A stretch of DNA of 63,588 nt, the filler included. It is 7 parts of 7 records of this genome, joined end to end, with 100 filler letters (N's around TTAATTAATTAA, not from the genome) between each part and the next. Parts side by side here need not be neighbours in the genome. Positions count along the whole stretch, not along the records: positions 1 to 11,013 come from SRR31147125_6155; 6 more parts are not named here. One strand, given 5' to 3'. Numbering within the stretch: the first letter of the stretch is position 1; each line of letters begins with the position of its first letter. Below the pieces are notes generated by a model. That model made no database searches. It saw only the letters and a list, made by a program, of their open reading frames with translations, and was not told where the DNA came from. Both the position numbers and the translations under genes were made by a program. Shown piece by piece: positions 1 through 63,588 of this stretch.

Positions 1-936
1 AAAAAAGAAGTTGATAATATAGATATTATATTAATGAATCAATCGGAATTAACGGTACCATTTTCATTGTTATTAACTAAAATATTTGGAAAAAAAATAC
101 CAATAATTACTTATTTTCATTATATTGCAATTGATTATATGAAAAATCATCAAATTTACTATGATGACAGCTTAAACCACAATAATGCAGCTGAATATAT
201 TTGGAATAGACAGAAAGAAGCATTGTTATATTCTGATTACAGTATTGTAGGAAGTAATTTTGGACTAAATTTGTTAAAAGAGGCAGTCAGTAAAAATATA
301 AAATATAAAATAGCTGTGATACCACCTCCAGTCAAAAAAGAAATTTTTGAATATAACGGTAATTCTGATGATACCAATGAAAAAGTAAGAGTTATTTATA
401 ATCATAGATTGTATAATCACTATGGGGGAATGGATATTTTTGACGTATTAAAAGAATTATCTTTGACTGAAGAGTTTGAAATAATAATTACTGATCCAAC
501 ACATAATAGATCAAAGGAAAGAAATAAGTTAGACAGAAGTGTTAATGATATTAAAAAAGAATTACTGAAATTTGATTTTGTTAAGTTTGAGCACTTGGAA
601 GATCATAATGATTACTTAGAAATGATTTCAAAGTGTGACTTTGGAATTAGTCCTCTTAGAAAAGGAGGTTTATGGAGCATGTCTATAGTTGACATAATGT
701 CAGTTGGAAAACCTGTTTTATCCTATGATTATGGAAGTTATAGAGAAATTGTAGGTGATGAAGACTTATTATTTACCGAGATTGATGAATTTAAAAATAA
801 GTTTGTTAAACTCATACAAGATAAAAATTTCAGAACAATAAAAGGAATAGAATCAAGCAATAAAGTTAAAGAATATTCAAGTGAGAAAATTGGAGAGCAA
901 TTTATGAAAATATTTAGAAAGGTATTAAAAAATTAA
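1..936 (+). CDS. Glycosyltransferase family 4 (GT-B), 5'-truncated at the window edge
   Basis: The frame is open from base 1. The C-terminal GT4-type region reads CDFGISP...WSMSIVDIMSVGKPVLSYDYGSYREIV. Confidence 0.8.
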   Translation, partial: KKEVDNIDIILMNQSELTVPFSLLLTKIFGKKIPIITYFHYIAIDYMKNHQIYYDDSLNHNNAAEYIWNRQKEALLYSDYSIVGSNFGLNLLKEAVSKNIKYKIAVIPPPVKKEIFEYNGNSDDTNEKVRVIYNHRLYNHYGGMDIFDVLKELSLTEEFEIIITDPTHNRSKERNKLDRSVNDIKKELLKFDFVKFEHLEDHNDYLEMISKCDFGISPLRKGGLWSMSIVDIMSVGKPVLSYDYGSYREIVGDEDLLFTEIDEFKNKFVKLIQDKNFRTIKGIESSNKVKEYSSEKIGEQFMKIFRKVLKN

Positions 937-978
937 TTGTTGTGTTTTTCTAGTAGAATGTACTTAGGGGGAATATGA

Positions 979-2340
979 ATGTGTTTAGAAAATAATTTTA
1001 TTAAGGAAGGGAGAGACCTTCACATAAATCATTATGGCGAAAACAGACTTAATTTCGCCTGTATAAGAGCAAGTGGAATAAATCAAACTTTTGTAAATTT
1101 AAATGAATGTTCTAAAAAAGAATTTAATGTAATTGATGCAAGTGGGGGTTACGGCTTTGCCTGTCTTGGCGCTTCTAATTCTGTAATTGAGAACGCGATT
1201 GTTAAAGCTATCAGAGAAGTTGGTTATTCAACTGATGAGATAGCGTCAAAAGAACGTTCAAAATTGCTCAATTTTCTATTTGGGAGAAAAGGGCTTTGGA
1301 TTGAGCGATTTCCACATGGAGAATATCATGTTAGTGGAAGAAATTCAGGTTCTGAAGGGGTTGAATTAGCTCTTATTTTGGCAAAAGAAAATAGAAGTTC
1401 TAATAATAGAAACATTTTAGTTGCCTTTGAAGGAGCATGGCATGGATGGACTAAAGGGTCAACATCATTTTTAGAAAAAAGAGGTAATGATGTTAAGAAA
1501 GAGATTTCTTCATTTAATAAATTAAGTGATATGAAAGTAAAAAACCTTCCATTTGGAAACTTTGAATTTTGTAAAGAATATTTTGAAGAGAACAGTTCTG
1601 AGATTCTTGCAGTAATTTTAGAACCTATTCAAGGTGATGCTGGTGTAATTATTCCACCAGAGGATTTTCTTCGAGATATAGCAAATTTGTGTAAACAGAA
1701 TGATATTATTTTAATAGCAGATGAAATATTAACATTCGCAAGAACTGGTAATTTTTTTGCAATGAATGATGAAAAAGGCATAATTCCTACTGATATAACA
1801 ATTATAGGAAAAGCTCTGGGCATGGGAATTGCTCCTGTTTCTTTAGTTATAGCAAAAAAAATAAAGCCACCAAAGGGAAAAGCTATTGCGACTTCGGACC
1901 TTAGACCTTTTACATGCTCGGTCATTTACGAAGGAATCAATTATATTGTTCAGGAAAATTTATTAAAAAATTCTTGCGTTCTAGGAAAATATTTAATGAA
2001 ACTATTAAAAAGTGAATTGGTAGAGAAGTATCCAAAACTCTATAAAAATGTTAGAGGTAAGGGGTTTTTTATTGGAGTGGAACTTACTAAATTATCATCA
2101 AATTATGTTATGGAATTACGAAGAAATTATATAGAAAATGGAGTATATATAGAGTTTCTGATTGGAGTTGGAAAAAAATCAGACAATTCTGATTTTATTT
2201 TTCCGACAATGAGAGTATCACCACCTCTTATTGCAACAAAACAAGATATTGATAATATTGTTTTAGCATTAAAAGGTGGAACGAATTCTTTTATTAACGA
2301 ATATTTTTCTAATTCAAAGTTAGTTGATAAAAATGAATAA
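979..2340 (+). CDS. Class III PLP-dependent aminotransferase
   Basis: Motifs NSGSEGVELAL, FEGAWHG, LEPIQGDAG, LIADEILT, GKALG (PLP lysine) and VRGKG. GGGGGA RBS upstream. Confidence 0.9.
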   Translation: MCLENNFIKEGRDLHINHYGENRLNFACIRASGINQTFVNLNECSKKEFNVIDASGGYGFACLGASNSVIENAIVKAIREVGYSTDEIASKERSKLLNFLFGRKGLWIERFPHGEYHVSGRNSGSEGVELALILAKENRSSNNRNILVAFEGAWHGWTKGSTSFLEKRGNDVKKEISSFNKLSDMKVKNLPFGNFEFCKEYFEENSSEILAVILEPIQGDAGVIIPPEDFLRDIANLCKQNDIILIADEILTFARTGNFFAMNDEKGIIPTDITIIGKALGMGIAPVSLVIAKKIKPPKGKAIATSDLRPFTCSVIYEGINYIVQENLLKNSCVLGKYLMKLLKSELVEKYPKLYKNVRGKGFFIGVELTKLSSNYVMELRRNYIENGVYIEFLIGVGKKSDNSDFIFPTMRVSPPLIATKQDIDNIVLALKGGTNSFINEYFSNSKLVDKNE

Positions 2341-3934
2341 TCATAAAGTTAGAGTTATTCACCCAGGAAATAGAGGAGAACATTGGTGTGATATAGAGAG
2401 CTCAAGAAATTTTGTTTATTATGATGATGAAAATATAAATACTATAAAAAATTTTGATGAATATATAGATCAATTATTAAAATTCCCTATTGATTTTTTT
2501 TATGATAAAAAACTAATTATTAAAGAAAAATTTTATATTTTTAATAAAAATGGAATTGAAATTTGCATTTTCTCAGAACTTCCTGGTTGGTTAGCTGTAT
2601 CAAATAGTTTTGAACTCATTATGAAGCAGATTGTAAAAGGTACAACAACAACTAAAATAGAATCAAACTTTAGTTTTGAAAAAAATCAACTCCATTTATT
2701 ACTTGTAACACTTTATATAAAAGGAGTTTTATTAGTTGAAGATAAATTATTTAATAAAGACTTTAGTTATCCAATTTTATATCAAGCTGATGATTTGGCA
2801 TTGGTTGAAATAACTAAACAGTGTAATCTCAGATGTAGTCATTGCTTTAATAGCTCAGGAATTAAACTTAAAAATGAACTTAATTTCAATGAAATTAAAA
2901 TGATGATTGATAAAATTGAAAAATGCAATTCACCCTTGAAATCAAATAAAAATATAGTTTTCTCAGGTGGGGAGCCATTATGCAGAAAAGACATTTTAGA
3001 TATAATTGAATATGCAAATATAAAAGGTTATAGAGTTGAAATTCTAACAAATGGATTGTTGATAAATGATAAATTAATTAAGAGCTTTCAAAATTATGAA
3101 GTACAGATAAGAGTATCACTTGATGGTTGCACTAAAGAAAGTCACGAAAAAATTAGGGGACAGAATACTTTTGATAAAACAGTAAAAACTATTAAAAAAC
3201 TATTAAGTTTTGGTATAAAAACAGGAATTACAACGGTTATATCTAAGTATAATTACTTAGAACTGGATAAAATTGTTTCATTTTTAAAAATTTTAAAAGT
3301 TGATTTCTTTACTTTTATTGTTGTTAATGAACTAGGTAAAGCAATAGATTCAAAACTAATTAACTATAAAATTTCAAAAATTTATTCTGACCTTTTCTTC
3401 TTAGCTGAAACAAATGAAGATTTTTATTCCATGATGAGTAATTCTACATTAGCTAATATAATCGCATGCAATATTGTGGGGCTATATTTTGATAGCTGTG
3501 GATTAGGAAAACATAAAGATTTTTACATACAATCTAATGGAGATATTTTTCCATGTAGAGCAACCATACTAGAGGAATTTAAACTTGGAAATATCAAATT
3601 TGACGATATTTCGACATCAAGTTTTTCAACTTCTATTGAATTACTTGAATTGAATAACCTTAATGTAAACAATCTTAATTACAAATGTTCTAACTGCAAA
3701 GTTAGATACTGGTGTGGTGGAGACTGTAGGGGTGAAGTATATCAAACAATAGGAGATATTAAATCTCCTACGAATCATTGTAAAAGAATTATTGAAGGAA
3801 TTGAAGCCTCTTTGTATTTATGTGCAAAAAATCCAAAGATGTATTTCGAAAAAAGCGAAATTTTTTATAAAATAACGCAGCGAATAGATTCTATTACAAA
3901 AGCTTTAATTGATGTGAATAGGAATGAGGTGTGA
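2324..3934 (+). CDS. Radical SAM/SPASM protein with an N-terminal RRE/PqqD-like extension
   Basis: CNLRCSHC, SGGEP and SLDG motifs. C-terminal SPASM cysteines: CGLG..GDIFPC..CSNCKVRYWCGGDC..HC. The likely real start is the ATG at 2333. Confidence 0.9.
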   Translation: MIKMNNHKVRVIHPGNRGEHWCDIESSRNFVYYDDENINTIKNFDEYIDQLLKFPIDFFYDKKLIIKEKFYIFNKNGIEICIFSELPGWLAVSNSFELIMKQIVKGTTTTKIESNFSFEKNQLHLLLVTLYIKGVLLVEDKLFNKDFSYPILYQADDLALVEITKQCNLRCSHCFNSSGIKLKNELNFNEIKMMIDKIEKCNSPLKSNKNIVFSGGEPLCRKDILDIIEYANIKGYRVEILTNGLLINDKLIKSFQNYEVQIRVSLDGCTKESHEKIRGQNTFDKTVKTIKKLLSFGIKTGITTVISKYNYLELDKIVSFLKILKVDFFTFIVVNELGKAIDSKLINYKISKIYSDLFFLAETNEDFYSMMSNSTLANIIACNIVGLYFDSCGLGKHKDFYIQSNGDIFPCRATILEEFKLGNIKFDDISTSSFSTSIELLELNNLNVNNLNYKCSNCKVRYWCGGDCRGEVYQTIGDIKSPTNHCKRIIEGIEASLYLCAKNPKMYFEKSEIFYKITQRIDSITKALIDVNRNEV

Positions 3935-5151
3935 AAGTGAATTTTAAAACTACTAAATTATTATTAATAAGTACTTTAGAGTGCAATGGTGAATTAATTG
4001 AACCAATTGGCTTAGAGTATTTAGCCTCATATTTGATAGAAAATAATTATAAAACGGAAATTCTATGTACTTTTCCAAATACTGACAGTATCAATTTAAT
4101 AATTAATCAAATAGTTAAATGCAAACCATCTGTAATTGGTTTTTCCATTTGGGACATTAATTCTGAATTTGTAATAAGAACTTCAAAGGAAATAAAAGCA
4201 ATTTTTCCTGAATTAATAATTATAGTTGGAGGGTATAAGGCAAAATTTCTTTCAAAAACAAGTATTTCAGCAATTGACTACTTTATTATTGGAGAAGGCG
4301 AAAATGCAACTTTAAAGTTACTTAATAGTATTGAAAATAAGAATATTTTAAAAGGTAAAGTAATTAAATCCAAGCCATTACTGAAATTAGATAATCTTCC
4401 ATTTCCAGCAAGAGAATTAGTTGACTATGACAAATTCCCATTGATACCTGAATTAAAAAATTCAAAAAATCTTACTAATCATTATACATATATTTTTACA
4501 TATAGAGGATGCCCTAATTTTTGTTCATTTTGCGCAGTACATGAAGTTTTTGGAACTAAAATAAGAAAGCGATCAATAGAGAATATTGTTGATGAATTAA
4601 CTGAGATATATGAAAAATACCAAATTAATACTTTTATTAATGAAGAAGATTTACTTTTTACTGATAAAAAGAGAGTAATAAACTTGTGTAATGCTATTAA
4701 AAATTCTAAATATGACTTTGTTTGGACTTGCTCAGGAGCGGTTAGATATATAGATGAAGAAATTCTTCTTGCATTAAAAGAAGCCGGGTGTATTTATGTT
4801 TTTATAGGTGCAATATCTGGTTCTGATGAAGTTTTGAGGGAAGCAAAAGCAGGTTTTAGAGTAAAGGATTTATTATTAGCTCTTCAAACTGCAAAAAATG
4901 TAGGAATGCCTATATCTTCTTCATTTATGATAGGATTTCCAAATGAAACAGAAGAAAGCTTAACAGAAACTTTAAACTTTATTACTGATTATAGAGATTT
5001 ATTTTGGGATGTTGGAATTGGAATTGTAACCCCCTATACAGGAACCCCCATAATGAAGGAAAAATTAGAAAATAGCACAATTGATGACAAAACCTTAGAA
5101 AACTTTATTAATAGAAACAAAAGCTATTTGATTTTACATTTTAAGAATTAA
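3931..5151 (+). CDS. B12-binding radical SAM protein (class B methyltransferase-like)
   Basis: N-terminal PIGLEYLASYL, IVGG and GEGE B12-domain motifs, then RGCPNFCSFC and FMIGFPNET. The GTG start overlaps the upstream TGA. Confidence 0.9.
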   Translation: MKVNFKTTKLLLISTLECNGELIEPIGLEYLASYLIENNYKTEILCTFPNTDSINLIINQIVKCKPSVIGFSIWDINSEFVIRTSKEIKAIFPELIIIVGGYKAKFLSKTSISAIDYFIIGEGENATLKLLNSIENKNILKGKVIKSKPLLKLDNLPFPARELVDYDKFPLIPELKNSKNLTNHYTYIFTYRGCPNFCSFCAVHEVFGTKIRKRSIENIVDELTEIYEKYQINTFINEEDLLFTDKKRVINLCNAIKNSKYDFVWTCSGAVRYIDEEILLALKEAGCIYVFIGAISGSDEVLREAKAGFRVKDLLLALQTAKNVGMPISSSFMIGFPNETEESLTETLNFITDYRDLFWDVGIGIVTPYTGTPIMKEKLENSTIDDKTLENFINRNKSYLILHFKN

Positions 5152-5210
5152 TTTACAATGTAAACTTTAGAACAATATTCCTAACAAATTAATAAAAAAG
5201 GGGTGATAAT

Positions 5211-6911
5211 ATGGTTATATTAGGTATTAATGGCTATTCAATGTGGTCCTTTCATGATCCTTCAGCTTGTTTAATTATTGACGGAAAAGTAATTTCATTT
5301 GTAGAAGAGGAACGTTTATGTAGAATAAAACACGCAGTAAATAAATCTCCAGTTTTATCAGTCAAAGCTTGCTTAAAAAGCGGAAAAATTAAGTGGGATG
5401 AAGTCGATTATTTAGCTGTTGGTTGGGATATACCTTCTTTTGTAAGTTATTCATCTATAAAAATGACAACAAATGAAATAATTGACTCACTACTGAAGTC
5501 AATTAAAGCTCCTGCTTCTTTTTCAAAGAAAAAAGTAATATTTGTTCCTCATCACGTTTCCCATGCTTGGAGTGGAATTTGCCTTGCTCAAAACAAGCAA
5601 TCATTAGTTCTTGTTATTGATGGCCAAGGTGAAAAAGATTCAATTTCAGTTTTTCGGCATAAAAAAGGAAAATGCTCATTAGTATCAAGCTTTGATGCAA
5701 GTTATTCTTTGGGATATTTTTATGAAGCAGCAGCATGGTTTACTGGTCTAGGGCTTTCAGGATCAGGAAAATTAATGGGATTAGCCTCATATGGAACTTA
5801 TACAGATAAATTGGCATTTAATATAAATATGTCTAAAGCATTTGAAACTCCTATTCCTAGTAACTTTATTAAACAAAGAAAGAGAAAAAAAGACATGGAT
5901 CATTCAATAAGAATCGTTAATGACTTTTGGATTCCTCATTTCTCTAATTTATTTCCACAGTTAAATTGGTTCGATTTACCAAAAAAACTACCGTTTGATC
6001 TAAGAAATAATCTAGAAAACATAGAAAATGCTATTTTAGTTGCTAGTTATACTCAGCTTAGCACTGAAAAAGCTACACTAAGTTTAATTAATAGCTACTT
6101 ACAAAGTGACGATGAAGCAATAATTTTAGCAGGCGGAGTAGCTCAAAACTGTAAACTAAATGGATTAATTAACGAGAGCTTTTCCAATAAAGATGTCTAT
6201 ATTCAAAGTGCTAGTAATGACGCAGGAACAGCATTAGGTGCAGCAGTTTATTTAGCAAATGAACTAGGTGAAAAAAATATTGATTTATCAACTTTTCCTT
6301 ATTTAGGAGAACTGTATTGTAATAAGGATGTAGAATTTTATCTAAAATCAACAAATATTGAATATAAAAAATTGAATAACAAATTTAAAACAGCGGCAAA
6401 ACTAATCAATAATGATAAAATCATCGGTTGGCATCAAGGAAAATCAGAAATAGGATCAAGAGCGCTTGGAGGTAGAAGTATTCTAGCCAGAGCAGATTCA
6501 AAACTAATACGAGATAAAGTAAACTTAGATATTAAAAAAAGAGAGAAATGGCGACCGTTAGCACCAATGATAAAAAATGAATTTGGAAGTATATTTTTTG
6601 AAAATTATACAGAATCTCCATATATGTTAAAAGCTTTTTATTGTACAGATAAAGGAAGAGAGATATTGCAAGGAACAAATCATGTTGATGGCTCTTCAAG
6701 ACCACAAAGTATATGTAAAAATAATGATTCTATTCAAATTAGTAATCTTCTTGAAGAAGTTTATGCTCAATCAGGAATTCCCGCAATTCTGAATACATCT
6801 TTTAATCTAGCTGGTCAACCAATCGTATACTCGCCTAAAGATGCTATCGATACTTTCATAAATTCAAAATTAGATGCACTAATAATTAATGATTATTTAA
6901 TAAGTCGATAA
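5211..6911 (+). CDS. Carbamoyltransferase, NodU/CmcH/TobZ family
   Basis: Motifs HDPSACL, EEERLCRIKH, HHVSHA, IDGQGE, GKLMGLASYG, GGVAQN, DAGTALGA, RALGGRSILA, HVDGSSRPQ and LNTSFN. Confidence 0.95.
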   Translation: MVILGINGYSMWSFHDPSACLIIDGKVISFVEEERLCRIKHAVNKSPVLSVKACLKSGKIKWDEVDYLAVGWDIPSFVSYSSIKMTTNEIIDSLLKSIKAPASFSKKKVIFVPHHVSHAWSGICLAQNKQSLVLVIDGQGEKDSISVFRHKKGKCSLVSSFDASYSLGYFYEAAAWFTGLGLSGSGKLMGLASYGTYTDKLAFNINMSKAFETPIPSNFIKQRKRKKDMDHSIRIVNDFWIPHFSNLFPQLNWFDLPKKLPFDLRNNLENIENAILVASYTQLSTEKATLSLINSYLQSDDEAIILAGGVAQNCKLNGLINESFSNKDVYIQSASNDAGTALGAAVYLANELGEKNIDLSTFPYLGELYCNKDVEFYLKSTNIEYKKLNNKFKTAAKLINNDKIIGWHQGKSEIGSRALGGRSILARADSKLIRDKVNLDIKKREKWRPLAPMIKNEFGSIFFENYTESPYMLKAFYCTDKGREILQGTNHVDGSSRPQSICKNNDSIQISNLLEEVYAQSGIPAILNTSFNLAGQPIVYSPKDAIDTFINSKLDALIINDYLISR

Positions 6912-7004
6912 AAATTGATTTAATATGATGTCTGATTATAGTTACTATTGTATTTAGGCATAGATATAACATTTATAACTAAACTTATTTAAGGAGAGAA
7001 TAAT

Positions 7005-7662
7005 TTGAATAATTTAAAGGTTTCAATTATTATGCCTACTTTTATGCATGAAAAATTCATTCATAGAGCAATAGAAAGTGTACTTGCGCAAGAGTATAAG
7101 AATTGGGAATTAATAATTGTAAATGATGGTTCTTCTGATAATACAGAACAAATGGTATGTAAATATCAGAAGGAATGTAGAATAAAATATTATAGTAAAA
7201 AAAATGAAGGGGTTAGTAAAGCCAGAAATTATGCGATTGATAAAGCAACTGGAGAATATATTTCATATTTAGATTCAGATGATATTTATCTGCCAAATCA
7301 CTTAAAACAAAAAATAAACCAATTAGAAAGATCAAATTCTGATTTTGTTTATGGACCTATTTATATTGATAAAAAAGATAATAACTCAATATTTTATCCA
7401 AATTTTTCAAAATCAAAGGAGGGTTGTATAATGCCATTAATGGTTTTACATAAAAAAATGCTTTGATTTATCCAAGTTCAATCCAAATATACTATTTGAA
7501 GAAGATTTAGAGCTTTTTTTAAAATTTAAAAAAGAATTTAAAGTTACACAGGTTAATGAACCAACTGCAATATATAACATTCATAATTTATCAATTCATA
7601 AAATATATGAAAGAGAAGGTGAAGAAGGAGTTTTAAAATTCCGTTTAATGAATGCTAAATAA
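7005..7662 (+). CDS. Glycosyltransferase family 2, frameshifted at the A7 run 7452-7458
   Basis: Motifs VSIIMP, VNDGSSD, ARN and YLDSDD. Another frame continues CFDLSKFNPNILFEEDLELF...RLMNAK* to a stop at 7660-7662 that overlaps the next start. Confidence 0.85.
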
Positions 7663-8676
7663 TAAAAAATTCATGTTAAATTTGACTATCGAAGATATGT
7701 TATGTAATTTAGAATGTAAATACTGCTGGATTTCAGAATCTACTTTTAAAGTAAAAAGAATTGAAAACATAATAAAGAAAGGAGAAAGTGTTAATTATTC
7801 TATAGAATCACTTCTTAAAAAAATTGATCGAATTCTTTTGAACGAAGAAGCAACAGTTCTAAAATTATCTGGGGGAGAAATTTTTTTAATTCCAGAAATT
7901 TTTGATATCGTAAAAAAATATGAAGAGAAATTTAAATTAATTCAAATTTTAACTAATGGTACCTTGTTAAATAAAAAGATACTAGATTCTTTTGATAATG
8001 AAAAATATTGCTTTCAAATTTCATTAGATGGGGATAGTCTATTTCTTAATTCATATAGATTTGGTAAAAACAAGACTTTGCTAAGTAAATTACTAAACAA
8101 TATTGCCTATTTATATAGCAAAAATTACAATATTGAGATTAACTCAGTAGTAACACCAATTAATAAATTGGAAGTTTTTCAATTTATTAACAGATTTAAA
8201 AATCAATACCCTAAAATAACTATTTTACCATTTCCAGCAAGATTTACAAATGAAAAATACCTCATTAGAAATTTTTCAGAAAAGGAAAAAAGCAAAATAT
8301 TTTTAAATGAGCATACTAATATTCCTTATATAAAAGAAATGATTAAGTTAAAAAATGAAGGTATTAAAAATTACACTTGTTACCTAGATTTATTAATAAA
8401 AACTATTGATGAAAATGGTGATATATATTACTGTCCTTGTGGTAATATTAGTTATTTGGGAAATATTTTTTCGAAAGAAAAAAAGTATACGATGAAAAAG
8501 AAATTAAATCGAAAAAACTAGAAAAATGCAATAATTGTTTTACAAATTTTGATATAATAAATTTATTTTTTAATGATCTTATAGATTTTAAGGAATTAAA
8601 AAAAACTGGAATTTTTAAAAATAGAGAAGTTGCAGAAGAAATATTAAAACAAAAATATACTTTATTAAATATTTAG
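7652..8676 (+). CDS. Radical SAM protein with a Twitch/SPASM-like tail, frameshifted at the A7 run 8478-8484
   Basis: CNLECKYC, SGGE, TNG, SLDG and CYL..GDIYYCPC motifs. The shifted frame adds CNNCFTNFDIINLFF...LLNI*, with the stop at 8674-8676. Confidence 0.85.
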
Positions 8677-8732
8677 TTAAAAGAATTATAAACTTTTATG
8701 AAATATTCTAAGAAATATGAAGGGAGAAAGTA

Positions 8733-9242
8733 ATGAAAAATGTAACAGTTTTTGGCTCGTCAATGTTTGATGTTAAAGACAATAATTATGAAATGGGAGT
8801 TAAGATTGGGAAACTCCTAGCTGAAAAAAAATATACTGTAAAATGTGGTGGTTATTATGGTTCAATGGAAGCTGTTGCTAAAGGTGTAAGTGAAAATGGT
8901 GGAGAATGTATTGGGATTACAAATAAATCATTTGATCCTAAAATAGCAAATAAATACATTTCATTAGAGAAAAAAGGTGAGAATCTTTTCAAAAGACTTG
9001 AATACCTAGTAGAAGACTCGGATATATTTATTGTTCAAATTGGTAGTTTTGGAACCTTAACTGAACTATTTCTTGTGTGGTGCTTAGCTTATACAAAAAC
9101 TATCTTAAATAAAAAAATACTTTTAATAGGAAAAGAATGGACGCAAATCATAGAAGCATTAAAGGCATTACCAATACAAAGTGAAGATTTCAACTATGTA
9201 AAAGTTATTGAAAGTATTAATGAATTAGAAAAAGAATTATAA
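8733..9242 (+). CDS. LOG-family nucleotide phosphoribohydrolase (lysine-decarboxylase-like fold)
   Basis: Motifs VTVFGSS, CGGYYGSMEAVAKG, RLEYL..SD and GSFGTLTELF (variant of PGGxGTxxE). Confidence 0.85.
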   Translation: MKNVTVFGSSMFDVKDNNYEMGVKIGKLLAEKKYTVKCGGYYGSMEAVAKGVSENGGECIGITNKSFDPKIANKYISLEKKGENLFKRLEYLVEDSDIFIVQIGSFGTLTELFLVWCLAYTKTILNKKILLIGKEWTQIIEALKALPIQSEDFNYVKVIESINELEKEL

Positions 9243-9323
9243 TATTGGCGTAGAGAGATCATCCGTGTCCTGAGGGGCAGGAAAATTTAAGTTTGGATTA
9301 AGCTTATTGCCCCATAAACAGAG

Positions 9324-9455
9324 ATGCTCTCCCTAGGCCTAGTTGATGGATTTGTAGTTTCACCAAACGTTAAAATAAAAGATGTAAAAACAATTAATCA
9401 AAAGTTTGAATTTTCAGATCATCATCCTGTTAAAGGAAGTTTTCAAATAGAATAA
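9324..9455 (+). pseudogene. 3' remnant of an endonuclease/exonuclease/phosphatase (EEP) family gene
   Basis: Translates as ..VDGFVVSPNVKIKDVKTINQKFEFSDHHPVKGSFQIE*. These are the C-terminal EEP motifs (D..V.S and SDH.PV); no N-terminal part is present. Confidence 0.7.
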
Positions 9456-9868
9456 TAAAATCTTTAACAGTTGAAAAGATATATAATCACTTTATGTTTG
9501 ATTCTGCTCAAAACATTTTAAAGAAATTTTAGATAAAGAAAATTCAATTTAAAGTATTGCCTGACCTCCGGCTCTTTTCTATTTTTAAAGAGATGATTTT
9601 TTAATAAAATAACAAGTATGTTTCACAAGCTAAGTGCTAAAAACTGTCACAAGCTCAATTTCAGCTAAAAATGTCCGTTGAAAAAAGAATTTTGTCTAAA
9701 TTTTGTCAGAAAATATAGAATAAACTTCATTATACTATATGTATACAATTTTAAACTCTTAATAAAGCTAATAAAATCAGCATTATGCACTTAGTGAATT
9801 TTTTCTAATTGATTATTAAGATTTGAAAATTACACTTGGAAAATCAGATAAAAGTTTTCAGAATTACA

Positions 9869-9897
9869 TTGATTGTTAAATAGTTTGATAGTATAAT
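9869..9897 (+). promoter_or_regulatory. Sigma70-type promoter with no downstream ORF
   Basis: TTGATT-17 nt-TATAAT. Confidence 0.6.
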
Positions 9898-9943
9898 GTT
9901 TTTGAAAGGTGTAACGGGAATTCCTTTTTACCACTGTGAAACG

Positions 9944-9980
9944 AGAAAGAGAGTAAGAATTAGATCTGCTCTCTTTTTCT
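9944..9980 (+). terminator. Intrinsic terminator closing a candidate short RNA
   Basis: AAAGAGAGTA/TGCTCTCTTT stem followed by T residues. Confidence 0.5.
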
Positions 9981-9998
9981 GTTCTTCAGATAGGATCT

Positions 9999-10024
9999 AA
10001 AAAAGCGAGGAATTAACCTCGCTT
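9999..10024 (-). terminator. Intrinsic terminator downstream of the Rpn-like gene
   Basis: AAGCGAGG-6 nt-CCTCGCTT stem with a T-run on the minus strand. Confidence 0.75.
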
Positions 10025-10036
10025 AAAATTTTATTA

Positions 10037-10234
10037 TTAACTTTCTTTTATTGGTGAAGAAGCAAGTTTTCCTATTTCTTCTACACTTAACCCTGTTATA
10101 GCAGATATTGTTTTTATATCTATTCCCTGTTTAAGTGAATTTCTTGCTACTTTTAACTTTTCCTCTTTCATCCCCTCTTCTCGTGCTATCGCTCTTGTTT
10201 CTTGTACATCGTAATGGACTGCCATTTCAAACAT
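10037..10234 (-). CDS. Candidate internally initiated RpnS-like small protein (65 aa)
   Basis: In-frame ATG at 10234 (MFEMAVHYDV...) with GGGAGG 9 nt upstream. Confidence 0.55.
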   Translation of the reverse strand: MFEMAVHYDVQETRAIAREEGMKEEKLKVARNSLKQGIDIKTISAITGLSVEEIGKLASSPIKES

Positions 10235-10639
10235 TTTCTCCAGCCTCCCTTCATAAATATTCTCAATAATTTCCTTAATCTCCTCTTCAGGAGTATTTAT
10301 TCTGCTCAATAGTAGTTTCATTGCTTCTGCAATTTTTTCCAGTTCTTTTCTACTACTCACGTTTTCCTTTAGTTTATCCCAGTATTCACATTTAATTGAT
10401 TCTATTTTTTTTAAATCTGCCGGTCTTTTTATTTTATCAATTATAAATAAAGCTGATAATAAGTCTTGGTGTGATTGTAACTCTTCAAATGATATATTGT
10501 TTAAATTAATCAGTTCATACTTAAAATCTGGAATAAAAACAATACGTTTCAGTATATCAATTATAGGACTTCTATATTTTAAAATAGTGTAAATTGGTAA
10601 ACATAAGTTGTATTGACACTTTATAGATGCTTGTTTCAC
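10037..10639 (-). pseudogene. Rpn (recombination-promoting nuclease/putative transposase) family, N-terminally truncated
   Basis: Contains FIPDFKYELINLN and the C-terminal EEGMKEEKLKVARNSLKQGIDIKTISAITGLSVEEI typical of Rpn proteins. The PD-(D/E)XK N-terminal region is missing. Confidence 0.7.
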
Positions 10640-10730
10640 TACACTTCTTATAAGTTAATATGTCAATTATTATACTATAGTTTAATACTTGACACTTTTA
10701 CTTTGATTTTATGTTTTAAATATTCTTATT

Positions 10731-10769
10731 AAAAAAAGCCACTGCTACTAACGGAAGCAATGGCTTTTT
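10731..10769 (-). terminator. Intrinsic terminator
   Basis: AGCCATTGCT/AGCAGTGGCT stem followed by a T-run on the minus strand. Confidence 0.7.
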
Positions 10770-10782
10770 CAAATATCTTTTA

Positions 10783-11013
10783 CTAATTCTCATAATCATC
10801 AATTGTTAATCCTTCATCTGTTTTCCAAGCTGTTCTACCATTAACAGATGAATTTCTCACTACGGCACCAGCTGCCGATGGTAATGAAAATGCTGTATCT
10901 TCAGTTAATTGATAAAAGTTTTCATCGTCTATCTCTTTTATGATTCCATCTTTTATTAATTGAGCTCTTAGTTTAGAATAGTTATGAGAGTTAAAGCTTT
11001 TTACTTCTTTTTT
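10783..11013 (-). CDS. C-terminal fragment of a DUF4357/RAMA-like domain protein, cut by the contig end and carrying a small indel
   Basis: Translates as ..LTEDTAFSLPSAAGAVVRNSSVNGRTAWKTDEGLTIDDYEN*. Confidence 0.65.
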   Translation of the reverse strand, partial: KKEVKSFNSHNYSKLRAQLIKDGIIKEIDDENFYQLTEDTAFSLPSAAGAVVRNSSVNGRTAWKTDEGLTIDDYEN

Positions 11014-11113
11014 NNNNNNNNNNNNNNNNNNNNNNNNNNNNNNNNNNNNNNNNNNNNTTAATTAATTAANNNNNNNNNNNNNNNNNNNNNNNNNNNNNNN
11101 NNNNNNNNNNNNN
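11014..11113. other. Artificial contig linker
   Basis: N-run/TTAATTAATTAA/N-run, which gives stops in all six frames. Confidence 0.98.
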
Positions 11114-11856
11114 TTTTTCTCAAATTCTTCATCCGAATTCATAATCTCTGTTACCTGCGTTGAATAATATACATTAAAAAAATCGCGGTAACTTTTTAGT
11201 CCCCAGTAATCTGAATTTTCTATTTCAATATTTTCGAGGAAACTCCAGAGTGAGTCTGATTTCTCATAATCTTCATTCTTTGCATAATATTCATGATATC
11301 TGGGGTATCTCATTAACATGGTAGCAGATAGATATTCAATGTTTTTAGGCTCCAGTGTATTAAATACTTTATTATTCACAGATAGTTTGCTGTATTCATC
11401 AATCAATAAATGCTCTAAAGAATCTACTTTTTGGATAAATATCTCTTCGTTAAGACTATAAAATTCATTTTGAGGTATTGTAATTTCAGATTTAAACAAA
11501 ATTTTACTGGCCAAATAATTATTTATTTCAGCTCCAATTCCTGAATATGTAATCGACTTATCGAATTCTTTGGCATCAAGTTCAACATAGATGCTATCTC
11601 CGGGACTTAAAAATAAATCTGAATATTCTCCGGTTTGAATAATTCCATACGAAGGTTTTTCCAAATCAATTTTTATAGAGAAAGAACCATCTTCTTGAAT
11701 TTTAGCTGTGTCTTTCTTTTCATTTATTGTTACCGTTACATATTCGTTTGTTGGATCAATAATTTTTCCATTAACAATGGCAATGTTCTCAACATTGGAA
11801 TTATTGCACGAAAATAAAAACAGAACAGGTAGAAGAAATAGATATAATTTTCTCAT
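11114..11856 (-). CDS. Bacteroidota lipoprotein, probably TlpA/AhpC-TSA-associated, 3'-truncated
   Basis: Lipobox LFSC and an N-terminal beta-rich domain (DGSFSI, LFLSPGDSI). The catalytic domain is not visible. Confidence 0.55.
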
Positions 11857-11919
11857 AATAAAGGGTTTTAAAAATAGTTTGGAAAATTAATTGAAATACC
11901 AAGAAATAAAAAGCTTTAT

Positions 11920-13119
11920 CTAAACGAAATGTGGATCTAAGAATTTTAGAGCAATCCATGCCATCGTTCCCAGGCTTGTTTTTAATGCATTCTCATCAAC
12001 CAAAAAAGATGGGGAATGCAGCGGCGACGGATTCGTATTATCTTTTCCCTGAACCCCCAATCGATAAAATGTACTCGGGTATTTTTGCGAGAAATAAGCA
12101 AAATCTTCAGCTGTCATTCGTAAATCGAGATCAAGGACATTTTCATCGCCCAGGAAATCTTTTGCAAATTTTGAAGCTTGTGTTGTTGTTGCATCGTCAT
12201 TAACAAGAAACGGGTATCCTTTTTTTATTTCAAAATCGCAACTGCCTCCCATGCCTTCCGCAATGGATTCCGCCATTTTAACCATTTTGTTATGGGCCTC
12301 GTCTCTCCAGGCTTCGTCCATGGTTCGGAATGTGCCTTCTACTTTCACTTCTGAAGGAATTATGTTGGTTGCACCATCTCCATTTATTTTTCCAAACGAA
12401 AGAACAGTTGGTACCGTTACATTGGCGCTCCTGCTAACAAGCTGTTGCAGGGCAACAATTATGTGCGATGTAATAAGAATAGGATCGACCACTTGATGTG
12501 GCATGGCAGCATGCCCACCTTTCCCTTTTACGGTAACATAAATCTCGTCTGCTGAGGCCATATACATACCAGGGCGAAAACCAACTTTACCAGCCTCAAT
12601 GTTGGGCTGCACATGCTGACCGATAATAATTTCCGGTTCTTGTTCATCAAACAATCCTTCTTCGAGCATTAATTTGGCTCCACCGGGTAATTTTTCTTCC
12701 CCTGGTTGAAAGATAATTTGTACTGTTCCCTCAAAATCGTTTTCTAATTCTTTTAAAATAAGTGCAACGCCCAATACCGATGAGGTATGCACGTCGTGTC
12801 CACAGGCATGCATTACACCTTCATTTTTAGATTTGAAATCAAGGTCGTTGTTTTCCTGGATGGGCAATGCATCCATATCTCCGCGCAATGCTATCGTTTT
12901 TTTCTCAGGATTTTTTCCTTTTATGGTTGCAAGGATACCTGTTTTTACAAATCCGGCTTTAAATGGAATTTTGTATTCAGTAAGTTTCTTCTGAATAAAT
13001 TTTGATGTCTCAAACTCATGAAACGATAATTCAGGATTTTCGTGAAGATGTCTTCTTATTGCTGTTACTTCTTTGATGTACTTATCTACCAGAGAATGTA
13101 GCTTTTCTTTTAATTCCAT
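11920..13119 (-). CDS. M20 family amidohydrolase
   Basis: Motifs HENPELS, RGDMDALP, MHACGHD, FQPGEE, GGHAA and AEDF. Confidence 0.95.
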   Translation of the reverse strand: MELKEKLHSLVDKYIKEVTAIRRHLHENPELSFHEFETSKFIQKKLTEYKIPFKAGFVKTGILATIKGKNPEKKTIALRGDMDALPIQENNDLDFKSKNEGVMHACGHDVHTSSVLGVALILKELENDFEGTVQIIFQPGEEKLPGGAKLMLEEGLFDEQEPEIIIGQHVQPNIEAGKVGFRPGMYMASADEIYVTVKGKGGHAAMPHQVVDPILITSHIIVALQQLVSRSANVTVPTVLSFGKINGDGATNIIPSEVKVEGTFRTMDEAWRDEAHNKMVKMAESIAEGMGGSCDFEIKKGYPFLVNDDATTTQASKFAKDFLGDENVLDLDLRMTAEDFAYFSQKYPSTFYRLGVQGKDNTNPSPLHSPSFLVDENALKTSLGTMAWIALKFLDPHFV

Positions 13120-13124
13120 TAGAT

Positions 13125-13492
13125 TTATTTACCGATAATCATTTTTGCTCCTGCAATCAACATTAAAACACCAAATGCTTTTTTGAGTGTTTTTGCAGGT
13201 AAATTTACAGATAATAATGAACCCAGGTAATTCCCGATTACAAATGCAAGAAGCAATAGGAAAACATATTTAAAATTAACATACCCTTTTTGTGGTAATT
13301 TATTACTGAAAGCAACATAACAGGAAAAACCAGAACCCCGAGACTTGTCCCTTGCGCCTGATGTTGAGAAAAACCAAATATAAAAACCAGGGCGGGTACT
13401 AAAATTATTCCGCCGCCAACACCAAGACCACCTGCAATAAAACCAGCAGCAATCCCGACGAGTAATAGAAGTAAGATGTCGTTAATTGTCAT
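13125..13492 (-). CDS. TauE/SafE (TSUP) family membrane protein, frameshifted near 13287-13291
   Basis: Motifs GGLGVGGGIILVP and QHQAQGTSL. The shifted frame continues GYVNFKYVFLL...KMIIGK*. Confidence 0.85.
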
Positions 13493-16400
13493 TAAAAATC
13501 TAAGCTAAGTGAAAAATAAAATACCATTGGGAGAATTGTTTGGTTCTCGATACCCCAAGCCCAGTCGAATCGCATGAAGTAACCCAGAAGCTGGGTTCTT
13601 AACCCGGCACCATAACCAGCAACAATCGGGTCGCGGTTGGCATCTACAGTAATTTTTATGGGGCCTGTTTCATATATCTTGTTGTCGTATGCATTCTTGC
13701 CTGAATACGGAGTGAGCCCTTTCCATGCACTTCCGATATCAAAAAATCCAACAATCTGGAAATTCTCTAAAAAAGCAGAACTCATAGGGTGGTTTACCAA
13801 GTATTTAATAATAGGCCACCTTATTTCGTTATTTATCAATGCAAAGTTATTCCCGTTTCTTATGTTTTGTGAGAATCCTCTCATATTGGTTGCCACAGTC
13901 TGGTAAACATAGTTCTGGTCATAATCTATTGGAATTTCATCCAGCGGGATAAAGGTTGGGGTTTTTGAAGAGAGGTTTGTCCAGTTATCAACTCCGCCTA
14001 AGTAGTAAATAAGTCGGGAACTCCCAAATGTGGTACTGGCAGCAAAACGGCTGGCCCAAATTAAGTTCCTGTGAATCCTCACATAATGCCTGAAATCTAC
14101 CCCGGCAACAAACAAATCATCTCTTTTTAGATTTGCTTGTTTGTAGGCTTCGGTAAATAACTTATACCTTGTCCCTGAATACAGGTTTTTACCCAATGAA
14201 CGTGTATTATCAAAAATGTATTCTGCTTTTACTCCGAGCCAAATTTTATGCGATTCCGGTTTATCCAACGATTGAGGTATTGCCGGGGTGGAAAGGTAAG
14301 TTACCTGATCGTGCCTTAAAGACAATGTTCCTTTTAATGCGGTAACCTGGTTAAATGGATATCGCAATATTCCTAGAAACTGATGTGAGTGTGTTTTTAT
14401 AAAATATTGCCTGTCACTTCCATCTTCAATGAAATTTTTAAAAGCTTGCCTGTGGAATATAAATTGTTTGTCTACTTTTTTCTTTAAGTTCTCGAGGCTT
14501 ATGAGGTATTCATTTGCATCAAAATCGCCTGAAAAACGATAGCCACCAGTTATTTTATAATCCTCAAATAAATCGTAAGTCCCTAATTTAAATAACATAT
14601 TGAAGCCCGGATTGAAATAAACCGCCCCTCCGGTAAACGCTTGGTACGATTCGTTTAAGAAACTAAAATCAATTTGGCTTACAAGTTGGTTGGGATAAAA
14701 TGCCGGAAGATAAATTCTTACTTTGGGTTTGTTCTCCTCCAGTGTTGCACTATCCAATGTAAAGTTGACATTGTAATTTTGTGCATTCAATTTTTCATTG
14801 TAATAATTAATTTTTTCGCGTTCAAACACATAGTTTGTCACATCAATTGGGTACCTGTCTAATTGAATGGTATCTAAAGTTTCCAGGCTCCCTGTTTTGT
14901 TTAGAATAAGTTTGTTGTCTTCAATACTTTGTATGGCAATTGTTTTCTTCTTAGTTTGTTTTACGCTGTCTTTTCTGGCAAGATCTTTTCTTTCTTTCGA
15001 TTTAAAATTTGTAACATTAACTTCATTTTTTGGTATGTCAAAATCAGGATCGAAATCTCTTTTGAACAAATGGTACCGGCCATCTTTATAGAGGATTTCG
15101 GCTAACACATCAGCTTCTGCGTTGTAATCGTAATCAATAATATTTCTCGAATAGTTTGTAACCGGGTAACTATTAGTTGTATATCTATAATGTGTTGTTG
15201 TATCTATAAAGCTTATAACACTATCAAATTTCGATACATAACGGTTTTGGATTCCATTGTAATCATTAATATGTACAAACTTATTTTTATCTACCTCAAT
15301 AGGTTGGAGTTTGTTTGAATACTCATAACTGTCGAGCCGTGTTAAAGCATTTGATTTTGATTTGTAATTATAGATATACAATTCTTGCGTGCTTTTTGTT
15401 AAAGGGCTTGGATTGTCGAAATGGATTGTATCTCCCAATCTATTGGAAGTAAAGATTATTTTTTCAGAATTGTTGATAAACCGTGGGTGGAAGTCGTCAG
15501 CTATATCATTTGTTAATTTCTCATTTGTTGCAGATGCCAGCGTATGCACAAAAATATCCGACTGACCATTTTGCACTGCTGATAGTACTATCTGCGACCC
15601 ATCATGATTGAAAGAATAGTCTAGAATTTTGTCGAAATACAGAAAGTTCCTTTTCGTTAATTCTTTATTGAAAACTGTATAGTAGTAAAAGTCAATCCCT
15701 CCTTCTTCTTCTGTCATAAAACTTAAAATTCTGCCCGATGGATGCCATGCTAAAATTGGGTAAGAATAATCGGTTATTTGCTCAAGCCTGTGTTCTCTTT
15801 TAAGAATTTGCCTGTATTTTCTGTTTGCGTGTTGTACAAATAAATACGATATTGTCCATCTTCATTTGTAACAAAGGCAATGTATGTTCCCGTTGGACTA
15901 ACCTTAACCTGCTGATAAACCCGCTTCTTTTTGGTCTTTTTCATTATCCTGCCATCTTCGGGAAAATAACTGTCAGCATCATCAGCATATTGATTTATGT
16001 AATAACCCAGCCAGTCGTACGATAATTCTTTTAGGTTTAGGCCAAGTACATAAAGAAATCCATAGTTTGTGTTTTTATTAATGCGTGTTAAATATAAAAT
16101 ATTTGGGATAACTGATTTACCATATGTTAATCCAATATACCGCCAGAATGAGTGCCCTGCATAAACGGCATTTTCACCTTCCAGTCTGCTGAATTTTTTA
16201 TACTTCTCAGTAATAATACCGTCTTTTACACGGTCTTCAATCTCAATGTTCCAGTCTTTAGAAACATAAGAAATGAGTCCCTCTATGTACCATTCGGGCA
16301 GGGAAATAAGTGTAGAGTTGGTTACATTTTCTCTAATGGCGCTGCCATAGAGCATTTCGTTAATAACAACCCTTGTTATTGCAGCGGCAATTTGTTCCCT

Positions 16401-16823
16401 GAATTTTTGGTAATCGCCTTCATAAAAAAGGAATACCTTATTTTTATTTATTTGGGTTACACCACCTACGTTGTATTCTTCTTTACCTGTAACAAGGCCA
16501 ATGTTGCTTTGCCTGAAATCAGAAAGTTTGTTGTAAACAAGAAATATTACTCTTTGCTCTAACACATAATCAAAAAAGCTTTCAATCCTTACAAGTTCTT
16601 TTTCCACAACATCGGCTGTGTACTCTGCCAGTTCGCGACCATCTTGGTTAAAATAAGTATCGAATCGCTCAAAACGGTAGTATTGCCAGTAAAAATCATT
16701 GTATTGCACCCTGTTTTTACCAAACGTCATCTGATGGCCATTGTAGAATTGACCTGTTGAATCAGCGTTATATGTTAAAATAAATATAATTATGATTGAT
16801 ATGTAACGAAATATTGATCTCAC
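13492..16823 (-). CDS. Large outer-membrane protein with a peptidase MA-like N-domain, TolB/PD40 propeller and Omp85/BamA-like barrel; one gene split near 15818
   Basis: The ORFs 15774-16823 and 13492-15717 are joined by the frame KYRQILKREHRLEQITDYSYPILAWHPSG. It has a signal peptide, FGKNRVQY, PEWYIEGL, MRGF and a terminal FSLSLDF. Confidence 0.75.
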
Positions 16824-17017
16824 TCGTTGAATAATTTGGGAATAAAATTAGCTATTCCTGTTGAAAAAGAACCAAAATTGAACTTTAATTGTTCAAGATA
16901 ATATAAAATTTAATGTTTGTTAGCAGCTTTTTTTTAAGTTCATTTTTTAAGGTTGAAAAATAATAACTTTGTATATTTAATAAATAATTAATTTGTAAAA
17001 CCATAAAATTTATAATT

Positions 17018-17663
17018 ATGAGGCGATTAGGCGTATTAATCGTTATGTTAAGTGCGATTTTGATTTATACCCATGGACAACAAAAAGGGCCAAATATCTC
17101 TTTTAATACAGTTAAGCACGATTTTGGTAAAATAAAAGAAAATGGTGGTAAGGTTGTGTATAAATTTGAGTTTACCAATACAGGAAATCAACCTTTAATA
17201 GTAAATAATGTTAAACCATCATGTGGGTGTACAACACCACAGTGGAGCAGGCAGCCGGTTTTGCCAGGTGCAAAGGGGTATATAGAAGCAGAATTTGATC
17301 CTAAAGGCAGAAAGGGGCCATTTAACAAATCAATTTCGGTAACTACGAATGGAAACACAAGTTCTTCTGTATTGCACATTACTGGAAATGTATTAGAAGG
17401 AGAGAAGACACTTGAAGAAATCTATCGGTATAAAATGGGTGATATCCGTTTAATGCGCAGAAATGTATATTTTTCCCGCATAGAACCAGATCAAATTAAA
17501 AGTGAAACATTGGATATTGTCAATCCGTCAGATAAAAATGTGACTGTTCAATTTAAAGGTGTGCCAGATCATATTAAAATTACGGTAGAACCTTCAACAC
17601 TTAAGCCAAATGAAAAAGGCCAAATAAAAGCAACATACGATGCTTCTAAAGTTAATGATTGGG
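17018..17663 (+). CDS. DUF1573 domain protein, 3'-truncated
   Basis: Motifs HDFGKI, FTNTGNQPL and SCGCT; Ig-like repeats. Confidence 0.85.
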
Positions 17664-17763
17664 NNNNNNNNNNNNNNNNNNNNNNNNNNNNNNNNNNNNN
17701 NNNNNNNTTAATTAATTAANNNNNNNNNNNNNNNNNNNNNNNNNNNNNNNNNNNNNNNNNNNN
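17664..17763. other. Artificial contig linker
   Basis: N-run/TTAATTAATTAA/N-run. Confidence 0.98.
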
Positions 17764-17833
17764 TTTTCTGAAAACTTGCCAAGATAGATTAAAGCTCTGA
17801 GTGCATATTTACATGTATTTGATAACATGATAA

Positions 17834-19201
17834 TTATTTTAAGTTTAACATTTTTTTACTGAACGATTTTTCCGAAAACTCAGGAAATTCCTTCTTTTCT
17901 CCAAGCGCATTTTTATTGAAATTAACCAGCGCGTTTTTTACCTTTCCGTTTACAAAATCCAGGTTTTTACGCTTTTTAAACGCCCATTCGTAAGCTTTCA
18001 TACCGGCATTCCACGAAAAACTATCATTATTTTCTTCAACGCTTTTCTTCCTGTTTAGCAATAACAAATCGTGCAAAGGAATTTTTACCGGACAAACGTT
18101 GGTACAGGCTCCGCAAACTGTGCAGGCAAAACTCAGATGATTATATTTATCGAATCCTTTTAAAAACGGAGTAATTACCGAACCTATTGGCCCGCTGTAA
18201 GTTGTATTGTAAGTATAACCGCCTATATTTTTATAAACCGGACAGGCATTTAAACAAGCTCCACAACGTAAACATTTTAAAGCTTCGTAATGTTTTTCTT
18301 CGCAAGCCAGTTCGCTGCGTTTGTTGTCGAGTAAAACAACAAACATTTTTTCCGGGCCGTTTTTTTCATTCTTCCTCTTCGGACCCGACAGCAACGAATT
18401 ATAGACCGTAACTTGTTGTCCGGTTCCAAGTGCCGAGAGTAAAGGAAAAAATAAAGATAAATCGTTAATCGACGGAATAATTTTTTCAATTCCGGTAATA
18501 GCAATATGCACTTTCGGAAAAGAAACCGACATAAATCCGTTTCCTTCGTTTTCGGTAAGCGCCACGCCACCAACATCGGCAACCAGAAAATTAGATCCGG
18601 TTACGCCAACTTCGGCCGAAGTAAATTTTTTGCGCAAAACCTTTCGTACATAACGAGTTAATTCTTCGGGTGTTGAATTGGCAGGAGTATCAAACTTTTC
18701 GTTAAAAAGTTTGGCAACATCCTCTTTCGATTTATGCATTGCCGGAGTTAAAATATGATAAGGTTTTTCTCCTGCAACCTGAACGATAAACTCACCTAAA
18801 TCAGTTTCTACAGGCTCGAAACCAGCCGATTCTAAATTTTCGTTCAGCTCAATTTCTTCCGAAATCATAGATTTGCTTTTCACCAAAAGTTTGGCTTCGT
18901 TTTCTTTTAAAATCCTTTTGATTTCAGAAACAGCCTCTTGCCCATCTCTTGCCCAAACAACTTCAATTCCGTTGTTTTGCGCATTTTTTTCAAATTCTTC
19001 GAGATAATAGGCAAGGTTAGAAACAACCTTACCTTTTAGGTATGATGCCCGCTGTTTTGCCAAATCCATATTTCTGAAACGAAGCTTTCCTTTTGCAACC
19101 GATTCGTCGTACCTCGAAATATTAAAATTTAATGTTTTTCGATGCTTTTTGTCGAATGCAATTTCTGAGTCGTTGAGAAATATGTTTTTAAGTTTCGGCA
19201 T
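17834..19201 (-). CDS. lutB: LutB/LldF family lactate utilization Fe-S protein
   Basis: Motifs KSKSM.SEE, ETDLGEFI, HI.TPAMH, ENEGN, CLRCGACLNACP and CTVCGACTNVCP. Confidence 0.9.
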   Translation of the reverse strand: MPKLKNIFLNDSEIAFDKKHRKTLNFNISRYDESVAKGKLRFRNMDLAKQRASYLKGKVVSNLAYYLEEFEKNAQNNGIEVVWARDGQEAVSEIKRILKENEAKLLVKSKSMISEEIELNENLESAGFEPVETDLGEFIVQVAGEKPYHILTPAMHKSKEDVAKLFNEKFDTPANSTPEELTRYVRKVLRKKFTSAEVGVTGSNFLVADVGGVALTENEGNGFMSVSFPKVHIAITGIEKIIPSINDLSLFFPLLSALGTGQQVTVYNSLLSGPKRKNEKNGPEKMFVVLLDNKRSELACEEKHYEALKCLRCGACLNACPVYKNIGGYTYNTTYSGPIGSVITPFLKGFDKYNHLSFACTVCGACTNVCPVKIPLHDLLLLNRKKSVEENNDSFSWNAGMKAYEWAFKKRKNLDFVNGKVKNALVNFNKNALGEKKEFPEFSEKSFSKKMLNLK

Positions 19202-19650
19202 TATTTTATTGGAATCTGGGCAATTCTTCGTGCATGACGTCCACCTTCGAATTCAGCATTTAAAAAGGCTTTTACAATAGCCACAGCATCTTCGTCGGAA
19301 ACAAACCGACCGGGAAGAGCACACACATTGGCATTGTTATGTTGTCTCGCCAAAGTGGCTATTTCGGTATTCCAGCAAACACCTGAGCGAACTCCCTGAT
19401 GTTTATTGGCTGCAATACTAATTCCCTGACCACTTCCACAAAATGTAATGCCAATTTCAAATTCACCTTTTTCAATGGCTTCACCCATTAAATGTGCATA
19501 AATAGGGTAATCTACACTTTCATCAGAATAACAGCCTAAATCTTTGTATTTAAGGTTATTATCTTCTAAAAATTTTATAATTACCTGTTTTTTTGCAAAG
19601 CCTGCGTGGTCACTTGCCAATGCAATTATTTTACCTTCTAGATGCTTCAT
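19201..19650 (-). CDS. rpiB: Ribose-5-phosphate isomerase B
   Basis: Motifs SDHAG, DYP, CGSGQG, HNNAN and FEGGRHARR. Confidence 0.95.
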   Translation of the reverse strand: MKHLEGKIIALASDHAGFAKKQVIIKFLEDNNLKYKDLGCYSDESVDYPIYAHLMGEAIEKGEFEIGITFCGSGQGISIAANKHQGVRSGVCWNTEIATLARQHNNANVCALPGRFVSDEDAVAIVKAFLNAEFEGGRHARRIAQIPIK

Positions 19651-19677
19651 TTGTGCAAAAATAATACTTTTTGATAT

Positions 19678-21162
19678 TTATTTCTTTTTATTCGTTTTAA
19701 ATAAGCTTTTTAGCTCATTCTTTTCAAACCTAATTACAACCAACAGAAACATTGCAATAAATGTTGAATGGCTTAAATATTTAAAAGCCGGTTCCAAATT
19801 TTTGGTTAACAACGAAATTGAAAACAGAGTAAGGGCAATAAGAAAATAACTGCCAATTCGTTTTAAATCGTATGGAATGGGGTAGTGTTTCTTTCCTAAA
19901 ACATATGATATAATCATCATAACAAGGAAACACAAGAAAATGGCAATAGCCGACCCAACATAGCCCATAACAGGTATTAACAAAAAGTTTAACGATATTG
20001 TTATAATCGATCCAATTGCCGCAATATAAGCGCCGTATCGGGTTTTATCGGTAAGTTTATACCAAAGCGAAAGAGCAAAATAAATTCCAAAAAACAGATT
20101 CGCCATTAACACCAACGGAACAATTTTTAATCCGTCGTGGTATTCACTGTCAATCACTACTTTAACAACATCTATAAACAATACCATTCCAAGAAAAATT
20201 GCCAATCCAAAAATCACAAAATATTTCATAATGGTGGCATAAATTTTCGGATCTTCTTTAGAACCACCACGTGCAAAGAAAAATGGTTCAAACGCATAAC
20301 GAAATGCCTGGATAAACATATTCATCAACACAGCCAACTTAAAATTAGCTCCGTAAACCCCTAACTGATACATTGGATTTTGATCTTCGGGAACTAAAAA
20401 GGGGATAAGAATTTTATCAATGCTTTGATTAATAGCACCGGCTAAACCTACCAGTAAAATAGGAAAGCCATAATTAAGCATTTGATACAAAATTTGCTTA
20501 TCGAACCGCAACGAAACTTTAAAAACTTCGGGCAATAGAAGCACCAGAGTTAAAGCCGATGCAAATAAATTAGATATAAAAACGTAGCCTACTCCAATAT
20601 TTTCAGAATAAATAGCAGATAAAAAAGATTCGGGATTATTTTTTAATACTGCCGGGCAAATGCTTAAAAAGAAAATATTTAGAAATATGGTAGCAGCAAT
20701 ATTTATTAACTTAAGCGAAGCAAATTTTATTGGCCTGTTATTTAATCTTAAACGTGCAAAAGGAATAGAAATAAAAGCATCGATACCCAGAATAATACCA
20801 AACCATAAAATATATTCAGGGTGTTCTACATAATTAATAAATCCGGCTAATTCGTTTTTAAAAACAAGCACTAACAAAATAAAACTCAGCGATGTACCGA
20901 ATAATGTTATGATCGACGTGGAATATACTTTGTCGGGATTACTACTTTTTGAAGCATACCTGAAGAAAGCTGTTTCCATGCCATAGGTAAGTAACACCAG
21001 AAAAAATGCTACGTAAGCATACAAATTGGTAAATACCGCAAATATTTCAGGGGCAAAAATAAATGAATAATAGGGCGCCAGACACCAATTTAATATCCGC
21101 CCAAGAATACTACTTAAACCGTAAATGGCTGTATCGCTTGCTAATTTTTTAAATGGATTCAA
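19678..21162 (-). CDS. Polysaccharide/oligosaccharide flippase (MOP/MATE-like)
   Basis: About 14 hydrophobic segments; motifs TAIYGLSS, YGMETAFFR and AFRYAFEPFFF. Confidence 0.85.
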   Translation of the reverse strand: MNPFKKLASDTAIYGLSSILGRILNWCLAPYYSFIFAPEIFAVFTNLYAYVAFFLVLLTYGMETAFFRYASKSSNPDKVYSTSIITLFGTSLSFILLVLVFKNELAGFINYVEHPEYILWFGIILGIDAFISIPFARLRLNNRPIKFASLKLINIAATIFLNIFFLSICPAVLKNNPESFLSAIYSENIGVGYVFISNLFASALTLVLLLPEVFKVSLRFDKQILYQMLNYGFPILLVGLAGAINQSIDKILIPFLVPEDQNPMYQLGVYGANFKLAVLMNMFIQAFRYAFEPFFFARGGSKEDPKIYATIMKYFVIFGLAIFLGMVLFIDVVKVVIDSEYHDGLKIVPLVLMANLFFGIYFALSLWYKLTDKTRYGAYIAAIGSIITISLNFLLIPVMGYVGSAIAIFLCFLVMMIISYVLGKKHYPIPYDLKRIGSYFLIALTLFSISLLTKNLEPAFKYLSHSTFIAMFLLVVIRFEKNELKSLFKTNKKK

Positions 21163-21262
21163 TTGCAGAAATTTTTAGCAAAGATAAAATCATTTGCTTT
21201 TAAAAATTAGTAAATAAAATTTTACAATAAGTTTTATATTTGAAGCGCTAAAATAAAATAAA

Positions 21263-22336
21263 ATGAAACTACATACTTTTCCATTGGTACTTATTTTTTG
21301 CTTGTTTGTAACGACATTTTCTTGTTCGAACAAACCAAAAAAACGTCCGCGAAAACCTGTAAGTACTGTTAACATTAAACCTTCAAAACAGCGCTATGTT
21401 TTTGGCGACAAGGTAGCAGTTAATGTTAAAACAAAACTGAAAGATGGTGAACTAAAAAATGTAAAACTTAGTTTCCAGGGAGAAAGCATAAAAGAGAGTA
21501 CAGAACTTGAATTTGGTATAACTGAATTTAGCTTAAATAAATTGGGAAATACAGCTTTTACAGTTGCAGCCGAAAAAACTGATGGATTAAAAAATTCACG
21601 CTCGAAAGCAGTAACTGTTGTTTCTGATATTACTCCTGACAAACTTAGTTACCAGGTAATTAATAATTATCCGCATTCGAAAGAATCGTATACCCAGGGA
21701 CTGGAATATTACAAGGGCTATTTATACGAAGGAACAGGAGAAAACGGTCATTCGAAACTGTTAAAAGTTGATATAAAAACAGGAAAAATTCTTCAGTCGT
21801 TTATATTGGACGATAAATATTTTGGAGAAGGAATTACCATTTTAAACGACAAAATATACCAACTTACTTACCGGTCTAAAAAAGGTTTTGTTTACGACTT
21901 AAAAACCTTTGCAGTAATCGATAGTTTTACCTTTAAATCGGAACAAGGCTGGGGACTTACTAACGATGGTAAAAATCTGATTATGAGTGATGGTACAAGT
22001 GTTTTAACCTGGTTAAATCCCGACGATTTTTCTACAGTTAAAAAAGTTCAGGTTGCCGATAACAAGAATATTATGAATAACCTGAACGAGTTGGAATTTA
22101 TTGATGGCGTAATTTATGCCAATATTTACACCACGAATGTGGTTGTTAAAATAGATGCTGACTCGGGAAAAATACTTGAAAAAATTAACTTAGCCGGTTT
22201 AATAAACCTTTACCACCGGCCTGAAGACAGAATAGACTATTTGAATGGAATTGCATACGACAAAGAGCACGATAAAATGTATGTAACAGGTAAACTGTTC
22301 CCTCGTTTGTTCGAAGTAAAATTTGTTGAAGAGTAA
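21263..22336 (+). CDS. Glutaminyl-peptide cyclotransferase (lipoprotein)
   Basis: Motifs YTQGL, FGEG, GWGLT, SDG, NELE, LNGIAY and VTGK. Confidence 0.9.
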   Translation: MKLHTFPLVLIFCLFVTTFSCSNKPKKRPRKPVSTVNIKPSKQRYVFGDKVAVNVKTKLKDGELKNVKLSFQGESIKESTELEFGITEFSLNKLGNTAFTVAAEKTDGLKNSRSKAVTVVSDITPDKLSYQVINNYPHSKESYTQGLEYYKGYLYEGTGENGHSKLLKVDIKTGKILQSFILDDKYFGEGITILNDKIYQLTYRSKKGFVYDLKTFAVIDSFTFKSEQGWGLTNDGKNLIMSDGTSVLTWLNPDDFSTVKKVQVADNKNIMNNLNELEFIDGVIYANIYTTNVVVKIDADSGKILEKINLAGLINLYHRPEDRIDYLNGIAYDKEHDKMYVTGKLFPRLFEVKFVEE

Positions 22337-22343
22337 AATAAAA

Positions 22344-22390
22344 AAGGATTGAATGATAGAGCAATTAATGCATTTTATCATCCAATCCTT
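22344..22390. terminator. Bidirectional terminator hairpin between convergent genes
   Basis: AAGGATTGAATGATA...TATCATCCAATCCTT inverted repeat. Confidence 0.6.
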
Positions 22391-22413
22391 CAATATTTCA
22401 GTCCTTCAATTAT

Positions 22414-23436
22414 TTAAAACAGGGTAGGAGTATCGCCGTACTTTATTTTTCCTAAATGTTTGTAAGCCAATTCAGTAACTTCTCTTCCACGTGGAGTACG
22501 CTTTATAAAACCTTCCTTAATTAAGAATGGCTCATACACTTCTTCGATGGTTCCAGAATCTTCACCCACCGCAGTTGCAATTGTAGTAATTCCGACTGGT
22601 CCGCCCTTAAACTTATCGATAATTGCCGATAAAATTCGGTTATCCATTTCATCTAAACCGTGCTTATCAATATTTAAAGCATTTAAAGCATGGCGGGTAA
22701 TTGCCATATCAATTTTACCATCGCCTTTAACCTGTGCAAAATCGCGAACTCTTCTTAAAAGCGAATTTACAATTCTAGGTGTTCCCCGGCTACGAAAAGC
22801 TATCTCACAGGCCGCATCGTCGCGTATTTCGACGTTTAATATGCCTGCCGACCGTTTTACTATCCCAGTTAAAATATCGGCGTCATAGTACTCTAAATGC
22901 GATTTAATGCCAAATCGAGCCCGAAGCGGAGATGTTAATAATCCCGAACGTGTTGTTGCTCCAATAAGCGTAAACGGATTTAATTCGAGCTGAACCGAGC
23001 GTGCACTTGGGCCTTTATCTATCATAATATCAATCCGAAAGTCTTCCATTGCCGAATACAAATATTCTTCAACAATTGGAGAGAGGCGGTGTATTTCGTC
23101 GATAAACAGTACATCGTGCGATTCGAGATTTGTTAATAATCCTGCCAAATCGCCTGGTTTATCCAGAACCGGTCCCGATGTAATTTTTATGCCAACACCC
23201 AGCTCATTCGCAATTATATCTGATAGAGTAGTTTTTCCCAATCCAGGAGGTCCATGCAGCAAAACATGATCGAGAGCTTCGCCACGCATTGTAGCAGCTT
23301 TCACAAAAATTTCCAGGTTTTCAACAATTTGTTTCTGACCTCTAAAATCGTTAAACTGAAGAGGTCTGAGCTGTTTATCCAGCTCTTTATCAGTGTCGGC
23401 AAACGAATTTCCCCTAATATCCAAAGTTTCGTCCAT
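22414..23436 (-). CDS. ruvB: Holliday junction branch migration helicase RuvB
   Basis: Motifs [34 protein letters not shown] and RTPRGR. Confidence 0.98.
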
Positions 23437-23441
23437 TCAAT

Positions 23442-23816
23442 TTATTCAGAAATAAACATTCTAATTTTTTCGATTAATTGCTCTGAAGTAAAGGGTTTTG
23501 ACAAGTATTCATTCATGCCGGCTTCGAAACATTTATCGCGATCGTTATCAAGTGTATTTGCAGTTATTGCTATAATGGGAACGGGATTTTCAATATTTTT
23601 TTCTTTTTCAATTTTACGAAATTCACAAGTAATTTCATAACCATCCATTCCCGGAAGCATTAAATCCATTAACACCAAGTCGAAAGTGTTACTACCAAAT
23701 TCCTTAATTGCTTCAGTTCCGTTCGCTACCGAGGTAACGTCGTAGTTGTACTTTCTTAGGTTAAAAGTAACTACTTTTTGATTTAATATGTTGTCCTCAA
23801 CTAAAAGAATATGCAA
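23442..23816 (-). CDS. Single-domain response regulator (REC)
   Basis: Motifs LLVEDN, LMDLMLP, AITAN and SKP. Confidence 0.9.
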   Translation of the reverse strand: MHILLVEDNILNQKVVTFNLRKYNYDVTSVANGTEAIKEFGSNTFDLVLMDLMLPGMDGYEITCEFRKIEKEKNIENPVPIIAITANTLDNDRDKCFEAGMNEYLSKPFTSEQLIEKIRMFISE

Positions 23817-24245
23817 AGCGTCTGTATTATATTATTTAATTTAAAACAAATATATAAAACTAATAGTGTTTATTATAGCCTGTTAGTATATGTTGATTAC
23901 TATTTGTGCTTTTTTTAAAGAATAGTTGAACCGGTTTTCTACTGAGTTTTTAACAGAACTCACGCTGGCTAAATGTTTCAGCGGTAATTCAATAGTCATT
24001 TTTATTAACATCTGTTAATTACTTTTGTTTAATGCAAAAGGAAGAAATTAACCAGTGGATAAACTGTGAATATATTCCTTCTAAAAATATACCTTATCAA
24101 AACGACTTTTCGGAATTGATATTTATATGAAGAAAATTGTGAAGATTACAAATTTTAAACGAAAAGATTACTTTTGTTTTTTTAGCAGTTTTTGCCCACT
24201 TTATTAACAATTTGCTAAAATATTAAAGACTTGATAAATAAGAAT

Positions 24246-27200
24246 ATGGCCGATAATTTCAACATGCTTGTTAATAAGCTAAACGCTTTTAAACTTAAAT
24301 ACTATTTGTATGGAGTAATAAGAGGTTTGGTTTTAACAACGCTGACTTTAATATTACTTTATACACTTTTTGTGGTAGTTGAATATTTCGCTTATTTGTC
24401 TCCCGAAATACGAAAAGCTGTATTTTTTGGAAGTATTGTTTTTGCCTCGCTACTAATTATTGGTTTTATTTTAGTGCCTGTATTAAGGTTGTTAAGTATT
24501 TTAAAACCAATCGATTTACATACAACTTCCAATATTATTCAAAAATATTTTACCGATATTCAAGACAAATTATTGAATGTTATTGAATTATCAGATTATC
24601 ATAATCAAAATGAATCTAATGAAATTGTTTTAGCCAGTATCGAACAAAAAATTGAAGAACTAAAATTTTTCGATTTTAATGAAGCTATTTCGCTTAAAGA
24701 TATTAAAGGTTTGTTTATTTATCTGATAATAAGTTTGTTAGTTGCAGTTTCTATCCTTTTGACCAATCAAAATATATTTAGCGATTCTACAAATAGGTTT
24801 ATTCACTACAACTATAGCATTTGTAAAACCTGCTCCTTTTATATTTAATATTCAGAATAAAAACTTGAAGGCAAAAAAAGGGGAGTCGTTTGTTTTTAAA
24901 GTCCAGGCGCAAGGGGAGGAGATACCACAAATTGTTTATATCAATATTGAAGGGAATAATTACCTGATGAAAACTGTAACTCCCGGTAGTTATGAGTTTG
25001 AAATGCAAACCGTTATAAATCCTGTAAATTTTCATTTTACCGATTTAAAATACAATTCAGATAATTTCTATCTCGAATTACTACCAAAACCTGCACTTAG
25101 TGGTTTTTCTGTTCATATTAACCCTCCTGTGTATACAGGCTCCGTAAAACAGGTATTAAATAATATTGGCGATTTACAGGTACCGGTGGGCACCGAGTTA
25201 AAGTGGGAATTTTCTGGTATTGATGTTGATTCGTTAACTCTTGTTCTTGCTGATTCAATTGTTCTAAATGCCGATAAGAAAGATAATGTATTCGAGCTTG
25301 AGCACCGTTTTTACCAATCGAGCAGCTATAACGTTTATCTACACAATAAGTTAACCGAATCGGAACTCGCACTTTCTTATTTTGTTGAAACTATACCTGA
25401 TTTATACCCCGAAATTGATGTTGCGGAAGTACAAGATTCGTTAAACATTACCCGGTTTTTTTACAAAGGACTAATTAATGACGATTACGGTTTTAGTAAC
25501 TTGAAATTCCATTACAATGTTAATAACGAAGATTCAGCCATTGCTATTCCTTTTGTAAAATCAGTAAATGAACAGGATTTTTATTTCAGTTACGATTTTA
25601 GCGAAATTCCAAATCCTGAAGGAATTATAAGTTATTATTTTTCGGTATCCGATAACGATATTGTAAATAACTATAAAACAACAACTTCTAAAAGTTTTAC
25701 ATTTAAATTTCCTGATAAAGAGGAGCTTAAAGAATACGACAAGGAACAATTCAATAAGCTTCAGAATATGCTTCAGAAAAGTAAACAGCTGTCAAACGAA
25801 ATTCAGAAGGATCTTAATAATCTTCAGATAAAAAATATGGATACCAGCGTTTCCGATTGGGAAAAATCGCAAATGGTAAATGATATTGTTCAGAAACAAA
25901 ATAATCTTGAAAAGTTATACGATCAGATAAAAGAAGATAATCAGCGTTTAAACAATTACCTGAATTCTTTTAATAAACAAAACGAAGAAATTGCTAAGAA
26001 ACAAAAACAAATTGAAGAGTTATTAGAAGATGTGTTTACCGATGAACTTAAAAAGTTGATGGAAGAGTTTAACAAGCTTGCTGAAGAATTTGATAGTAAA
26101 AAGTTAAATGAACTTACTAAAAACATGAATCTTTCGTTTGAAGATTTACAGGAACAGCTAGACAGAAATCTTGAAATGCTTAAAAAGATGAAAATTGAGC
26201 AAAAAATTCAAGATGTAATTGATCAGGTAAACGAAGTGGCTAACGAACATGATAATCTGGCAGAGGAAGTAATTGAACAAAAAAATTACGATGAAATAGA
26301 AAATAAGGTTGATGAGCATCTGGACAAACTTAAAGATTTACAAGACGAAATAAAGGAAGCGTTAGAGATGAATAAGGAATTAGAAGAACCTTTAAATTTT
26401 GATGACTTTAGCGAAGAGTTTTCTGAAATTGAAAAAAGTTCTGAAGAAAGTAAAGAAAACCTTCAAAAACGAAACAAGAAGAAATCGTCGAAAAGTATAA
26501 AAAGCAGTGCCGAACAAATGAAAAATATGGCATTTGGAATGCAACAATTATTTGATATTAATAAGAGTCAGCAAAACAAAGAAAATATTCAAAATTTACG
26601 TCAAATACTTGATAATCTGGTATATATAAGTTTTTCGCAAGAAACTATTTTAAATAGATTAAGTGGAATTAGTGCTAAAGATCCACAATTGGTAAAATTA
26701 AACATTGATCAAAAACGTATTGTAAATCAGACAGAAATTGTAAAAGATTCATTATATTCATTGGCTTTACGAACTCCGTCGATTACAAGTACTGTAAATA
26801 ACGAGCTAATTAGTCTTGAAATGAACCTCGGTAAAGCTGTTTCTCAAATGGAGGAAGCTTTATTTCCTGCAGCACGAAATAGTCAACAATTCGTAATAAC
26901 ATCGGCAAATAATTTGGCTTTAATGCTTAACGAAGCACTCGAAAATCTTGAAAAGCAACAAGCAAATGGCCAGCCAGGCGACCAACAGTGTGAAAATCCT
27001 GGCGGAGGAAAACCGGGCATGAATAATTTGAAAGAATCGTCGGAAAGTATTAAACAGCAGCTCGAGAAAATGATTGAACAAATGAAAAGCGGAAAGCAGC
27101 AGGGAATGAGTCAACAGCTTGGTCAAAGTTTAATGCAACACGAAATGATGCAGCAGCTTCTGCGGGATTTAATGAATAATGGTAGTGTAGGAAGCTCTGC

Positions 27201-27369
27201 TCAAAAGACACTGAAGCAGATTGACAATATGTTAGAACAAAACAGACGTGAATTAATGAGTAGATCTATTAGTGCACAAACGCTAAAACGACAGAACTTA
27301 ATTACTACACGATTGTTAGAAGCAGAGAAGGCTGAGCAAGAAAGAGAATTTGAAGATAAAAGAGAATCG
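24246..27369 (+). CDS. DUF4175-like membrane-anchored coiled-coil protein, frameshifted near 24810 and 3'-truncated
   Basis: The TM-rich ORF 24231-24848 joins ORF 24865+ through the frame IAFVKPAPFIFNIQNKNL. It has DDYGF, a long coiled coil and TRLLEAEKAE. Confidence 0.75.
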
Positions 27370-27469
27370 NNNNNNNNNNNNNNNNNNNNNNNNNNNNNNN
27401 NNNNNNNNNNNNNTTAATTAATTAANNNNNNNNNNNNNNNNNNNNNNNNNNNNNNNNNNNNNNNNNNNN
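27370..27469. other. Artificial contig linker
   Basis: N-run/TTAATTAATTAA/N-run. Confidence 0.98.
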
Positions 27470-27773
27470 TTTTTGGGAGTGCGTTTCAGGGCACTAAAAT
27501 AATTTCTGTTTCGCTACGCGTTCCATTCTATAGCAAAAAAGATGGCTATTGGGGTGTCTGTCTCAAGTTTTTACGTCATTCCAATATTTTAAATTTTATA
27601 ATAAGTGAATTTACAATTTGTTTGTGAAAAAGTCAATAGTGGAATTTCAGACCCTTTATTTAAAAGTAAAATTACTGCAATTGGTAAACAAGTCATTTAA
27701 GGTATAAAAAAGACTTGCTTTTTTTATTAAAATTAATGATATTTTACAAAATCTATTATTCGGGGTATGTTTT

Positions 27774-28196
27774 ATGAAAAAAATTATTTTATTTTTATTA
27801 GTTTCGAGCATTTTTATTTCAACCTATTCCGTATTTGCTGGTGCGGTTATAAAAGACTTTAAAGCTGAGCCCGGTACAAATAAGGTTACTTTAAAGTGGA
27901 CAGCTTCAGCAGAAATTGATCTAAAAGAATACCAAATTTGGCGTAGTCTTGACGGTATTAATTTTAGTCATATCGGTAGTCAGAGAGCAGAAGGTATTTC
28001 CTCAGGAGAGAAAACATATACTTTTATCGATAACTCTGTATTTAAACCGACTGACAGAACTTATTATTACAAACTTTATTTTGTCAGTTTGAGTGACGGT
28101 TCTGTTGTTGAATATGGTGGCGATGCAGCCATTGTTTCTCCACAAATATCCGCTGCACGTCAAACATGGGGCAGTATTAAAGCGATGTTTCGTTAG
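27774..28196 (+). CDS. Secreted FN3-like protein ending in TWGSIKAMFR
   Basis: Signal peptide; LKW..E....YQIWRS.DG..F and YYYKL; terminal TWG.IK motif. Confidence 0.7.
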   Translation: MKKIILFLLVSSIFISTYSVFAGAVIKDFKAEPGTNKVTLKWTASAEIDLKEYQIWRSLDGINFSHIGSQRAEGISSGEKTYTFIDNSVFKPTDRTYYYKLYFVSLSDGSVVEYGGDAAIVSPQISAARQTWGSIKAMFR

Positions 28197-28218
28197 GACA
28201 TGCGCAAGGGGTTTATTT

Positions 28219-29226
28219 TTAAATTTCATCTTTTTTATTATTATCCAAAAATTTAATTTCTTCTATTTTGCTTACCATCCTGTCATAATCATTCATTAAA
28301 CGATCGGTTGCGCTTTTAGCATGATTTATATGTTTTGATAATATTTTTATATTTTGATCCATGTTTTGCGCTTCCTGCTGAAGGGCTCCCAGAGATTGAA
28401 TTATTCGTCGAGTGGTTTCCTCAATTCGTTTTCCCTCCAATCCCATTAGAATGACTCTCAGAAAATAGTATAATACATTTGATGAGACAATCAAGACGTT
28501 TTTATTTTGTGCGTGTGTATTTAGTGTGTCATGGGTAATAATTTCATAATATATGGCTTCAGAAGGAACATACATAAGAGCAAAATCCAAAGTACCTTCC
28601 CGCGGCAGGATATATTTATGGCTAATACTGTCTATATGTCGTCGGGTATCACGAAAAAATTCGCGTTTGTAGGCGCTTTCCTCCTCATGGTTTTCTGCTT
28701 GTGAGGCTTTTCTGAAATTTTCAAATGGGAACTTGGCATCAATCGGTATGTAACCATTTTCAGTGGAGATTACAACATCGACTATATGACCATTAAGGAA
28801 ACGGTGTTGATATTTTATGATTGACCGTGGTAATATTTGCTGTAAAATATCCTTGAGGATTTGCTCGCCTATTCTTCCTCTCAGTTTTGGGGATTTTAAT
28901 AAAAGTTGAAAATCCCTCATCTGGTGGCCTATTTCCTGAATTTGACCCAAATCACGGTTTAAAAGGCGCATCAACTGGGCATTGTTATCCAATCTGTTTC
29001 CTATCGACTCATTAGTGACATGCAATTGTTGTTGTATAACATCTGTTGTGCGGTCCAGGCTACCGCGCATTTCATGAAGCCATTGGCTCATGATGGTCAG
29101 GGGCTTTTCATTTTGTTGTGAATCCAGCCACGAACGCCATCTTTTTTCCTGCAGCCAAAAGCTAAGCCAAAGTCCAACTATCAGAAATAGTGTCAGCGAT
29201 AGGTATAGTAGTAATTCAATTGACAT
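28219..29226 (-). CDS. rmuC: DNA recombination protein RmuC family
   Basis: N-terminal TM; motifs PKLRG.IGE, IDAKFP, KYI and DFALMYVPSE. Confidence 0.9.
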   Translation of the reverse strand: MSIELLLYLSLTLFLIVGLWLSFWLQEKRWRSWLDSQQNEKPLTIMSQWLHEMRGSLDRTTDVIQQQLHVTNESIGNRLDNNAQLMRLLNRDLGQIQEIGHQMRDFQLLLKSPKLRGRIGEQILKDILQQILPRSIIKYQHRFLNGHIVDVVISTENGYIPIDAKFPFENFRKASQAENHEEESAYKREFFRDTRRHIDSISHKYILPREGTLDFALMYVPSEAIYYEIITHDTLNTHAQNKNVLIVSSNVLYYFLRVILMGLEGKRIEETTRRIIQSLGALQQEAQNMDQNIKILSKHINHAKSATDRLMNDYDRMVSKIEEIKFLDNNKKDEI

Positions 29227-29628
29227 ATGAATGTTTATTAATCCTTTTTATGATGTTGGTGATTTAAATTAAAATCAGTAAGGAGATTGGTTTATAGACA
29301 AAACGAAATATTTCAAAGGTGATTGTTTTATTTATTCTTGTTGCGATTTTTATGTCTTTACCTGGCAGCTGCACCGTAATAGAGATGAAAAAATATTCTC
29401 CGGATAAACTCCTAATGTGTGCATAATATATTAATTACTTATAGTTGTGTCAAGTGATTCCATTTTCAGGTATTCATGCTGTCATGCCTTCAATGAGATG
29501 TAAATATCTATAGTGGTAAAATATTTTACAATATTGTATTTCATAATGAAATATCGTTACATGAAATAAAATTGATGTCATGGATGTAAATATAATATAA
29601 ATAATGTATAATGTTGAAGTAGATATTT

Positions 29629-29644
29629 TGGTCTGTTTATTGCA
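29629..29644 (+). promoter_or_regulatory. Candidate sigma54 (-24/-12) promoter
   Basis: TGGTCT-GTTTA-TTGCA (GG-N10-GC) lies 55 nt upstream of the ATPase gene. Confidence 0.5.
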
Positions 29645-29699
29645 CGTGTTATGGTAGATTTAAAACAAAAGACGCTAAAAAATAAATCGAGAATAAGCC

Positions 29700-30884
29700 A
29701 TGAGTATAAAAAGGATTAACGAAAAGCAAATAAAGTCGAAAGAGCTGTGGAAACAGGGACCCTTCCTGGCTGGAGATCAGGGTAATGGCCGGTCTATGGA
29801 AAAACGACCTCGTGTTATTGCTGTTGGTGGTGGGAAAGGTGGTGTAGGTAAAACAGTTGTATCTACCATGTTGGGAATCTGTTTGTCAAATATGGGTAAA
29901 TCTACCATTATTCTTGATGCTGATTTGACGGGGGGAAATTTACACGGTTATTTGAATATTTTGGATCCCGAAATGACGCTTGTGCATTTTCTGGAAAGAG
30001 AAACATATAATTTAAACGATCTGGCATTAGAAACTGCGTTTGATAACCTGAAGATTATCCCTGTTTCACAGGGACATTTTTCGACAATGCAGATGAAATA
30101 CTGGGAGAAGCAAAAGTTATTACGAAATATCCGTAAACTGGATGCCGATTATGTCATATTGGATCTTGGAGCCGGGACATCTTTTACGACCATTGATTTT
30201 TATCTAAAAGCTGACGATGCTTTACTTGTCGCTACGTGCGATCCTTTATCAGTTTACGATGCATATGGATTTATTCGTGCTTCTGTTTTTCGGCAATTGG
30301 TAAAGACCTTCCGACACTGGCCTGAGTTTCTTAACGAATTAAAACTTTGTGGTGATTTATCAAAGGGGAAAAATGTCAAATCTTTGCATGCACAATTGGA
30401 TGAGTTGAATAACATACCTAAAAGCTGGAAAATACTTATAGAACGGCGAATTGAACTTTTTAAACCCAAAATTATATTAAATATGGTTGAGAAGAATGAT
30501 TCCCATTCTGAATTACAGGCGTTGAGATTATCTGTAAAGGAATTATTGAATGTCAATCTTGAACATTGGGGTAATATAAGAATGGACCATAATGTCAGTG
30601 GGGCTGTGAGAAGTTTAAGGCCGGATTTATTGCTTAAAGCAAATAGTGCTGCATCAGAAGATATTGTCCGAATCGTGAATCGAAATATCATTGCCCGGGA
30701 ATTGAATGCAAAGAAATCCAATAGCAAAAATTGGAACCATCAAGATCTCGGGATTAACCGTTACCAACGCCAAAAATATATGCGAATATGCAATTACCGC
30801 TGTATTGCATGGAATTGCTGTAAAGAACGTGATGGAGGTATGCCTTGTAGCAAGATTGAGCCTGCGTCTTTATCGGTTAAATAG
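29700..30884 (+). CDS. MinD/FlhG(FleN)-like P-loop ATPase with a C-terminal Cys-rich tail
   Basis: Deviant Walker A GGKGGVGKT, DAD, DLGAG and ILNM. The tail reads CNYRCIAWNCCKERDGGMPC. Confidence 0.85.
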   Translation: MSIKRINEKQIKSKELWKQGPFLAGDQGNGRSMEKRPRVIAVGGGKGGVGKTVVSTMLGICLSNMGKSTIILDADLTGGNLHGYLNILDPEMTLVHFLERETYNLNDLALETAFDNLKIIPVSQGHFSTMQMKYWEKQKLLRNIRKLDADYVILDLGAGTSFTTIDFYLKADDALLVATCDPLSVYDAYGFIRASVFRQLVKTFRHWPEFLNELKLCGDLSKGKNVKSLHAQLDELNNIPKSWKILIERRIELFKPKIILNMVEKNDSHSELQALRLSVKELLNVNLEHWGNIRMDHNVSGAVRSLRPDLLLKANSAASEDIVRIVNRNIIARELNAKKSNSKNWNHQDLGINRYQRQKYMRICNYRCIAWNCCKERDGGMPCSKIEPASLSVK

Positions 30885-30912
30885 CGTTTAATAACCAAAA
30901 AATAGTTACTTT

Positions 30913-30982
30913 GAAACCCCAATGCACTAATCAATAATTATTGAGAGATAGGTCAGGTCATGCGCTGGGGTTTCTTTTTTTT
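30913..30982. terminator. Hairpin terminator between convergent genes
   Basis: GAAACCCCA...TGGGGTTTC followed by T8. Confidence 0.6.
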
Positions 30983-31013
30983 AATCAGGATTTTTTCTGT
31001 TTTGGACAATATT

Positions 31014-31922
31014 TTAGCCGCCTATTCGTTTTCTTTTTATTAAATACTGCAACAGAGCTTTATCAAAACTTTCCATGGTGTCCAGTAATACATAATCTAT
31101 TTGATTCTCTCTGCAACTATTCTTATATGTGTCGATGAATTCATTCACAAGCCTGCGGTATTCACCTCGAATATGCCAGGGTTGTGTCGATAATTTTTCA
31201 TTTGTTTCCAAATCCCTGAAAACAGCATCTTGTTTGAAATTAAAGTGTCTTTCCATTGGATCAAGCACATGGAAAACGATTACTTCATGCTTTTTATGTC
31301 TAAAGTGTTTTAATCCTGAGATTATTTTGTCAGGTTGGTCGAAGAGATCTGAAAAGATAAGAATTAAGCCACGCCGGTTTATGCGCTCAGCCAGATTGTG
31401 AAGGGTTTGGGACACATTTGTTTTGGATTTGCTTTTGACTTTATGCAATTCCTTTAACAGCACCGGAAGATACGTGTTAATGGAGCGGGGTGGAAGGTAT
31501 TTTCTGATTTTTTGATCAAAAAGGGCTAATCCAACAGCATCCCGTTGTTTCAGCATTAAAAAAGCCAGAGCGGCAGAAATGTAGGAAGCATATTGTAGTT
31601 TATTAATAGAATGAGAGGAATAACCCATAGAAGCAGAGGTGTCAAGAAGGATATATGCTTTTAAGTTAGTTTCCTCTTCATACTGTTTGACATAATGACG
31701 ATCTGTTTTTGCATAAACTTTCCAATCAACATGGCGGATATCATCGCCGGGCATGTATTGCCGATGTTCCGCGAATTCAACGCTAAAACCATGATATGGA
31801 CTTCGATGCAGGCCTGTGATAAATCCCTCTACGACCAGTCTGGCAATAAGATTTATATTTGAAACCTTGGAAACAACCTCTGGTTGAAGGTATTGACGAT
31901 AATCTTTTGAAGACATGGGCAT
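31014..31922 (-). CDS. DUF58/VWA protein (MoxR partner)
   Basis: Motifs GLHRS, EFAEHRQY.PGDD, DWK, KQYEEE and DTSASM. Confidence 0.92.
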   Translation of the reverse strand: MPMSSKDYRQYLQPEVVSKVSNINLIARLVVEGFITGLHRSPYHGFSVEFAEHRQYMPGDDIRHVDWKVYAKTDRHYVKQYEEETNLKAYILLDTSASMGYSSHSINKLQYASYISAALAFLMLKQRDAVGLALFDQKIRKYLPPRSINTYLPVLLKELHKVKSKSKTNVSQTLHNLAERINRRGLILIFSDLFDQPDKIISGLKHFRHKKHEVIVFHVLDPMERHFNFKQDAVFRDLETNEKLSTQPWHIRGEYRRLVNEFIDTYKNSCRENQIDYVLLDTMESFDKALLQYLIKRKRIGG

Positions 31923-31927
31923 ATGTA

Positions 31928-32935
31928 TTATGCTCCTGTAGATTGAATCAGTTTATCGATGATATCGGTTGTATTAATGCCTTCTGCTTCGGCATTAAAG
32001 TTTGTTACAATCCTGTGTCTCAAAACAGGTTTTGCCACGGCTATAACGTCTTCAATATCCGGGGTTGGGCGACCTTCAAGAATAGCTTTTGTTTTTGAGC
32101 CAAGGATGAGATATTGAGAAGCTCTGGGACCAGCTCCCCAATTAATCCAATCATTAACAAATTTAGGTACTGAATCATTATTTGGCCGTGTTTTTCTGAC
32201 CAGCCCCACTGCGAAATTGATGACATTATCTGCAACAGGTACGCGGCGAACGAGGTTTTGTAATTCAATGATCTGGCGAGCATCGATGATGGTTTGCAGA
32301 TCAGCCTGGTAAGCACTGGTTGTGGATCGAACAATTTCTTCTTCTTCTTCCTTGTTGGGGTAATCCAGCCATAAATTGAACATAAATCGATCCAACTGTG
32401 CTTCCGGAAGAGGGTAGGTGCCTTCCTGTTCGATGGGATTTTGTGTGGCCAGCACGAAAAACGGTTCAGTTAACTTGTGCGTCTCACCTGCGGTAGAGAC
32501 CTCATGCTCCTGCATTGCCTGCAATAACGCTGATTGTGTTTTTGGAGGTGTGCGGTTGATCTCATCAGCTAAAACGATGTTGGCAAATACAGGCCCTTTA
32601 ACAAACTTGAACGTTTTTTGGCCTGTTGATTTATCCTCTTCAATGACTTCTGTGCCGGTTATATCAGAGGGCATCAAGTCCGGTGTAAACTGGATTCGAT
32701 TAAATTTTAAATCCAATACTTTTGAGACAGTGCTGATGAGCAAGGTTTTGGCCAGTCCTGGAACACCAACAAGCAAGCAGTGTCCACGAGCCAGTAATGA
32801 TATCAATAATTCATCGATAATTTGATGTTGGCCTATAATTATTTTTGAAATTTCTTTATGAATGTCATCGTGTGCTTTTTTAAGCTGTTGGACGATTTCC
32901 AGATCATTCAGGTTTTCTCTCAAATCCGAACTCAT
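31928..32935 (-). CDS. MoxR family AAA+ ATPase
   Basis: Motifs [47 protein letters not shown]. Confidence 0.95.
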
Positions 32936-33170
32936 TCTTCCTCCAATAGAGATTTATATAACCCGATGATCGGGCTTGTTATATTTGATTCAATTCAAAT
33001 AAGTTAATAAATGTTGCTTGAGTTGAAAATTATAACTGTAAATTTTTATTATAATTCCTAAAAATTAATGATTTTGAGTTCAAAAGTCAATACAGGAATA
33101 ATAGTAAAATTCGTAGTGGCTATCATAATATTCTTGTTGCTAATATTTAAATTGATTAAATTAAATAACT

Positions 33171-34213
33171 ATGGAAAAGATAAATATAACAGGCAAAACA
33201 ATAGACGAACTTGAAGCATTTGCAAAAGAGATCGGAGAGAAATCTTTTCGAGGGCGTCAACTATTCAATTGGATATACGTTAAAAAAGCGGCGCAATTTA
33301 CCGAAATGACAGATTTGTCAAAGGCGCTGCGTGAAAAGCTCCAAAACAGAGCTGATATCGGGTGTTTGCAGCTAGTAAAGAAAAATCCTCAGATGGCTCC
33401 TCATCGGCAAAATATATATTCCGATTACATGATGGCCATGTTATTGAAAGTGTTTATATTTCCGAATCAGGACGACGAACGCTATGCCTTTCATGCCAGG
33501 TTGGCTGTGCTTTAAAATGCGCATTTTGCGCTACCGGCCGTCTCGGATTGAAAAGAAATTTAAGCACAGGAGAAATTATCGATCAGGTTCTTTACATAGA
33601 GCGTGATATTGGGCATGAGTTAACAAATATCGTATTTATGGGAATGGGAGAACCTTTTAAAAATTATGATCATGTTATCAAAGCAGCGAACCTGATCAAG
33701 CATCCGGATGGTATTGCTATTGGCTACAGACGGATAGTTATATCAACAGCCGGAATCGTGCCGGCTATTTACCGTTTTGCGGATGAAGGACACCGTTTCA
33801 AGCTTGCAGTTTCATTACATTCGGCGGTGAATGAGGATCGGCAAAAGATTATGCCGATCAGTACAAAATATACCGTGGAAAAGCTTATCGAAGCGGTCAC
33901 ATATTACATTCAAAAATCGGGTCGTCGACCCACTTTTGAATATGTGATAATGGCTGGAGTGAATGATCGAATGCAAGATGCGGATGCGTTGCGAAAATTA
34001 GTCCGGGGGCTGGAATGTAAAGTGAACCTGATTCCGTACAATCCAACTGTGAGTGAATTTGATCGACCACGTCCTGAAAGTGTAGATCAATTTGCCAGAT
34101 GGCTTTTCCCGATTCGAGCGCCAGTTTCTGTTAGATGGAGTAAAGGCGTCGATATTGATGCTGCGTGTGGCCAATTAGCTGGCGACTATATGGAATCCGA
34201 AGCGATCTCCTGA
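33171..34213 (+). CDS. rlmN: 23S rRNA/tRNA m2A methyltransferase RlmN, frameshifted near 33378
   Basis: The N-terminal FRGRQLFNWIY ORF joins the second ORF carrying CLSCQVGCALKCAFCATG, FMGMGEP, SLH, NLIPYN and AACGQL. Confidence 0.92.
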
Positions 34214-34338
34214 TGTGTAGCCATAAAACGAAACCGGGCAAATTTAAAACGATTCGTATTTGTTATTATTCAAAAGTGAAAATCACTAAATAATGTCTGT
34301 TTTATATTACAAGATACTTTATACAGAAAGAGTATAGC

Positions 34339-34425
34339 ATGGATAGAAAACCCATAATTGGGATTATGGGAGGAGCACGAGTATCGCCGGAAATCGTTGA
34401 TATGGCATATGAAATGGGTGCTCTT
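34339..34425 (+). CDS. Start of a LOG/TIGR00725-like protein, 3'-truncated
   Basis: MDRKPIIGIMGGARVSPEIVDMAYEMGAL runs into the linker. Confidence 0.55.
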
Positions 34426-34525
34426 NNNNNNNNNNNNNNNNNNNNNNNNNNNNNNNNNNNNNNNNNNNNTTAATTAATTAANNNNNNNNNNNNNNNNNNN
34501 NNNNNNNNNNNNNNNNNNNNNNNNN
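34426..34525. other. Artificial contig linker
   Basis: N-run/TTAATTAATTAA/N-run. Confidence 0.98.
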
Positions 34526-35151
34526 CCCTTTCCCTTAATATTTTCTTTTTTTGGATTTATTTGTGTTGAAATGTTGTCCCAAATAACAGAGTAGTCATTT
34601 GTTTCAAAATTTTTAGTAATTTCAATTCTAATGCCATCAATAAATTCATGTTCTTGTGTTTCTGCTGATATATTAAGTAAAATAGCTTTTGGAATTACTG
34701 TTTTTGAGAAAACGTTTGGCTCAGTTGGTGCTGTTGTACTAAGCTCTACCTTATAATCAAAAGAATAGATTAAATCCTTCATTAACCCATTGTCTATGTT
34801 AGGAATTAGATCTCTAACCAAAAGTTCCCAAGGATATGGGAACCTTTTATTTTGTGCATCATAAAAACTTTTTCGATTTAGATTAAAAGAGAATTCAAAA
34901 GTAATTGGCTTTTCAATATTACAATTATGTATGGTGTTAGAAAATGTACCCAAATGTAATATTCTACCATTCAATAATAAGGTTTGTTCTAAATTCCTAC
35001 TTTCAAGAGTCTGCTTCCATAACAACAAACTATGAAGCAAAGAGCTCTTTCCACTACTATTAGTACCACAAAATAGCGTAATCGGTTTAAGTAATATTTC
35101 ATCTGTATCAACAAAAGCTTTAAAGTTTTTTAATCTCATTTTTGTTTGCAT
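34526..35151 (-). CDS. AAA/ABC-type ATPase (DUF3696/AAA_15-like), 3'-truncated
   Basis: LKNFKAF followed by PITLFCGTNSSGKSS (Walker A) and LLLWKQT. Confidence 0.8.
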
Positions 35152-35618
35152 AACAAATCCCTTTTTTACAGGTATGCAAAAATAAATATATTTTCAATAT
35201 ATTTATTTTGCTTTACTCTTTTTTGCAATTAATTTACCATTTGTTCGCAATAAAGAATTTTAATTGGTATTATTTTTTATCCTTATCAATACATGTTGAT
35301 CTTCGGATTTCTGATCTAAAACTCCTAAAGAAACAGTTCGTGAACTAATAAATGATAACAACTACTCAATAATTCATTAAAAGAAAAAAGAGAAATACTT
35401 TTTGTTCTTAATTATCATTAACTTCAAGACTCATCAATAATTATATCATGTAAAAAAATATCGAGACAGTAAATATTTATAATTCTCCCCTGGTTTGATG
35501 GTATAATTAGTTTTTTTCCAAGTTCTCTATGATCATTTCCTAAATAACATACTGAAAGTTTGAAGCAACATTTTTGAGCATTGAATCAAAAATTGTTAAA
35601 TACTTAAAAAACAGTATA

Positions 35619-36752
35619 TTACTCAATCTCAAAAGTTCTTATGAAACCTTCTCTTATATTATTATAATCATAAAGAGTCATAGGAAGATCCGCCTTCGAT
35701 AATCTTGCTCTTCCTATCTCAATAGCAACGGAAACTGGCACAGCTGGAAATAAATGAATTCGAGATTTATCACTATTAATATACTTTATTTCACTAAGAG
35801 CTTTTTTATAAGTAATCCGAAAATCGTCTAATTGACCTTTGGTCTGTATTGCCTCACTATGTGGCTCTTCTAAACAAATTCCCCATATCGGAACATCAGG
35901 GCCTAATATTTCTTTTACTTTACTTTCTTCAATTTTTTGTGATAAGGAAATAACTAAGGCAACATCTTTACACACTTGCTTGTCTCTAGTAAGTATATAT
36001 TTATAATCTTGTTGCAGTGGCTTTCTCTTCCAATTCCAATTTGGAGGAGATCGATGTAGTTGATAGAGTTCTGCTGTCGGAATATCAGTTAACAAATAAC
36101 CAAGATAAATCAAAAGAGGTTGTGGGGCAAAACCAAAAATTGATAAATGGGGAACATTCCCATCTTTTAATTTGAATCTTAATTTTTGCTTATATAGAGC
36201 TTCAAGATTCTTCTTTTCAATTATCCAAAATTCTTCATTATCATCAGTAAAAGAGGAATTCTTAAGACTTAATTCAATTGCCTCAGTACTAGCTGGGTAG
36301 TAACCGTTCTCAGCTACTGCAAGTAGGGCTTTATCCATGCATAAGGAGGAACCTTGCATTCCTATATTGGCTCCATATAGCACAATATAGGTTTTCATAT
36401 TTTCTTTAATACCAGTAAGACATTCTATTCTATCCTCATGTTTTTTTTTATAATTTTGTAAAATTTCAACAGAATATTTATTTCTGTAGTCTCCATCAAT
36501 CAACCGATGATGTTGATCACAGAGTAACATCAGATTTTCATACTCTATTGCTTTTTCAGGAGAAAGAATATCATTTCCTCTTGGACCATTTGGGGAATCG
36601 GCAATAATGTGTCCTATATAAGATATATTATATTCATTTTTACTTAGCTCATCCCTGTATAAAATTTTATTACATCCAGGAAATTCACATCTTCCAGCAG
36701 TTTTAGCCCAAAGTCTCTTTTGGACTTTATCTGGTATATTTGATTTTGACAT
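35619..36752 (-). CDS. CBASS effector, HNH endonuclease-SAVED (Cap5-like)
   Basis: N-terminal GRCEFPGC..GHII..GPRG..NLMLLCDQHHRLID. C-terminal SAVED with FGFAPQPLLIYLG, LYQLHR, IHLFPAVPVS.AIEIG and LYDY. Confidence 0.9.
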   Translation of the reverse strand: MSKSNIPDKVQKRLWAKTAGRCEFPGCNKILYRDELSKNEYNISYIGHIIADSPNGPRGNDILSPEKAIEYENLMLLCDQHHRLIDGDYRNKYSVEILQNYKKKHEDRIECLTGIKENMKTYIVLYGANIGMQGSSLCMDKALLAVAENGYYPASTEAIELSLKNSSFTDDNEEFWIIEKKNLEALYKQKLRFKLKDGNVPHLSIFGFAPQPLLIYLGYLLTDIPTAELYQLHRSPPNWNWKRKPLQQDYKYILTRDKQVCKDVALVISLSQKIEESKVKEILGPDVPIWGICLEEPHSEAIQTKGQLDDFRITYKKALSEIKYINSDKSRIHLFPAVPVSVAIEIGRARLSKADLPMTLYDYNNIREGFIRTFEIE

Positions 36753-36763
36753 TTTGCCCTACT

Positions 36764-37351
36764 TTATCTTCTCTGAAAAATATTTAAGTGACATTTTTTA
36801 AATTTTTTTCCACTCCCACAAGGACAAGGATCGTTACGTTTTGCATCGTTCATTAAGTTTCTGATTTCCATCTCTTTTTCTATCAAGCCAAACTTATGCG
36901 AATACTCTCCCCATGGAGGTTTTTCCATAAATGTTACAAAATATGCCTGCCAAGCAAAGAATGAGACAACATATTCTAAAATGAATCGTTTAATAGTCAT
37001 GTTCTCAACTTCTCTTTTTGTAAAAATTCCAAGACAGCAAGTTATATCAGGATATATATGTAAATCCATTAAGTTAATTTGATTTTCCCACGCAAATTTT
37101 TGTATTTTCCCTCCGCTTTCAAATACCTTAGGTAATCCATTGGTATCTAAGTTGAAAAGCCTAATCTCTATCTCATAATATGCATGAAATACTTTTGGGT
37201 GTTTAGTATCATTTGGATTAAGTTGAAGTTTTTCTCCATCGTAAACTGCATAAAAAGACATCTCTCCAAGAATTTTTGTTTTATCCTGATTCATATAAAT
37301 ATCAGGGAAGTCCTTTTGAATCTCTTTGATGTCATTTTCAGATACTTTCAT
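36764..37351 (-). CDS. Prokaryotic E2 (Ub-conjugating-like) domain plus C-terminal SEC-C zinc motif; in frame with the CD-NTase in this sequence
   Basis: LPKVFESGGKI, HIYPDITCCLG (E2-like H...CL), PWGEYSH and RNDPCPCGSGKKFKKCH. It has its own ATG at 37351 with an upstream GGAG. Confidence 0.7.
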   Translation of the reverse strand: MKVSENDIKEIQKDFPDIYMNQDKTKILGEMSFYAVYDGEKLQLNPNDTKHPKVFHAYYEIEIRLFNLDTNGLPKVFESGGKIQKFAWENQINLMDLHIYPDITCCLGIFTKREVENMTIKRFILEYVVSFFAWQAYFVTFMEKPPWGEYSHKFGLIEKEMEIRNLMNDAKRNDPCPCGSGKKFKKCHLNIFQRR

Positions 37352-38299
37352 GCAATAATCAACTCCAGTAATATGGCTTTTTTGGCTTAATTTCATAACC
37401 ATAATTACCTTTTTTTCTTTTAACGTACCAAATTTTTCACCGAAAATCTTTCGCCATTTTCTAATGCTACTGTTGTGATCTTCATCAAAAAAAGCATCTT
37501 CAATCTTTCCATAATAGATTCTAATTTTGTCACGAAAATTGCTGTATTTTGTTTGATCCCAGTGTCGATTAAAGTTCTCTCCTGGCAATACAGGGTTAGT
37601 TATAATTGGCATCTCGGGATGATTTTGTAGAAACTTATTTAAAACTTGTGTGATATTAAGTAAAGAAGTTGGAATATCAACAAAATCCATCTTACTAAGA
37701 TCATCAACACATCTTCCAAGAAGTGTGGTAAGAAGAATAGACTTTACTGAAAAATTACCTTTGTGATCCCTCATGAACTTCATTAGTCTAGTCACTCTTT
37801 TTAGTTCCCCACCCGTACATGAAGTTTTATCACCTAACCACTGACGATATCCGGTACCATCCGTTCTTTCAAACCGATTCTCCTTTTGGTTACAAATAAA
37901 TATATCATCTCCTACTTCTATGCAGGGAACCAAATCTAAGTGAAAATCTCCTGCATAATCTAGAGTTATACACCGAGTTTTTCTTTTCACCATATGAGTA
38001 TAGTTTTGATTGCCTTTGAAAAAATCATATAAACCATTAATATAATCGACCGGATCCTTGTCATCATCTTTCACCAAATAAATAAGGATATCCGCATCAA
38101 ATTCATTATGCTCTTGTACTGGTTTAATTATTGTCTCCAATGCAAAGGAGCCTTGTTTTTCAACTTTTCTATAGCCAAAAAAACTGTCTTTAAGTAGGGA
38201 TTTGATAGAATTAATTTTCTCTTCCAAAATATTAATTCTTGATTGATTGAGATTGACCTCATTCATTAGAAATTGCTTAAAATCATTTATATGTTTCAT
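36764..38299 (-). CDS. cGAS/DncV-like nucleotidyltransferase (CD-NTase/SMODS); annotated as a 511-aa fusion with E2/SEC-C, or about 313 aa (37359-38299) in the -1 frame
   Basis: Motifs QGSFALETIIKP, EFDADIL, KTRCITLDY, FHLDLVP, RLMKFMRD, SILLTTL, NPVLPGENF and KWRKIFG. Confidence 0.9.
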   Translation of the reverse strand: MKHINDFKQFLMNEVNLNQSRINILEEKINSIKSLLKDSFFGYRKVEKQGSFALETIIKPVQEHNEFDADILIYLVKDDDKDPVDYINGLYDFFKGNQNYTHMVKRKTRCITLDYAGDFHLDLVPCIEVGDDIFICNQKENRFERTDGTGYRQWLGDKTSCTGGELKRVTRLMKFMRDHKGNFSVKSILLTTLLGRCVDDLSKMDFVDIPTSLLNITQVLNKFLQNHPEMPIITNPVLPGENFNRHWDQTKYSNFRDKIRIYYGKIEDAFFDEDHNSSIRKWRKIFGEKFGTLKEKKVIMVMKLSQKSHITGVDYCMKVSENDIKEIQKDFPDIYMNQDKTKILGEMSFYAVYDGEKLQLNPNDTKHPKVFHAYYEIEIRLFNLDTNGLPKVFESGGKIQKFAWENQINLMDLHIYPDITCCLGIFTKREVENMTIKRFILEYVVSFFAWQAYFVTFMEKPPWGEYSHKFGLIEKEMEIRNLMNDAKRNDPCPCGSGKKFKKCHLNIFQRR

Positions 38300-38389
38300 A
38301 GAACCTCCAATTTTTAAACATTTTGCATAATTACAAAACTATATTATATTCTTAATTTATACATATCCTAATATTTTTTATTCGATATT

Positions 38390-38418
38390 AATATATATAC
38401 AACTATTTTTAAAGTCAA
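38390..38418 (-). promoter_or_regulatory. Sigma70 promoter for the CBASS operon
   Basis: TTGACT-17 nt-TATATT on the minus strand; GGAGG RBS at 38304-38308. Confidence 0.6.
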
Positions 38419-38451
38419 CAAAATTTCTTATAAAATATAAAAAGTTTTTCT

Positions 38452-38479
38452 TTGCATGAATTTCGTTTTATGATATAAA
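38452..38479 (+). promoter_or_regulatory. Divergent promoter for the WYL regulator, possibly leaderless
   Basis: TTGCAT-16 nt-(TG.)TATAAA ends 5 nt before the ATG; no SD is visible. Confidence 0.45.
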
Positions 38480-38484
38480 GAATC

Positions 38485-39420
38485 ATGTCAAATGAGATAG
38501 AAATAAAACAATTGAAGCAAACTAAAAAAAAGCGACTTGAATTTATAGATTCCCGATTATTTTGGGAAGGAAGAATTAGTCGAAAAGATTTGACTGAATA
38601 TTTTCATATTTCTGTTCCACAAGCTACAAATGACATCAAATTTTATAGTGAATTATACCCAAAAAACATTTCTTATATCAAAAGCTTAAAAGAACATAGA
38701 GCCACAGAACAGTTTGTACCAAAATTGATAATACCAACTAGTGATGATTATCGTAAACAATTATTAGTGCATTCAGTAAATGTAGAAGAGGTTTTTTACT
38801 ATGGAAAATATCCAACATTTTATAATTTTCACAATATTAATCGTCCTGTAGAGGCCGATATCTTAAAGAAAATCATAAAAGCTATAAATAATAAGCAATC
38901 AATAAATATCACCTATCATTCCATGGATAATGGTGAATTAAATCGGTGGATATCACCACAAGCTTTAGTCTATGACGGGTATCGTCTTCATGTACGAGCA
39001 TATTGTTATAGAAGAATAGCTTTTCGTGATTTCAACCTAGGCAGGATTGTCTCTATTGGGTCTCATGCATTCGAATCTATAGTCGATTTTAGCTATGATT
39101 ACTTATGGGAAACATTTTTTGAAGCTATTATTAAGCCTCACCCAGAATTATTAGACCATCAAAAACTTTGTATTGAGAAAGAATATAAAATGAAAAATAG
39201 TCAGCGAGCTATACCCATCCGAGCAGCATCTCTCTATTACTTTTATAGAAAATATGGCTTTGATATAACAGACTATCAAAGCTCAGATACAATTTCAGCA
39301 AAAAAGCAACAAATTGTTCTTATAAATAAAGATGAAATAGATCTTAAAAGAGAACTCCTTGAGCAATTGAGTATTGCTAAACTTAAAGAAATAAATTACT
39401 CAGTTCCATTTGATAAATAG
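38485..39420 (+). CDS. CapW/BrxR-like wHTH-WYL-WCX transcriptional regulator
   Basis: RLEFIDSRLFWEGRISRKDL..F.IS.PQA..D, then Y.SM, RWISPQAL, HVRAYC and FRDFNLGRI. Divergent from the CD-NTase. Confidence 0.88.
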   Translation: MSNEIEIKQLKQTKKKRLEFIDSRLFWEGRISRKDLTEYFHISVPQATNDIKFYSELYPKNISYIKSLKEHRATEQFVPKLIIPTSDDYRKQLLVHSVNVEEVFYYGKYPTFYNFHNINRPVEADILKKIIKAINNKQSINITYHSMDNGELNRWISPQALVYDGYRLHVRAYCYRRIAFRDFNLGRIVSIGSHAFESIVDFSYDYLWETFFEAIIKPHPELLDHQKLCIEKEYKMKNSQRAIPIRAASLYYFYRKYGFDITDYQSSDTISAKKQQIVLINKDEIDLKRELLEQLSIAKLKEINYSVPFDK

Positions 39421-39549
39421 TTTTTCAAACAAAATATCAATATACTGTAGTAATTACTATTTTTTTATGTGTTTCTTAAATTTAATTTTTCTCTTCTCTA
39501 ATGAGATTATTACATAAAATACAGTTTATTAATTTCAATTATTATAATA

Positions 39550-40569
39550 TCAAACCCCACCAAACGCCTCCCGATAAGACCCCGGCGGAAGCCCCACTAT
39601 CTTCTTGAACACCCGGTTGAAGTAGTTGTAATCCCCAAACCCGACCGCCTGGAAAATCTGCTTAATCGGCATATCGGTCTCCCGCAGCAACCGCTGTCCC
39701 TCCTGAATCCTGACACTGTTCAGGTAGGTCGTGAAGTTGCTGCCGGTCACCTCTTTGAAAATCGAGCTGAAGTAGTTTGGGGAAAGATAGACCGCCCGCG
39801 CAACCTCGGAAAGAGAGAGGTTCTTGCGGTAATTCTTGCGAATGAACTCCTGAGCCCGCACAATCAGGCTGTTCTGCTGCTCCGTTGCGTTTGACGTGTT
39901 CCCTGACTGCAGCCCCGGATTGGCCAGACGAAAATCGACCTTATCCTGCAGAACCTTAATACTCAGCTGCTGCAGATCATTCTCGTATTTCAGGATCTCG
40001 CGCTCCTTCTTGTAAAGCTCCTCCTGCAGCGACAACTCATCCTCAACCGAAATAATATAGTTGGCCATCACGTTCAGCAGTCTGATACCCAGCAGGAAAT
40101 GCTCCTGGTCCAGCACCTTCACCTTGCGTAGACTCTGGATAAGCGCCTCCTGGTCCAGCTTAAGTGAACTCAGGTTCTCGTACAGATGCAGAAAATCATC
40201 CTTGGCCTGTTTCTGGGTAAAAATCTGACCCGTAAAAATAGCCCCGAGATAACGCCCCTTATAGAGCAGTGGAATAACGGCATTCGTCAGCCCCGCATGA
40301 CAGGTATAGATACAGTACTCCCCCGTCTCGCGCGCCCGCTGCAGCGCCTCCCGGTCACTCTTCAGACAGCGCACCAGCCCCTGCTTGTTGGACTGAATCG
40401 TCTCACAGTAGTAGTTTTTCTCATTTTTCGGATAAAAGTCGTACTCATCCTTGCCCGGATAGTGGAACGAGAGCGCAAGCCCCGTCGTCTTATAAAAAAT
40501 CTCCCGGATTTCATCCAGAATGGTCAGATCTTTCAGGGGATAGGTTGATGTCGATTCCTGCTCTTTCAT
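39550..40569 (-). CDS. PocR-sensor AraC family regulator
   Basis: PocR-like C..SD...Y.CHAGL...P...G....GQ; C-terminal AraC HTH (LSPNYFSSIFK, VGFGDYNYFNRVFKK). Confidence 0.9.
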   Translation of the reverse strand: MKEQESTSTYPLKDLTILDEIREIFYKTTGLALSFHYPGKDEYDFYPKNEKNYYCETIQSNKQGLVRCLKSDREALQRARETGEYCIYTCHAGLTNAVIPLLYKGRYLGAIFTGQIFTQKQAKDDFLHLYENLSSLKLDQEALIQSLRKVKVLDQEHFLLGIRLLNVMANYIISVEDELSLQEELYKKEREILKYENDLQQLSIKVLQDKVDFRLANPGLQSGNTSNATEQQNSLIVRAQEFIRKNYRKNLSLSEVARAVYLSPNYFSSIFKEVTGSNFTTYLNSVRIQEGQRLLRETDMPIKQIFQAVGFGDYNYFNRVFKKIVGLPPGSYREAFGGV

Positions 40570-40620
40570 ATCTCGATTCTACCCGATAACGTGCGTCCTG
40601 CAAAGAACGCGATGCTGGAA

Positions 40621-42429
40621 CTAGATAACACCTTCCGACCCGCTCAACTGCACCGTTTTCTTATCCACACCGCCGGGTGCGGCAGTATCATTACGGTAAA
40701 TCTGAACCTGCATGCCGGTCACATCACCCTTGGAACTGCTGAAACGATACTTCAGCCCACCGGAACCCGCTCCAGACCCGGTACCAGCATCAACCAGCTC
40801 CAGGCGACTCTGCATGCGCTGCTTCATGGCACTCATGGCATGGCTGAGGGGTACCTTGTCCAGAGTATAGCGCTCCATCAGGCGTTCGGTCTCCTGAAAC
40901 AGCTCCCTGATTTCACCGCTTCTTAAGCAGGCATAGCGCTGTTCGTGGGTTGCTCCCTCACCGTAGAAACCGGAATCCAGTCCACGTCGTAACTGGGCCG
41001 CCAGCGTGGCTGCCGATTCGGCAATCAGCGGTTCCCCATCATCAGTACCGGATTCACTCCAGAAGCAGGTATGGTTCCAGAGATAGTCGGTCTGCACCAC
41101 GTAATCGACCGTTTCCCGGTTCTTGTGGTCCAGAACACAATTGCAGACTATCATTCCCGGACACTCCGGTACTTCGGTAAAGACATACCCGGGATGGTCA
41201 AAGGGAGGTAACGGCGGTAATGGGTTCTTGACGGTGGGAACCTCAAACCAGGCCGCGTCGAAGGGCAGCAGATAGGTCAGAAACTCGATTCCTCTATCAC
41301 GATAGAACGGCAAAGCTCCGCTGCCGATCTCTCCGAAGTGGGGATGCGCCCAGGAGCTGTGCTTAATGCCCCAGTTTTTCTCGTACCAGTCCCAGCGCGC
41401 GAAACGCACCCGCAGTTCATCATCCCGCAACGGCCGCTGATCCAGATGGTTGAAACAGAAGGAGTCGTTGTAACGCAGCGCGTGGAAACCGATCTCCAGC
41501 ATGCCGTCGGACCAGCCCTGTTTCAACCGTTTGGCAGTTACATGAATATCCTCATGCGCCACTTCATCAATCGTATCGGTGAAGAGCGCGGTATAGGGCT
41601 TCCACCCATAATCATTCATAATATCGACATAACCGAAGTGGTCGTACGACCCCGAACAGTCATCAATCACCAGCCCGGCCATGGACGGCATACTCCAGGT
41701 CAGGAACGGCTTTCGGGCCGCCCAGACCATACTCTTCATGAACACATCATCCAACCCGCAGGCATGCCCAAGATTCTTCATATCATACAGATCGATGGCA
41801 AAGGGAAACAACACCAGTCGCCCGGCGCCGTTTTCGGCCGTAACCAGCAGGGAGTCGCCCTGTTCATTGCGTATAAGTGGTATATCAACCGGTGGTCTAT
41901 CAGCCGTCAGTTTGGCATACGGCATGGGAAGATCGCTCTTTACCGTCTCTCCCGCCTGACGTGTCCAGGTAATGAAATGCTCATTTGAATCGGTAATGAT
42001 CGATTGGAAAGACCCGGAAACAGCCGCGTCCTCCATGCTGAAAGGAGCCAGCCCCAGCAACGAGCGCAGCCAGCCGGGAATTGCATCCCCGGTTGGTTCA
42101 TAACAGATAATCCCAAGCCCCTCCTGAACCGCGTTCACGACACGACCGGAAAAATCTTCGGAAAACATCTCAAGTATCCCGCTCTGCGGCAGCAGCAGCG
42201 CCGCGCTCTGCAGCGCATCGTCGGAAGCCGCACCAGCCATCCAGTTGGGAGCCAGAACATCAACCTTGTAGGGAATACCGAAATGCGTCAGCGGCCTGAA
42301 CAATGTTTTATAGAGACTTTCAATCGCCGCGCGCGATCCGTCGCGCAGCAGCACCGTTATGGCACCGCGCCCTTCCGTTGAACCGTTCTGTACCGATTCG
42401 ACAATCGATGTCTGTTTCCTGGTTGTCAT
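40621..42429 (-). CDS. Hypothetical protein with an N-terminal GATase/trimerization-like region and a NodB/polysaccharide-deacetylase-like domain
   Basis: Long ORF with high-GC codon bias; VIDDCSG, EIGFHAL and HPHF are plausible metal ligands. Confidence 0.5.
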   Translation of the reverse strand: MTTRKQTSIVESVQNGSTEGRGAITVLLRDGSRAAIESLYKTLFRPLTHFGIPYKVDVLAPNWMAGAASDDALQSAALLLPQSGILEMFSEDFSGRVVNAVQEGLGIICYEPTGDAIPGWLRSLLGLAPFSMEDAAVSGSFQSIITDSNEHFITWTRQAGETVKSDLPMPYAKLTADRPPVDIPLIRNEQGDSLLVTAENGAGRLVLFPFAIDLYDMKNLGHACGLDDVFMKSMVWAARKPFLTWSMPSMAGLVIDDCSGSYDHFGYVDIMNDYGWKPYTALFTDTIDEVAHEDIHVTAKRLKQGWSDGMLEIGFHALRYNDSFCFNHLDQRPLRDDELRVRFARWDWYEKNWGIKHSSWAHPHFGEIGSGALPFYRDRGIEFLTYLLPFDAAWFEVPTVKNPLPPLPPFDHPGYVFTEVPECPGMIVCNCVLDHKNRETVDYVVQTDYLWNHTCFWSESGTDDGEPLIAESAATLAAQLRRGLDSGFYGEGATHEQRYACLRSGEIRELFQETERLMERYTLDKVPLSHAMSAMKQRMQSRLELVDAGTGSGAGSGGLKYRFSSSKGDVTGMQVQIYRNDTAAPGGVDKKTVQLSGSEGVI

Positions 42430-42467
42430 ACAGCTAATACCTCTTATTCCTGCCCGCCAAAAATTTC

Positions 42468-42567
42468 NNNNNNNNNNNNNNNNNNNNNNNNNNNNNNNNN
42501 NNNNNNNNNNNTTAATTAATTAANNNNNNNNNNNNNNNNNNNNNNNNNNNNNNNNNNNNNNNNNNNN
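42468..42567. other. Artificial contig linker
   Basis: N-run/TTAATTAATTAA/N-run. Confidence 0.98.
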
Positions 42568-42811
42568 CCCCTTGGCTATCTCTACTAAGCATTAATATTT
42601 TTTTCGTTGCTCAAAGATAATACCATAAAAATATTCTTTAGTCAACTTTTTTTCGTAATAATTACTGTATTCTTACCTAAATAAAAAATATTGTACTAAT
42701 ATTTTTTATTTTTGATAAATTAAGGAGAGGAAATCAAATATTACATTGAATATCTAGATATAAAATTGAGAATTTCTTTTTTGTATTCATTACAATTGTG
42801 AAAAAATAACA

Positions 42812-42861
42812 TTGACATAACAAGTTTTAAGTGGTATAACTTTATTGACTAATTTAGTTAA
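42812..42861 (+). promoter_or_regulatory. Sigma70 promoter with a palindromic operator at the transcription start
   Basis: TTGACA-17 nt-TATAAC, followed by TTGACTAA-T-TTAGTTAA (42845-42861). Confidence 0.65.
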
Positions 42862-42906
42862 AAATAGAACAAACTATATAAACATAAGGTAATAGGGAGG
42901 AGTATT

Positions 42907-45510
42907 ATGAAATCACTAGAATTAAAAAAAGACATCCACTGGGTTGGTTCGTTAGATCCTGATCTAAGAATTTTTGATATTATTATGCAGACAGAATTTG
43001 GTACAACTTACAACTCTTATGTGGTTAAAGGTTCAGAAAAGATTGCTGTGTTCGAAACAGTAAAAGCTAAATGTTTTGATGAATATGTTGAAAAACTAAA
43101 AGAAATTATTGGAGATCTTTCTAAAATAGATTATATCGTTGTGGATCATACAGAACCAGATCATGCCGGATCAGTTGAGATGCTTCTGGATCTTGCTCCA
43201 TATGCAAAGGTTGTTGGTTCACAAGCTGCACTTGATTTCCTAGCTGATATAGCAAATAAGGAGTTTGACGGAATAGCAGTTGAACATGGTGATACTATCA
43301 ACTTGGGAAATAAAACACTTAAATTTATCTCAGCACCATTTTTACATTGGCCTGACTCAATCTATACATATATCCCTGAAGATAGAATTTTAGTAACCTG
43401 TGATTCATTTGGATCTCACTACAGTTTTGATGAGGTTCTTTATTCTAAAATACCAGAGGATAAAATGAAGGACTATCAATCAGCTCTTTTATACTACTAT
43501 ACAGCAATCTTTGGTCCATTTAAAGGTTTTGTGTTAGAAGCTATTGATAAGATAAAGGATTTTGAAATTGAGATGATTTGTCCCGGGCATGGACCTGTTC
43601 TAGATGAAAAGCCTATGGAAATAGTAGAAACATATAAAAAATGGTCAACTGAAAAAAATCCAAATGAAAAGAAAACAATAATTGTCCCATATGTTTCTGC
43701 ATACGGATATACAGAAGAACTTGCACAGAACATCATAAAGGGAATAAATGAATCTGGCGACTTTGTAGTTAAGTCTTTCAATCTAAATATAGCAAACTAT
43801 GGTGGATTGAAAGCTGAGATTATGAATGAAATATACTGGGCTGACGCTATCCTTCTAGGTACATCAACAATAAACGGAGATGCACTGCCTCCAATCTGGG
43901 ATATAGGTGTGTCACTAAACGGTATCGTTCACGGTGGTAAAATTGCATCGGCATTTGGATCATACGGATGGAGTGGAGAAGGTGTGCCTAACATTGTCTC
44001 GCGTCTAGATCAATTAAGAATGTTAGTTCCAGACGGATACATGGTAAAATTCAAACCTTCTGATAAAGATATCGAGGGTGCTGTTGAGTATGGTAAAAAG
44101 TTCGCTGAATATGTACTTACTGGTGTTGTTCCTCCAAGAGAAGGATTTGAAACAGAATCAATTGAAGATCTAAATCCAAGTGGTGAAGTTAAAAAATGGA
44201 AATGTGTAGTTTGTGGTGAAATTATAGAGGGAGTTTATCCTCCTAGAATCTGCCCAGTATGTGGTGTGGGACAGGAATTATTTGAAATGGTTGATGAAAG
44301 CTCTATTCCTCAAATAACATCAGAAGCAGAGGACAAAGTTATCATCTTAGGAAGTGGAGCCGCTGCACTTTCTGCTGCTGAATCTCTAAGAGTAAGAAAT
44401 GAAAATGCCGATATAGAGCTACTGTCAAAGGCATCTGATAAACCGTACTATAGACCTGCAATCTCTGATTATCTAAGTGAAAACTTAACTGACGATGAAT
44501 TCTATCTAAAATCAAGTGATTGGTATGAAAAGAATAAAGTTAAATTAACTCTAAATACATTAGTTGACAGTATAGACACAAATTCAAAAGAGATTAAACT
44601 AGGTAACGGTGAAGTTAGAAATTATGATAAATTAATCATCGCTACAGGAAGTAGAGCTAATATCCCTAGAATCCTGGGAGTAGAAAATGCTGGTTGCTTC
44701 ACACTGAGAGGTTTACATGATGCTAATAGAATCAAAGAGTACACTAAGGAAGCTAAAAAAGCCATCGTTATCGGTGGAGGAGTACTTGGTCTAGAAGTTG
44801 CTTCTGAGCTTCACGGTATGGGCTTGGAAGTAAGTGTCGTTGAAAAGGAAGCTAGAATCTTCCCTAGACAATTAGATGAAGAAGGATCAAAATTAATCGA
44901 AGCTAGATTAAATGATAAAGGAATCAAAGTATATAAAAATCATTTCGTTAAAAAGATCAATGGTGATGGTAAGGCCACAGGTGTTGAGTTAGACAATCAT
45001 ACATCTCTTCCAGCTGATATTATCATTATCAGTGCAGGTATCGCTTGTAACAAAGAGCTTGCTGAGAGAGCGGGAGTTATCACAAATAGAGGTATCGTAG
45101 TTAATGATAAAATGGAAACAAATGTAAAAGATATATATGCTTGTGGAGATGTTGCTGAGTATGAAGGTCTTGTTCAAGGTTTATGGAAAACGGCTCTTGA
45201 CCAAGGTGCAATAGCTGGTGCAAACGCCGCAAGCGATGAACTTACATTTAAACAAGAGTCTCAACCTGTAACATTTACTGGATTTGACATGGATATTTTC
45301 TCTATTGGGGATATAGGTAACGATCCAGACAAAACATATCAAATAAGTGAATATAATGATAATGAAAACGGAGTTTACAAGAAGATTTATTTTACAAAAA
45401 ATAAATTTGTTGGTGGAGTATTAGTCGGTGAAGTTAATGCAGCTGCTTCATTAATAAACGGTCTTAAAAATGAATCGCCAATGGCAAAATTAACTAAAAA
45501 AGTATTTTAA
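42907..45510 (+). CDS. Flavodiiron protein fused to rubredoxin and NADH:rubredoxin oxidoreductase (class F-type FDP)
   Basis: HTEPDH, HWPD, CDSFG and PGHG diiron ligands; flavodoxin FGSYGWSG; CVVCG..CPVCG; GSGAAAL, ATGS, GGGVLGLE and YACGD. Confidence 0.9.
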   Translation: MKSLELKKDIHWVGSLDPDLRIFDIIMQTEFGTTYNSYVVKGSEKIAVFETVKAKCFDEYVEKLKEIIGDLSKIDYIVVDHTEPDHAGSVEMLLDLAPYAKVVGSQAALDFLADIANKEFDGIAVEHGDTINLGNKTLKFISAPFLHWPDSIYTYIPEDRILVTCDSFGSHYSFDEVLYSKIPEDKMKDYQSALLYYYTAIFGPFKGFVLEAIDKIKDFEIEMICPGHGPVLDEKPMEIVETYKKWSTEKNPNEKKTIIVPYVSAYGYTEELAQNIIKGINESGDFVVKSFNLNIANYGGLKAEIMNEIYWADAILLGTSTINGDALPPIWDIGVSLNGIVHGGKIASAFGSYGWSGEGVPNIVSRLDQLRMLVPDGYMVKFKPSDKDIEGAVEYGKKFAEYVLTGVVPPREGFETESIEDLNPSGEVKKWKCVVCGEIIEGVYPPRICPVCGVGQELFEMVDESSIPQITSEAEDKVIILGSGAAALSAAESLRVRNENADIELLSKASDKPYYRPAISDYLSENLTDDEFYLKSSDWYEKNKVKLTLNTLVDSIDTNSKEIKLGNGEVRNYDKLIIATGSRANIPRILGVENAGCFTLRGLHDANRIKEYTKEAKKAIVIGGGVLGLEVASELHGMGLEVSVVEKEARIFPRQLDEEGSKLIEARLNDKGIKVYKNHFVKKINGDGKATGVELDNHTSLPADIIIISAGIACNKELAERAGVITNRGIVVNDKMETNVKDIYACGDVAEYEGLVQGLWKTALDQGAIAGANAASDELTFKQESQPVTFTGFDMDIFSIGDIGNDPDKTYQISEYNDNENGVYKKIYFTKNKFVGGVLVGEVNAAASLINGLKNESPMAKLTKKVF

Positions 45511-45529
45511 TTTTAAAAAACATTATATC

Positions 45530-45561
45530 AAATGAGTGGGAGAAATTTCACTCATTTTTTT
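45530..45561 (+). terminator. Intrinsic terminator
   Basis: AAATGAGTG/CACTCATTT stem followed by a T-run. Confidence 0.75.
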
Positions 45562-45612
45562 ATACCATAATAAAATATAGATTTTTAAATTCTAAAAAAA
45601 AATCACTCATCA

Positions 45613-45639
45613 AACTTCCAGAACTTCCAGAACTTCCAC
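45613..45639 (+). repeat. 9-bp tandem repeat, three copies (AACTTCCAG)
   Basis: AACTTCCAG AACTTCCAG AACTTCCAC. Confidence 0.8.
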
Positions 45640-45814
45640 ATAATTGTATTATTGTTTTGTTTTTCATTTTTTTAAACGTTACAACTTTAACATATTAGCT
45701 AAATTTTATAATTTTATTAAAGGAAAATACTCTTTTTATAGAATAATATATTTGAAATTTTAAAAATATTGGGATTAGTTAATCATACACTAAAAAAAGA
45801 TCGGACGTGTATTT

Positions 45815-47704
45815 ATGTCAAAAAAATTAGAAAAAGAGATAATTATTTTTGAGGATCAAATCAACGGAATAAAAGTTAGGGATTATATCAAAATAAAAAA
45901 TTCTCTTATGAATAAAATTTTAATTAGTATAGATAAATTAACTTTAAAAGAGTTGCTTAACTTCATAGAAAAGCTTGCGATAATGAATCCTGAACTCAAA
46001 ATAAATTTATCTGACGTTAGAAAGATTCTCAGAAGTAAATCCAATAAAAATAACCTTATTCCTGCAAATGAAAAGATTGAAGAGTATGAATATAATGAGC
46101 AAAATGCTCTATTTTTTATAGATACACTCAATCATGAAGTAGCTATAACCAGCAACTTTTTTAAACTCTTTAGTATTGAGCATAAAGACTATACTTTCAC
46201 TAGCCTAGTTCGAAGCATATTTAAAAATATTGAACGTGGGTTAGAAGTTTTAAGAATTTTGAGGAAAGATATTATTATAAATCAAGAGTATATGGAGACA
46301 GTATATTTAAAGAATAAGAGAAAGCTGGAAATAACTTATAGAGTCTATGAGATTAGTGAGTACAAAGGAATCTTATTCAACATTAGAAATGTAGATAGCT
46401 CTATCCCCTTTGTGAATTATGATAATTTAACAGGTACATTAAATAGAGATATTATTCTAGAAAAACTAGAGGATATAACAGAGTATAGTCAGGAAAAAGA
46501 TATAGCAGTATTGCTAATTAATTTGAACGACTTTAAAAACGTAAATACGCTTTTTGGTTATAAATTAGGGGACTTTGCTATCAAAACTATCTCAGAAAGA
46601 ATAGAGTTTACCATTAGAAAAAATGATATATTTGGTAGAATAAACGGTGACGAATTTATACTGATATTAACTAAATACAAACATAGAAAAAACATAGAAA
46701 CTATAACCAGAAGAATAGTTAAAATAATAGAGGAACCTATTGAAATTGCAAATAAAAGCTATAAAATCACTACTAGTATTGGAGTTTGCATTTTCGATGA
46801 ACAGAACAAAACAGCTAGTAAATTGATCAGTTCAGCTAATCTGGCTCTATTTAAAGCAAAAGAAAGAGGAAAGGGAGCATATGAAATCTTTAGCACTGCT
46901 CTACATACTACCTATATGAAAAAACTAAATATGGAGAATGAGCTTAAAAAGGCTATTATTAATGATGAATTTGAAGTTCATTATCAGCCCCAATTCGATA
47001 TTATTAATAATCGAATTATTGGTTTAGAGGCACTAGTCAGGTGGAATCATCCAAATAAAGGAATGATCTCTCCAGCTGAATTTATTCCACTTGCTGAAAG
47101 AAATGGGGATATTATACCGTTAGGAAAGCTAATACTCAAAAAGGCTATTATTGAAACCAAAGATTTTCTCAAAATATACGATCTAAAACTATCTGTAAAC
47201 TTCTCTGGTAAACAGTTTGATGACCCGGAGATGGTATCTATAATCAGTAAAATCATAACGGAAACTGAGCAAGCATCAAAATATCTCGAACTAGAAATTA
47301 CTGAAACAACAGCTATGTACAATTTAGAAATAAATATTGAAAAGATGAAGGAGTTGAGGCATCTAAATTTTGGATTAGCAATTGATGATTTTGGCTCAGG
47401 TTACTCTTCACTAACATATCTGAGAAAATTCCCGATCAATAAACTTAAGATTGATAGAGAATTTATTGTAAATATTGTTCACGATATAGAACTACAAAGT
47501 ATAGTTAAGTCCATTGTTGATATAGGTAGATCACTTAAACTACAAGTTGTGATGGAGGGTGTGGAAACAGAAAAAGAACTATCAGTCCTCAGAAAACTAG
47601 GATGCTCAATTTTCCAAGGCTATTATTTCGAAAGACCAATCAACATTGAACAACTTAAGTTGAAATTTGAAAGTAATAAGTATGACTTTAAATATTTGAA
47701 ATAA
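45815..47704 (+). CDS. GGDEF-EAL protein (NGDEF variant, intact EAL)
   Basis: Motifs DNLTG and RINGDEF; YQPQ, EALVRW, ELEITE, DDFGSGYSS, KID, EGVE and QGY. Confidence 0.92.
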   Translation: MSKKLEKEIIIFEDQINGIKVRDYIKIKNSLMNKILISIDKLTLKELLNFIEKLAIMNPELKINLSDVRKILRSKSNKNNLIPANEKIEEYEYNEQNALFFIDTLNHEVAITSNFFKLFSIEHKDYTFTSLVRSIFKNIERGLEVLRILRKDIIINQEYMETVYLKNKRKLEITYRVYEISEYKGILFNIRNVDSSIPFVNYDNLTGTLNRDIILEKLEDITEYSQEKDIAVLLINLNDFKNVNTLFGYKLGDFAIKTISERIEFTIRKNDIFGRINGDEFILILTKYKHRKNIETITRRIVKIIEEPIEIANKSYKITTSIGVCIFDEQNKTASKLISSANLALFKAKERGKGAYEIFSTALHTTYMKKLNMENELKKAIINDEFEVHYQPQFDIINNRIIGLEALVRWNHPNKGMISPAEFIPLAERNGDIIPLGKLILKKAIIETKDFLKIYDLKLSVNFSGKQFDDPEMVSIISKIITETEQASKYLELEITETTAMYNLEINIEKMKELRHLNFGLAIDDFGSGYSSLTYLRKFPINKLKIDREFIVNIVHDIELQSIVKSIVDIGRSLKLQVVMEGVETEKELSVLRKLGCSIFQGYYFERPINIEQLKLKFESNKYDFKYLK

Positions 47705-47706
47705 TT

Positions 47707-47759
47707 AAAAAAGCTGATGTTAATTAATCCATTCTAGATTAATATAATATCAGCTTTTT
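47707..47759. terminator. Bidirectional terminator
   Basis: AAAAAGCTGAT...ATCAGCTTTTT between convergent genes. Confidence 0.65.
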
Positions 47760-47787
47760 AAGCTTTATTTACCCTTGTAACATATTG

Positions 47788-50700
47788 CTAATCTTTAATT
47801 GGAAATACAATTGAGAATTCAACACCCTGTCCTGGCGAACTCAAACACTGTATCTTTCCATCTAGTTTCTGCGTTACTATATTATAAACAATGTGCATAC
47901 CTAACCCACTTCCACCTTGCTCACGCTTAGTTGTATAAAACGGATCAAATATCTTCTTACACTGCTCTTCAGTCATGCCTTTTCCATTATCTTTATATAT
48001 AATTCTCATTTGATTATTCTCAATTTCACTGATTTTTATATCAATTTCACCACTGCCAATTTCATCGCCAAAACCATGGAGTAATGAATTCATAATGAAA
48101 TTAGTAAACATTTGAGAAAATGCCCCTGGATAACTCTTGATTAATAAGCCCTTTGCACAGTTAACGTTAACCTTAGGTGATTTTTGCTTTAGTTTCGGAT
48201 GTAAACTTATCAGTATTTCATTAATATACTCTAGCATCTCAAATCTTCTAACATCTTCCGTACTTTGATCAACTGATATTTGCTTAAAACTTCTAATCAA
48301 GTCAGATGCTCTGTGTAAATTAGTTAATATTAACTTAGATGACGTCTCAGCATCAGATATATAGTTTTCTAAATCTGTTCTGGTCATTTTATTTGCACTA
48401 TATTTGGCTTTGATATTGTGAGTGCACTCCTCTAGTGTGGATGCGGCTGTTACACCAACTCCAACTGGTGTATTTATCTCATGAGCTATTCCAGCTACAA
48501 GTCCACCTAATACAGCCATCTTTTCTGACATAATTAATTGATCCTGAGCTAATTCAAGTTCACTCATAGCATTTTCTACTTTTCTAATCTCATCCCCGAT
48601 ACGAGTAAGTAGTTTAGCGTTTTGCAGAGAAATTGTTGCTTGAAAAACCACTCCATATATAAAGTTCATCTGCTCTTCTGTTAGCTCATATGACAACTCA
48701 ACTAACATGATTCCATAGATCTCATTTCCAAATACTGCTGGCAAAACTAGTGCGGAATTTTTCTCTTTTTTATTCATAAATAAGTCAAATCCAGCGTCTT
48801 TTATCAGGGTATATGTTTTCTCTTTTTCAGCAAAATCAACATAGATATTATTTTTAACTGATAAAGCCAAATCTTCATCAAACTTATCAAGTACTAAGTC
48901 TCTATCAATCTCAAACTCATAATATTTTTCATTTCTTTTTACTATATGTTGAAAACTCTTATAGTTTGTTATCTCCTTGATAATAGCTCTCATTTTTACC
49001 ATTATTCTAGTAGAATCTAAATCAGAGTTAAAGTCATTTGCAATATTTTGAAGACTTTTTAATGATTCTGTTTGCTCTTTTTGATCTAAATAACTATAAG
49101 TACTCTCAAGTGAAATATCTACAGCATGCTTTAAACCTAGTAATGTATTTATCCTTGCATATAGCTCCTTTTTCTCAAAAGGTTTTGTTATATAATCATT
49201 TGCTCCAGATTCAAAGCCTAAAATTAAATCTTCCTGTCTATCTTTTGCAGTAAGCATTAATATTGGTAGCTGGAACAAAGAATAATCTTTTCTAATTATC
49301 TGACAAACTTCATAACCAGACATTTTTGGCATCATAACATCTAATATTAACATGTCATAGTCATTTTGCTTTATTTTTTCCAAAGCTTCAAGTCCTGACA
49401 TAGCTATATCCAAATTATATTTTTTTATCAATAGTTGATCAATTAAAACTTGTAAATTTACATATTCATCATCTATTATCAAGATATTTTTTTTAGTAGG
49501 ATCAGGTACAAATTCAGGAAGTACATCTTTATCAAGGTGCTTTACCTCCTCAACTTTGATTTTCTCCTTCATGACCTTTTCTCTCTTAATTTGTTCTCTA
49601 ATTACGGATTCTTCGAACTCTCTATCTTGATCCACTTCATCACTTATTGGTAGAGTGAAGGTGAATGTACTTCCCGCTCCCTCTACAGAGGAAGCATGTA
49701 TCTCTCCTCCTTGAAGCTCAACTAATTGTTTAGTAATCGACAATCCCAACCCAGTACCACCAAATCTTCTTGAGATTGATCTATCCCCCTGCTCAAAACT
49801 CTCAAATATTGATTCCAATTGTGAAGATGATATTCCAATACCAGTATCATTTACAACAAAAGTTGCCATGTCTCCCTCTTTATTAACTGAGGCAGCTATT
49901 GTTATTTTTCCTCTAGCTGTAAATTTAATTGCATTTCCTAATAGATTATATAATATCTGCTCAATACGTGCATCGTCACCATGAATAATAGGGAAATCTT
50001 TTGGTATAGTATTTTCCATAACTATATTTTTTGACCCGATTAATGGTTTACATAATTCAGTTACTATACTTACAACTTGGTAAACATCAACGTCTTTTAA
50101 TGATAATTCTAAGTCTTTGTTTTTTACTTTTGCAAAATCAAGTATATCATTAACTAGATGCACTAATCTCTTGGCACTTGATGTAATCATCTCTAAATTA
50201 AACTTTGTCTTAGAAGTAAGGTCTCCTCCAACTCCGTCAAGAAGCGCCTCAGAAAGACCAATGATTCCATTTAAAGGAGTTCTCAATTCATGAGATGTAT
50301 TAGCTAGGAAATCATCTTTTAATTTATCTAACTCTTTTAGTCTATTATTTTTTGACTCAATCTCAACAAAGTTTGATTCTAGCTCCTCAATCATATCATT
50401 GAAATGATGTGATAATATGCCTATTTCATCTGCCTTTGTTATCTCAACTCTGTTTGCATAATCCCCATCTGCAATTTTTTGTACAGTTTCTATAAATTTC
50501 TTAAGAGGAGACAGGAAAAATGTAGTAATAATTATTATAGCAATTGTCCCGAAAATAGAACTAAACAAAGCTATAAATGCCATATTTTTTATAATTGCAC
50601 TAATATTTTCTTCAAGAAATCTACTCTTTTTTGTAACGGCAAAGCTACCAATTGTACTTCCTACTAAATCTAATATCGGGCTATAGTAAACATAGTACGA

Positions 50701-51432
50701 TTCCTTTCCAATATTTCTTGGTTGAGCAACAAATACTGAGCCATTACTCTGATTCATCTCGCTACCCAATATACTTGCCCTATCTGTCTCGTTTAGCACT
50801 CCGTAATAGTCATCTATGATTGTTAATTCTTGATCTCTAAAAAGCATAAGGCCAGTATTTAATTCTTCTGAGATTGCAGCAAAATTCTCTGCTTGCTTTT
50901 CAATATCTTGAATAATTATAACAGTTCCAAGAGAATTATTATTTTTAGTTAATATCGGAGAAGCAGAAACTACTTGAATGGTATCTAAATTCCAAAATCC
51001 AGTAAAGCTTTCCTTGTTAATGATCATTTTACTTCTAATAAAGTTAATTAAACGTGTCTTTGACACGTCATTCTTACTATACCAATTTCCCTTCGAATCA
51101 AATACTACAATATTATTATACTCAGGGTGTCTTGAGCCCGTTAAGTCAATGAAATTCTTCACCTGACTCCCTAAGCTCATCTGGAGAGCAAAAGTTAGGG
51201 CATTGTCTTCTGCAATCTCTTTTGAGATTCCTCCCACTCTTTCCAAATTATTTTTTATCATAATGCTCGCTGCTTTAGATTTACTTGCAAGCGATTCCTC
51301 TAATTCTTTCTCCGCCTGTTTACGAAAAAAGTTTATGTTATAAATCGTCAAGACTGTTGACGTTAATAAAATTACTCCCACAGTGGAAATTGCTAGTTTC
51401 AACCGCAATGAATTTCTCTTTAAAAGCCTCAC
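47788..51432 (-). CDS. Hybrid sensor with two kinase cores (Cache-HAMP-HisKA-HATPase-REC-GAF-like-HisKA-HATPase)
   Basis: Two TM segments; DEIGIL HAMP; SHELRTPL...GTGLGL; REC with DD, DVMMP and KPF; AHEINTP...GSGLGM. Confidence 0.88.
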   Translation of the reverse strand: MRLLKRNSLRLKLAISTVGVILLTSTVLTIYNINFFRKQAEKELEESLASKSKAASIMIKNNLERVGGISKEIAEDNALTFALQMSLGSQVKNFIDLTGSRHPEYNNIVVFDSKGNWYSKNDVSKTRLINFIRSKMIINKESFTGFWNLDTIQVVSASPILTKNNNSLGTVIIIQDIEKQAENFAAISEELNTGLMLFRDQELTIIDDYYGVLNETDRASILGSEMNQSNGSVFVAQPRNIGKESYYVYYSPILDLVGSTIGSFAVTKKSRFLEENISAIIKNMAFIALFSSIFGTIAIIIITTFFLSPLKKFIETVQKIADGDYANRVEITKADEIGILSHHFNDMIEELESNFVEIESKNNRLKELDKLKDDFLANTSHELRTPLNGIIGLSEALLDGVGGDLTSKTKFNLEMITSSAKRLVHLVNDILDFAKVKNKDLELSLKDVDVYQVVSIVTELCKPLIGSKNIVMENTIPKDFPIIHGDDARIEQILYNLLGNAIKFTARGKITIAASVNKEGDMATFVVNDTGIGISSSQLESIFESFEQGDRSISRRFGGTGLGLSITKQLVELQGGEIHASSVEGAGSTFTFTLPISDEVDQDREFEESVIREQIKREKVMKEKIKVEEVKHLDKDVLPEFVPDPTKKNILIIDDEYVNLQVLIDQLLIKKYNLDIAMSGLEALEKIKQNDYDMLILDVMMPKMSGYEVCQIIRKDYSLFQLPILMLTAKDRQEDLILGFESGANDYITKPFEKKELYARINTLLGLKHAVDISLESTYSYLDQKEQTESLKSLQNIANDFNSDLDSTRIMVKMRAIIKEITNYKSFQHIVKRNEKYYEFEIDRDLVLDKFDEDLALSVKNNIYVDFAEKEKTYTLIKDAGFDLFMNKKEKNSALVLPAVFGNEIYGIMLVELSYELTEEQMNFIYGVVFQATISLQNAKLLTRIGDEIRKVENAMSELELAQDQLIMSEKMAVLGGLVAGIAHEINTPVGVGVTAASTLEECTHNIKAKYSANKMTRTDLENYISDAETSSKLILTNLHRASDLIRSFKQISVDQSTEDVRRFEMLEYINEILISLHPKLKQKSPKVNVNCAKGLLIKSYPGAFSQMFTNFIMNSLLHGFGDEIGSGEIDIKISEIENNQMRIIYKDNGKGMTEEQCKKIFDPFYTTKREQGGSGLGMHIVYNIVTQKLDGKIQCLSSPGQGVEFSIVFPIKD

Positions 51433-51604
51433 GTTAAACCTCCAACTCTAAATTAAATTATACTTAATTTATATCAAAATTATTAATTATTGTAAAGTAA
51501 ATCCCATTTTTTCTATTTTCCTTTAACTTTCCTGCTTAAAAAATATCTGAAAGCGTGGTATAATCTTTATATTATTATAGTATATTGAGAGGAATAAAAA
51601 AGCC

Positions 51605-52438
51605 ATGAAAAAGATAAGAGTTACCGTACCTGAAGATATCTACAGGCTAATGAAAAATGACATTGAGGATTTCGGTATAAACAATAACAAACTCTGTAAC
51701 TATATATTAGACAAATATAAATATGACAAAAAGAAAACTGACATTTTGAAAAGTCAGGGAAGACCTCTAAAAAAGATTATTCAATTTGATCTAAACGTTG
51801 CCAACAAAGAGATCTATTATGATATTCTGAGAGCAAATGGAATCGAAGTTGAAGCAGAGTTCTTTAGGGATCTATTCCAATTCTATTGCTCTAACTTCAA
51901 ATATGAAAGAGAACTTTTTGTATTTGAAATGATGGTTGAAAAAATCATGGATGCAATAAAAGATAAAAACAAAATAAAGATTAAATATAAAAAAGATACC
52001 TTTATAATAGAGCCTTATTTTATCAAACGTGGAGAACAGGGAGATGAAAACTACGTTTTCTGTTATTGCGAAAAGAGTAAAAAGTATAAAAACTATAAAT
52101 TGAAAAATATACAGTTTATTGCTGAACTAAATGACAAAGCTACCAGAAGAGATAAAAAATATGTTGAAAGTATCAGAAAAAACTTTGATCCATTTTTATC
52201 TAACGGACAAGAAGTAAAAGTAAAACTATCAAAAGACGGGGAACTTTTATTAAAAACACTAACAATACATAGACCGAAACAGTTAAGTAAAGAAAATGAT
52301 ATCTATACATTTGAAGCATCACAAGAGAAGGCATTTCTATATTTTAGACAGTTCCTGTCAGAAGCAATTATACTAGAACCTCTTGATTTAAGAGAAAAAA
52401 TGAAAACCGAACTATTAAAAACATTAGAAAATTATTAA
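51605..52438 (+). CDS. WYL domain protein with a putative RHH-like N-terminus
   Basis: AIKDKNKIKIKY, IEPY, YVFCY, NYKLKNI and C-terminal AIILEPLDLR. Confidence 0.75.
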   Translation: MKKIRVTVPEDIYRLMKNDIEDFGINNNKLCNYILDKYKYDKKKTDILKSQGRPLKKIIQFDLNVANKEIYYDILRANGIEVEAEFFRDLFQFYCSNFKYERELFVFEMMVEKIMDAIKDKNKIKIKYKKDTFIIEPYFIKRGEQGDENYVFCYCEKSKKYKNYKLKNIQFIAELNDKATRRDKKYVESIRKNFDPFLSNGQEVKVKLSKDGELLLKTLTIHRPKQLSKENDIYTFEASQEKAFLYFRQFLSEAIILEPLDLREKMKTELLKTLENY

Positions 52439-52537
52439 TTTTTATAAAAAAATAACCAAACTCCCTTTGCAATTTCATGTGAAGGAAGTCAATATTTATA
52501 GAAATATTTTATATAATCTATAAGCGAGGAGTAAGTT

Positions 52538-53239
52538 ATGATATATTCAATAATTACAGGCGGTAGTTCAGGACTAGGGTTTGAAATCGCCAAAGAGCTA
52601 ATTAAAAATAACAAAAATATAATAATAATTGGAAGAGATGAAATCAAACTAGAAAATGCATATAAAAGTTTATCTATGCTTAAGCAAGAAGCTGATATTA
52701 AATACTTCAGTTTTGATATCTCAAACTTAAAGCAAGTTGATAATTTTTATAATGAACTAAGTATTAAAGGAATTGAGGTAGAGTTTTTATTTAACAATGC
52801 AGGTAGAGGTTACTATGGCTCATTGGAGAATCTCACTGAGGCTGATATCTCATCTGTAATTGCTTCTAACCTAACCGGACTTATTAATGTGACGTCACGG
52901 GCTGTTAAACACATGAAAACACTTGATATAAGTTGTAGAGTCTGTAGCATCCTATCTACTGCGGCTTTAAATGGTAAAAAAATGGAAACTATATACAATG
53001 CAGCTAAATTTGGCGCTAAAGGATTTCTCGAAGCTGTTAAAGATGAAATAAGCGGCTCAAATATAGAAGTTCAGACATTCTTCCCTGGTGGAATGAACAC
53101 ACCGTTTTGGGATATTGTGGATTCTAATTATGATTTTTCTACATTTATGAGTCCTTCTGATGTTGCTAATCAAATTGTTGAACTTGCATTAAATAAAAAA
53201 ATGCTTGTTAGTGATGTAGTTTTAAATAGAAGAAAATAA
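52538..53239 (+). CDS. Short-chain dehydrogenase/reductase
   Basis: Motifs TGGSSGLG, NNAG, YNAAK and PGGMNT. Confidence 0.92.
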   Translation: MIYSIITGGSSGLGFEIAKELIKNNKNIIIIGRDEIKLENAYKSLSMLKQEADIKYFSFDISNLKQVDNFYNELSIKGIEVEFLFNNAGRGYYGSLENLTEADISSVIASNLTGLINVTSRAVKHMKTLDISCRVCSILSTAALNGKKMETIYNAAKFGAKGFLEAVKDEISGSNIEVQTFFPGGMNTPFWDIVDSNYDFSTFMSPSDVANQIVELALNKKMLVSDVVLNRRK

Positions 53240-53257
53240 TTTTATTAATAAGATAAA

Positions 53258-53292
53258 AATCATCCTTATCATTGATTTATGATAGGATGATT
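53258..53292. terminator. Bidirectional terminator
   Basis: AATCATCCTTATCA...TGATAGGATGATT inverted repeat. Confidence 0.6.
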
Positions 53293-53295
53293 CTT

Positions 53296-53889
53296 TTATT
53301 TTTTATATGATTTAACTACTCTACCCACCGTATCTGCCATATCAATAAGAATATCGTTTTCACCTTCGTACAGACACCAGTTAAATACAACTCCTCTGGC
53401 TACCACAAAAAATTGCTCAGTAATGTCATCTGCCGATTTTTCATTTGATATTTCACCATATTTTTGAGCCTCCAGAACTAAATCAACAAGCAAAGTTTGC
53501 ATTAACCTATCATTCGCTTTAAACATTGAATTTGTTGGCACATATAGAGCTTTCATCTTCTCTAATCCCTCATCAACGCATAACTGAGCATATAAATTAA
53601 TATAAGCCATAATCTTATCAATATAAGAAGAGTCGGAGTTAATAATTTGCGGGGCATTTTCCTCAAAATATTTATCTGCTTGGTCGAAAATCTCAACTAA
53701 CAGTTCAAATTTTGATTCAAAATGATGATAAAATGTTCCAATTGAGATACCAGATTTTTTAGCTATCTGACTGACACTAACACTTTCATAACCTTTTTGC
53801 TTTATCAGCTCAATGCTAGTGTTATATATCTTTTTTCGTGTTTTTATTGCTTGTTTCGCTCTATTAGTAAGCTTCGTCGCTTTTTCCAT
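53296..53889 (-). CDS. TetR/AcrR family regulator
   Basis: GYESVSVSQIAKKSGISIGTFYHHFESK. Confidence 0.92.
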   Translation of the reverse strand: MEKATKLTNRAKQAIKTRKKIYNTSIELIKQKGYESVSVSQIAKKSGISIGTFYHHFESKFELLVEIFDQADKYFEENAPQIINSDSSYIDKIMAYINLYAQLCVDEGLEKMKALYVPTNSMFKANDRLMQTLLVDLVLEAQKYGEISNEKSADDITEQFFVVARGVVFNWCLYEGENDILIDMADTVGRVVKSYKK

Positions 53890-53944
53890 AATAAAAAACC
53901 TCCGCCAATATTATAGCAGAGGTGTTTTTATTTGTTCAAGTTTT

Positions 53945-55938
53945 TTATAAATTACTCGCAAATTCGTAAGCATCCCATATAGCGTACATTATATTTGATA
54001 CTCTACTTGCATCTCCTAAAATATGAACGTTATGCAGATCATATTTTAATTTTTCATATAGTGTATTTTCTGATTCATAACCAACAGCTAATACAACAGA
54101 ATCAGTTTTAATCACTTGCTCTCCATCTTCTGTTTGAAGTACTAAGTTTTGCCCATCAAAGTCTTTTGCTGTAGACGCAGTGTATGTGGCAATATTATTA
54201 TGTGGAATAAGTGCTTCAAGCATCTCACTATTTGCATGGCAAAGAGGCCCGTTTATTTGTAGAATTTCTTCCATTCTCTCTATGATATTAACATTTTTAC
54301 CTTTTTGCTTTAACCAAAGTGCAAGTTCACAACCAACTAAACCTCCACCAATTACTGATACATCTTCTCCTACTTCCTTCTCTCCTAATAATACCTCTGC
54401 AGCTGTATAAACAGGTCCTGAGCCAATACTAAACACTTTTGGCTTTGAACCAGTTGCTAAGATTATCTCATCTGCGTCAGAGTTCTTCAGATCAGCTTCT
54501 GTAACAATAGTGTTCTTTTTAACCTCTACTCCCAGTCTATCTAACTCATACTCATACCAATCAGCTAATAGATGGTCATCCTCTTTGAAATCTGGTGTTC
54601 CCCCAGGTATTAGATTTCCACCTAGTTTATCAGTCTTTTCAAATAAAATAGGCTCATGTCCTCTTAGTTTTAGAACTCTAGCAGCCTCTGCTCCAGCTAC
54701 TCCTCCACCAACAATCATAACCTTTTTCTTTTCATATGCAGGGATTAATCTTTCACTTCTCTCTCTACACGCTTCTGGATTTACAGCACAGTTAAGAGCT
54801 GAATACTCTTGGATACGCCCCATACAACCCTCATGACATGATAAACAAGGTCTAACTGATTTATATCCATCTTTTTTAATTTGTTAACTAAATGTGCATC
54901 AGCAAGTAGTGGTCTTCCAAGAGAGATAATATCACACGCTCCCTCTTCTAGCGCACTAATGGCTAAGTCAGGGTTATCCATACGACCTGCACAGATTACA
55001 GGAACACTTACTACTTCCTTCATCATTTCACAGTAAGGGATGTATAATCCTTTCTTTTGATACATAGGCGGATGGTTCCACCACCAAGAGTCGTATGTCC
55101 CAACATCGACATCAAAAGCATCATAGCCATATTTTTCTAGAAGTTTTGCTGCTTCTAACCCTTCTTCGGTATCTTTCCCCATCTCTTCGAACTCTTCACC
55201 TGGAAGAGCTCCAACTCTCCAATCTTTTATGAAACTTTTTACACTATATCTTAGAGTTACAGGAAAATCATCCCCGCATCTTCTTTTTATCTCTTCTACT
55301 ACTTCTCTGGCAAATCTTAATCTATTCTCAAGACAACCACCATACTCATCAGTTCTCTGATTAAACATTGATATAGCAAATTGGTCTAACAGGTAACCTT
55401 CATGTACAGCATGAATTTGAACACCATCAAACCCACCTCTTTTTGCATTATATGCACCTTGACCAAACTGTCTAACTATCTCTTTGATTTCAGCAACAGT
55501 TAGTTCTCTACAAGTTTTATCTAACCATCTATGCTTTATTGGCGAAGGGGCAACTGGTGGATGTTCTCCTAAATTTGTAGGAATTGTTACACGGCCAAAA
55601 CCACCTGAAAGTTGTAAAAATATCTTTGAACCATAAGCATGAACTTTTTCAGTTAATTCTCTAGATGTTCTGATAAAATGAACACCATTATGAGTTGAAC
55701 AAGGTACATTTGGCATATCATGAGCCTCTATTTCATTATCTACAAATGTAACTCCTGTAAATATAAGACCTGTTCCGCCTCTTGCACGCTCTACGTAATA
55801 ATCAATACCACGCTGATTAAATCCACCTTCAACATCTCCCAGACCTAATGGTCCCATTGGTGCCATTGCAAATCTGTTTTTCAGTTTAACATTACCAATG
55901 TTATTATTCTCAAACAAAGGTTGGTACTTTTTTTCCAT
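53945..55938 (-). CDS. Multidomain old-yellow-enzyme, 2-enoate reductase-like; frameshifted at the T6 run 54872-54877
   Basis: Motifs APMG, HAVHEGYLLDQF and NQRTDEYGG. The shifted frame restores RPCLSCHEGC..CAVNP (Fe-S cluster), GGGVAG and GGGLVGCE. Confidence 0.88.
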
Positions 55939-56082
55939 TCTGCTACCTCCTATATTTAATTTAAAAGTTCTTTAGTTATTGAATGAATCACTGGCGATTT
56001 TTCAGTTATTCATGATGATAAATTCTAGAACTTTGAATTCAATTAGACTTAATTTAAAAGTTTTTTAGTTAACAACAAGTTT

Positions 56083-56137
56083 TTAACCGAATGTGTTCGG
56101 TCAAATTAAGGATACCACTTCTTTTTTGCCTTGTCAA
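56083..56137 (-). promoter_or_regulatory. Sigma70 promoter plus a TetR-type palindrome
   Basis: TTGACA-17 nt-TATCCT (56137-56109), followed by TTGACCGAA-CACA-TTCGGTTAA (56104-56083). Confidence 0.65.
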
Positions 56138-56185
56138 TAGTTTCACATGAAAAAATATAACTTTTTGTAAACATATAGTTTTTTT

Positions 56186-56285
56186 NNNNNNNNNNNNNNN
56201 NNNNNNNNNNNNNNNNNNNNNNNNNNNNNTTAATTAATTAANNNNNNNNNNNNNNNNNNNNNNNNNNNNNNNNNNNNNNNNNNNN
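56186..56285. other. Artificial contig linker
   Basis: N-run/TTAATTAATTAA/N-run. Confidence 0.98.
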
Positions 56286-56368
56286 AGATCGCCCAAGTGT
56301 CGAAGTTGGGTTAAACATATCCATATGGAAAAAGAGTTATAGCTAATTTCCTGCAAGTCTCTTTCGCA

Positions 56369-57283
56369 TTAGAATAAATCAATTAAACTGGCATTGAAAT
56401 ACTTGCCCGGACTTTTCTTTATTTCATTCAATAAAAGTTGAACATCCTCGAGAGTCTTGGTTGCGTTGGTATATAATTCATCATCAGAAAGAGCTTTACC
56501 CACCGAGCCTTCGGAATTTTGCACTTTTGCCAATAGATTTTGCGTTACAGACAGAGTGCTATCCAGTTTTGACACAACCGTTGGTAGTTTCTCTGTACTG
56601 GCAGAAATATTGGCAAGTGTTTTGTCTAAAGATTCATTATTATTTTGCCAAAACTGCGACATCTCAGATGTTAAATTATCGATATTTGTCAGACTATTCT
56701 CCAGCAGAACCATATTGTCGTCAAAATTCTTTTCTAATGATGTCGTCATCTTGTTTAGACTGGATAAGGACATAAAGGCGTCACTTTGAGCTTTTTTAAG
56801 AGACCTCCTGTCCATCGTATCATTTAATTTGGACAGTATTTCTTTCGCTTCGGCAATCATATCAGATAGTGGACCACCAACATCTGCCAAATCCTCTGTA
56901 AAGCTACCCTGAATTAAATCTCCATTAGACAAATATGCATCCGTACTGCCAGGTAATAAATCAATGTATTTTTCTCCAATCATTCCAATACTTTTAATGA
57001 TAGCACGAGAATCTTTAGAAAAAGGAACTTTGCCATCCAGCCAAATGCGAACAGCTACATGTTCTTTTTTTAGTTCCATTTCCCGAACTCTCCCAACCTT
57101 CAGGCCGGAAACCTTAACGGCATCCCCTTCTGTCAATCCCGAAACATTGTTAAACAAAATTGTCACATCATAGCCTTTTTGTCTAACAGGAATCTCTCGA
57201 ATAAAAATATAACCAAAAGTGGATATTATGATCGCGGCGATAATAGTAATACCAACGATAATTTCATATTTGTGCTGTTTCAT
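56369..57283 (-). CDS. mlaD: MlaD/MCE family protein
   Basis: N-terminal TM; GLTEGDAVKVSGLKVGRV and GMIGEKYIDL.PG; helical tail. Confidence 0.85.
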   Translation of the reverse strand: MKQHKYEIIVGITIIAAIIISTFGYIFIREIPVRQKGYDVTILFNNVSGLTEGDAVKVSGLKVGRVREMELKKEHVAVRIWLDGKVPFSKDSRAIIKSIGMIGEKYIDLLPGSTDAYLSNGDLIQGSFTEDLADVGGPLSDMIAEAKEILSKLNDTMDRRSLKKAQSDAFMSLSSLNKMTTSLEKNFDDNMVLLENSLTNIDNLTSEMSQFWQNNNESLDKTLANISASTEKLPTVVSKLDSTLSVTQNLLAKVQNSEGSVGKALSDDELYTNATKTLEDVQLLLNEIKKSPGKYFNASLIDLF

Positions 57284-58049
57284 AAGATTCTTCCTGTGTA
57301 TTTATTTTTCTAAACCATTTACACCCGCTCGTTGTTTTTAAAAAATCAACGATAATAGGATCTCTGGATTCACACATCTCAGCAGGTGTTCCATAAAAAC
57401 GAATTACACCATCATAGAGCATAGCCGTTTTGGTGGCAACTTTATACATACTGTACATATCATGAGTTACCATAATGGACGTTATACCTAATTTGTCATT
57501 GAGTTTGGCAATTAAATTATTGATGGAATCAGCACGAGGTGGATCCAAACCTGTGGTTGGTTCATCATAAAGTAATATTTGTGGTTTCATCACAAGAGCT
57601 CTGGCAATTGCCGCCCTTTTTCTCATGCCACCACTTAATTCGGCAGGATATTTATCTTCAGATCCTTCCAGTCCTACAAGTTCTAACGCTCTGCAAACCT
57701 CTTTGCTTATTTGACTGTTTTTCATCCTTTTATGTCGTTTAAGACCAAGGGATAAATTCTCACCTACAGAAAGTGAATCAAATAGTGCCGAATTTTGAAA
57801 AACCATAGCAATTTTTTGACGAACCCGTACAAGATCTTTGTAAGAAAGTTTTTCAATTTCTTCTCCATCCACACTGACCTTGCCCGAGTCTGGTTTCAAC
57901 AAACCAATAATATGTTTTAATAATACGGATTTGCCTGTGCCGCTGCCGCCTATAATCGCGGTAACGATTCCTGATTCTATCTCAAGGTTTACACCTGATA
58001 AAACATCCAGGTTCTCAAAACTTTTTGTTACATTTTCAAATTTAATCAT
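57264..58049 (-). CDS. mlaF: MlaF-like ABC ATPase
   Basis: Motifs GGSGTGKS, FQNSALFDS, LSGGMRKR, YDEPTTGLDP and VTHD. Confidence 0.88.
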   Translation of the reverse strand: MIKFENVTKSFENLDVLSGVNLEIESGIVTAIIGGSGTGKSVLLKHIIGLLKPDSGKVSVDGEEIEKLSYKDLVRVRQKIAMVFQNSALFDSLSVGENLSLGLKRHKRMKNSQISKEVCRALELVGLEGSEDKYPAELSGGMRKRAAIARALVMKPQILLYDEPTTGLDPPRADSINNLIAKLNDKLGITSIMVTHDMYSMYKVATKTAMLYDGVIRFYGTPAEMCESRDPIIVDFLKTTSGCKWFRKINTQEESYETAQI

Positions 58050-58197
58050 AATTTATATAAAAATTAAAATGAATAACCTGCATAATAGCCGACTAGCTCG
58101 AATATCTACAATTAGATAATTTTTCACCTGTTTTGATGCAAACAAGTGATATTTAATTTTAATTTCTCTACAAGACCGCTTTGCGACTTTTTTGTGC

Positions 58198-59088
58198 TCA
58201 CGTGACGAGGACAAGTGACATTAAAAAATCCAATGTCAAAATCAACAAACAGGACACAACAGCTGCATTTGTTGCAGCAGTCCCTACACCTTCTGCTCCC
58301 TTTTTTGCATTTAATCCCTGATAACAGGCAACTAATATGATCGTTCCACCAAATGCAATCGATTTGAATAAGGGTGAGGTAAAATCATGCAGTTCTGCGT
58401 AGAGTCGGAGTCCCTTTAAAAACTCATAAGTTGTGATGTCCGCTAATGTAATTGCTGTAAACCATCCGGAAAATAAACCAATAGCAGCGGCAAAAGCGGT
58501 CAGGATAGGTACCATAGTGATACCGGCAATAAATCTGGGAACGACCAGATAGGAAATAGGATTAAAAGCCATAGATTCCAGTGCATCGATTTGTTCCGTC
58601 ACCTTCATGGTACCAATTTCTGCTGCTATCGAAGCCCCGACACGTCCTGCCAATACCAGGGCTGTGATCACACCAGCGAGTTCCTGTAAAATGGCCTTTT
58701 CCACTACCGTTCCTGAAATATAGAGAGGAACTGTGCTGGTAAATTGTTTTACAGATTGTAAAGCTATAACCATACCGGTAAAAAGGGCAATGTAGGATAC
58801 AAGAGGAAGCGAACGAATACCAACCTTCATCATTTGATCAACGACATGACCCTTATAGGTCCTGAAATCTGAAAAAGCAATAAAAGTCCGCCATATCAAT
58901 AATCCAAAACTACCAACATGGTAAAAAAATTGTAAACAAATCGTACCTACTGACTTTGAAAAATGTAAAATCAGTTCTGTTAATTTTAGCTGATTTTTAT
59001 TATCGACATCTAAATTCTGCACGTATTCTTCTCGCATAAGTTTATTAGTTTCTAAACAATATAAGATGAACGTATAATCCGATATCAC
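58198..59088 (-). CDS. mlaE: MlaE family permease (start uncertain)
   Basis: Motifs GIRSLP, AGRVGASIAAEIGTMKVTEQIDAL and GAEGVG. Confidence 0.9.
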   Translation of the reverse strand: MISDYTFILYCLETNKLMREEYVQNLDVDNKNQLKLTELILHFSKSVGTICLQFFYHVGSFGLLIWRTFIAFSDFRTYKGHVVDQMMKVGIRSLPLVSYIALFTGMVIALQSVKQFTSTVPLYISGTVVEKAILQELAGVITALVLAGRVGASIAAEIGTMKVTEQIDALESMAFNPISYLVVPRFIAGITMVPILTAFAAAIGLFSGWFTAITLADITTYEFLKGLRLYAELHDFTSPLFKSIAFGGTIILVACYQGLNAKKGAEGVGTAATNAAVVSCLLILTLDFLMSLVLVT

Positions 59089-59422
59089 ACAATAAATACG
59101 ATAATTTTCGTTTTAAGTTGCAATATAGTCAATCGAATTTAGGATTATTTTTGTAAAATACAACTCTTTTCCGGCTAACACCGTTATATCTCCAACATTT
59201 AAGATACTTAAAGGTACCAAATACCAAATAATACCAGCATTTTCATTCAGAGCGTGATAAATATCTTTGACCAATGAGTTAAATATAGTATCTTTCATAT
59301 TCTGTAACTTTTCGAGATGGCCTAGATCTCAAAATATTTGTTTTTCCTAAAGTTCAGTGCAAAAACACTTTATCATCAAAATGATCATTATAACACATCT
59401 TCCTAATTCGAGAGGAGTATTT

Positions 59423-61063
59423 ATGTTTAAAAATCATCCCAAAGGCCTGGTTGTACTGTTTTTCACGGAAATGTGGGAACGATTTGGATTTTATCTCATG
59501 CTGGGCATCTTTTTTCTTTTTATGATTGATACGAGAACAGGTGGTTTGGGTTTGAGCCGCGCTGCCGCAGCTGATATATATGGGACATATTTGGCCCTGG
59601 TTTACCTGTCCCCTTTTATTGGCGGGTTACTTGCAGACCGAATTCTCGGATATCGTCGTGCCATTGTTATCGGTGGTCTCCTTATGGGATGCGGCTATAT
59701 CGGCCTGGCAATCCCTGGATTGACAGCATTCTGGATATCTCTTTTCCTAATCATCATAGGAAATGGCTTTTTCAAACCAAATATATCCACCCTTGTTGGC
59801 AATCTCTACTCTCAAGACGAATATAAAGACCTGAAAGATTCCGGTTTTAATATCTTTTACATGGGAATCAATATCGGTGCTTTTGTCTGTAATTTTGTTG
59901 CTGCCTACCTTAGAAACCACTACGGATGGGGATATGCTTTTGCCGCAGCAGGTGTTGGTATGTTTCTCGGAGTGATCTGGTTCCTGTCAGGTCAAAAACA
60001 TGTCAAAGATGCTGATATACTAAAACCCACACAGCCAGAGGATATGCCATTGACAAAAATCACTTCAAATGTATTCCTCCCGGCTCTTGTTATTGGAGCT
60101 GTTGGCTGGTTCCTTCCTGGCAACCTGTTTGGATCCGACTCCACAGATGCCTTTCTGTTTGCAAGTTTACCCGTTACCCTGTTTTATTTCTCACTCTGGT
60201 TCAAAGCCTCAAAAGAAGACAAGGCACCTATTGCGGCATTGCTCTCTATTTTTGGTGTAGTCGTTATATTCTGGGCCATTTTTCACCAGAACGGTTCAGC
60301 ACTCACGATTTGGGCTGAAAGTTATACGGACAGAAGCATGTACAGCTCTATGGAGCCCGTTGCAGAAACATTCGGAATGGTACAGGAATTGGATACAACA
60401 CCACGTGAAGTTCCTAAATTGGATGGACATGGAAATACACTCACAGATTCCAATGGTCGGGTGATCACAAACATGGGAGTACACCCCTATTTCCGCAATT
60501 TACCTGAACAAGAATGGCCAAAGCAAGGTAGCAGTTTAAAATTGATTTCAACAGAGATCTTTCAATCAGTAAATCCCTTCTTCGTCGTGTTTCTGACACC
60601 AGTCGTTGTTGCCTTTTTTGGATTTCTGCGCAAAAGAGGTAAGGAGCCATCAACTCCTGGAAAAATTGGTTGGGGATTATTCATTACTGCCGTCTCTACA
60701 ATTGTGATGATTGCGGCTGTTTTTTCATCACAAAACGGTCTTGTCAAAAGTTCCCCACTCTGGTTAATATCCAGTTATGGAATCATAACCATTGGCGAAT
60801 TGTTTCTCAGTCCAATGGGCTTGTCGCTCGTATCCAAATTAAGTCCCCCGCGTATTACCGCGCTTATGATGGGTGGCTGGTTTTTAGCGACGTCCATAGG
60901 TAATAAATTATCCGGTGTTCTTGCCAGCTTGTGGGACACATATGATCATAAAGCCATATTCTTTACCATTAATTTTTCCGGAGCTTTGCTGGCGGCACTG
61001 GCTATCTTTTTGATGCTCCCCTGGTTAAAAAGAGTTGTACGGGAACATACTGGTGGGCATTAA
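59423..61063 (+). CDS. POT/PTR family proton-dependent peptide transporter
   Basis: Motifs HPKGL, EMWERFGFY, GGLLAD, GFFKPN, FYMGINIG and GELFLSP. GAGGAG precedes the ATG at 59423. Confidence 0.93.
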   Translation: MFKNHPKGLVVLFFTEMWERFGFYLMLGIFFLFMIDTRTGGLGLSRAAAADIYGTYLALVYLSPFIGGLLADRILGYRRAIVIGGLLMGCGYIGLAIPGLTAFWISLFLIIIGNGFFKPNISTLVGNLYSQDEYKDLKDSGFNIFYMGINIGAFVCNFVAAYLRNHYGWGYAFAAAGVGMFLGVIWFLSGQKHVKDADILKPTQPEDMPLTKITSNVFLPALVIGAVGWFLPGNLFGSDSTDAFLFASLPVTLFYFSLWFKASKEDKAPIAALLSIFGVVVIFWAIFHQNGSALTIWAESYTDRSMYSSMEPVAETFGMVQELDTTPREVPKLDGHGNTLTDSNGRVITNMGVHPYFRNLPEQEWPKQGSSLKLISTEIFQSVNPFFVVFLTPVVVAFFGFLRKRGKEPSTPGKIGWGLFITAVSTIVMIAAVFSSQNGLVKSSPLWLISSYGIITIGELFLSPMGLSLVSKLSPPRITALMMGGWFLATSIGNKLSGVLASLWDTYDHKAIFFTINFSGALLAALAIFLMLPWLKRVVREHTGGH

Positions 61064-62043
61064 AGATGTAATTCAATGATATCTTTATCCTGCAGAATAT
61101 AATCCCTGTTTATACGCTGCCCCTGAAATTTGCCATGCCCCCACAGGCGGGCAAATTTCAGGTGATCAGCAAAATCCTTATGCACTATTTGAGCAAAATC
61201 CATCAATGTACTCTCTTTTTTAAGTACAAAGGGTTCACTCAACACAGCCTCTTTCCCCGGAGGTTTGGAATATATTCGTAATATATCCAGTGCTTTAAAT
61301 ATTTCCGTTCTTAACAGCTCCAGATTGTTACCTGTACAAGCAGAAACAGCGCTCAATCCCAACTCGTTAAAATATTCCTCTTTAATAATTTCCCAATTAT
61401 CTTCAGCCTCAGGCATATCCCTTTTACAGCCAACCAACCACCCTCTTTTCGTAATCGTACTTTCCCAAAATTCTTGTTTAGGGGTATAATTAACAAGGTG
61501 GATTTTATTGTTTTCCAGTAATGTTAAAGTATCTTCAATTTTTAAAAGTGCTTCAGGATCCACAAGATCAAATACAATCAGCACAAGATCACAATTTCTA
61601 ATAATAGAGGGAACCCAGCATTCCATATGCTGACTACAGACAGGGGGCAAATCAACAAGTTGAATTTGAATATCTTCAAATGGCATCATCACCGGATGAG
61701 GCATCCGGGTTGTATATGGATAAGAAGCAACATCCAATTTTGTTTTTGTCAGGCTGGCCGCTAATTGAGATTTTCCACTATTAGGCGGACCCGCAAGTGT
61801 CACCTGGGCTCCTCCTTCCCGTTCTACTTTGACGCTGTACCCTTTTTTCCTGGATGTCTTTTGGATTTCTTCACGCGCCGATGCCATACGCTTTTTCAGA
61901 TCCCCGCGCATTTTTTCTGTCCCTTTATGCTTGGGGATAACAGCCATCATTTTTTTAAGAGCTTCGAATCGCTCATGTGGCGAGACTGCCTTACGATACT
62001 CAAGCTCGGCTCGATAATAGTCGGGATTTAAATTTGCAGGCAT
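61060..62043 (-). CDS. OBG/DRG-like GTPase with a C-terminal TGS domain
   Basis: PANL N-terminus, PKHKGTE, GPPNSGKS, YPYTT, DLPP, CKRD; TGS with VHKDF..FARLWG and LQDKDIIE. Confidence 0.85.
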   Translation of the reverse strand: MPANLNPDYYRAELEYRKAVSPHERFEALKKMMAVIPKHKGTEKMRGDLKKRMASAREEIQKTSRKKGYSVKVEREGGAQVTLAGPPNSGKSQLAASLTKTKLDVASYPYTTRMPHPVMMPFEDIQIQLVDLPPVCSQHMECWVPSIIRNCDLVLIVFDLVDPEALLKIEDTLTLLENNKIHLVNYTPKQEFWESTITKRGWLVGCKRDMPEAEDNWEIIKEEYFNELGLSAVSACTGNNLELLRTEIFKALDILRIYSKPPGKEAVLSEPFVLKKESTLMDFAQIVHKDFADHLKFARLWGHGKFQGQRINRDYILQDKDIIELHL

Positions 62044-62682
62044 ATTTTTTCTTCCCCATTTTCACAAACCAATAAAAAGGTATATTTATCTACAAATCAC
62101 ATAATTTACCGGGAAAATGAATAATCTGACAATTTTATCCTTCCATCCATCATGTTATTCGATGTCAAAGAACATTTTTTTACAAATACGCTTATCGGGT
62201 ATGTCAGTAAATCCACTCACTAGCTGATTTTTGAGAAAGGCGGGGAATTTCAGATGTTTACCTATATAAAATGCCTTTCAATTTTATTTTGTTCCCAATA
62301 AATTACTTCTTTATGATTATTCAAAGGTGTTGACGCGCTTTTGTCTTTTGTTGAATAAAAAATCAGTATACTGTGCCATGCACAGCATTCATCACCCATA
62401 CCTGACCAGCTGAGCTGCCCCTAAAATTGCCAGGGTCATTGTAGGAGATTTTTATTCCATTATCCCTGTAAGTCAAATCATTACAGCAAATATATTTTAC
62501 ATCAGTACAAATTCAATCATTCCTGAGAACGATATATACAACAGGCCGGTTGCCAATTATAAATCTAATCATGAATATTTGCGTTTCAATACTTTGGGAC
62601 GATCTTTTAAACTTGCAATTGTATTCGCTATTAATTATATTATTATCATTGAATTTCTATACAATTATAACATGATGAGAGA

Positions 62683-63542
62683 GTGATGAATCCTGTATTT
62701 CTATCTTCCGTACTAGCCCTTGGTGTATTAGGGCTCATTTTTGGAGCCGGATTGGCTTATGCAGCGAAAAAATTCGCTGTTGAAACAGATCCAAAAGTTG
62801 AACATATTATTGATCTTTTACCTGGCGCCAATTGTGGTGCATGCGGTCAACCGGGCTGCAGTGCATTTGCCGAAGCTGTTGTGGCTGGTCGTGTCCCTCC
62901 AACAGGTTGTATTCCCGGTGGAAAAGATGTCTCTGAAAAAATATCCGTCATCCTGGGAGTTACCGGTGTTGACGTCGAGGAACCCAAAGTAGCCGTTGTA
63001 CAATGTCAGGGTGGTAAGGAAGAAGCAAAAGAAAAATTTATTTATGAAGGCATTCAGGATTGTAATGCTGCCGAGCTCGTAAGCGGTGGCCCTAAAGCTT
63101 GTAAATATGGTTGTTTGGGATTTGGTTCCTGTGTCAAGGCATGTCCTTTTGATGCTATGTACATGAACGACAATGGATTACCCGTTGTCAATGAAGATAA
63201 ATGCACGGGGTGTGGTGTTTGTGTTTTAACCTGCCCGCGAGACATTATGAAACTTTTACCCAAGAGTCAAAAGTTTATCTTGGGTGCGTATCAAAAGACA
63301 AAACAAAAGCAGTTAAATCCGTTTGTAAAGTGGGTTGCTTTGCATGTAAAATGTGTGCCAATCCTAAAGTGACACCATCAGGTGCCATACAGATGGATGG
63401 AAATCTACCTGTAATCCAGGATATTCAGTCAGATGAATTATTCAAAGCATATGATAAATGTCCTGCTAATTGCTATGTGATTCGTGGTGAGAGGCCGGAA
63501 ATTGAAGAGATAACCAGTGAACAGGATGCGAAAAGCGCATAA
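62683..63542 (+). CDS. rnfB: RnfB-family electron transport ferredoxin, frameshifted near 63270
   Basis: TM anchor; LPGANCGACGQPGC, CKYGCLGFGSCVKACP and CTGCGVCVLTCP. The second frame adds CKVGCFACKMC..KCP. Confidence 0.88.
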
Positions 63543-63588
63543 TAACTTCTAGAAAGGTAATTGTCATGGAAGAAAATTTGGAAAAAAA

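Follow-up and report, generated by a model that had tools for sequence, protein, structure and literature searches.

A candidate horizontally acquired, AT-rich radical SAM operon that may act on a peptide- or carrier-tethered substrate

Eight genes, all on the plus strand, occupy positions 1-9242 of the window, by which we mean the whole stretch of DNA analysed (63,588 nucleotides, filler included). They are closely spaced or overlapping, as the original prediction had described, with intergenic gaps of 42, -17, -4, 59, 93, 185, and 211 nt in gene order, the negative values being overlaps of 17 nt between the aminotransferase and SPASM genes and of 4 nt between the SPASM and B12 genes. Pfam and NCBIfam searches returned the predicted gene families, except that the label "Twitch-like" for the small radical SAM enzyme did not hold (48.6 bits against a cut-off of 170). 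The same searches found no PKS, NRPS, transporter, or LPS gene in 1-9242, in agreement with the prediction, and the GT4 gene is open at its 5' end, where the window does cut off the 5' part of the operon. The features are as follows:

1-936, plus strand: GT4-type glycosyltransferase, 5'-open (Pfam Glycos_transf_1, E 2.6e-9)
979-2340, plus strand: class III PLP aminotransferase, AmcC-like (E 8e-51)
2324-3934, plus strand: radical SAM + SPASM enzyme with a 160-aa N-terminal extension
3931-5151, plus strand: B12-binding + radical SAM enzyme (PF02310 + PF04055)
5211-6911, plus strand: TobZ/NodU-type carbamoyltransferase with both N and C domains (PF02543 + PF16861)
7005-7466 (7005-7661 with the +1 frame), plus strand: GT2 glycosyltransferase, apparently broken (PF00535, E 1.9e-37)
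7652-8521, plus strand: small radical SAM enzyme (PF04055, E 2e-13)
8733-9242, plus strand: LOG/SLOG-family Rossmann protein (PF18306, 65.7 bits; PF03641, 53.4 bits)
9243-10639, no strand: island edge, non-coding or decayed sequence with a short ORF, a hairpin, and an Rpn-family fragment

All eight genes have a low GC3 (0.156-0.183), unlike most genes beyond 11.9 kb, where 20 of 22 comparison genes lie at 0.22-0.40; the SAVED gene of the comparison set is at 0.21, and two high-GC genes reach 0.63-0.69. This argues that the eight genes form one acquired island, and positions 1-9242 are best explained as the 3' portion of a biosynthetic operon that is very AT-rich and was acquired horizontally. 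The LOG gene, which shares the low GC3 of the other seven (0.171) and lies 211 nt downstream of the preceding gene, is read as closing the operon, possibly under a promoter of its own. Beyond it, the island edge holds a 43-aa ORF (9324-9455) and a hairpin (10003-10024), followed by an Rpn-family nuclease/transposase fragment on the minus strand at 10037-10639 (GC3 0.209). We see no gene for a precursor peptide, a protease, an exporter, or a carrier protein in 1-10040, and ORF scans (at least 40 aa over 1-10700, at least 20 aa over 8400-10040) gave no convincing candidate. A gene of one of these kinds would have to lie upstream of the window. Rnf, flavorubredoxin, and LutB are present, in line with the predicted, probably anaerobic host.

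The GT4 remnant (311 aa, cut by the window edge; GC3 0.183) is very divergent and matched no PDB chain at E ≤ 0.01. The GT2 ORF encodes 153 aa covering positions 1-128 of the 168 in the PF00535 profile and ends immediately downstream of an A7 run at 7452-7458. A +1 frame, open from 7441, then runs on for 72 codons to a TAA at 7659-7661, overlapping the ATG of the next gene; neither Pfam nor a tblastn search of plasmids gave a match for this second piece. As judged from the sequence, the GT2 gene is apparently broken by a candidate frameshift at the A7 run. Its best NCBIfam matches are the surface-glycan enzymes TuaG, WcaA, PglI, and EpsE, and chondroitin synthase and PglI are among its best matches in the PDB.

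The SPASM enzyme carries a CX3CX2C motif at residue 167 and seven C-terminal cysteines that are invariant across eight sequences; its gene may alternatively start at the ATG at 2333. Within the N-terminal extension, residues 13-28 form an invariant motif and residues 64-140 or so an RRE-like domain. In the AlphaFold2 model, this region forms three strands (70-75, 78-83, and 88-93) and three helices (96-104, 109-115, and 122-132), with a mean pLDDT per ten-residue block of 83-93 over residues 41-140, except for 67 in block 81-90. The model thus suggests that the domain has the strand-strand-strand-helix-helix-helix topology of a RiPP recognition element, with weak sequence support. In a full-length hhalign comparison, residues 67-141 fall on the region annotated as PqqD in four maturases that bear this domain, and the N-terminal domain alone keeps the same register, at a probability of 4-8% (P 0.004-0.009, 38 columns). 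Pfam PqqD matched none of the eight SPASM family members. The best family is the sactipeptide maturase StsB (169.5 bits over residues 64-500; cut-off 625), and the top Foldseek matches are the RiPP maturases TigE, SkfB, SuiB, and CteB, with column counts that include gaps and so do not in themselves prove a superposition of the RRE domains. With StsB, CteB, SuiB, and TigE, the enzyme shares the domain order of an N-terminal three-strand, three-helix domain, a radical SAM core, and a SPASM domain with seven cysteines; it differs in having about 60 extra N-terminal residues, in the 13-28 motif, which is absent from all compared proteins, in the silence of the PqqD model, and in the lack of a visible precursor gene. 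There is also some likeness to mycofactocin biosynthesis, which yields a glycosylated small molecule derived from a peptide and in which the SPASM enzyme MftC acts on a peptide and the GT2 enzyme MftF glycosylates the released product: the MftC and MftF models score 118.9 and 42.9 bits, but both miss their cut-offs (265 and 280), and no equivalents of MftA, B, D, or E were seen.

The B12 enzyme is compact (406 aa), with a CX3CX2C motif at residue 194. Its closest PDB sequences are AprD4 (83 bits) and then MgmA (9ccb, 81 bits); Foldseek also ranks AprD4 first, with MiaB, TsrM, OxsB, and MgmA close behind, and among NCBIfam models the RiPP enzyme ApyD scores best (129.5 bits). The enzyme thus resembles AprD4, the apramycin 1,2-diol dehydratase (454 aa), and MgmA, the methyl-coenzyme M reductase glutamine methylase (417 aa), about equally; both are near it in size, with TM-scores of 0.53-0.60 and identities of 18-19%. 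As these two differ in chemistry and in substrate (sugar versus protein), the resemblance does not allow a reaction type to be inferred. The carbamoyltransferase aligns collinearly over its full length with TobZ, the tobramycin O-carbamoyltransferase (3ven, 301 bits, residues 2-565 to 8-571), with its HHVSH (residue 114) and DGQGE (residue 137) aligned to the HHxxH and DGQGE motifs of TobZ, but it sits in a small subfamily of its own. NodU-like carbamoyltransferases also work in RiPP pathways, as StdF (PMC13174530) and CgnI (PMC10070186) do, and RREs fused to carbamoyltransferases and to GT2 enzymes are mentioned in PMC12710340.

The aminotransferase, which has a GK lysine motif at residue 275, scores far higher on AmcC of cispentacin/amipurimycin biosynthesis (NCBIfam NF058664) than on any other family, at 555.4 bits against 154 for the runner-up, although it stays below the 600-bit cut-off. 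Its closest representative (52% identical) scores 692 bits on AmcC, above the cut-off, and the best solved relative among its 23 PDB hits is putrescine aminotransferase. As described in part of PMC10698177, AmcC aminates an ACP-bound ketone, and the amc operon includes ACP, thioesterase, and type II PKS-like genes as neighbours, whereas a GT4 gene and a SPASM radical SAM gene flank the aminotransferase here. The small radical SAM enzyme (289 aa; CX3CX2C at residue 18, three C-terminal cysteines) has no significant PDB match, and its best NCBIfam scores are all far below the cut-offs (viperin 56, PapB 56, and HpnH 44.6 bits, besides Twitch). Its look-alikes in the ESM Atlas are mostly viral radical SAM clusters, which offers a lead. 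The LOG protein lies above the Pfam cut-offs but reaches 72 bits against NCBIfam cut-offs of 96-107; it matches TT1887 (1weh, 74 bits) and LOG (5wq3, 67.5 bits) in the PDB and is a putative nucleotide N-glycosidase.

Relatives of the core enzymes are few. Full-length relatives number seven for the SPASM enzyme and four for the B12 enzyme, and the carbamoyltransferase subfamily comprises ten proteins (439-609 bits), set apart from a large background that starts at 371 bits; NodU-type carbamoyltransferases as a whole account for 6580 proteins at E ≤ 1e-20 among 8000 candidates scored. Core genes were found together on six other contigs, hits being placed on the same contig by identical nucleotide size, source, and contig count. 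The SPASM, B12, and carbamoyltransferase genes share a contig of 14,873 nt; SPASM and B12 genes occur together on contigs of 8118 and 8055 nt, SPASM and carbamoyltransferase genes on contigs of 111,236 and 51,562 nt, and B12 and carbamoyltransferase genes on one of 35,739 nt. We read the SPASM enzyme with its RRE-like domain, the compact B12-domain enzyme, and the TobZ-type carbamoyltransferase as the conserved core of the operon. PADLOC recognised no known system, giving generic radical SAM hits alone and staying silent for seven of the ten proteins scanned, and a literature search on this enzyme combination returned nothing relevant. The view of the locus as an unassigned radical-SAM-rich pathway is thereby borne out.

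The original prediction had proposed a carbamoylated amino-sugar or nucleoside product, by analogy to aminoglycoside and peptidyl-nucleoside pathways. The TobZ analogy stands, and the locus does share a carbamoyltransferase, a B12 radical SAM enzyme, a class III transaminase, and a GT4 enzyme with the tobramycin, apramycin, and butirosin tailoring sets; what differs is the AmcC-like transaminase, the peptide-maturase-like SPASM enzyme, and the absence from view of a 2-deoxy-scyllo-inosose synthase or sugar transaminase. The further analogies are not supported in the form proposed. A NeoB-type aminotransferase is contradicted by the AmcC match and by the absence of any neamine or neomycin transaminase from the 23 PDB hits, AprD4 and MgmA are closer to the B12 enzyme than a GenK-type methylase, no MilB/BlsM-type chain occurs among the 16 PDB hits of the LOG protein, which is an ordinary LOG/TT1887-type protein, and BlsE is a weak match to the SPASM enzyme (40 bits by sequence, rank 10 in Foldseek). 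A free, carbamoylated and C-methylated molecule of amino-sugar, aminocyclitol, or nucleoside type, made by aminoglycoside, pactamycin, or blasticidin logic, is possible but on the whole doubtful. A radical SAM dehydrogenase and the transaminase would install the amine, the TobZ-like enzyme would carbamoylate, and the glycosyltransferases would join the units. TobZ as the best solved carbamoyltransferase relative, AprD4, which acts on paromamine, as the top sequence and structure match of the B12 enzyme, the presence of BlsE among the SPASM matches, and two glycosyltransferases beside a LOG-type N-glycosidase all fit such a product, and radical SAM routes from hexoses to cyclitols are proposed for pactamycin and the BHT cyclitol ether in a section of PMC9092360. 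Against this, AprD4 has no clear lead over MgmA and ApyD among the matches of the B12 enzyme, the transaminase is not of the sugar/neamine type, the SPASM enzyme has an RRE-like domain and a peptide maturase as its best family, the LOG protein is generic and 211 nt away from the operon body, and no sugar-nucleotide, cyclase, resistance, or export gene is visible.

The operon might instead belong, as a variable module, to a locus for glycans or glycolipids of the cell surface (LPS, capsule, S-layer, or flagellin glycan), where it would add amino, carbamoyl, and methyl groups. The GT2 matches, the very wide distribution of NodU-type carbamoyltransferases, and the low-GC island agree with this, and a break at a homopolymer tract in a glycosyltransferase gene is typical of variable surface loci. 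We nevertheless consider it unlikely, as no flippase, polymerase, initiating transferase, or NDP-sugar gene occurs in 1-10.6 kb, the nearest Wzx-like gene lies 10 kb off on the opposite strand with a core-like composition, and the extreme rarity of the core trio contrasts with the abundance of glycan modules; to our knowledge, AmcC-like class III transaminases and RRE-like SPASM enzymes are unusual in glycan loci. The interrupted GT2 frame could also mark a decaying, non-functional remnant of an acquired cluster, with non-coding or fragmentary sequence and an Rpn-family fragment downstream and a position at the contig end. Such decay is improbable, since the seven other ORFs are intact and full-length against their families (GT4 being cut by the window edge), the SPASM and B12 enzymes retain the invariant residues of their families, and a difference in one A run may stem from the assembly. 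Two further readings have very little in their favour. One follows the adenosyl-radical addition logic of hopanoid side-chain biosynthesis, with an enzyme set parallel to HpnH, G, O, I, and J: the small radical SAM enzyme would add a 5'-deoxyadenosyl group to an acceptor, LOG would remove adenine, the transaminase would aminate the ribose-derived aldehyde, and the GT2 and B12 enzymes would elaborate the product. The NCBIfam scores for HpnH (44.6 bits), HpnJ (110 bits), and HpnR (93 bits), however, fall far below the cut-offs of 225, 578, and 650, with other families equal or better, no squalene-hopene cyclase occurs in the window, and the SPASM enzyme and carbamoyltransferase are left unexplained; HpnJ, on which the parallel draws, is treated in part of PMC9092360. 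A system for nucleotide or nucleic-acid hypermodification or for anti-phage defence, likewise very improbable, would accord with pVip models matching the SPASM (93 bits) and small radical SAM (65 bits) enzymes, the viral look-alikes of the latter, the nucleotide binding of LOG/SLOG proteins, and a CBASS system elsewhere in the window, but the PADLOC matches reflect the generic radical SAM core, and no gene for phage structure, a kinase, or DNA handling lies next to the operon.

The RRE-like domain, together with the affinities to StsB, ApyD, MgmA, and AmcC, leads us to lean towards a peptide- or carrier-bound substrate, which we regard as no less likely than a free amino-sugar or nucleoside. 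Pulling the other way are the silence of the Pfam PqqD model, the low probability of the hhalign comparison for the N-terminal domain alone, the lack of a visible precursor, protease, exporter, or carrier gene in 1-10040, TobZ, which acts on an aminoglycoside, the first structural rank of AprD4, and the surface-glycan matches of GT2; as GT2 seems broken, the pathway may also be decaying. On such a tethered substrate, one radical SAM enzyme could abstract a hydrogen atom to give a cross-link or a carbonyl, and the AmcC-like transaminase would convert a carbonyl to an amine, the amino donor probably being ornithine or lysine as for AmcC. Like TobZ, the carbamoyltransferase would use carbamoyl phosphate and ATP to form carbamoyl-adenylate and would then pass the carbamoyl to a hydroxyl or amino group. 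The B12-domain enzyme may methylate an unactivated carbon or dehydrate as AprD4 does, a sugar could be added by GT4 and, if it is intact in vivo, by GT2, and LOG might supply or remove a base or be a mere passenger. Both the order and the chemistry of these steps are inferred. In summary, our tentative preference, held at low confidence, is that the operon encodes an uncharacterised anaerobic tailoring pathway that would act not on a free sugar but on a substrate tethered to a peptide or small carrier protein, whether RiPP-like or assembled on a scaffold or carrier.

An ORF scan with Pfam and NCBIfam searches confirmed the gene content given in the original prediction for this radical-SAM-rich operon, namely eight plus-strand ORFs with the families assigned to them and no PKS, NRPS, transporter or LPS gene within the operon region. 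The families of the genes listed below were assigned with Pfam and NCBIfam.

Genes of the operon (positions along the whole stretch)
1-936, plus strand, GT4 glycosyltransferase, open at its 5' end
979-2340, plus strand, class III aminotransferase
2324-3934, plus strand, radical SAM and SPASM protein (the SPASM enzyme)
3931-5151, plus strand, B12-binding and radical SAM protein (the B12 enzyme)
5211-6911, plus strand, carbamoyltransferase, with both N and C domains
7005-7466, plus strand, GT2 glycosyltransferase
7652-8521, plus strand, small radical SAM protein
8733-9242, plus strand, LOG/SLOG protein

The intergenic spacings are, in gene order, 42, -17, -4, 59, 93, 185 and 211 nt, and because of the overlaps of 17 and 4 nt the aminotransferase, SPASM and B12 genes are likely to be translationally coupled. 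No terminator-like site lies between the plus-strand operon genes; terminator-like sites numbered 6 against 2.9 ± 1.8 in shuffles, and promoter-like sites were not enriched (77 versus 70.0 ± 7.6). GC content is 0.255-0.291 across the first 10 kb compared with 0.294-0.534 beyond 12 kb. All eight operon genes have a GC3 of 0.156-0.183, whereas beyond 11.9 kb 20 of 22 measured genes have 0.22-0.40. The eight genes, LOG included, thus form a single compositional island. It ends in non-coding sequence followed by an Rpn-family fragment at 10037-10639, which together with the next ORF has a GC3 of 0.21-0.22. Elsewhere, a SAVED-domain gene has a GC3 of 0.21, and two genes in a high-GC island at 39550-42429 (GC 0.52-0.55, within a window of 34% GC) reach 0.63-0.69; they encode an AraC/PocR-like regulator and a 602-aa ORF without a Pfam or NCBIfam family. 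A 43-aa ORF at 9324-9455 was considered as the C-terminal end of an endonuclease/exonuclease/phosphatase protein, an idea rejected when Pfam gave no match.

The CX3CX2C motif is present in all three radical SAM proteins, at residue 167 of the SPASM enzyme, 194 of the B12 enzyme and 18 of the small enzyme. In the SPASM enzyme it is accompanied by a SPASM domain of about seven cysteines, as in maturases: C392, C411, C455, C458, C464, C468 and C486 are invariant in the eight family sequences, all of which also contain PF13186 (SPASM). The best family is the sactipeptide maturase StsB (169.5 bits, cut-off 625), whose alignment begins at residue 64, about 100 residues ahead of the radical SAM core. 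To this N-terminal region, an AlphaFold2 model built from the eight-sequence alignment (mean pLDDT 63.6, with the SPASM region unreliable) assigns block-mean pLDDT values of 83-93, with one block at 67, over residues 41-140. The predicted fold comprises strands at 70-75, 78-83 and 88-93, then helices at 96-104, 109-115 and 122-132. Three strands followed by three helices is the element order of the PqqD-like RiPP recognition element (RRE). Foldseek placed the RiPP maturases TigE, SkfB, SuiB and CteB at the top, with column counts that include gaps and so are no proof of superposition of the N-terminal domains. Four relatives in which Pfam places PqqD at roughly residues 18-92 served as hhalign templates; at full length, residues 67-141 of the SPASM enzyme aligned to template positions 16-91, in register with PqqD. 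The N-terminal part alone gave a weak alignment (4-8% probability, P 0.004-0.009, 38 columns) in the unchanged register. Pfam PqqD was found in none of the eight family members, nor in residues 1-160 searched alone. Taking the model and the alignments together, an RRE-like domain is on balance the probable prediction for this region. About 40 residues before it, H13, G15, N16, R17, W21, D23 and E25-R28, within the first 60 residues, are invariant in all eight sequences; the model has low confidence over this stretch (residues 13-28, window 2324-2410), which corresponds to no known motif.

The pairing of a B12-binding with a radical SAM domain in the compact, 406-aa B12 enzyme was borne out (PF02310 at 51.9 bits, PF04055 at 84.6 bits). 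Its leading NCBIfam matches all score far under the respective cut-offs, and comprise the RiPP enzyme ApyD (129.5 bits), MJ_1487 (119), the ladderane-lipid type (116), Mcr glutamine methylase (116), HpnJ (110) and AprD4 (99). Among solved chains, AprD4 (83 bits) and 9ccb, which is MgmA (81 bits), are nearest in sequence. By fold, AprD4 again comes first, with MiaB, TsrM, OxsB and MgmA close (TM-scores 0.53-0.60). Such family and model-based fold matches appear to single out neither a reaction type nor a substrate class. AprD4 works without cobalamin, so the fold alone is insufficient to assign cobalamin binding or methyl transfer to the B12 enzyme. For the small enzyme at 7652-8521, the curated model NF033640 lends the label 'Twitch-like' no support, since the protein reaches 48.6 bits where 170 are required, and neither NCBIfam nor the PDB gave a significant assignment. 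Its nearest ESM Atlas clusters are mostly viral radical SAM families (Uroviricota, about 280 aa, score 0.97), a lead with no alignment behind it.

The aminotransferase scores 555.4 bits on the AmcC model (NF058664), below the cut-off of 600, and the next family reaches 154 bits. Its nearest representative relative, P0275, is 52% identical, scores 692 bits on the same model, and is the only one of the 11 nearest representatives scanned to reach the cut-off. The best solved relative is putrescine aminotransferase (114.5 bits); a NeoB-type (neamine) aminotransferase, to which the gene had been likened, is not named among the 23 PDB matches. According to PMC10698177, AmcC aminates an ACP-bound 2-oxocyclopentanecarboxyl group, taking the amine from ornithine or lysine, and its operon includes ACP, thioesterase and type II PKS-like genes, whereas the gene here is flanked by those of GT4 and the SPASM enzyme.

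The carbamoyltransferase contains both PF02543 and PF16861. The proposed analogy with TobZ was upheld, as the two proteins are collinear over the full length (301 bits), and the metal-binding motifs HHxxH and DGQGE of TobZ line up with HHVSH (residue 114) and DGQGE (residue 137) of this protein. It has the features of TobZ, NodU and CmcH carbamoyltransferases, namely the metal-binding motifs and the two domains, a Kae1-like N domain and a YrdC-like C domain.

The remaining genes are less informative. The GT2 ORF has 153 aa, covers Pfam profile positions 1-128 of 168, and terminates just past an A7 run at 7452-7458. The +1 frame has no stop for a further 72 codons, up to the TAA at 7659-7661, which overlaps the ATG of the small radical SAM gene downstream. 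The break coincides with the A7 run and looks like a one-base frameshift, which could reflect phase variation, decay or assembly error; the second piece has no Pfam family and no plasmid match. GT2 resembles surface-glycan GT-A enzymes (NCBIfam, PDB), and for GT4 the PDB gave no match at E ≤ 0.01. The LOG protein scores over the Pfam cut-offs (65.7 and 53.4 bits) and under those of NCBIfam (72 versus 96-107 bits), and resembles TT1887 and type II LOG proteins. The motif of LOG proteins of the cytokinin riboside 5'-monophosphate phosphoribohydrolase type is PGGxGTxxE; the protein reads GSFGTLTE at residue 104, with the proline and one glycine replaced. PADLOC matched three of ten proteins, to generic pVip (93 and 65 bits) and PDC-M51A (40 bits), and found no specific anti-phage system beyond the radical SAM core.

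The core of the cluster stands out as both rare and conserved. In a collection of about 5.8 billion protein clusters, the SPASM, B12 and carbamoyltransferase enzymes have 4 to 10 close relatives each. The SPASM protein has 34 matches at E ≤ 1e-10, only 7 of which span at least 97% of its length (39-56% identity); for the B12 protein, 4 close relatives (46-61% identity, 361-538 bits) come before a fall in score to 175 bits; and the carbamoyltransferase belongs to a subfamily of 10 (439-609 bits) above a large background that starts at 371 bits. For the aminotransferase, 21 representatives were found at E ≤ 1e-30 among 1.84 billion. Because the size of the longest contig per match coincides across the three protein searches, we infer that the core genes co-occur on six other contigs.

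Contigs on which core genes co-occur, from matching numbers
14873-nt contig: SPASM, B12 and carbamoyltransferase, with the same sources and contig counts in the three protein searches
8118-nt contig: SPASM and B12
8055-nt contig: SPASM and B12
111236-nt contig: SPASM and carbamoyltransferase
51562-nt contig: SPASM and carbamoyltransferase
35739-nt contig: B12 and carbamoyltransferase, with a source that names a Magnetospirillum sp. WYHS-4 MAG

A scan of genome contigs with the SPASM alignment matched at least 602 stretches, mostly by the generic radical SAM motif. The 80 loci kept among the listed matches have best-segment identities of 21-37%, and none reaches query residues before 63. In tblastn searches with nine window proteins, none of these 80 loci matched SPASM together with carbamoyltransferase, aminotransferase, GT4 or LOG. 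Neither did tblastn find a close SPASM relative in plasmids or phages (545 plasmid and 38 phage records, all <60% identity), where the best long matches are 23-25% identical.

Outside the operon, the window has the look of a Gram-negative anaerobe's chromosome, with genes for Mla, Rnf, flavorubredoxin, LutB and RuvB. Scans of the window found no rRNA or tRNA gene (Rfam 0, tRNA scan 0), and an exact-match look-up of 10 window proteins in a protein collection returned none. A CBASS-like defence locus occupies 34474-39420. Its SAVED-domain protein (142 bits) is at 35619-36752, beside a CD-NTase-like cyclase at 36764-38299 that ends in a SWIM/SEC-C motif (83 bits, under the cut-off of 150), and the pair is flanked by a fragment of an AAA ATPase and by a protein with a WYL domain. 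A BaiCD/bilirubin-reductase-like Fe-S flavoenzyme on the minus strand at 53945-55938 is divided between two ORFs with 43 nt in common, one at 54781-55938 covering profile positions 1-334 of 642 and the other at 53945-54823 covering 355-641; the cause is either a frameshift or a true split of the gene. The RlmN ORF at 33362-34213 (283 aa, GTG start) aligns only from profile position 73 of 355, and its N-terminus is either absent or encoded upstream in another frame. An 84-aa minus-strand ORF at 13238-13492 covers only positions 1-62 of 237 of the TauE/SafE exporter profile and is likely a gene fragment. The DUF1573 protein at 17018-17719 also matches the OS_HP2 (seleno)protein domain model (60 bits, under the cut-off of 100).

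The cluster is of a familiar sort, a radical-SAM-rich tailoring gene cluster, which is incomplete and has one gene possibly broken. Three readings of its product were weighed. Ranked highest, though still tentative, is that the operon tailors a product held on a peptide or a carrier. Four of the eight proteins lean towards substrates held on a peptide or protein. The signs are StsB and the RRE-like domain for the SPASM enzyme, AmcC for the aminotransferase, ApyD and MgmA for the B12 enzyme and, weakly, PapB (level with viperin) for the small radical SAM enzyme. The literature offers parallels: NodU-type carbamoyltransferases occur in RiPP pathways, with StdF making homocitrulline (PMC13174530) and CgnI taking part in crocagin biosynthesis (PMC10070186); RREs fused to carbamoyltransferases and GT2 enzymes are reported (PMC12710340); and daptide RiPPs are reported to involve class III aminotransferases (PMC10036551). 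What chiefly counts against the peptide or carrier reading is the lack of any visible gene for a precursor, carrier, protease or exporter, with the 5' part of the operon outside the window. No convincing small ORF for a precursor peptide was found at ≥40 aa over 1-10700 or at ≥20 aa over 8400-10040, the region upstream of GT4 being outside the window, and Pfam and NCBIfam revealed no leader peptidase or exporter among the eight genes or downstream, the upstream side again lying outside.

The reading that follows the original prediction, a pathway to a free amino-sugar, aminocyclitol or nucleoside product, ranks next and is unlikely. It draws on the likeness of the carbamoyltransferase to TobZ and of the B12 enzyme to AprD4. 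Among the eight genes there is neither a 2-deoxy-scyllo-inosose synthase nor a DegT-type or neamine-type transaminase, the upstream side being outside the window. The nucleoside variant fared poorly: blasticidin/mildiomycin-type peptidyl nucleoside clusters have a MilB/BlsM-type CMP hydrolase, cytosylglucuronate synthase and a BlsE-type radical SAM decarboxylase, whereas the hydrolase here is of the LOG/TT1887 type, with no CMP hydrolase named among its 16 PDB matches, and BlsE is a weak match of the SPASM enzyme (40 bits, Foldseek rank 10). That the operon is a surface-glycan module is more improbable again. Its glycosyltransferases are glycan-like or uninformative, but surface-glycan assembly genes are missing from 1-10.6 kb, where no flippase or polymerase, initiating transferase or NDP-sugar gene was found (the upstream side lies outside the window). 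A shared chemical logic, drawn from known family chemistry, would fit any of the three, namely radical SAM oxidation followed by transamination and finally carbamoylation.

Returning to a product held on a peptide or carrier, the conserved core, made up of the putatively RRE-bearing SPASM enzyme with its distinctive invariant N-terminal motif, the compact B12 enzyme and the TobZ-like carbamoyltransferase, might define a new class of peptide- or carrier-templated natural products made anaerobically, which we consider doubtful. In such a pathway the AmcC-like transaminase would turn an enzyme-made carbonyl into an amine, carbamoylation of that amine would give a ureido or carbamate, and the product would also be glycosylated. 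No report of this enzyme combination was found in a literature search that covered subscription journals scantily and is therefore no proof of absence; an Omnitrophota preprint that came up has no bearing on this cluster. If the peptide or carrier reading is true, the cassette joins chemistries found together in no literature located: oxidation or cross-linking by radical SAM enzymes, transamination by an enzyme related to one that is known from ACP-bound substrates only, carbamoylation that depends on ATP, B12-type C-H functionalization and glycosylation. A glycan decoration module or a decaying remnant would be of no more than local interest. With so few close relatives per enzyme, the rare core marks a small, definable family of clusters to mine and express.

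Follow-up and report, generated by a model that had tools for sequence, protein, structure and literature searches.

Most probably, the 511-aa ORF that appears to join a CD-NTase to an E2 protein in the stretch of DNA analyzed here (63,588 nucleotides, hereinafter the window) represents an ordinary E2-type CBASS operon, with a CapW-like regulator, a cyclase, an E2 and a Cap5-like effector, in which a run of eight A (A8) has been miscalled as seven (A7). The apparent fusion is most likely an assembly error given the homology of the tail encoded in the -1 frame to the natural tails of free cyclases, the two-gene organization of the close relatives, and the presence of five other frame breaks in the window. 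We infer that the missing base lies within the A run and that it was lost through an error of sequencing or assembly rather than through a real mutation.

Residues 1 to approximately 300 of the 511-aa ORF comprise the CD-NTase (SMODS, E 2.7e-29, with an additional match to the DncV-like NTase), and the ORF also matches the PADLOC cyclase model PDLC00793 (E 1.8e-115). In agreement with the CD-NTase pattern GS...DxD...D, residues G50, S51, D68, D70 and D122 of the cyclase, which we take to be the catalytic residues, are invariant in the alignments. Residues 320-508 match the PADLOC E2 models, the best of which is PDLC00872 (E 5.7e-24), and the last 20 residues form a SEC-C zinc motif. When read in the -1 frame from position 37409, the sequence encodes GNYGYEIKPKKPYYWS followed by the stop codon TGA (37359-37361). 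The ATG of the E2 gene is located 7 nt past this stop and 11 nt downstream of a GGAG sequence (37363-37366), and a stem made of TATGGTT (37397-37403) and AGCCATA (37372-37378) begins 5 nt past the heptamer. The read-through on the minus strand, the A run with its codons and in-phase heptamer, the -1 frame tail with its stop, the GGAG and start codon of the E2 gene, and the stem had all been described in a sequence-only reading of this DNA, and each was recovered at the same position (Table 1). The frame change is bounded by KFGTLKE and EIKPKKP, that is, by positions 37394-37423 roughly, and the A7 run (site 37409..37416) is the likely place of one lost A, the true length being A8.

Table 1. 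Features of the CBASS locus and frame breaks in conserved genes of the window
Feature	Position	Strand	Remarks
WYL regulator (CapW-like)	38485..39420	plus	divergent, upstream
Promoter-like site	38418-38390	minus	
CD-NTase (SMODS) read through into E2/SEC-C, as assembled	36764..38299	minus	511-aa ORF
A7 run	37410-37416	minus	codons gaa aaa aag gta
In-phase heptamer A_AAA_AAG (gaA_AAA_AAG)	37409-37415	minus	
-1 frame tail GNYGYEIKPKKPYYWS + TGA	37359..37409	minus	homologous, by its sequence, to the motif P-x-[KR]-P-[YHFW] conserved in cyclase tails
E2/SEC-C gene	36764..37351	minus	195 aa, own ATG at 37351
HNH-SAVED effector (Cap5-like)	35619..36752	minus	377 aa, intact, downstream in operon
GT2 glycosyltransferase break (gene 7005-7466)	A7 run 7452-7458	plus	fixed by two added bases or one removed
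Radical SAM gene break (gene 7652-8521)	in-phase A_AAA_AAG 8479-8485	plus	fixed by one added base
rlmN split	A5 run 33381-33385	plus	fixed by one added base
FMN/FAD oxidoreductase (BaiCD/FadH-like) split	in-phase ttA_AAA_AAG 54871-54877	minus	fixed by one added base
rnfB split	within cccaagag (C3 or A2 run), ~63259-63266	plus	one base missing

Judged from its motif content, the -1 tail is the real tail of the cyclase. The homolog set employed here consists of the best 120 of 2183 protein matches (E <= 0.001, out of 3097 candidates) obtained with residues 1-300 of the cyclase as the query. Among these best 120 matches, 115 are free cyclases of 310-342 aa, with C-termini such as ...TPRKPHSVGW and ...TPRKPYAR, and five are fusions of 516-545 aa that also contain SEC-C. 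Of the 115 free homologs among the best 120 matches, 76 have the pattern P.[KR]P[YHFW] in their last 16 residues, compared to a background of 19 among the 52,988 16-mers without a stop that were taken from all six frames of the window; the less restrictive [KR]P[YHFW] is found in the same region of 91 of these 115 proteins. The motif count was used together with this six-frame background; a whole-protein HMM could not score a 16-aa tail alone. The -1 tail contains the motif (KPKKPYY), and the frame-0 linker VIMVMKLSQKSHITGVDYC is devoid of it. With an HMM built from the 115 free cyclases, frame 0 aligned only up to position 300 of 316. The suggestion of the sequence-only reading that the -1 tail resembles a natural CD-NTase tail is thus borne out by the frequency of the motif. 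The spacing between the -1 stop and the E2 start, 7 nt in the window vs. 6 nt in the closest loci, is similar as well, and the E2 N-terminus, MKVSENDI in the window, reads (V/M)KVT.EEI in the closest loci. Given the tail motif and the stop-to-E2 spacing shared with the relatives, the two-gene layout is intact in the window but for one base.

For comparison, 159 loci were collected from contigs of genomes (79) and of metagenomes (80). An E2 homolog is encoded downstream of the cyclase in 91 of them, as a separate gene in 74 and within a single ORF in 17; there is no E2 match in the remaining 68 loci, many of which are short contigs or represent other system types. Cyclase-E2 fusions occur naturally in this cyclase family and have been published before; the accessible part of PMC12948482 cites Burroughs et al. 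2015 for natural CD-NTase-E2 fusions. The natural fusion ORFs identified here are 493-574 aa long and encode an N-terminal cyclase and a C-terminal E2/SEC-C, and all 17 keep a tail motif in frame, followed by a linker of 10-25 aa and then by the E2. As read by eye, the tail of 14 of these fusions has the form [KR]P[YW], and the other three show a Q-Y-A or G-P-Y-A variant.

A quick maximum-likelihood tree was built from 82 rows, which represent the window along with 14 distinct fusions and 67 loci with separate genes; duplicates, loci that lack an E2, and short or stop-containing cyclase matches were excluded. In this tree, the fusions fall into four clusters (8, 3, 2 and 1). The window belongs to a clade (SH-aLRT 99) shared with five separate-gene loci, and the sister pair of this clade, which includes a Spirochaetales MAG, has separate genes too. 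In each of the eight closest loci, the tail is in frame and the E2 is encoded by a separate gene; the equivalent codons read GTIIQNNS and the like, and in none of the eight is there a run of A or a slippery heptamer at this place.

Besides the cyclase, the frame is broken in five conserved genes among the about 50 ORFs, and in four of these the break falls on a run of at least five A. The impression of the sequence-only reading that the other genes look intact, accordingly, does not hold across the window, where rlmN, the oxidoreductase, the radical SAM gene, the GT2 gene and rnfB are all affected. The homologs of the GT2 glycosyltransferase (217-225 aa) read ...PLMVMHKRxCL..FEEDL.., and the window holds the conserved C-terminal part in another frame (7459-7659). 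The match between the radical SAM protein and its homologs of 356-361 aa ends at residue ~275, and a -1 frame of 63 codons (8485-8673) aligns with the conserved C-terminus of the homologs, KCxxCFTHFDxINLF...GIF. Pfam yielded no match for the continuation of either the GT2 or the radical SAM gene, and both cases were settled by the homolog alignments. In rlmN, positions 5-74 of TIGR00048 are matched by ORF 33171-33515 and positions 73-348 by ORF 33362-34213, and an intact relative (347 aa, 91% identical) reads ...CLQLLKKKTSDGSSS... / KKKTSDGSSS across the break. A break at GGG (33360-33362) was also considered for this gene and was ruled out because the same relative places it at the A5 run. 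In the BaiCD/FadH-like oxidoreductase, positions 1-334 of NF041087 are matched by ORF 54781-55938 and positions 355-641 by ORF 53945-54823, and the -1 frame reads DGYKSVRPCLSCHEGCMGRI... over 308 codons. Finally, positions 3-207 and 180-240 of NF005503 are found in two overlapping ORFs of rnfB.

With the cyclase included, the breaks in the 63.6 kb number six. A runs of 5-7 are the site of five, and adding exactly one base repairs five; in all six, the downstream frame is undecayed and conserved. The preponderance of A runs among the breaks is itself unremarkable because the coding strand of the ORFs contains 374 runs of at least five A and 151 such runs of T.

The recoding option raised in the sequence-only reading would mean that the A7 run is real and that a programmed -1 frameshift, here considered as one of the dnaX/IS911 type, operates on it, such that frame 0 gives the cyclase-E2 fusion and slippage gives a free cyclase with the natural tail. 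This appears highly improbable, and there is just as little to suggest that slippage on A_AAA_AAG would make a minority of free cyclase with an E2-recognition tail, with recoding setting the ratio of free to E2-fused cyclase. An X_XXY_YYZ heptamer is indeed present in phase, A_AAA_AAG is an efficient bacterial slippery site, and the -1 product would end at a natural stop with the conserved tail. However, the elements that usually accompany such a site are missing: the hairpin that follows the heptamer (-9.3 kcal/mol) is no better than those of shuffled sequences (mean -9.42, z 0.05, with 101 of the 200 shuffles folding equally well), no frameshift element was matched in Rfam, no SD-like element was seen by eye within 20 nt upstream of the heptamer, and conservation of the site together with both frames was found in none of the eight closest loci, all of which lack the heptamer. 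The phase of the heptamer does not help either. If a single A were lost from AAA AAA Gnn (two Lys codons and then a codon starting with G), an in-phase A_AAA_AAG would result automatically; the phase, a by-product of such a loss, is therefore no independent evidence for recoding. Furthermore, AAAAAAG is present in 81 copies in the window, compared to 57.2 +/- 7.1 in shuffles, and 44 of the copies lie in sense orientation within the 50 main ORFs; inside the window ORFs, there are 10 in-phase A_AAA_AAG heptamers, and three of these coincide with breaks (in the cyclase, the oxidoreductase and the radical SAM gene). Another in-phase heptamer, at 58306, was examined as a potential frame break, having an open -1 frame of 58 codons, and was rejected, given that MlaE is complete in frame 0. 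The configuration found in the cyclase is identical to those that break the oxidoreductase and the radical SAM gene, where a toggle makes no sense, and the rlmN, GT2 and rnfB breaks are located away from heptamers, so that an error in the length of A runs explains all six breaks and heptamer slippage only three. The frame-0 fusion, moreover, would lack the motif that is kept by the natural fusions.

A real, recent deletion of one base, in the organism or in part of the population, would result in a defective CBASS or in a new fusion allele without the tail motif, slipped-strand on/off variation included. Homopolymers mutate in vivo too, and cyclase-E2 fusions are natural, accounting for 17 of the 91 E2 loci and for five of the best 120 protein matches, and arose several times, as indicated by the four clusters in the tree; the read-through frame in the window is open and its E2 part is intact. 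Nevertheless, this scenario seems unlikely: the window fusion drops the motif that is retained, in one form or another, in all 17 natural fusions, and there is no decay in the -1 tail, in its stop or in the distance to the E2, so that any mutation would have to be very recent. Because five other conserved genes show similar breaks with undecayed frames, a technical cause is simpler than six recent mutations.

Under the preferred reading, an A8 read as A7, the operon would be a type II 'short' CBASS that consists of a divergently transcribed CapW-like regulator, a CD-NTase of ~313 aa, an E2/SEC-C of 195 aa and an HNH-SAVED nuclease. The native cyclase most likely ends with ...EKKGNYGYEIKPKKPYYWS and a stop, and the E2 would be encoded by a separate gene that starts 7 nt past the cyclase stop. 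The assembly would have dropped one A from the A8 run, leaving A7, and this loss would move the cyclase into the E2 frame, which happens to be open for 19 codons, to produce a 511-aa pseudo-fusion. The open frame leading into the E2 is a modest coincidence that counts against an error, given that 15% of shuffled 57-nt sequences stay open and that the frame of the E2 must fit as well; loss of one base would fuse seven of the 69 distinct separate-gene loci. This coincidence weighs little since the finding was selected for being a fusion. One public run shares 0.12 of the locus words; its 151-nt unitigs, with a depth of 2-5, are identical to the window at 35398-35627, 37556-38112 and 38513-38845, with no indel among them, and none of those listed spans 37410-37416. 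Of the three options put forward in the sequence-only reading, namely, recoding, a real fusion allele and the deletion of one A, the last one is favored, whereas recoding is left with neither a conserved heptamer nor a stimulatory structure.

The locus is an E2-type CBASS operon. It encodes a CD-NTase, a stand-alone protein of the E2 fold and a cyclic-nucleotide-sensing effector, the set that defines this type (type II short), and there is no match to an E1 or JAB among the neighbors examined. The HNH-SAVED protein matches PDLC00739 (E 9.8e-138, residues 1-377 on positions 3-376 of 378) as well as 7rwk_A (E 1.5e-78), and the WYL regulator is closest to CapW structures (7tb5_A, E 5.4e-43; 9c5g_A is named 'CapW'). 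In the E2, C105/C106, H152 and the SEC-C cysteines C176, C178 and C187 are invariant, and H98 is nearly invariant. In the VIA comparison, the E2 model built from an alignment of 30 relatives (pLDDT 92.3) is closest to E2 chains from the CdnG-E2 complex of S. marcescens, with a Z of 8.8 for 8yjy_B (125 aligned residues at an rmsd of 3.1 A) and of 8.5 for 8hsb_B; UFC1 comes next (Z 7.8). A Foldseek search with this model retrieved nothing at E <= 0.001, the top rows being UFC1-type E2s; the sequence search of the PDB with the E2 profile yielded SEC-C peptides only and no E2, and the only Pfam match in the E2 protein is the SEC-C motif.

According to the accessible parts of PMC12948482 and 10.1101/2022.05.25.493364, the E2 of the S. 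marcescens system is both a cysteine protease and a ligase, which trims the C-terminus of the cyclase after a conserved glycine and binds it covalently; for E2-CBASS, these sources agree with the sequence-only reading, in which the C-terminus of the cyclase is the target of the E2. The S. marcescens precedent suggests that the E2 encoded here would likewise act on the cyclase tail. No conserved glycine is found at or near the C-terminus of this cyclase, and the -1 tail in the window ends in S. The last residue of the 115 free homologs among the best 120 matches is R in 58, W in 24, Q in eight, D in seven, K in five and G in two. It can also be observed that the E2/SEC-C subfamily is characterized by short cyclases that mostly end in R or W after P-x-[KR]-P-[YHFW], and that a form of this motif is retained in the natural fusions.

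Taken together, the evidence points to an assembly indel and not to a recoding toggle. If a switch between the fused and the free cyclase did exist, it would provide CBASS with its first example of a switch based on recoding and would bear on the priming of the cyclase by the E2. With a frame error at A runs about every 10 kb, the fusions, split genes and slippery sites of this window need to be checked against the reads first. More generally, caution is due with claims of slippery sites, given that a one-A loss in the AAA AAA Gnn context would always create a textbook heptamer in phase.

The -1 sites of the dnaX/IS911 type share with the window the in-phase A_AAA_AAG; unlike these sites, the window shows no hairpin above the shuffles, no conservation in relatives and no Rfam match, and the pattern recurs at two plainly broken enzyme genes. 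Both the natural fusions and the window present one ORF with an N-terminal cyclase and a C-terminal E2/SEC-C. However, the natural fusions keep the tail motif and the 10-25 aa linker and form their own clades, whereas the fusion in the window loses the motif via a frame change upstream of it and sits in a separate-gene clade. The accessible part of PMC9262707 documents indels in homopolymers as an error of long-read assemblies, and the frame breaks in the window, six in 63.6 kb with five at A runs, resemble such long-read or low-coverage errors, a likeness by pattern only. With the S. marcescens CdnG-E2 system, the operon shares a CD-NTase, a stand-alone E2 and a SAVED-domain effector. The cyclase is shorter (about 313 aa vs. 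about 400 aa in SmCdnG) and resembles SmCdnG by sequence only over the N-terminal half (8hsb_A, query 11-159), the tails of its family end mostly in R or W rather than in the conserved Gly of SmCdnG, the E2 carries a C-terminal SEC-C zinc motif, unlike that of S. marcescens, and the effector is an HNH-SAVED nuclease in place of the 2TM-SAVED protein.

Besides the cyclase, five conserved genes in the window have a broken reading frame (see the table). Four of these five breaks fall in A runs of 5–7, and in four of the five the addition of a single base restores the frame, the exception being the glycosyltransferase GT2 gene; the indel rate in the assembled window seems to be about 1 per 10 kb. 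The masked stretches consist of 44-base N runs that form six pairs, with 12 bases between the members of each pair and 528 N in total. At 40000–42000, the G+C content is 0.53–0.54 vs ~0.3 in the surroundings; the 602-aa ORF within this stretch has no Pfam match. The G+C-rich stretch may represent foreign DNA or an assembly join.

Features of the window, with positions along the whole stretch
Feature	Position	Remark
GT2	7452-7458	frame break; two bases added or one removed
Radical SAM gene	8479-8485	frame break; one base added
rlmN	33381-33385	frame break; one base added
BaiCD/FadH-like oxidoreductase	54871-54877	frame break; one base added
rnfB	63259-63266	frame break; one base added
AAA ATPase	34474-35151	AAA_15; PADLOC matches NsnB, AriA, AbiL-like; adjoins CBASS effector
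WYL protein 1	38485-39420	CapW-like; divergent from CBASS operon
WYL protein 2	51605-52438	weak WYL score (E 9.5e-6); 13 kb away
PocR/AraC regulator	39550-40569	adjoins G+C-rich stretch
602-aa ORF	40621-42429	within G+C-rich stretch
N-run pairs	11014-11113, 17664-17763, 27370-27469, 34426-34525, 42468-42567, 56186-56285	masked

The window encodes two WYL-domain proteins, one of them next to the CBASS operon. Given that the AAA ATPase gene adjoins that of the CBASS effector, a small defence island is suggested; the C-terminal part of this ATPase enters a masked N stretch. The relatives of RlmN (33171–34213) come, by source name, mostly from candidate division KSB1, Calditrichaeota or the FCB group, whereas the nearest named kin of the CBASS genes are Spirochaetota MAGs, a difference consistent with the defence locus having spread horizontally.

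Cyclase and E2/SEC-C are naturally fused in a single ORF of 493–574 aa in 17 of the fetched homologous loci (L031, L035, L046, L054, L055, L058, L059, L061, L062, L064, L068, L078, L094, L095, L099, L102 and L103). These fusions form four clusters in the cyclase tree and originate from MAGs of Chloroflexota, Rhodothermota, Thermodesulfobacteriota and Pseudomonadota, suggesting at least two independent fusion events. Some of the relatives' loci are themselves interrupted, with an early stop in the L083 cyclase and shortened E2 ORFs in L003 (147 aa) and L067 (114 aa).

The cyclases of the E2/SEC-C subfamily are short, 310–342 aa (homologs P0003–P0122, the best protein matches to the cyclase; loci L001–L103). 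The free cyclases mostly end in R (58/115) or W (24/115), following a P-x-[KR]-P-[YHFW] motif. Because the 17 natural fusions keep a form of this motif ahead of the linker, it may be the recognition or cleavage site of E2. In contrast to the E2-CBASS cyclase of S. marcescens, for which a conserved C-terminal glycine has been described, only two of the 115 subfamily cyclases have this residue at the C-terminus.
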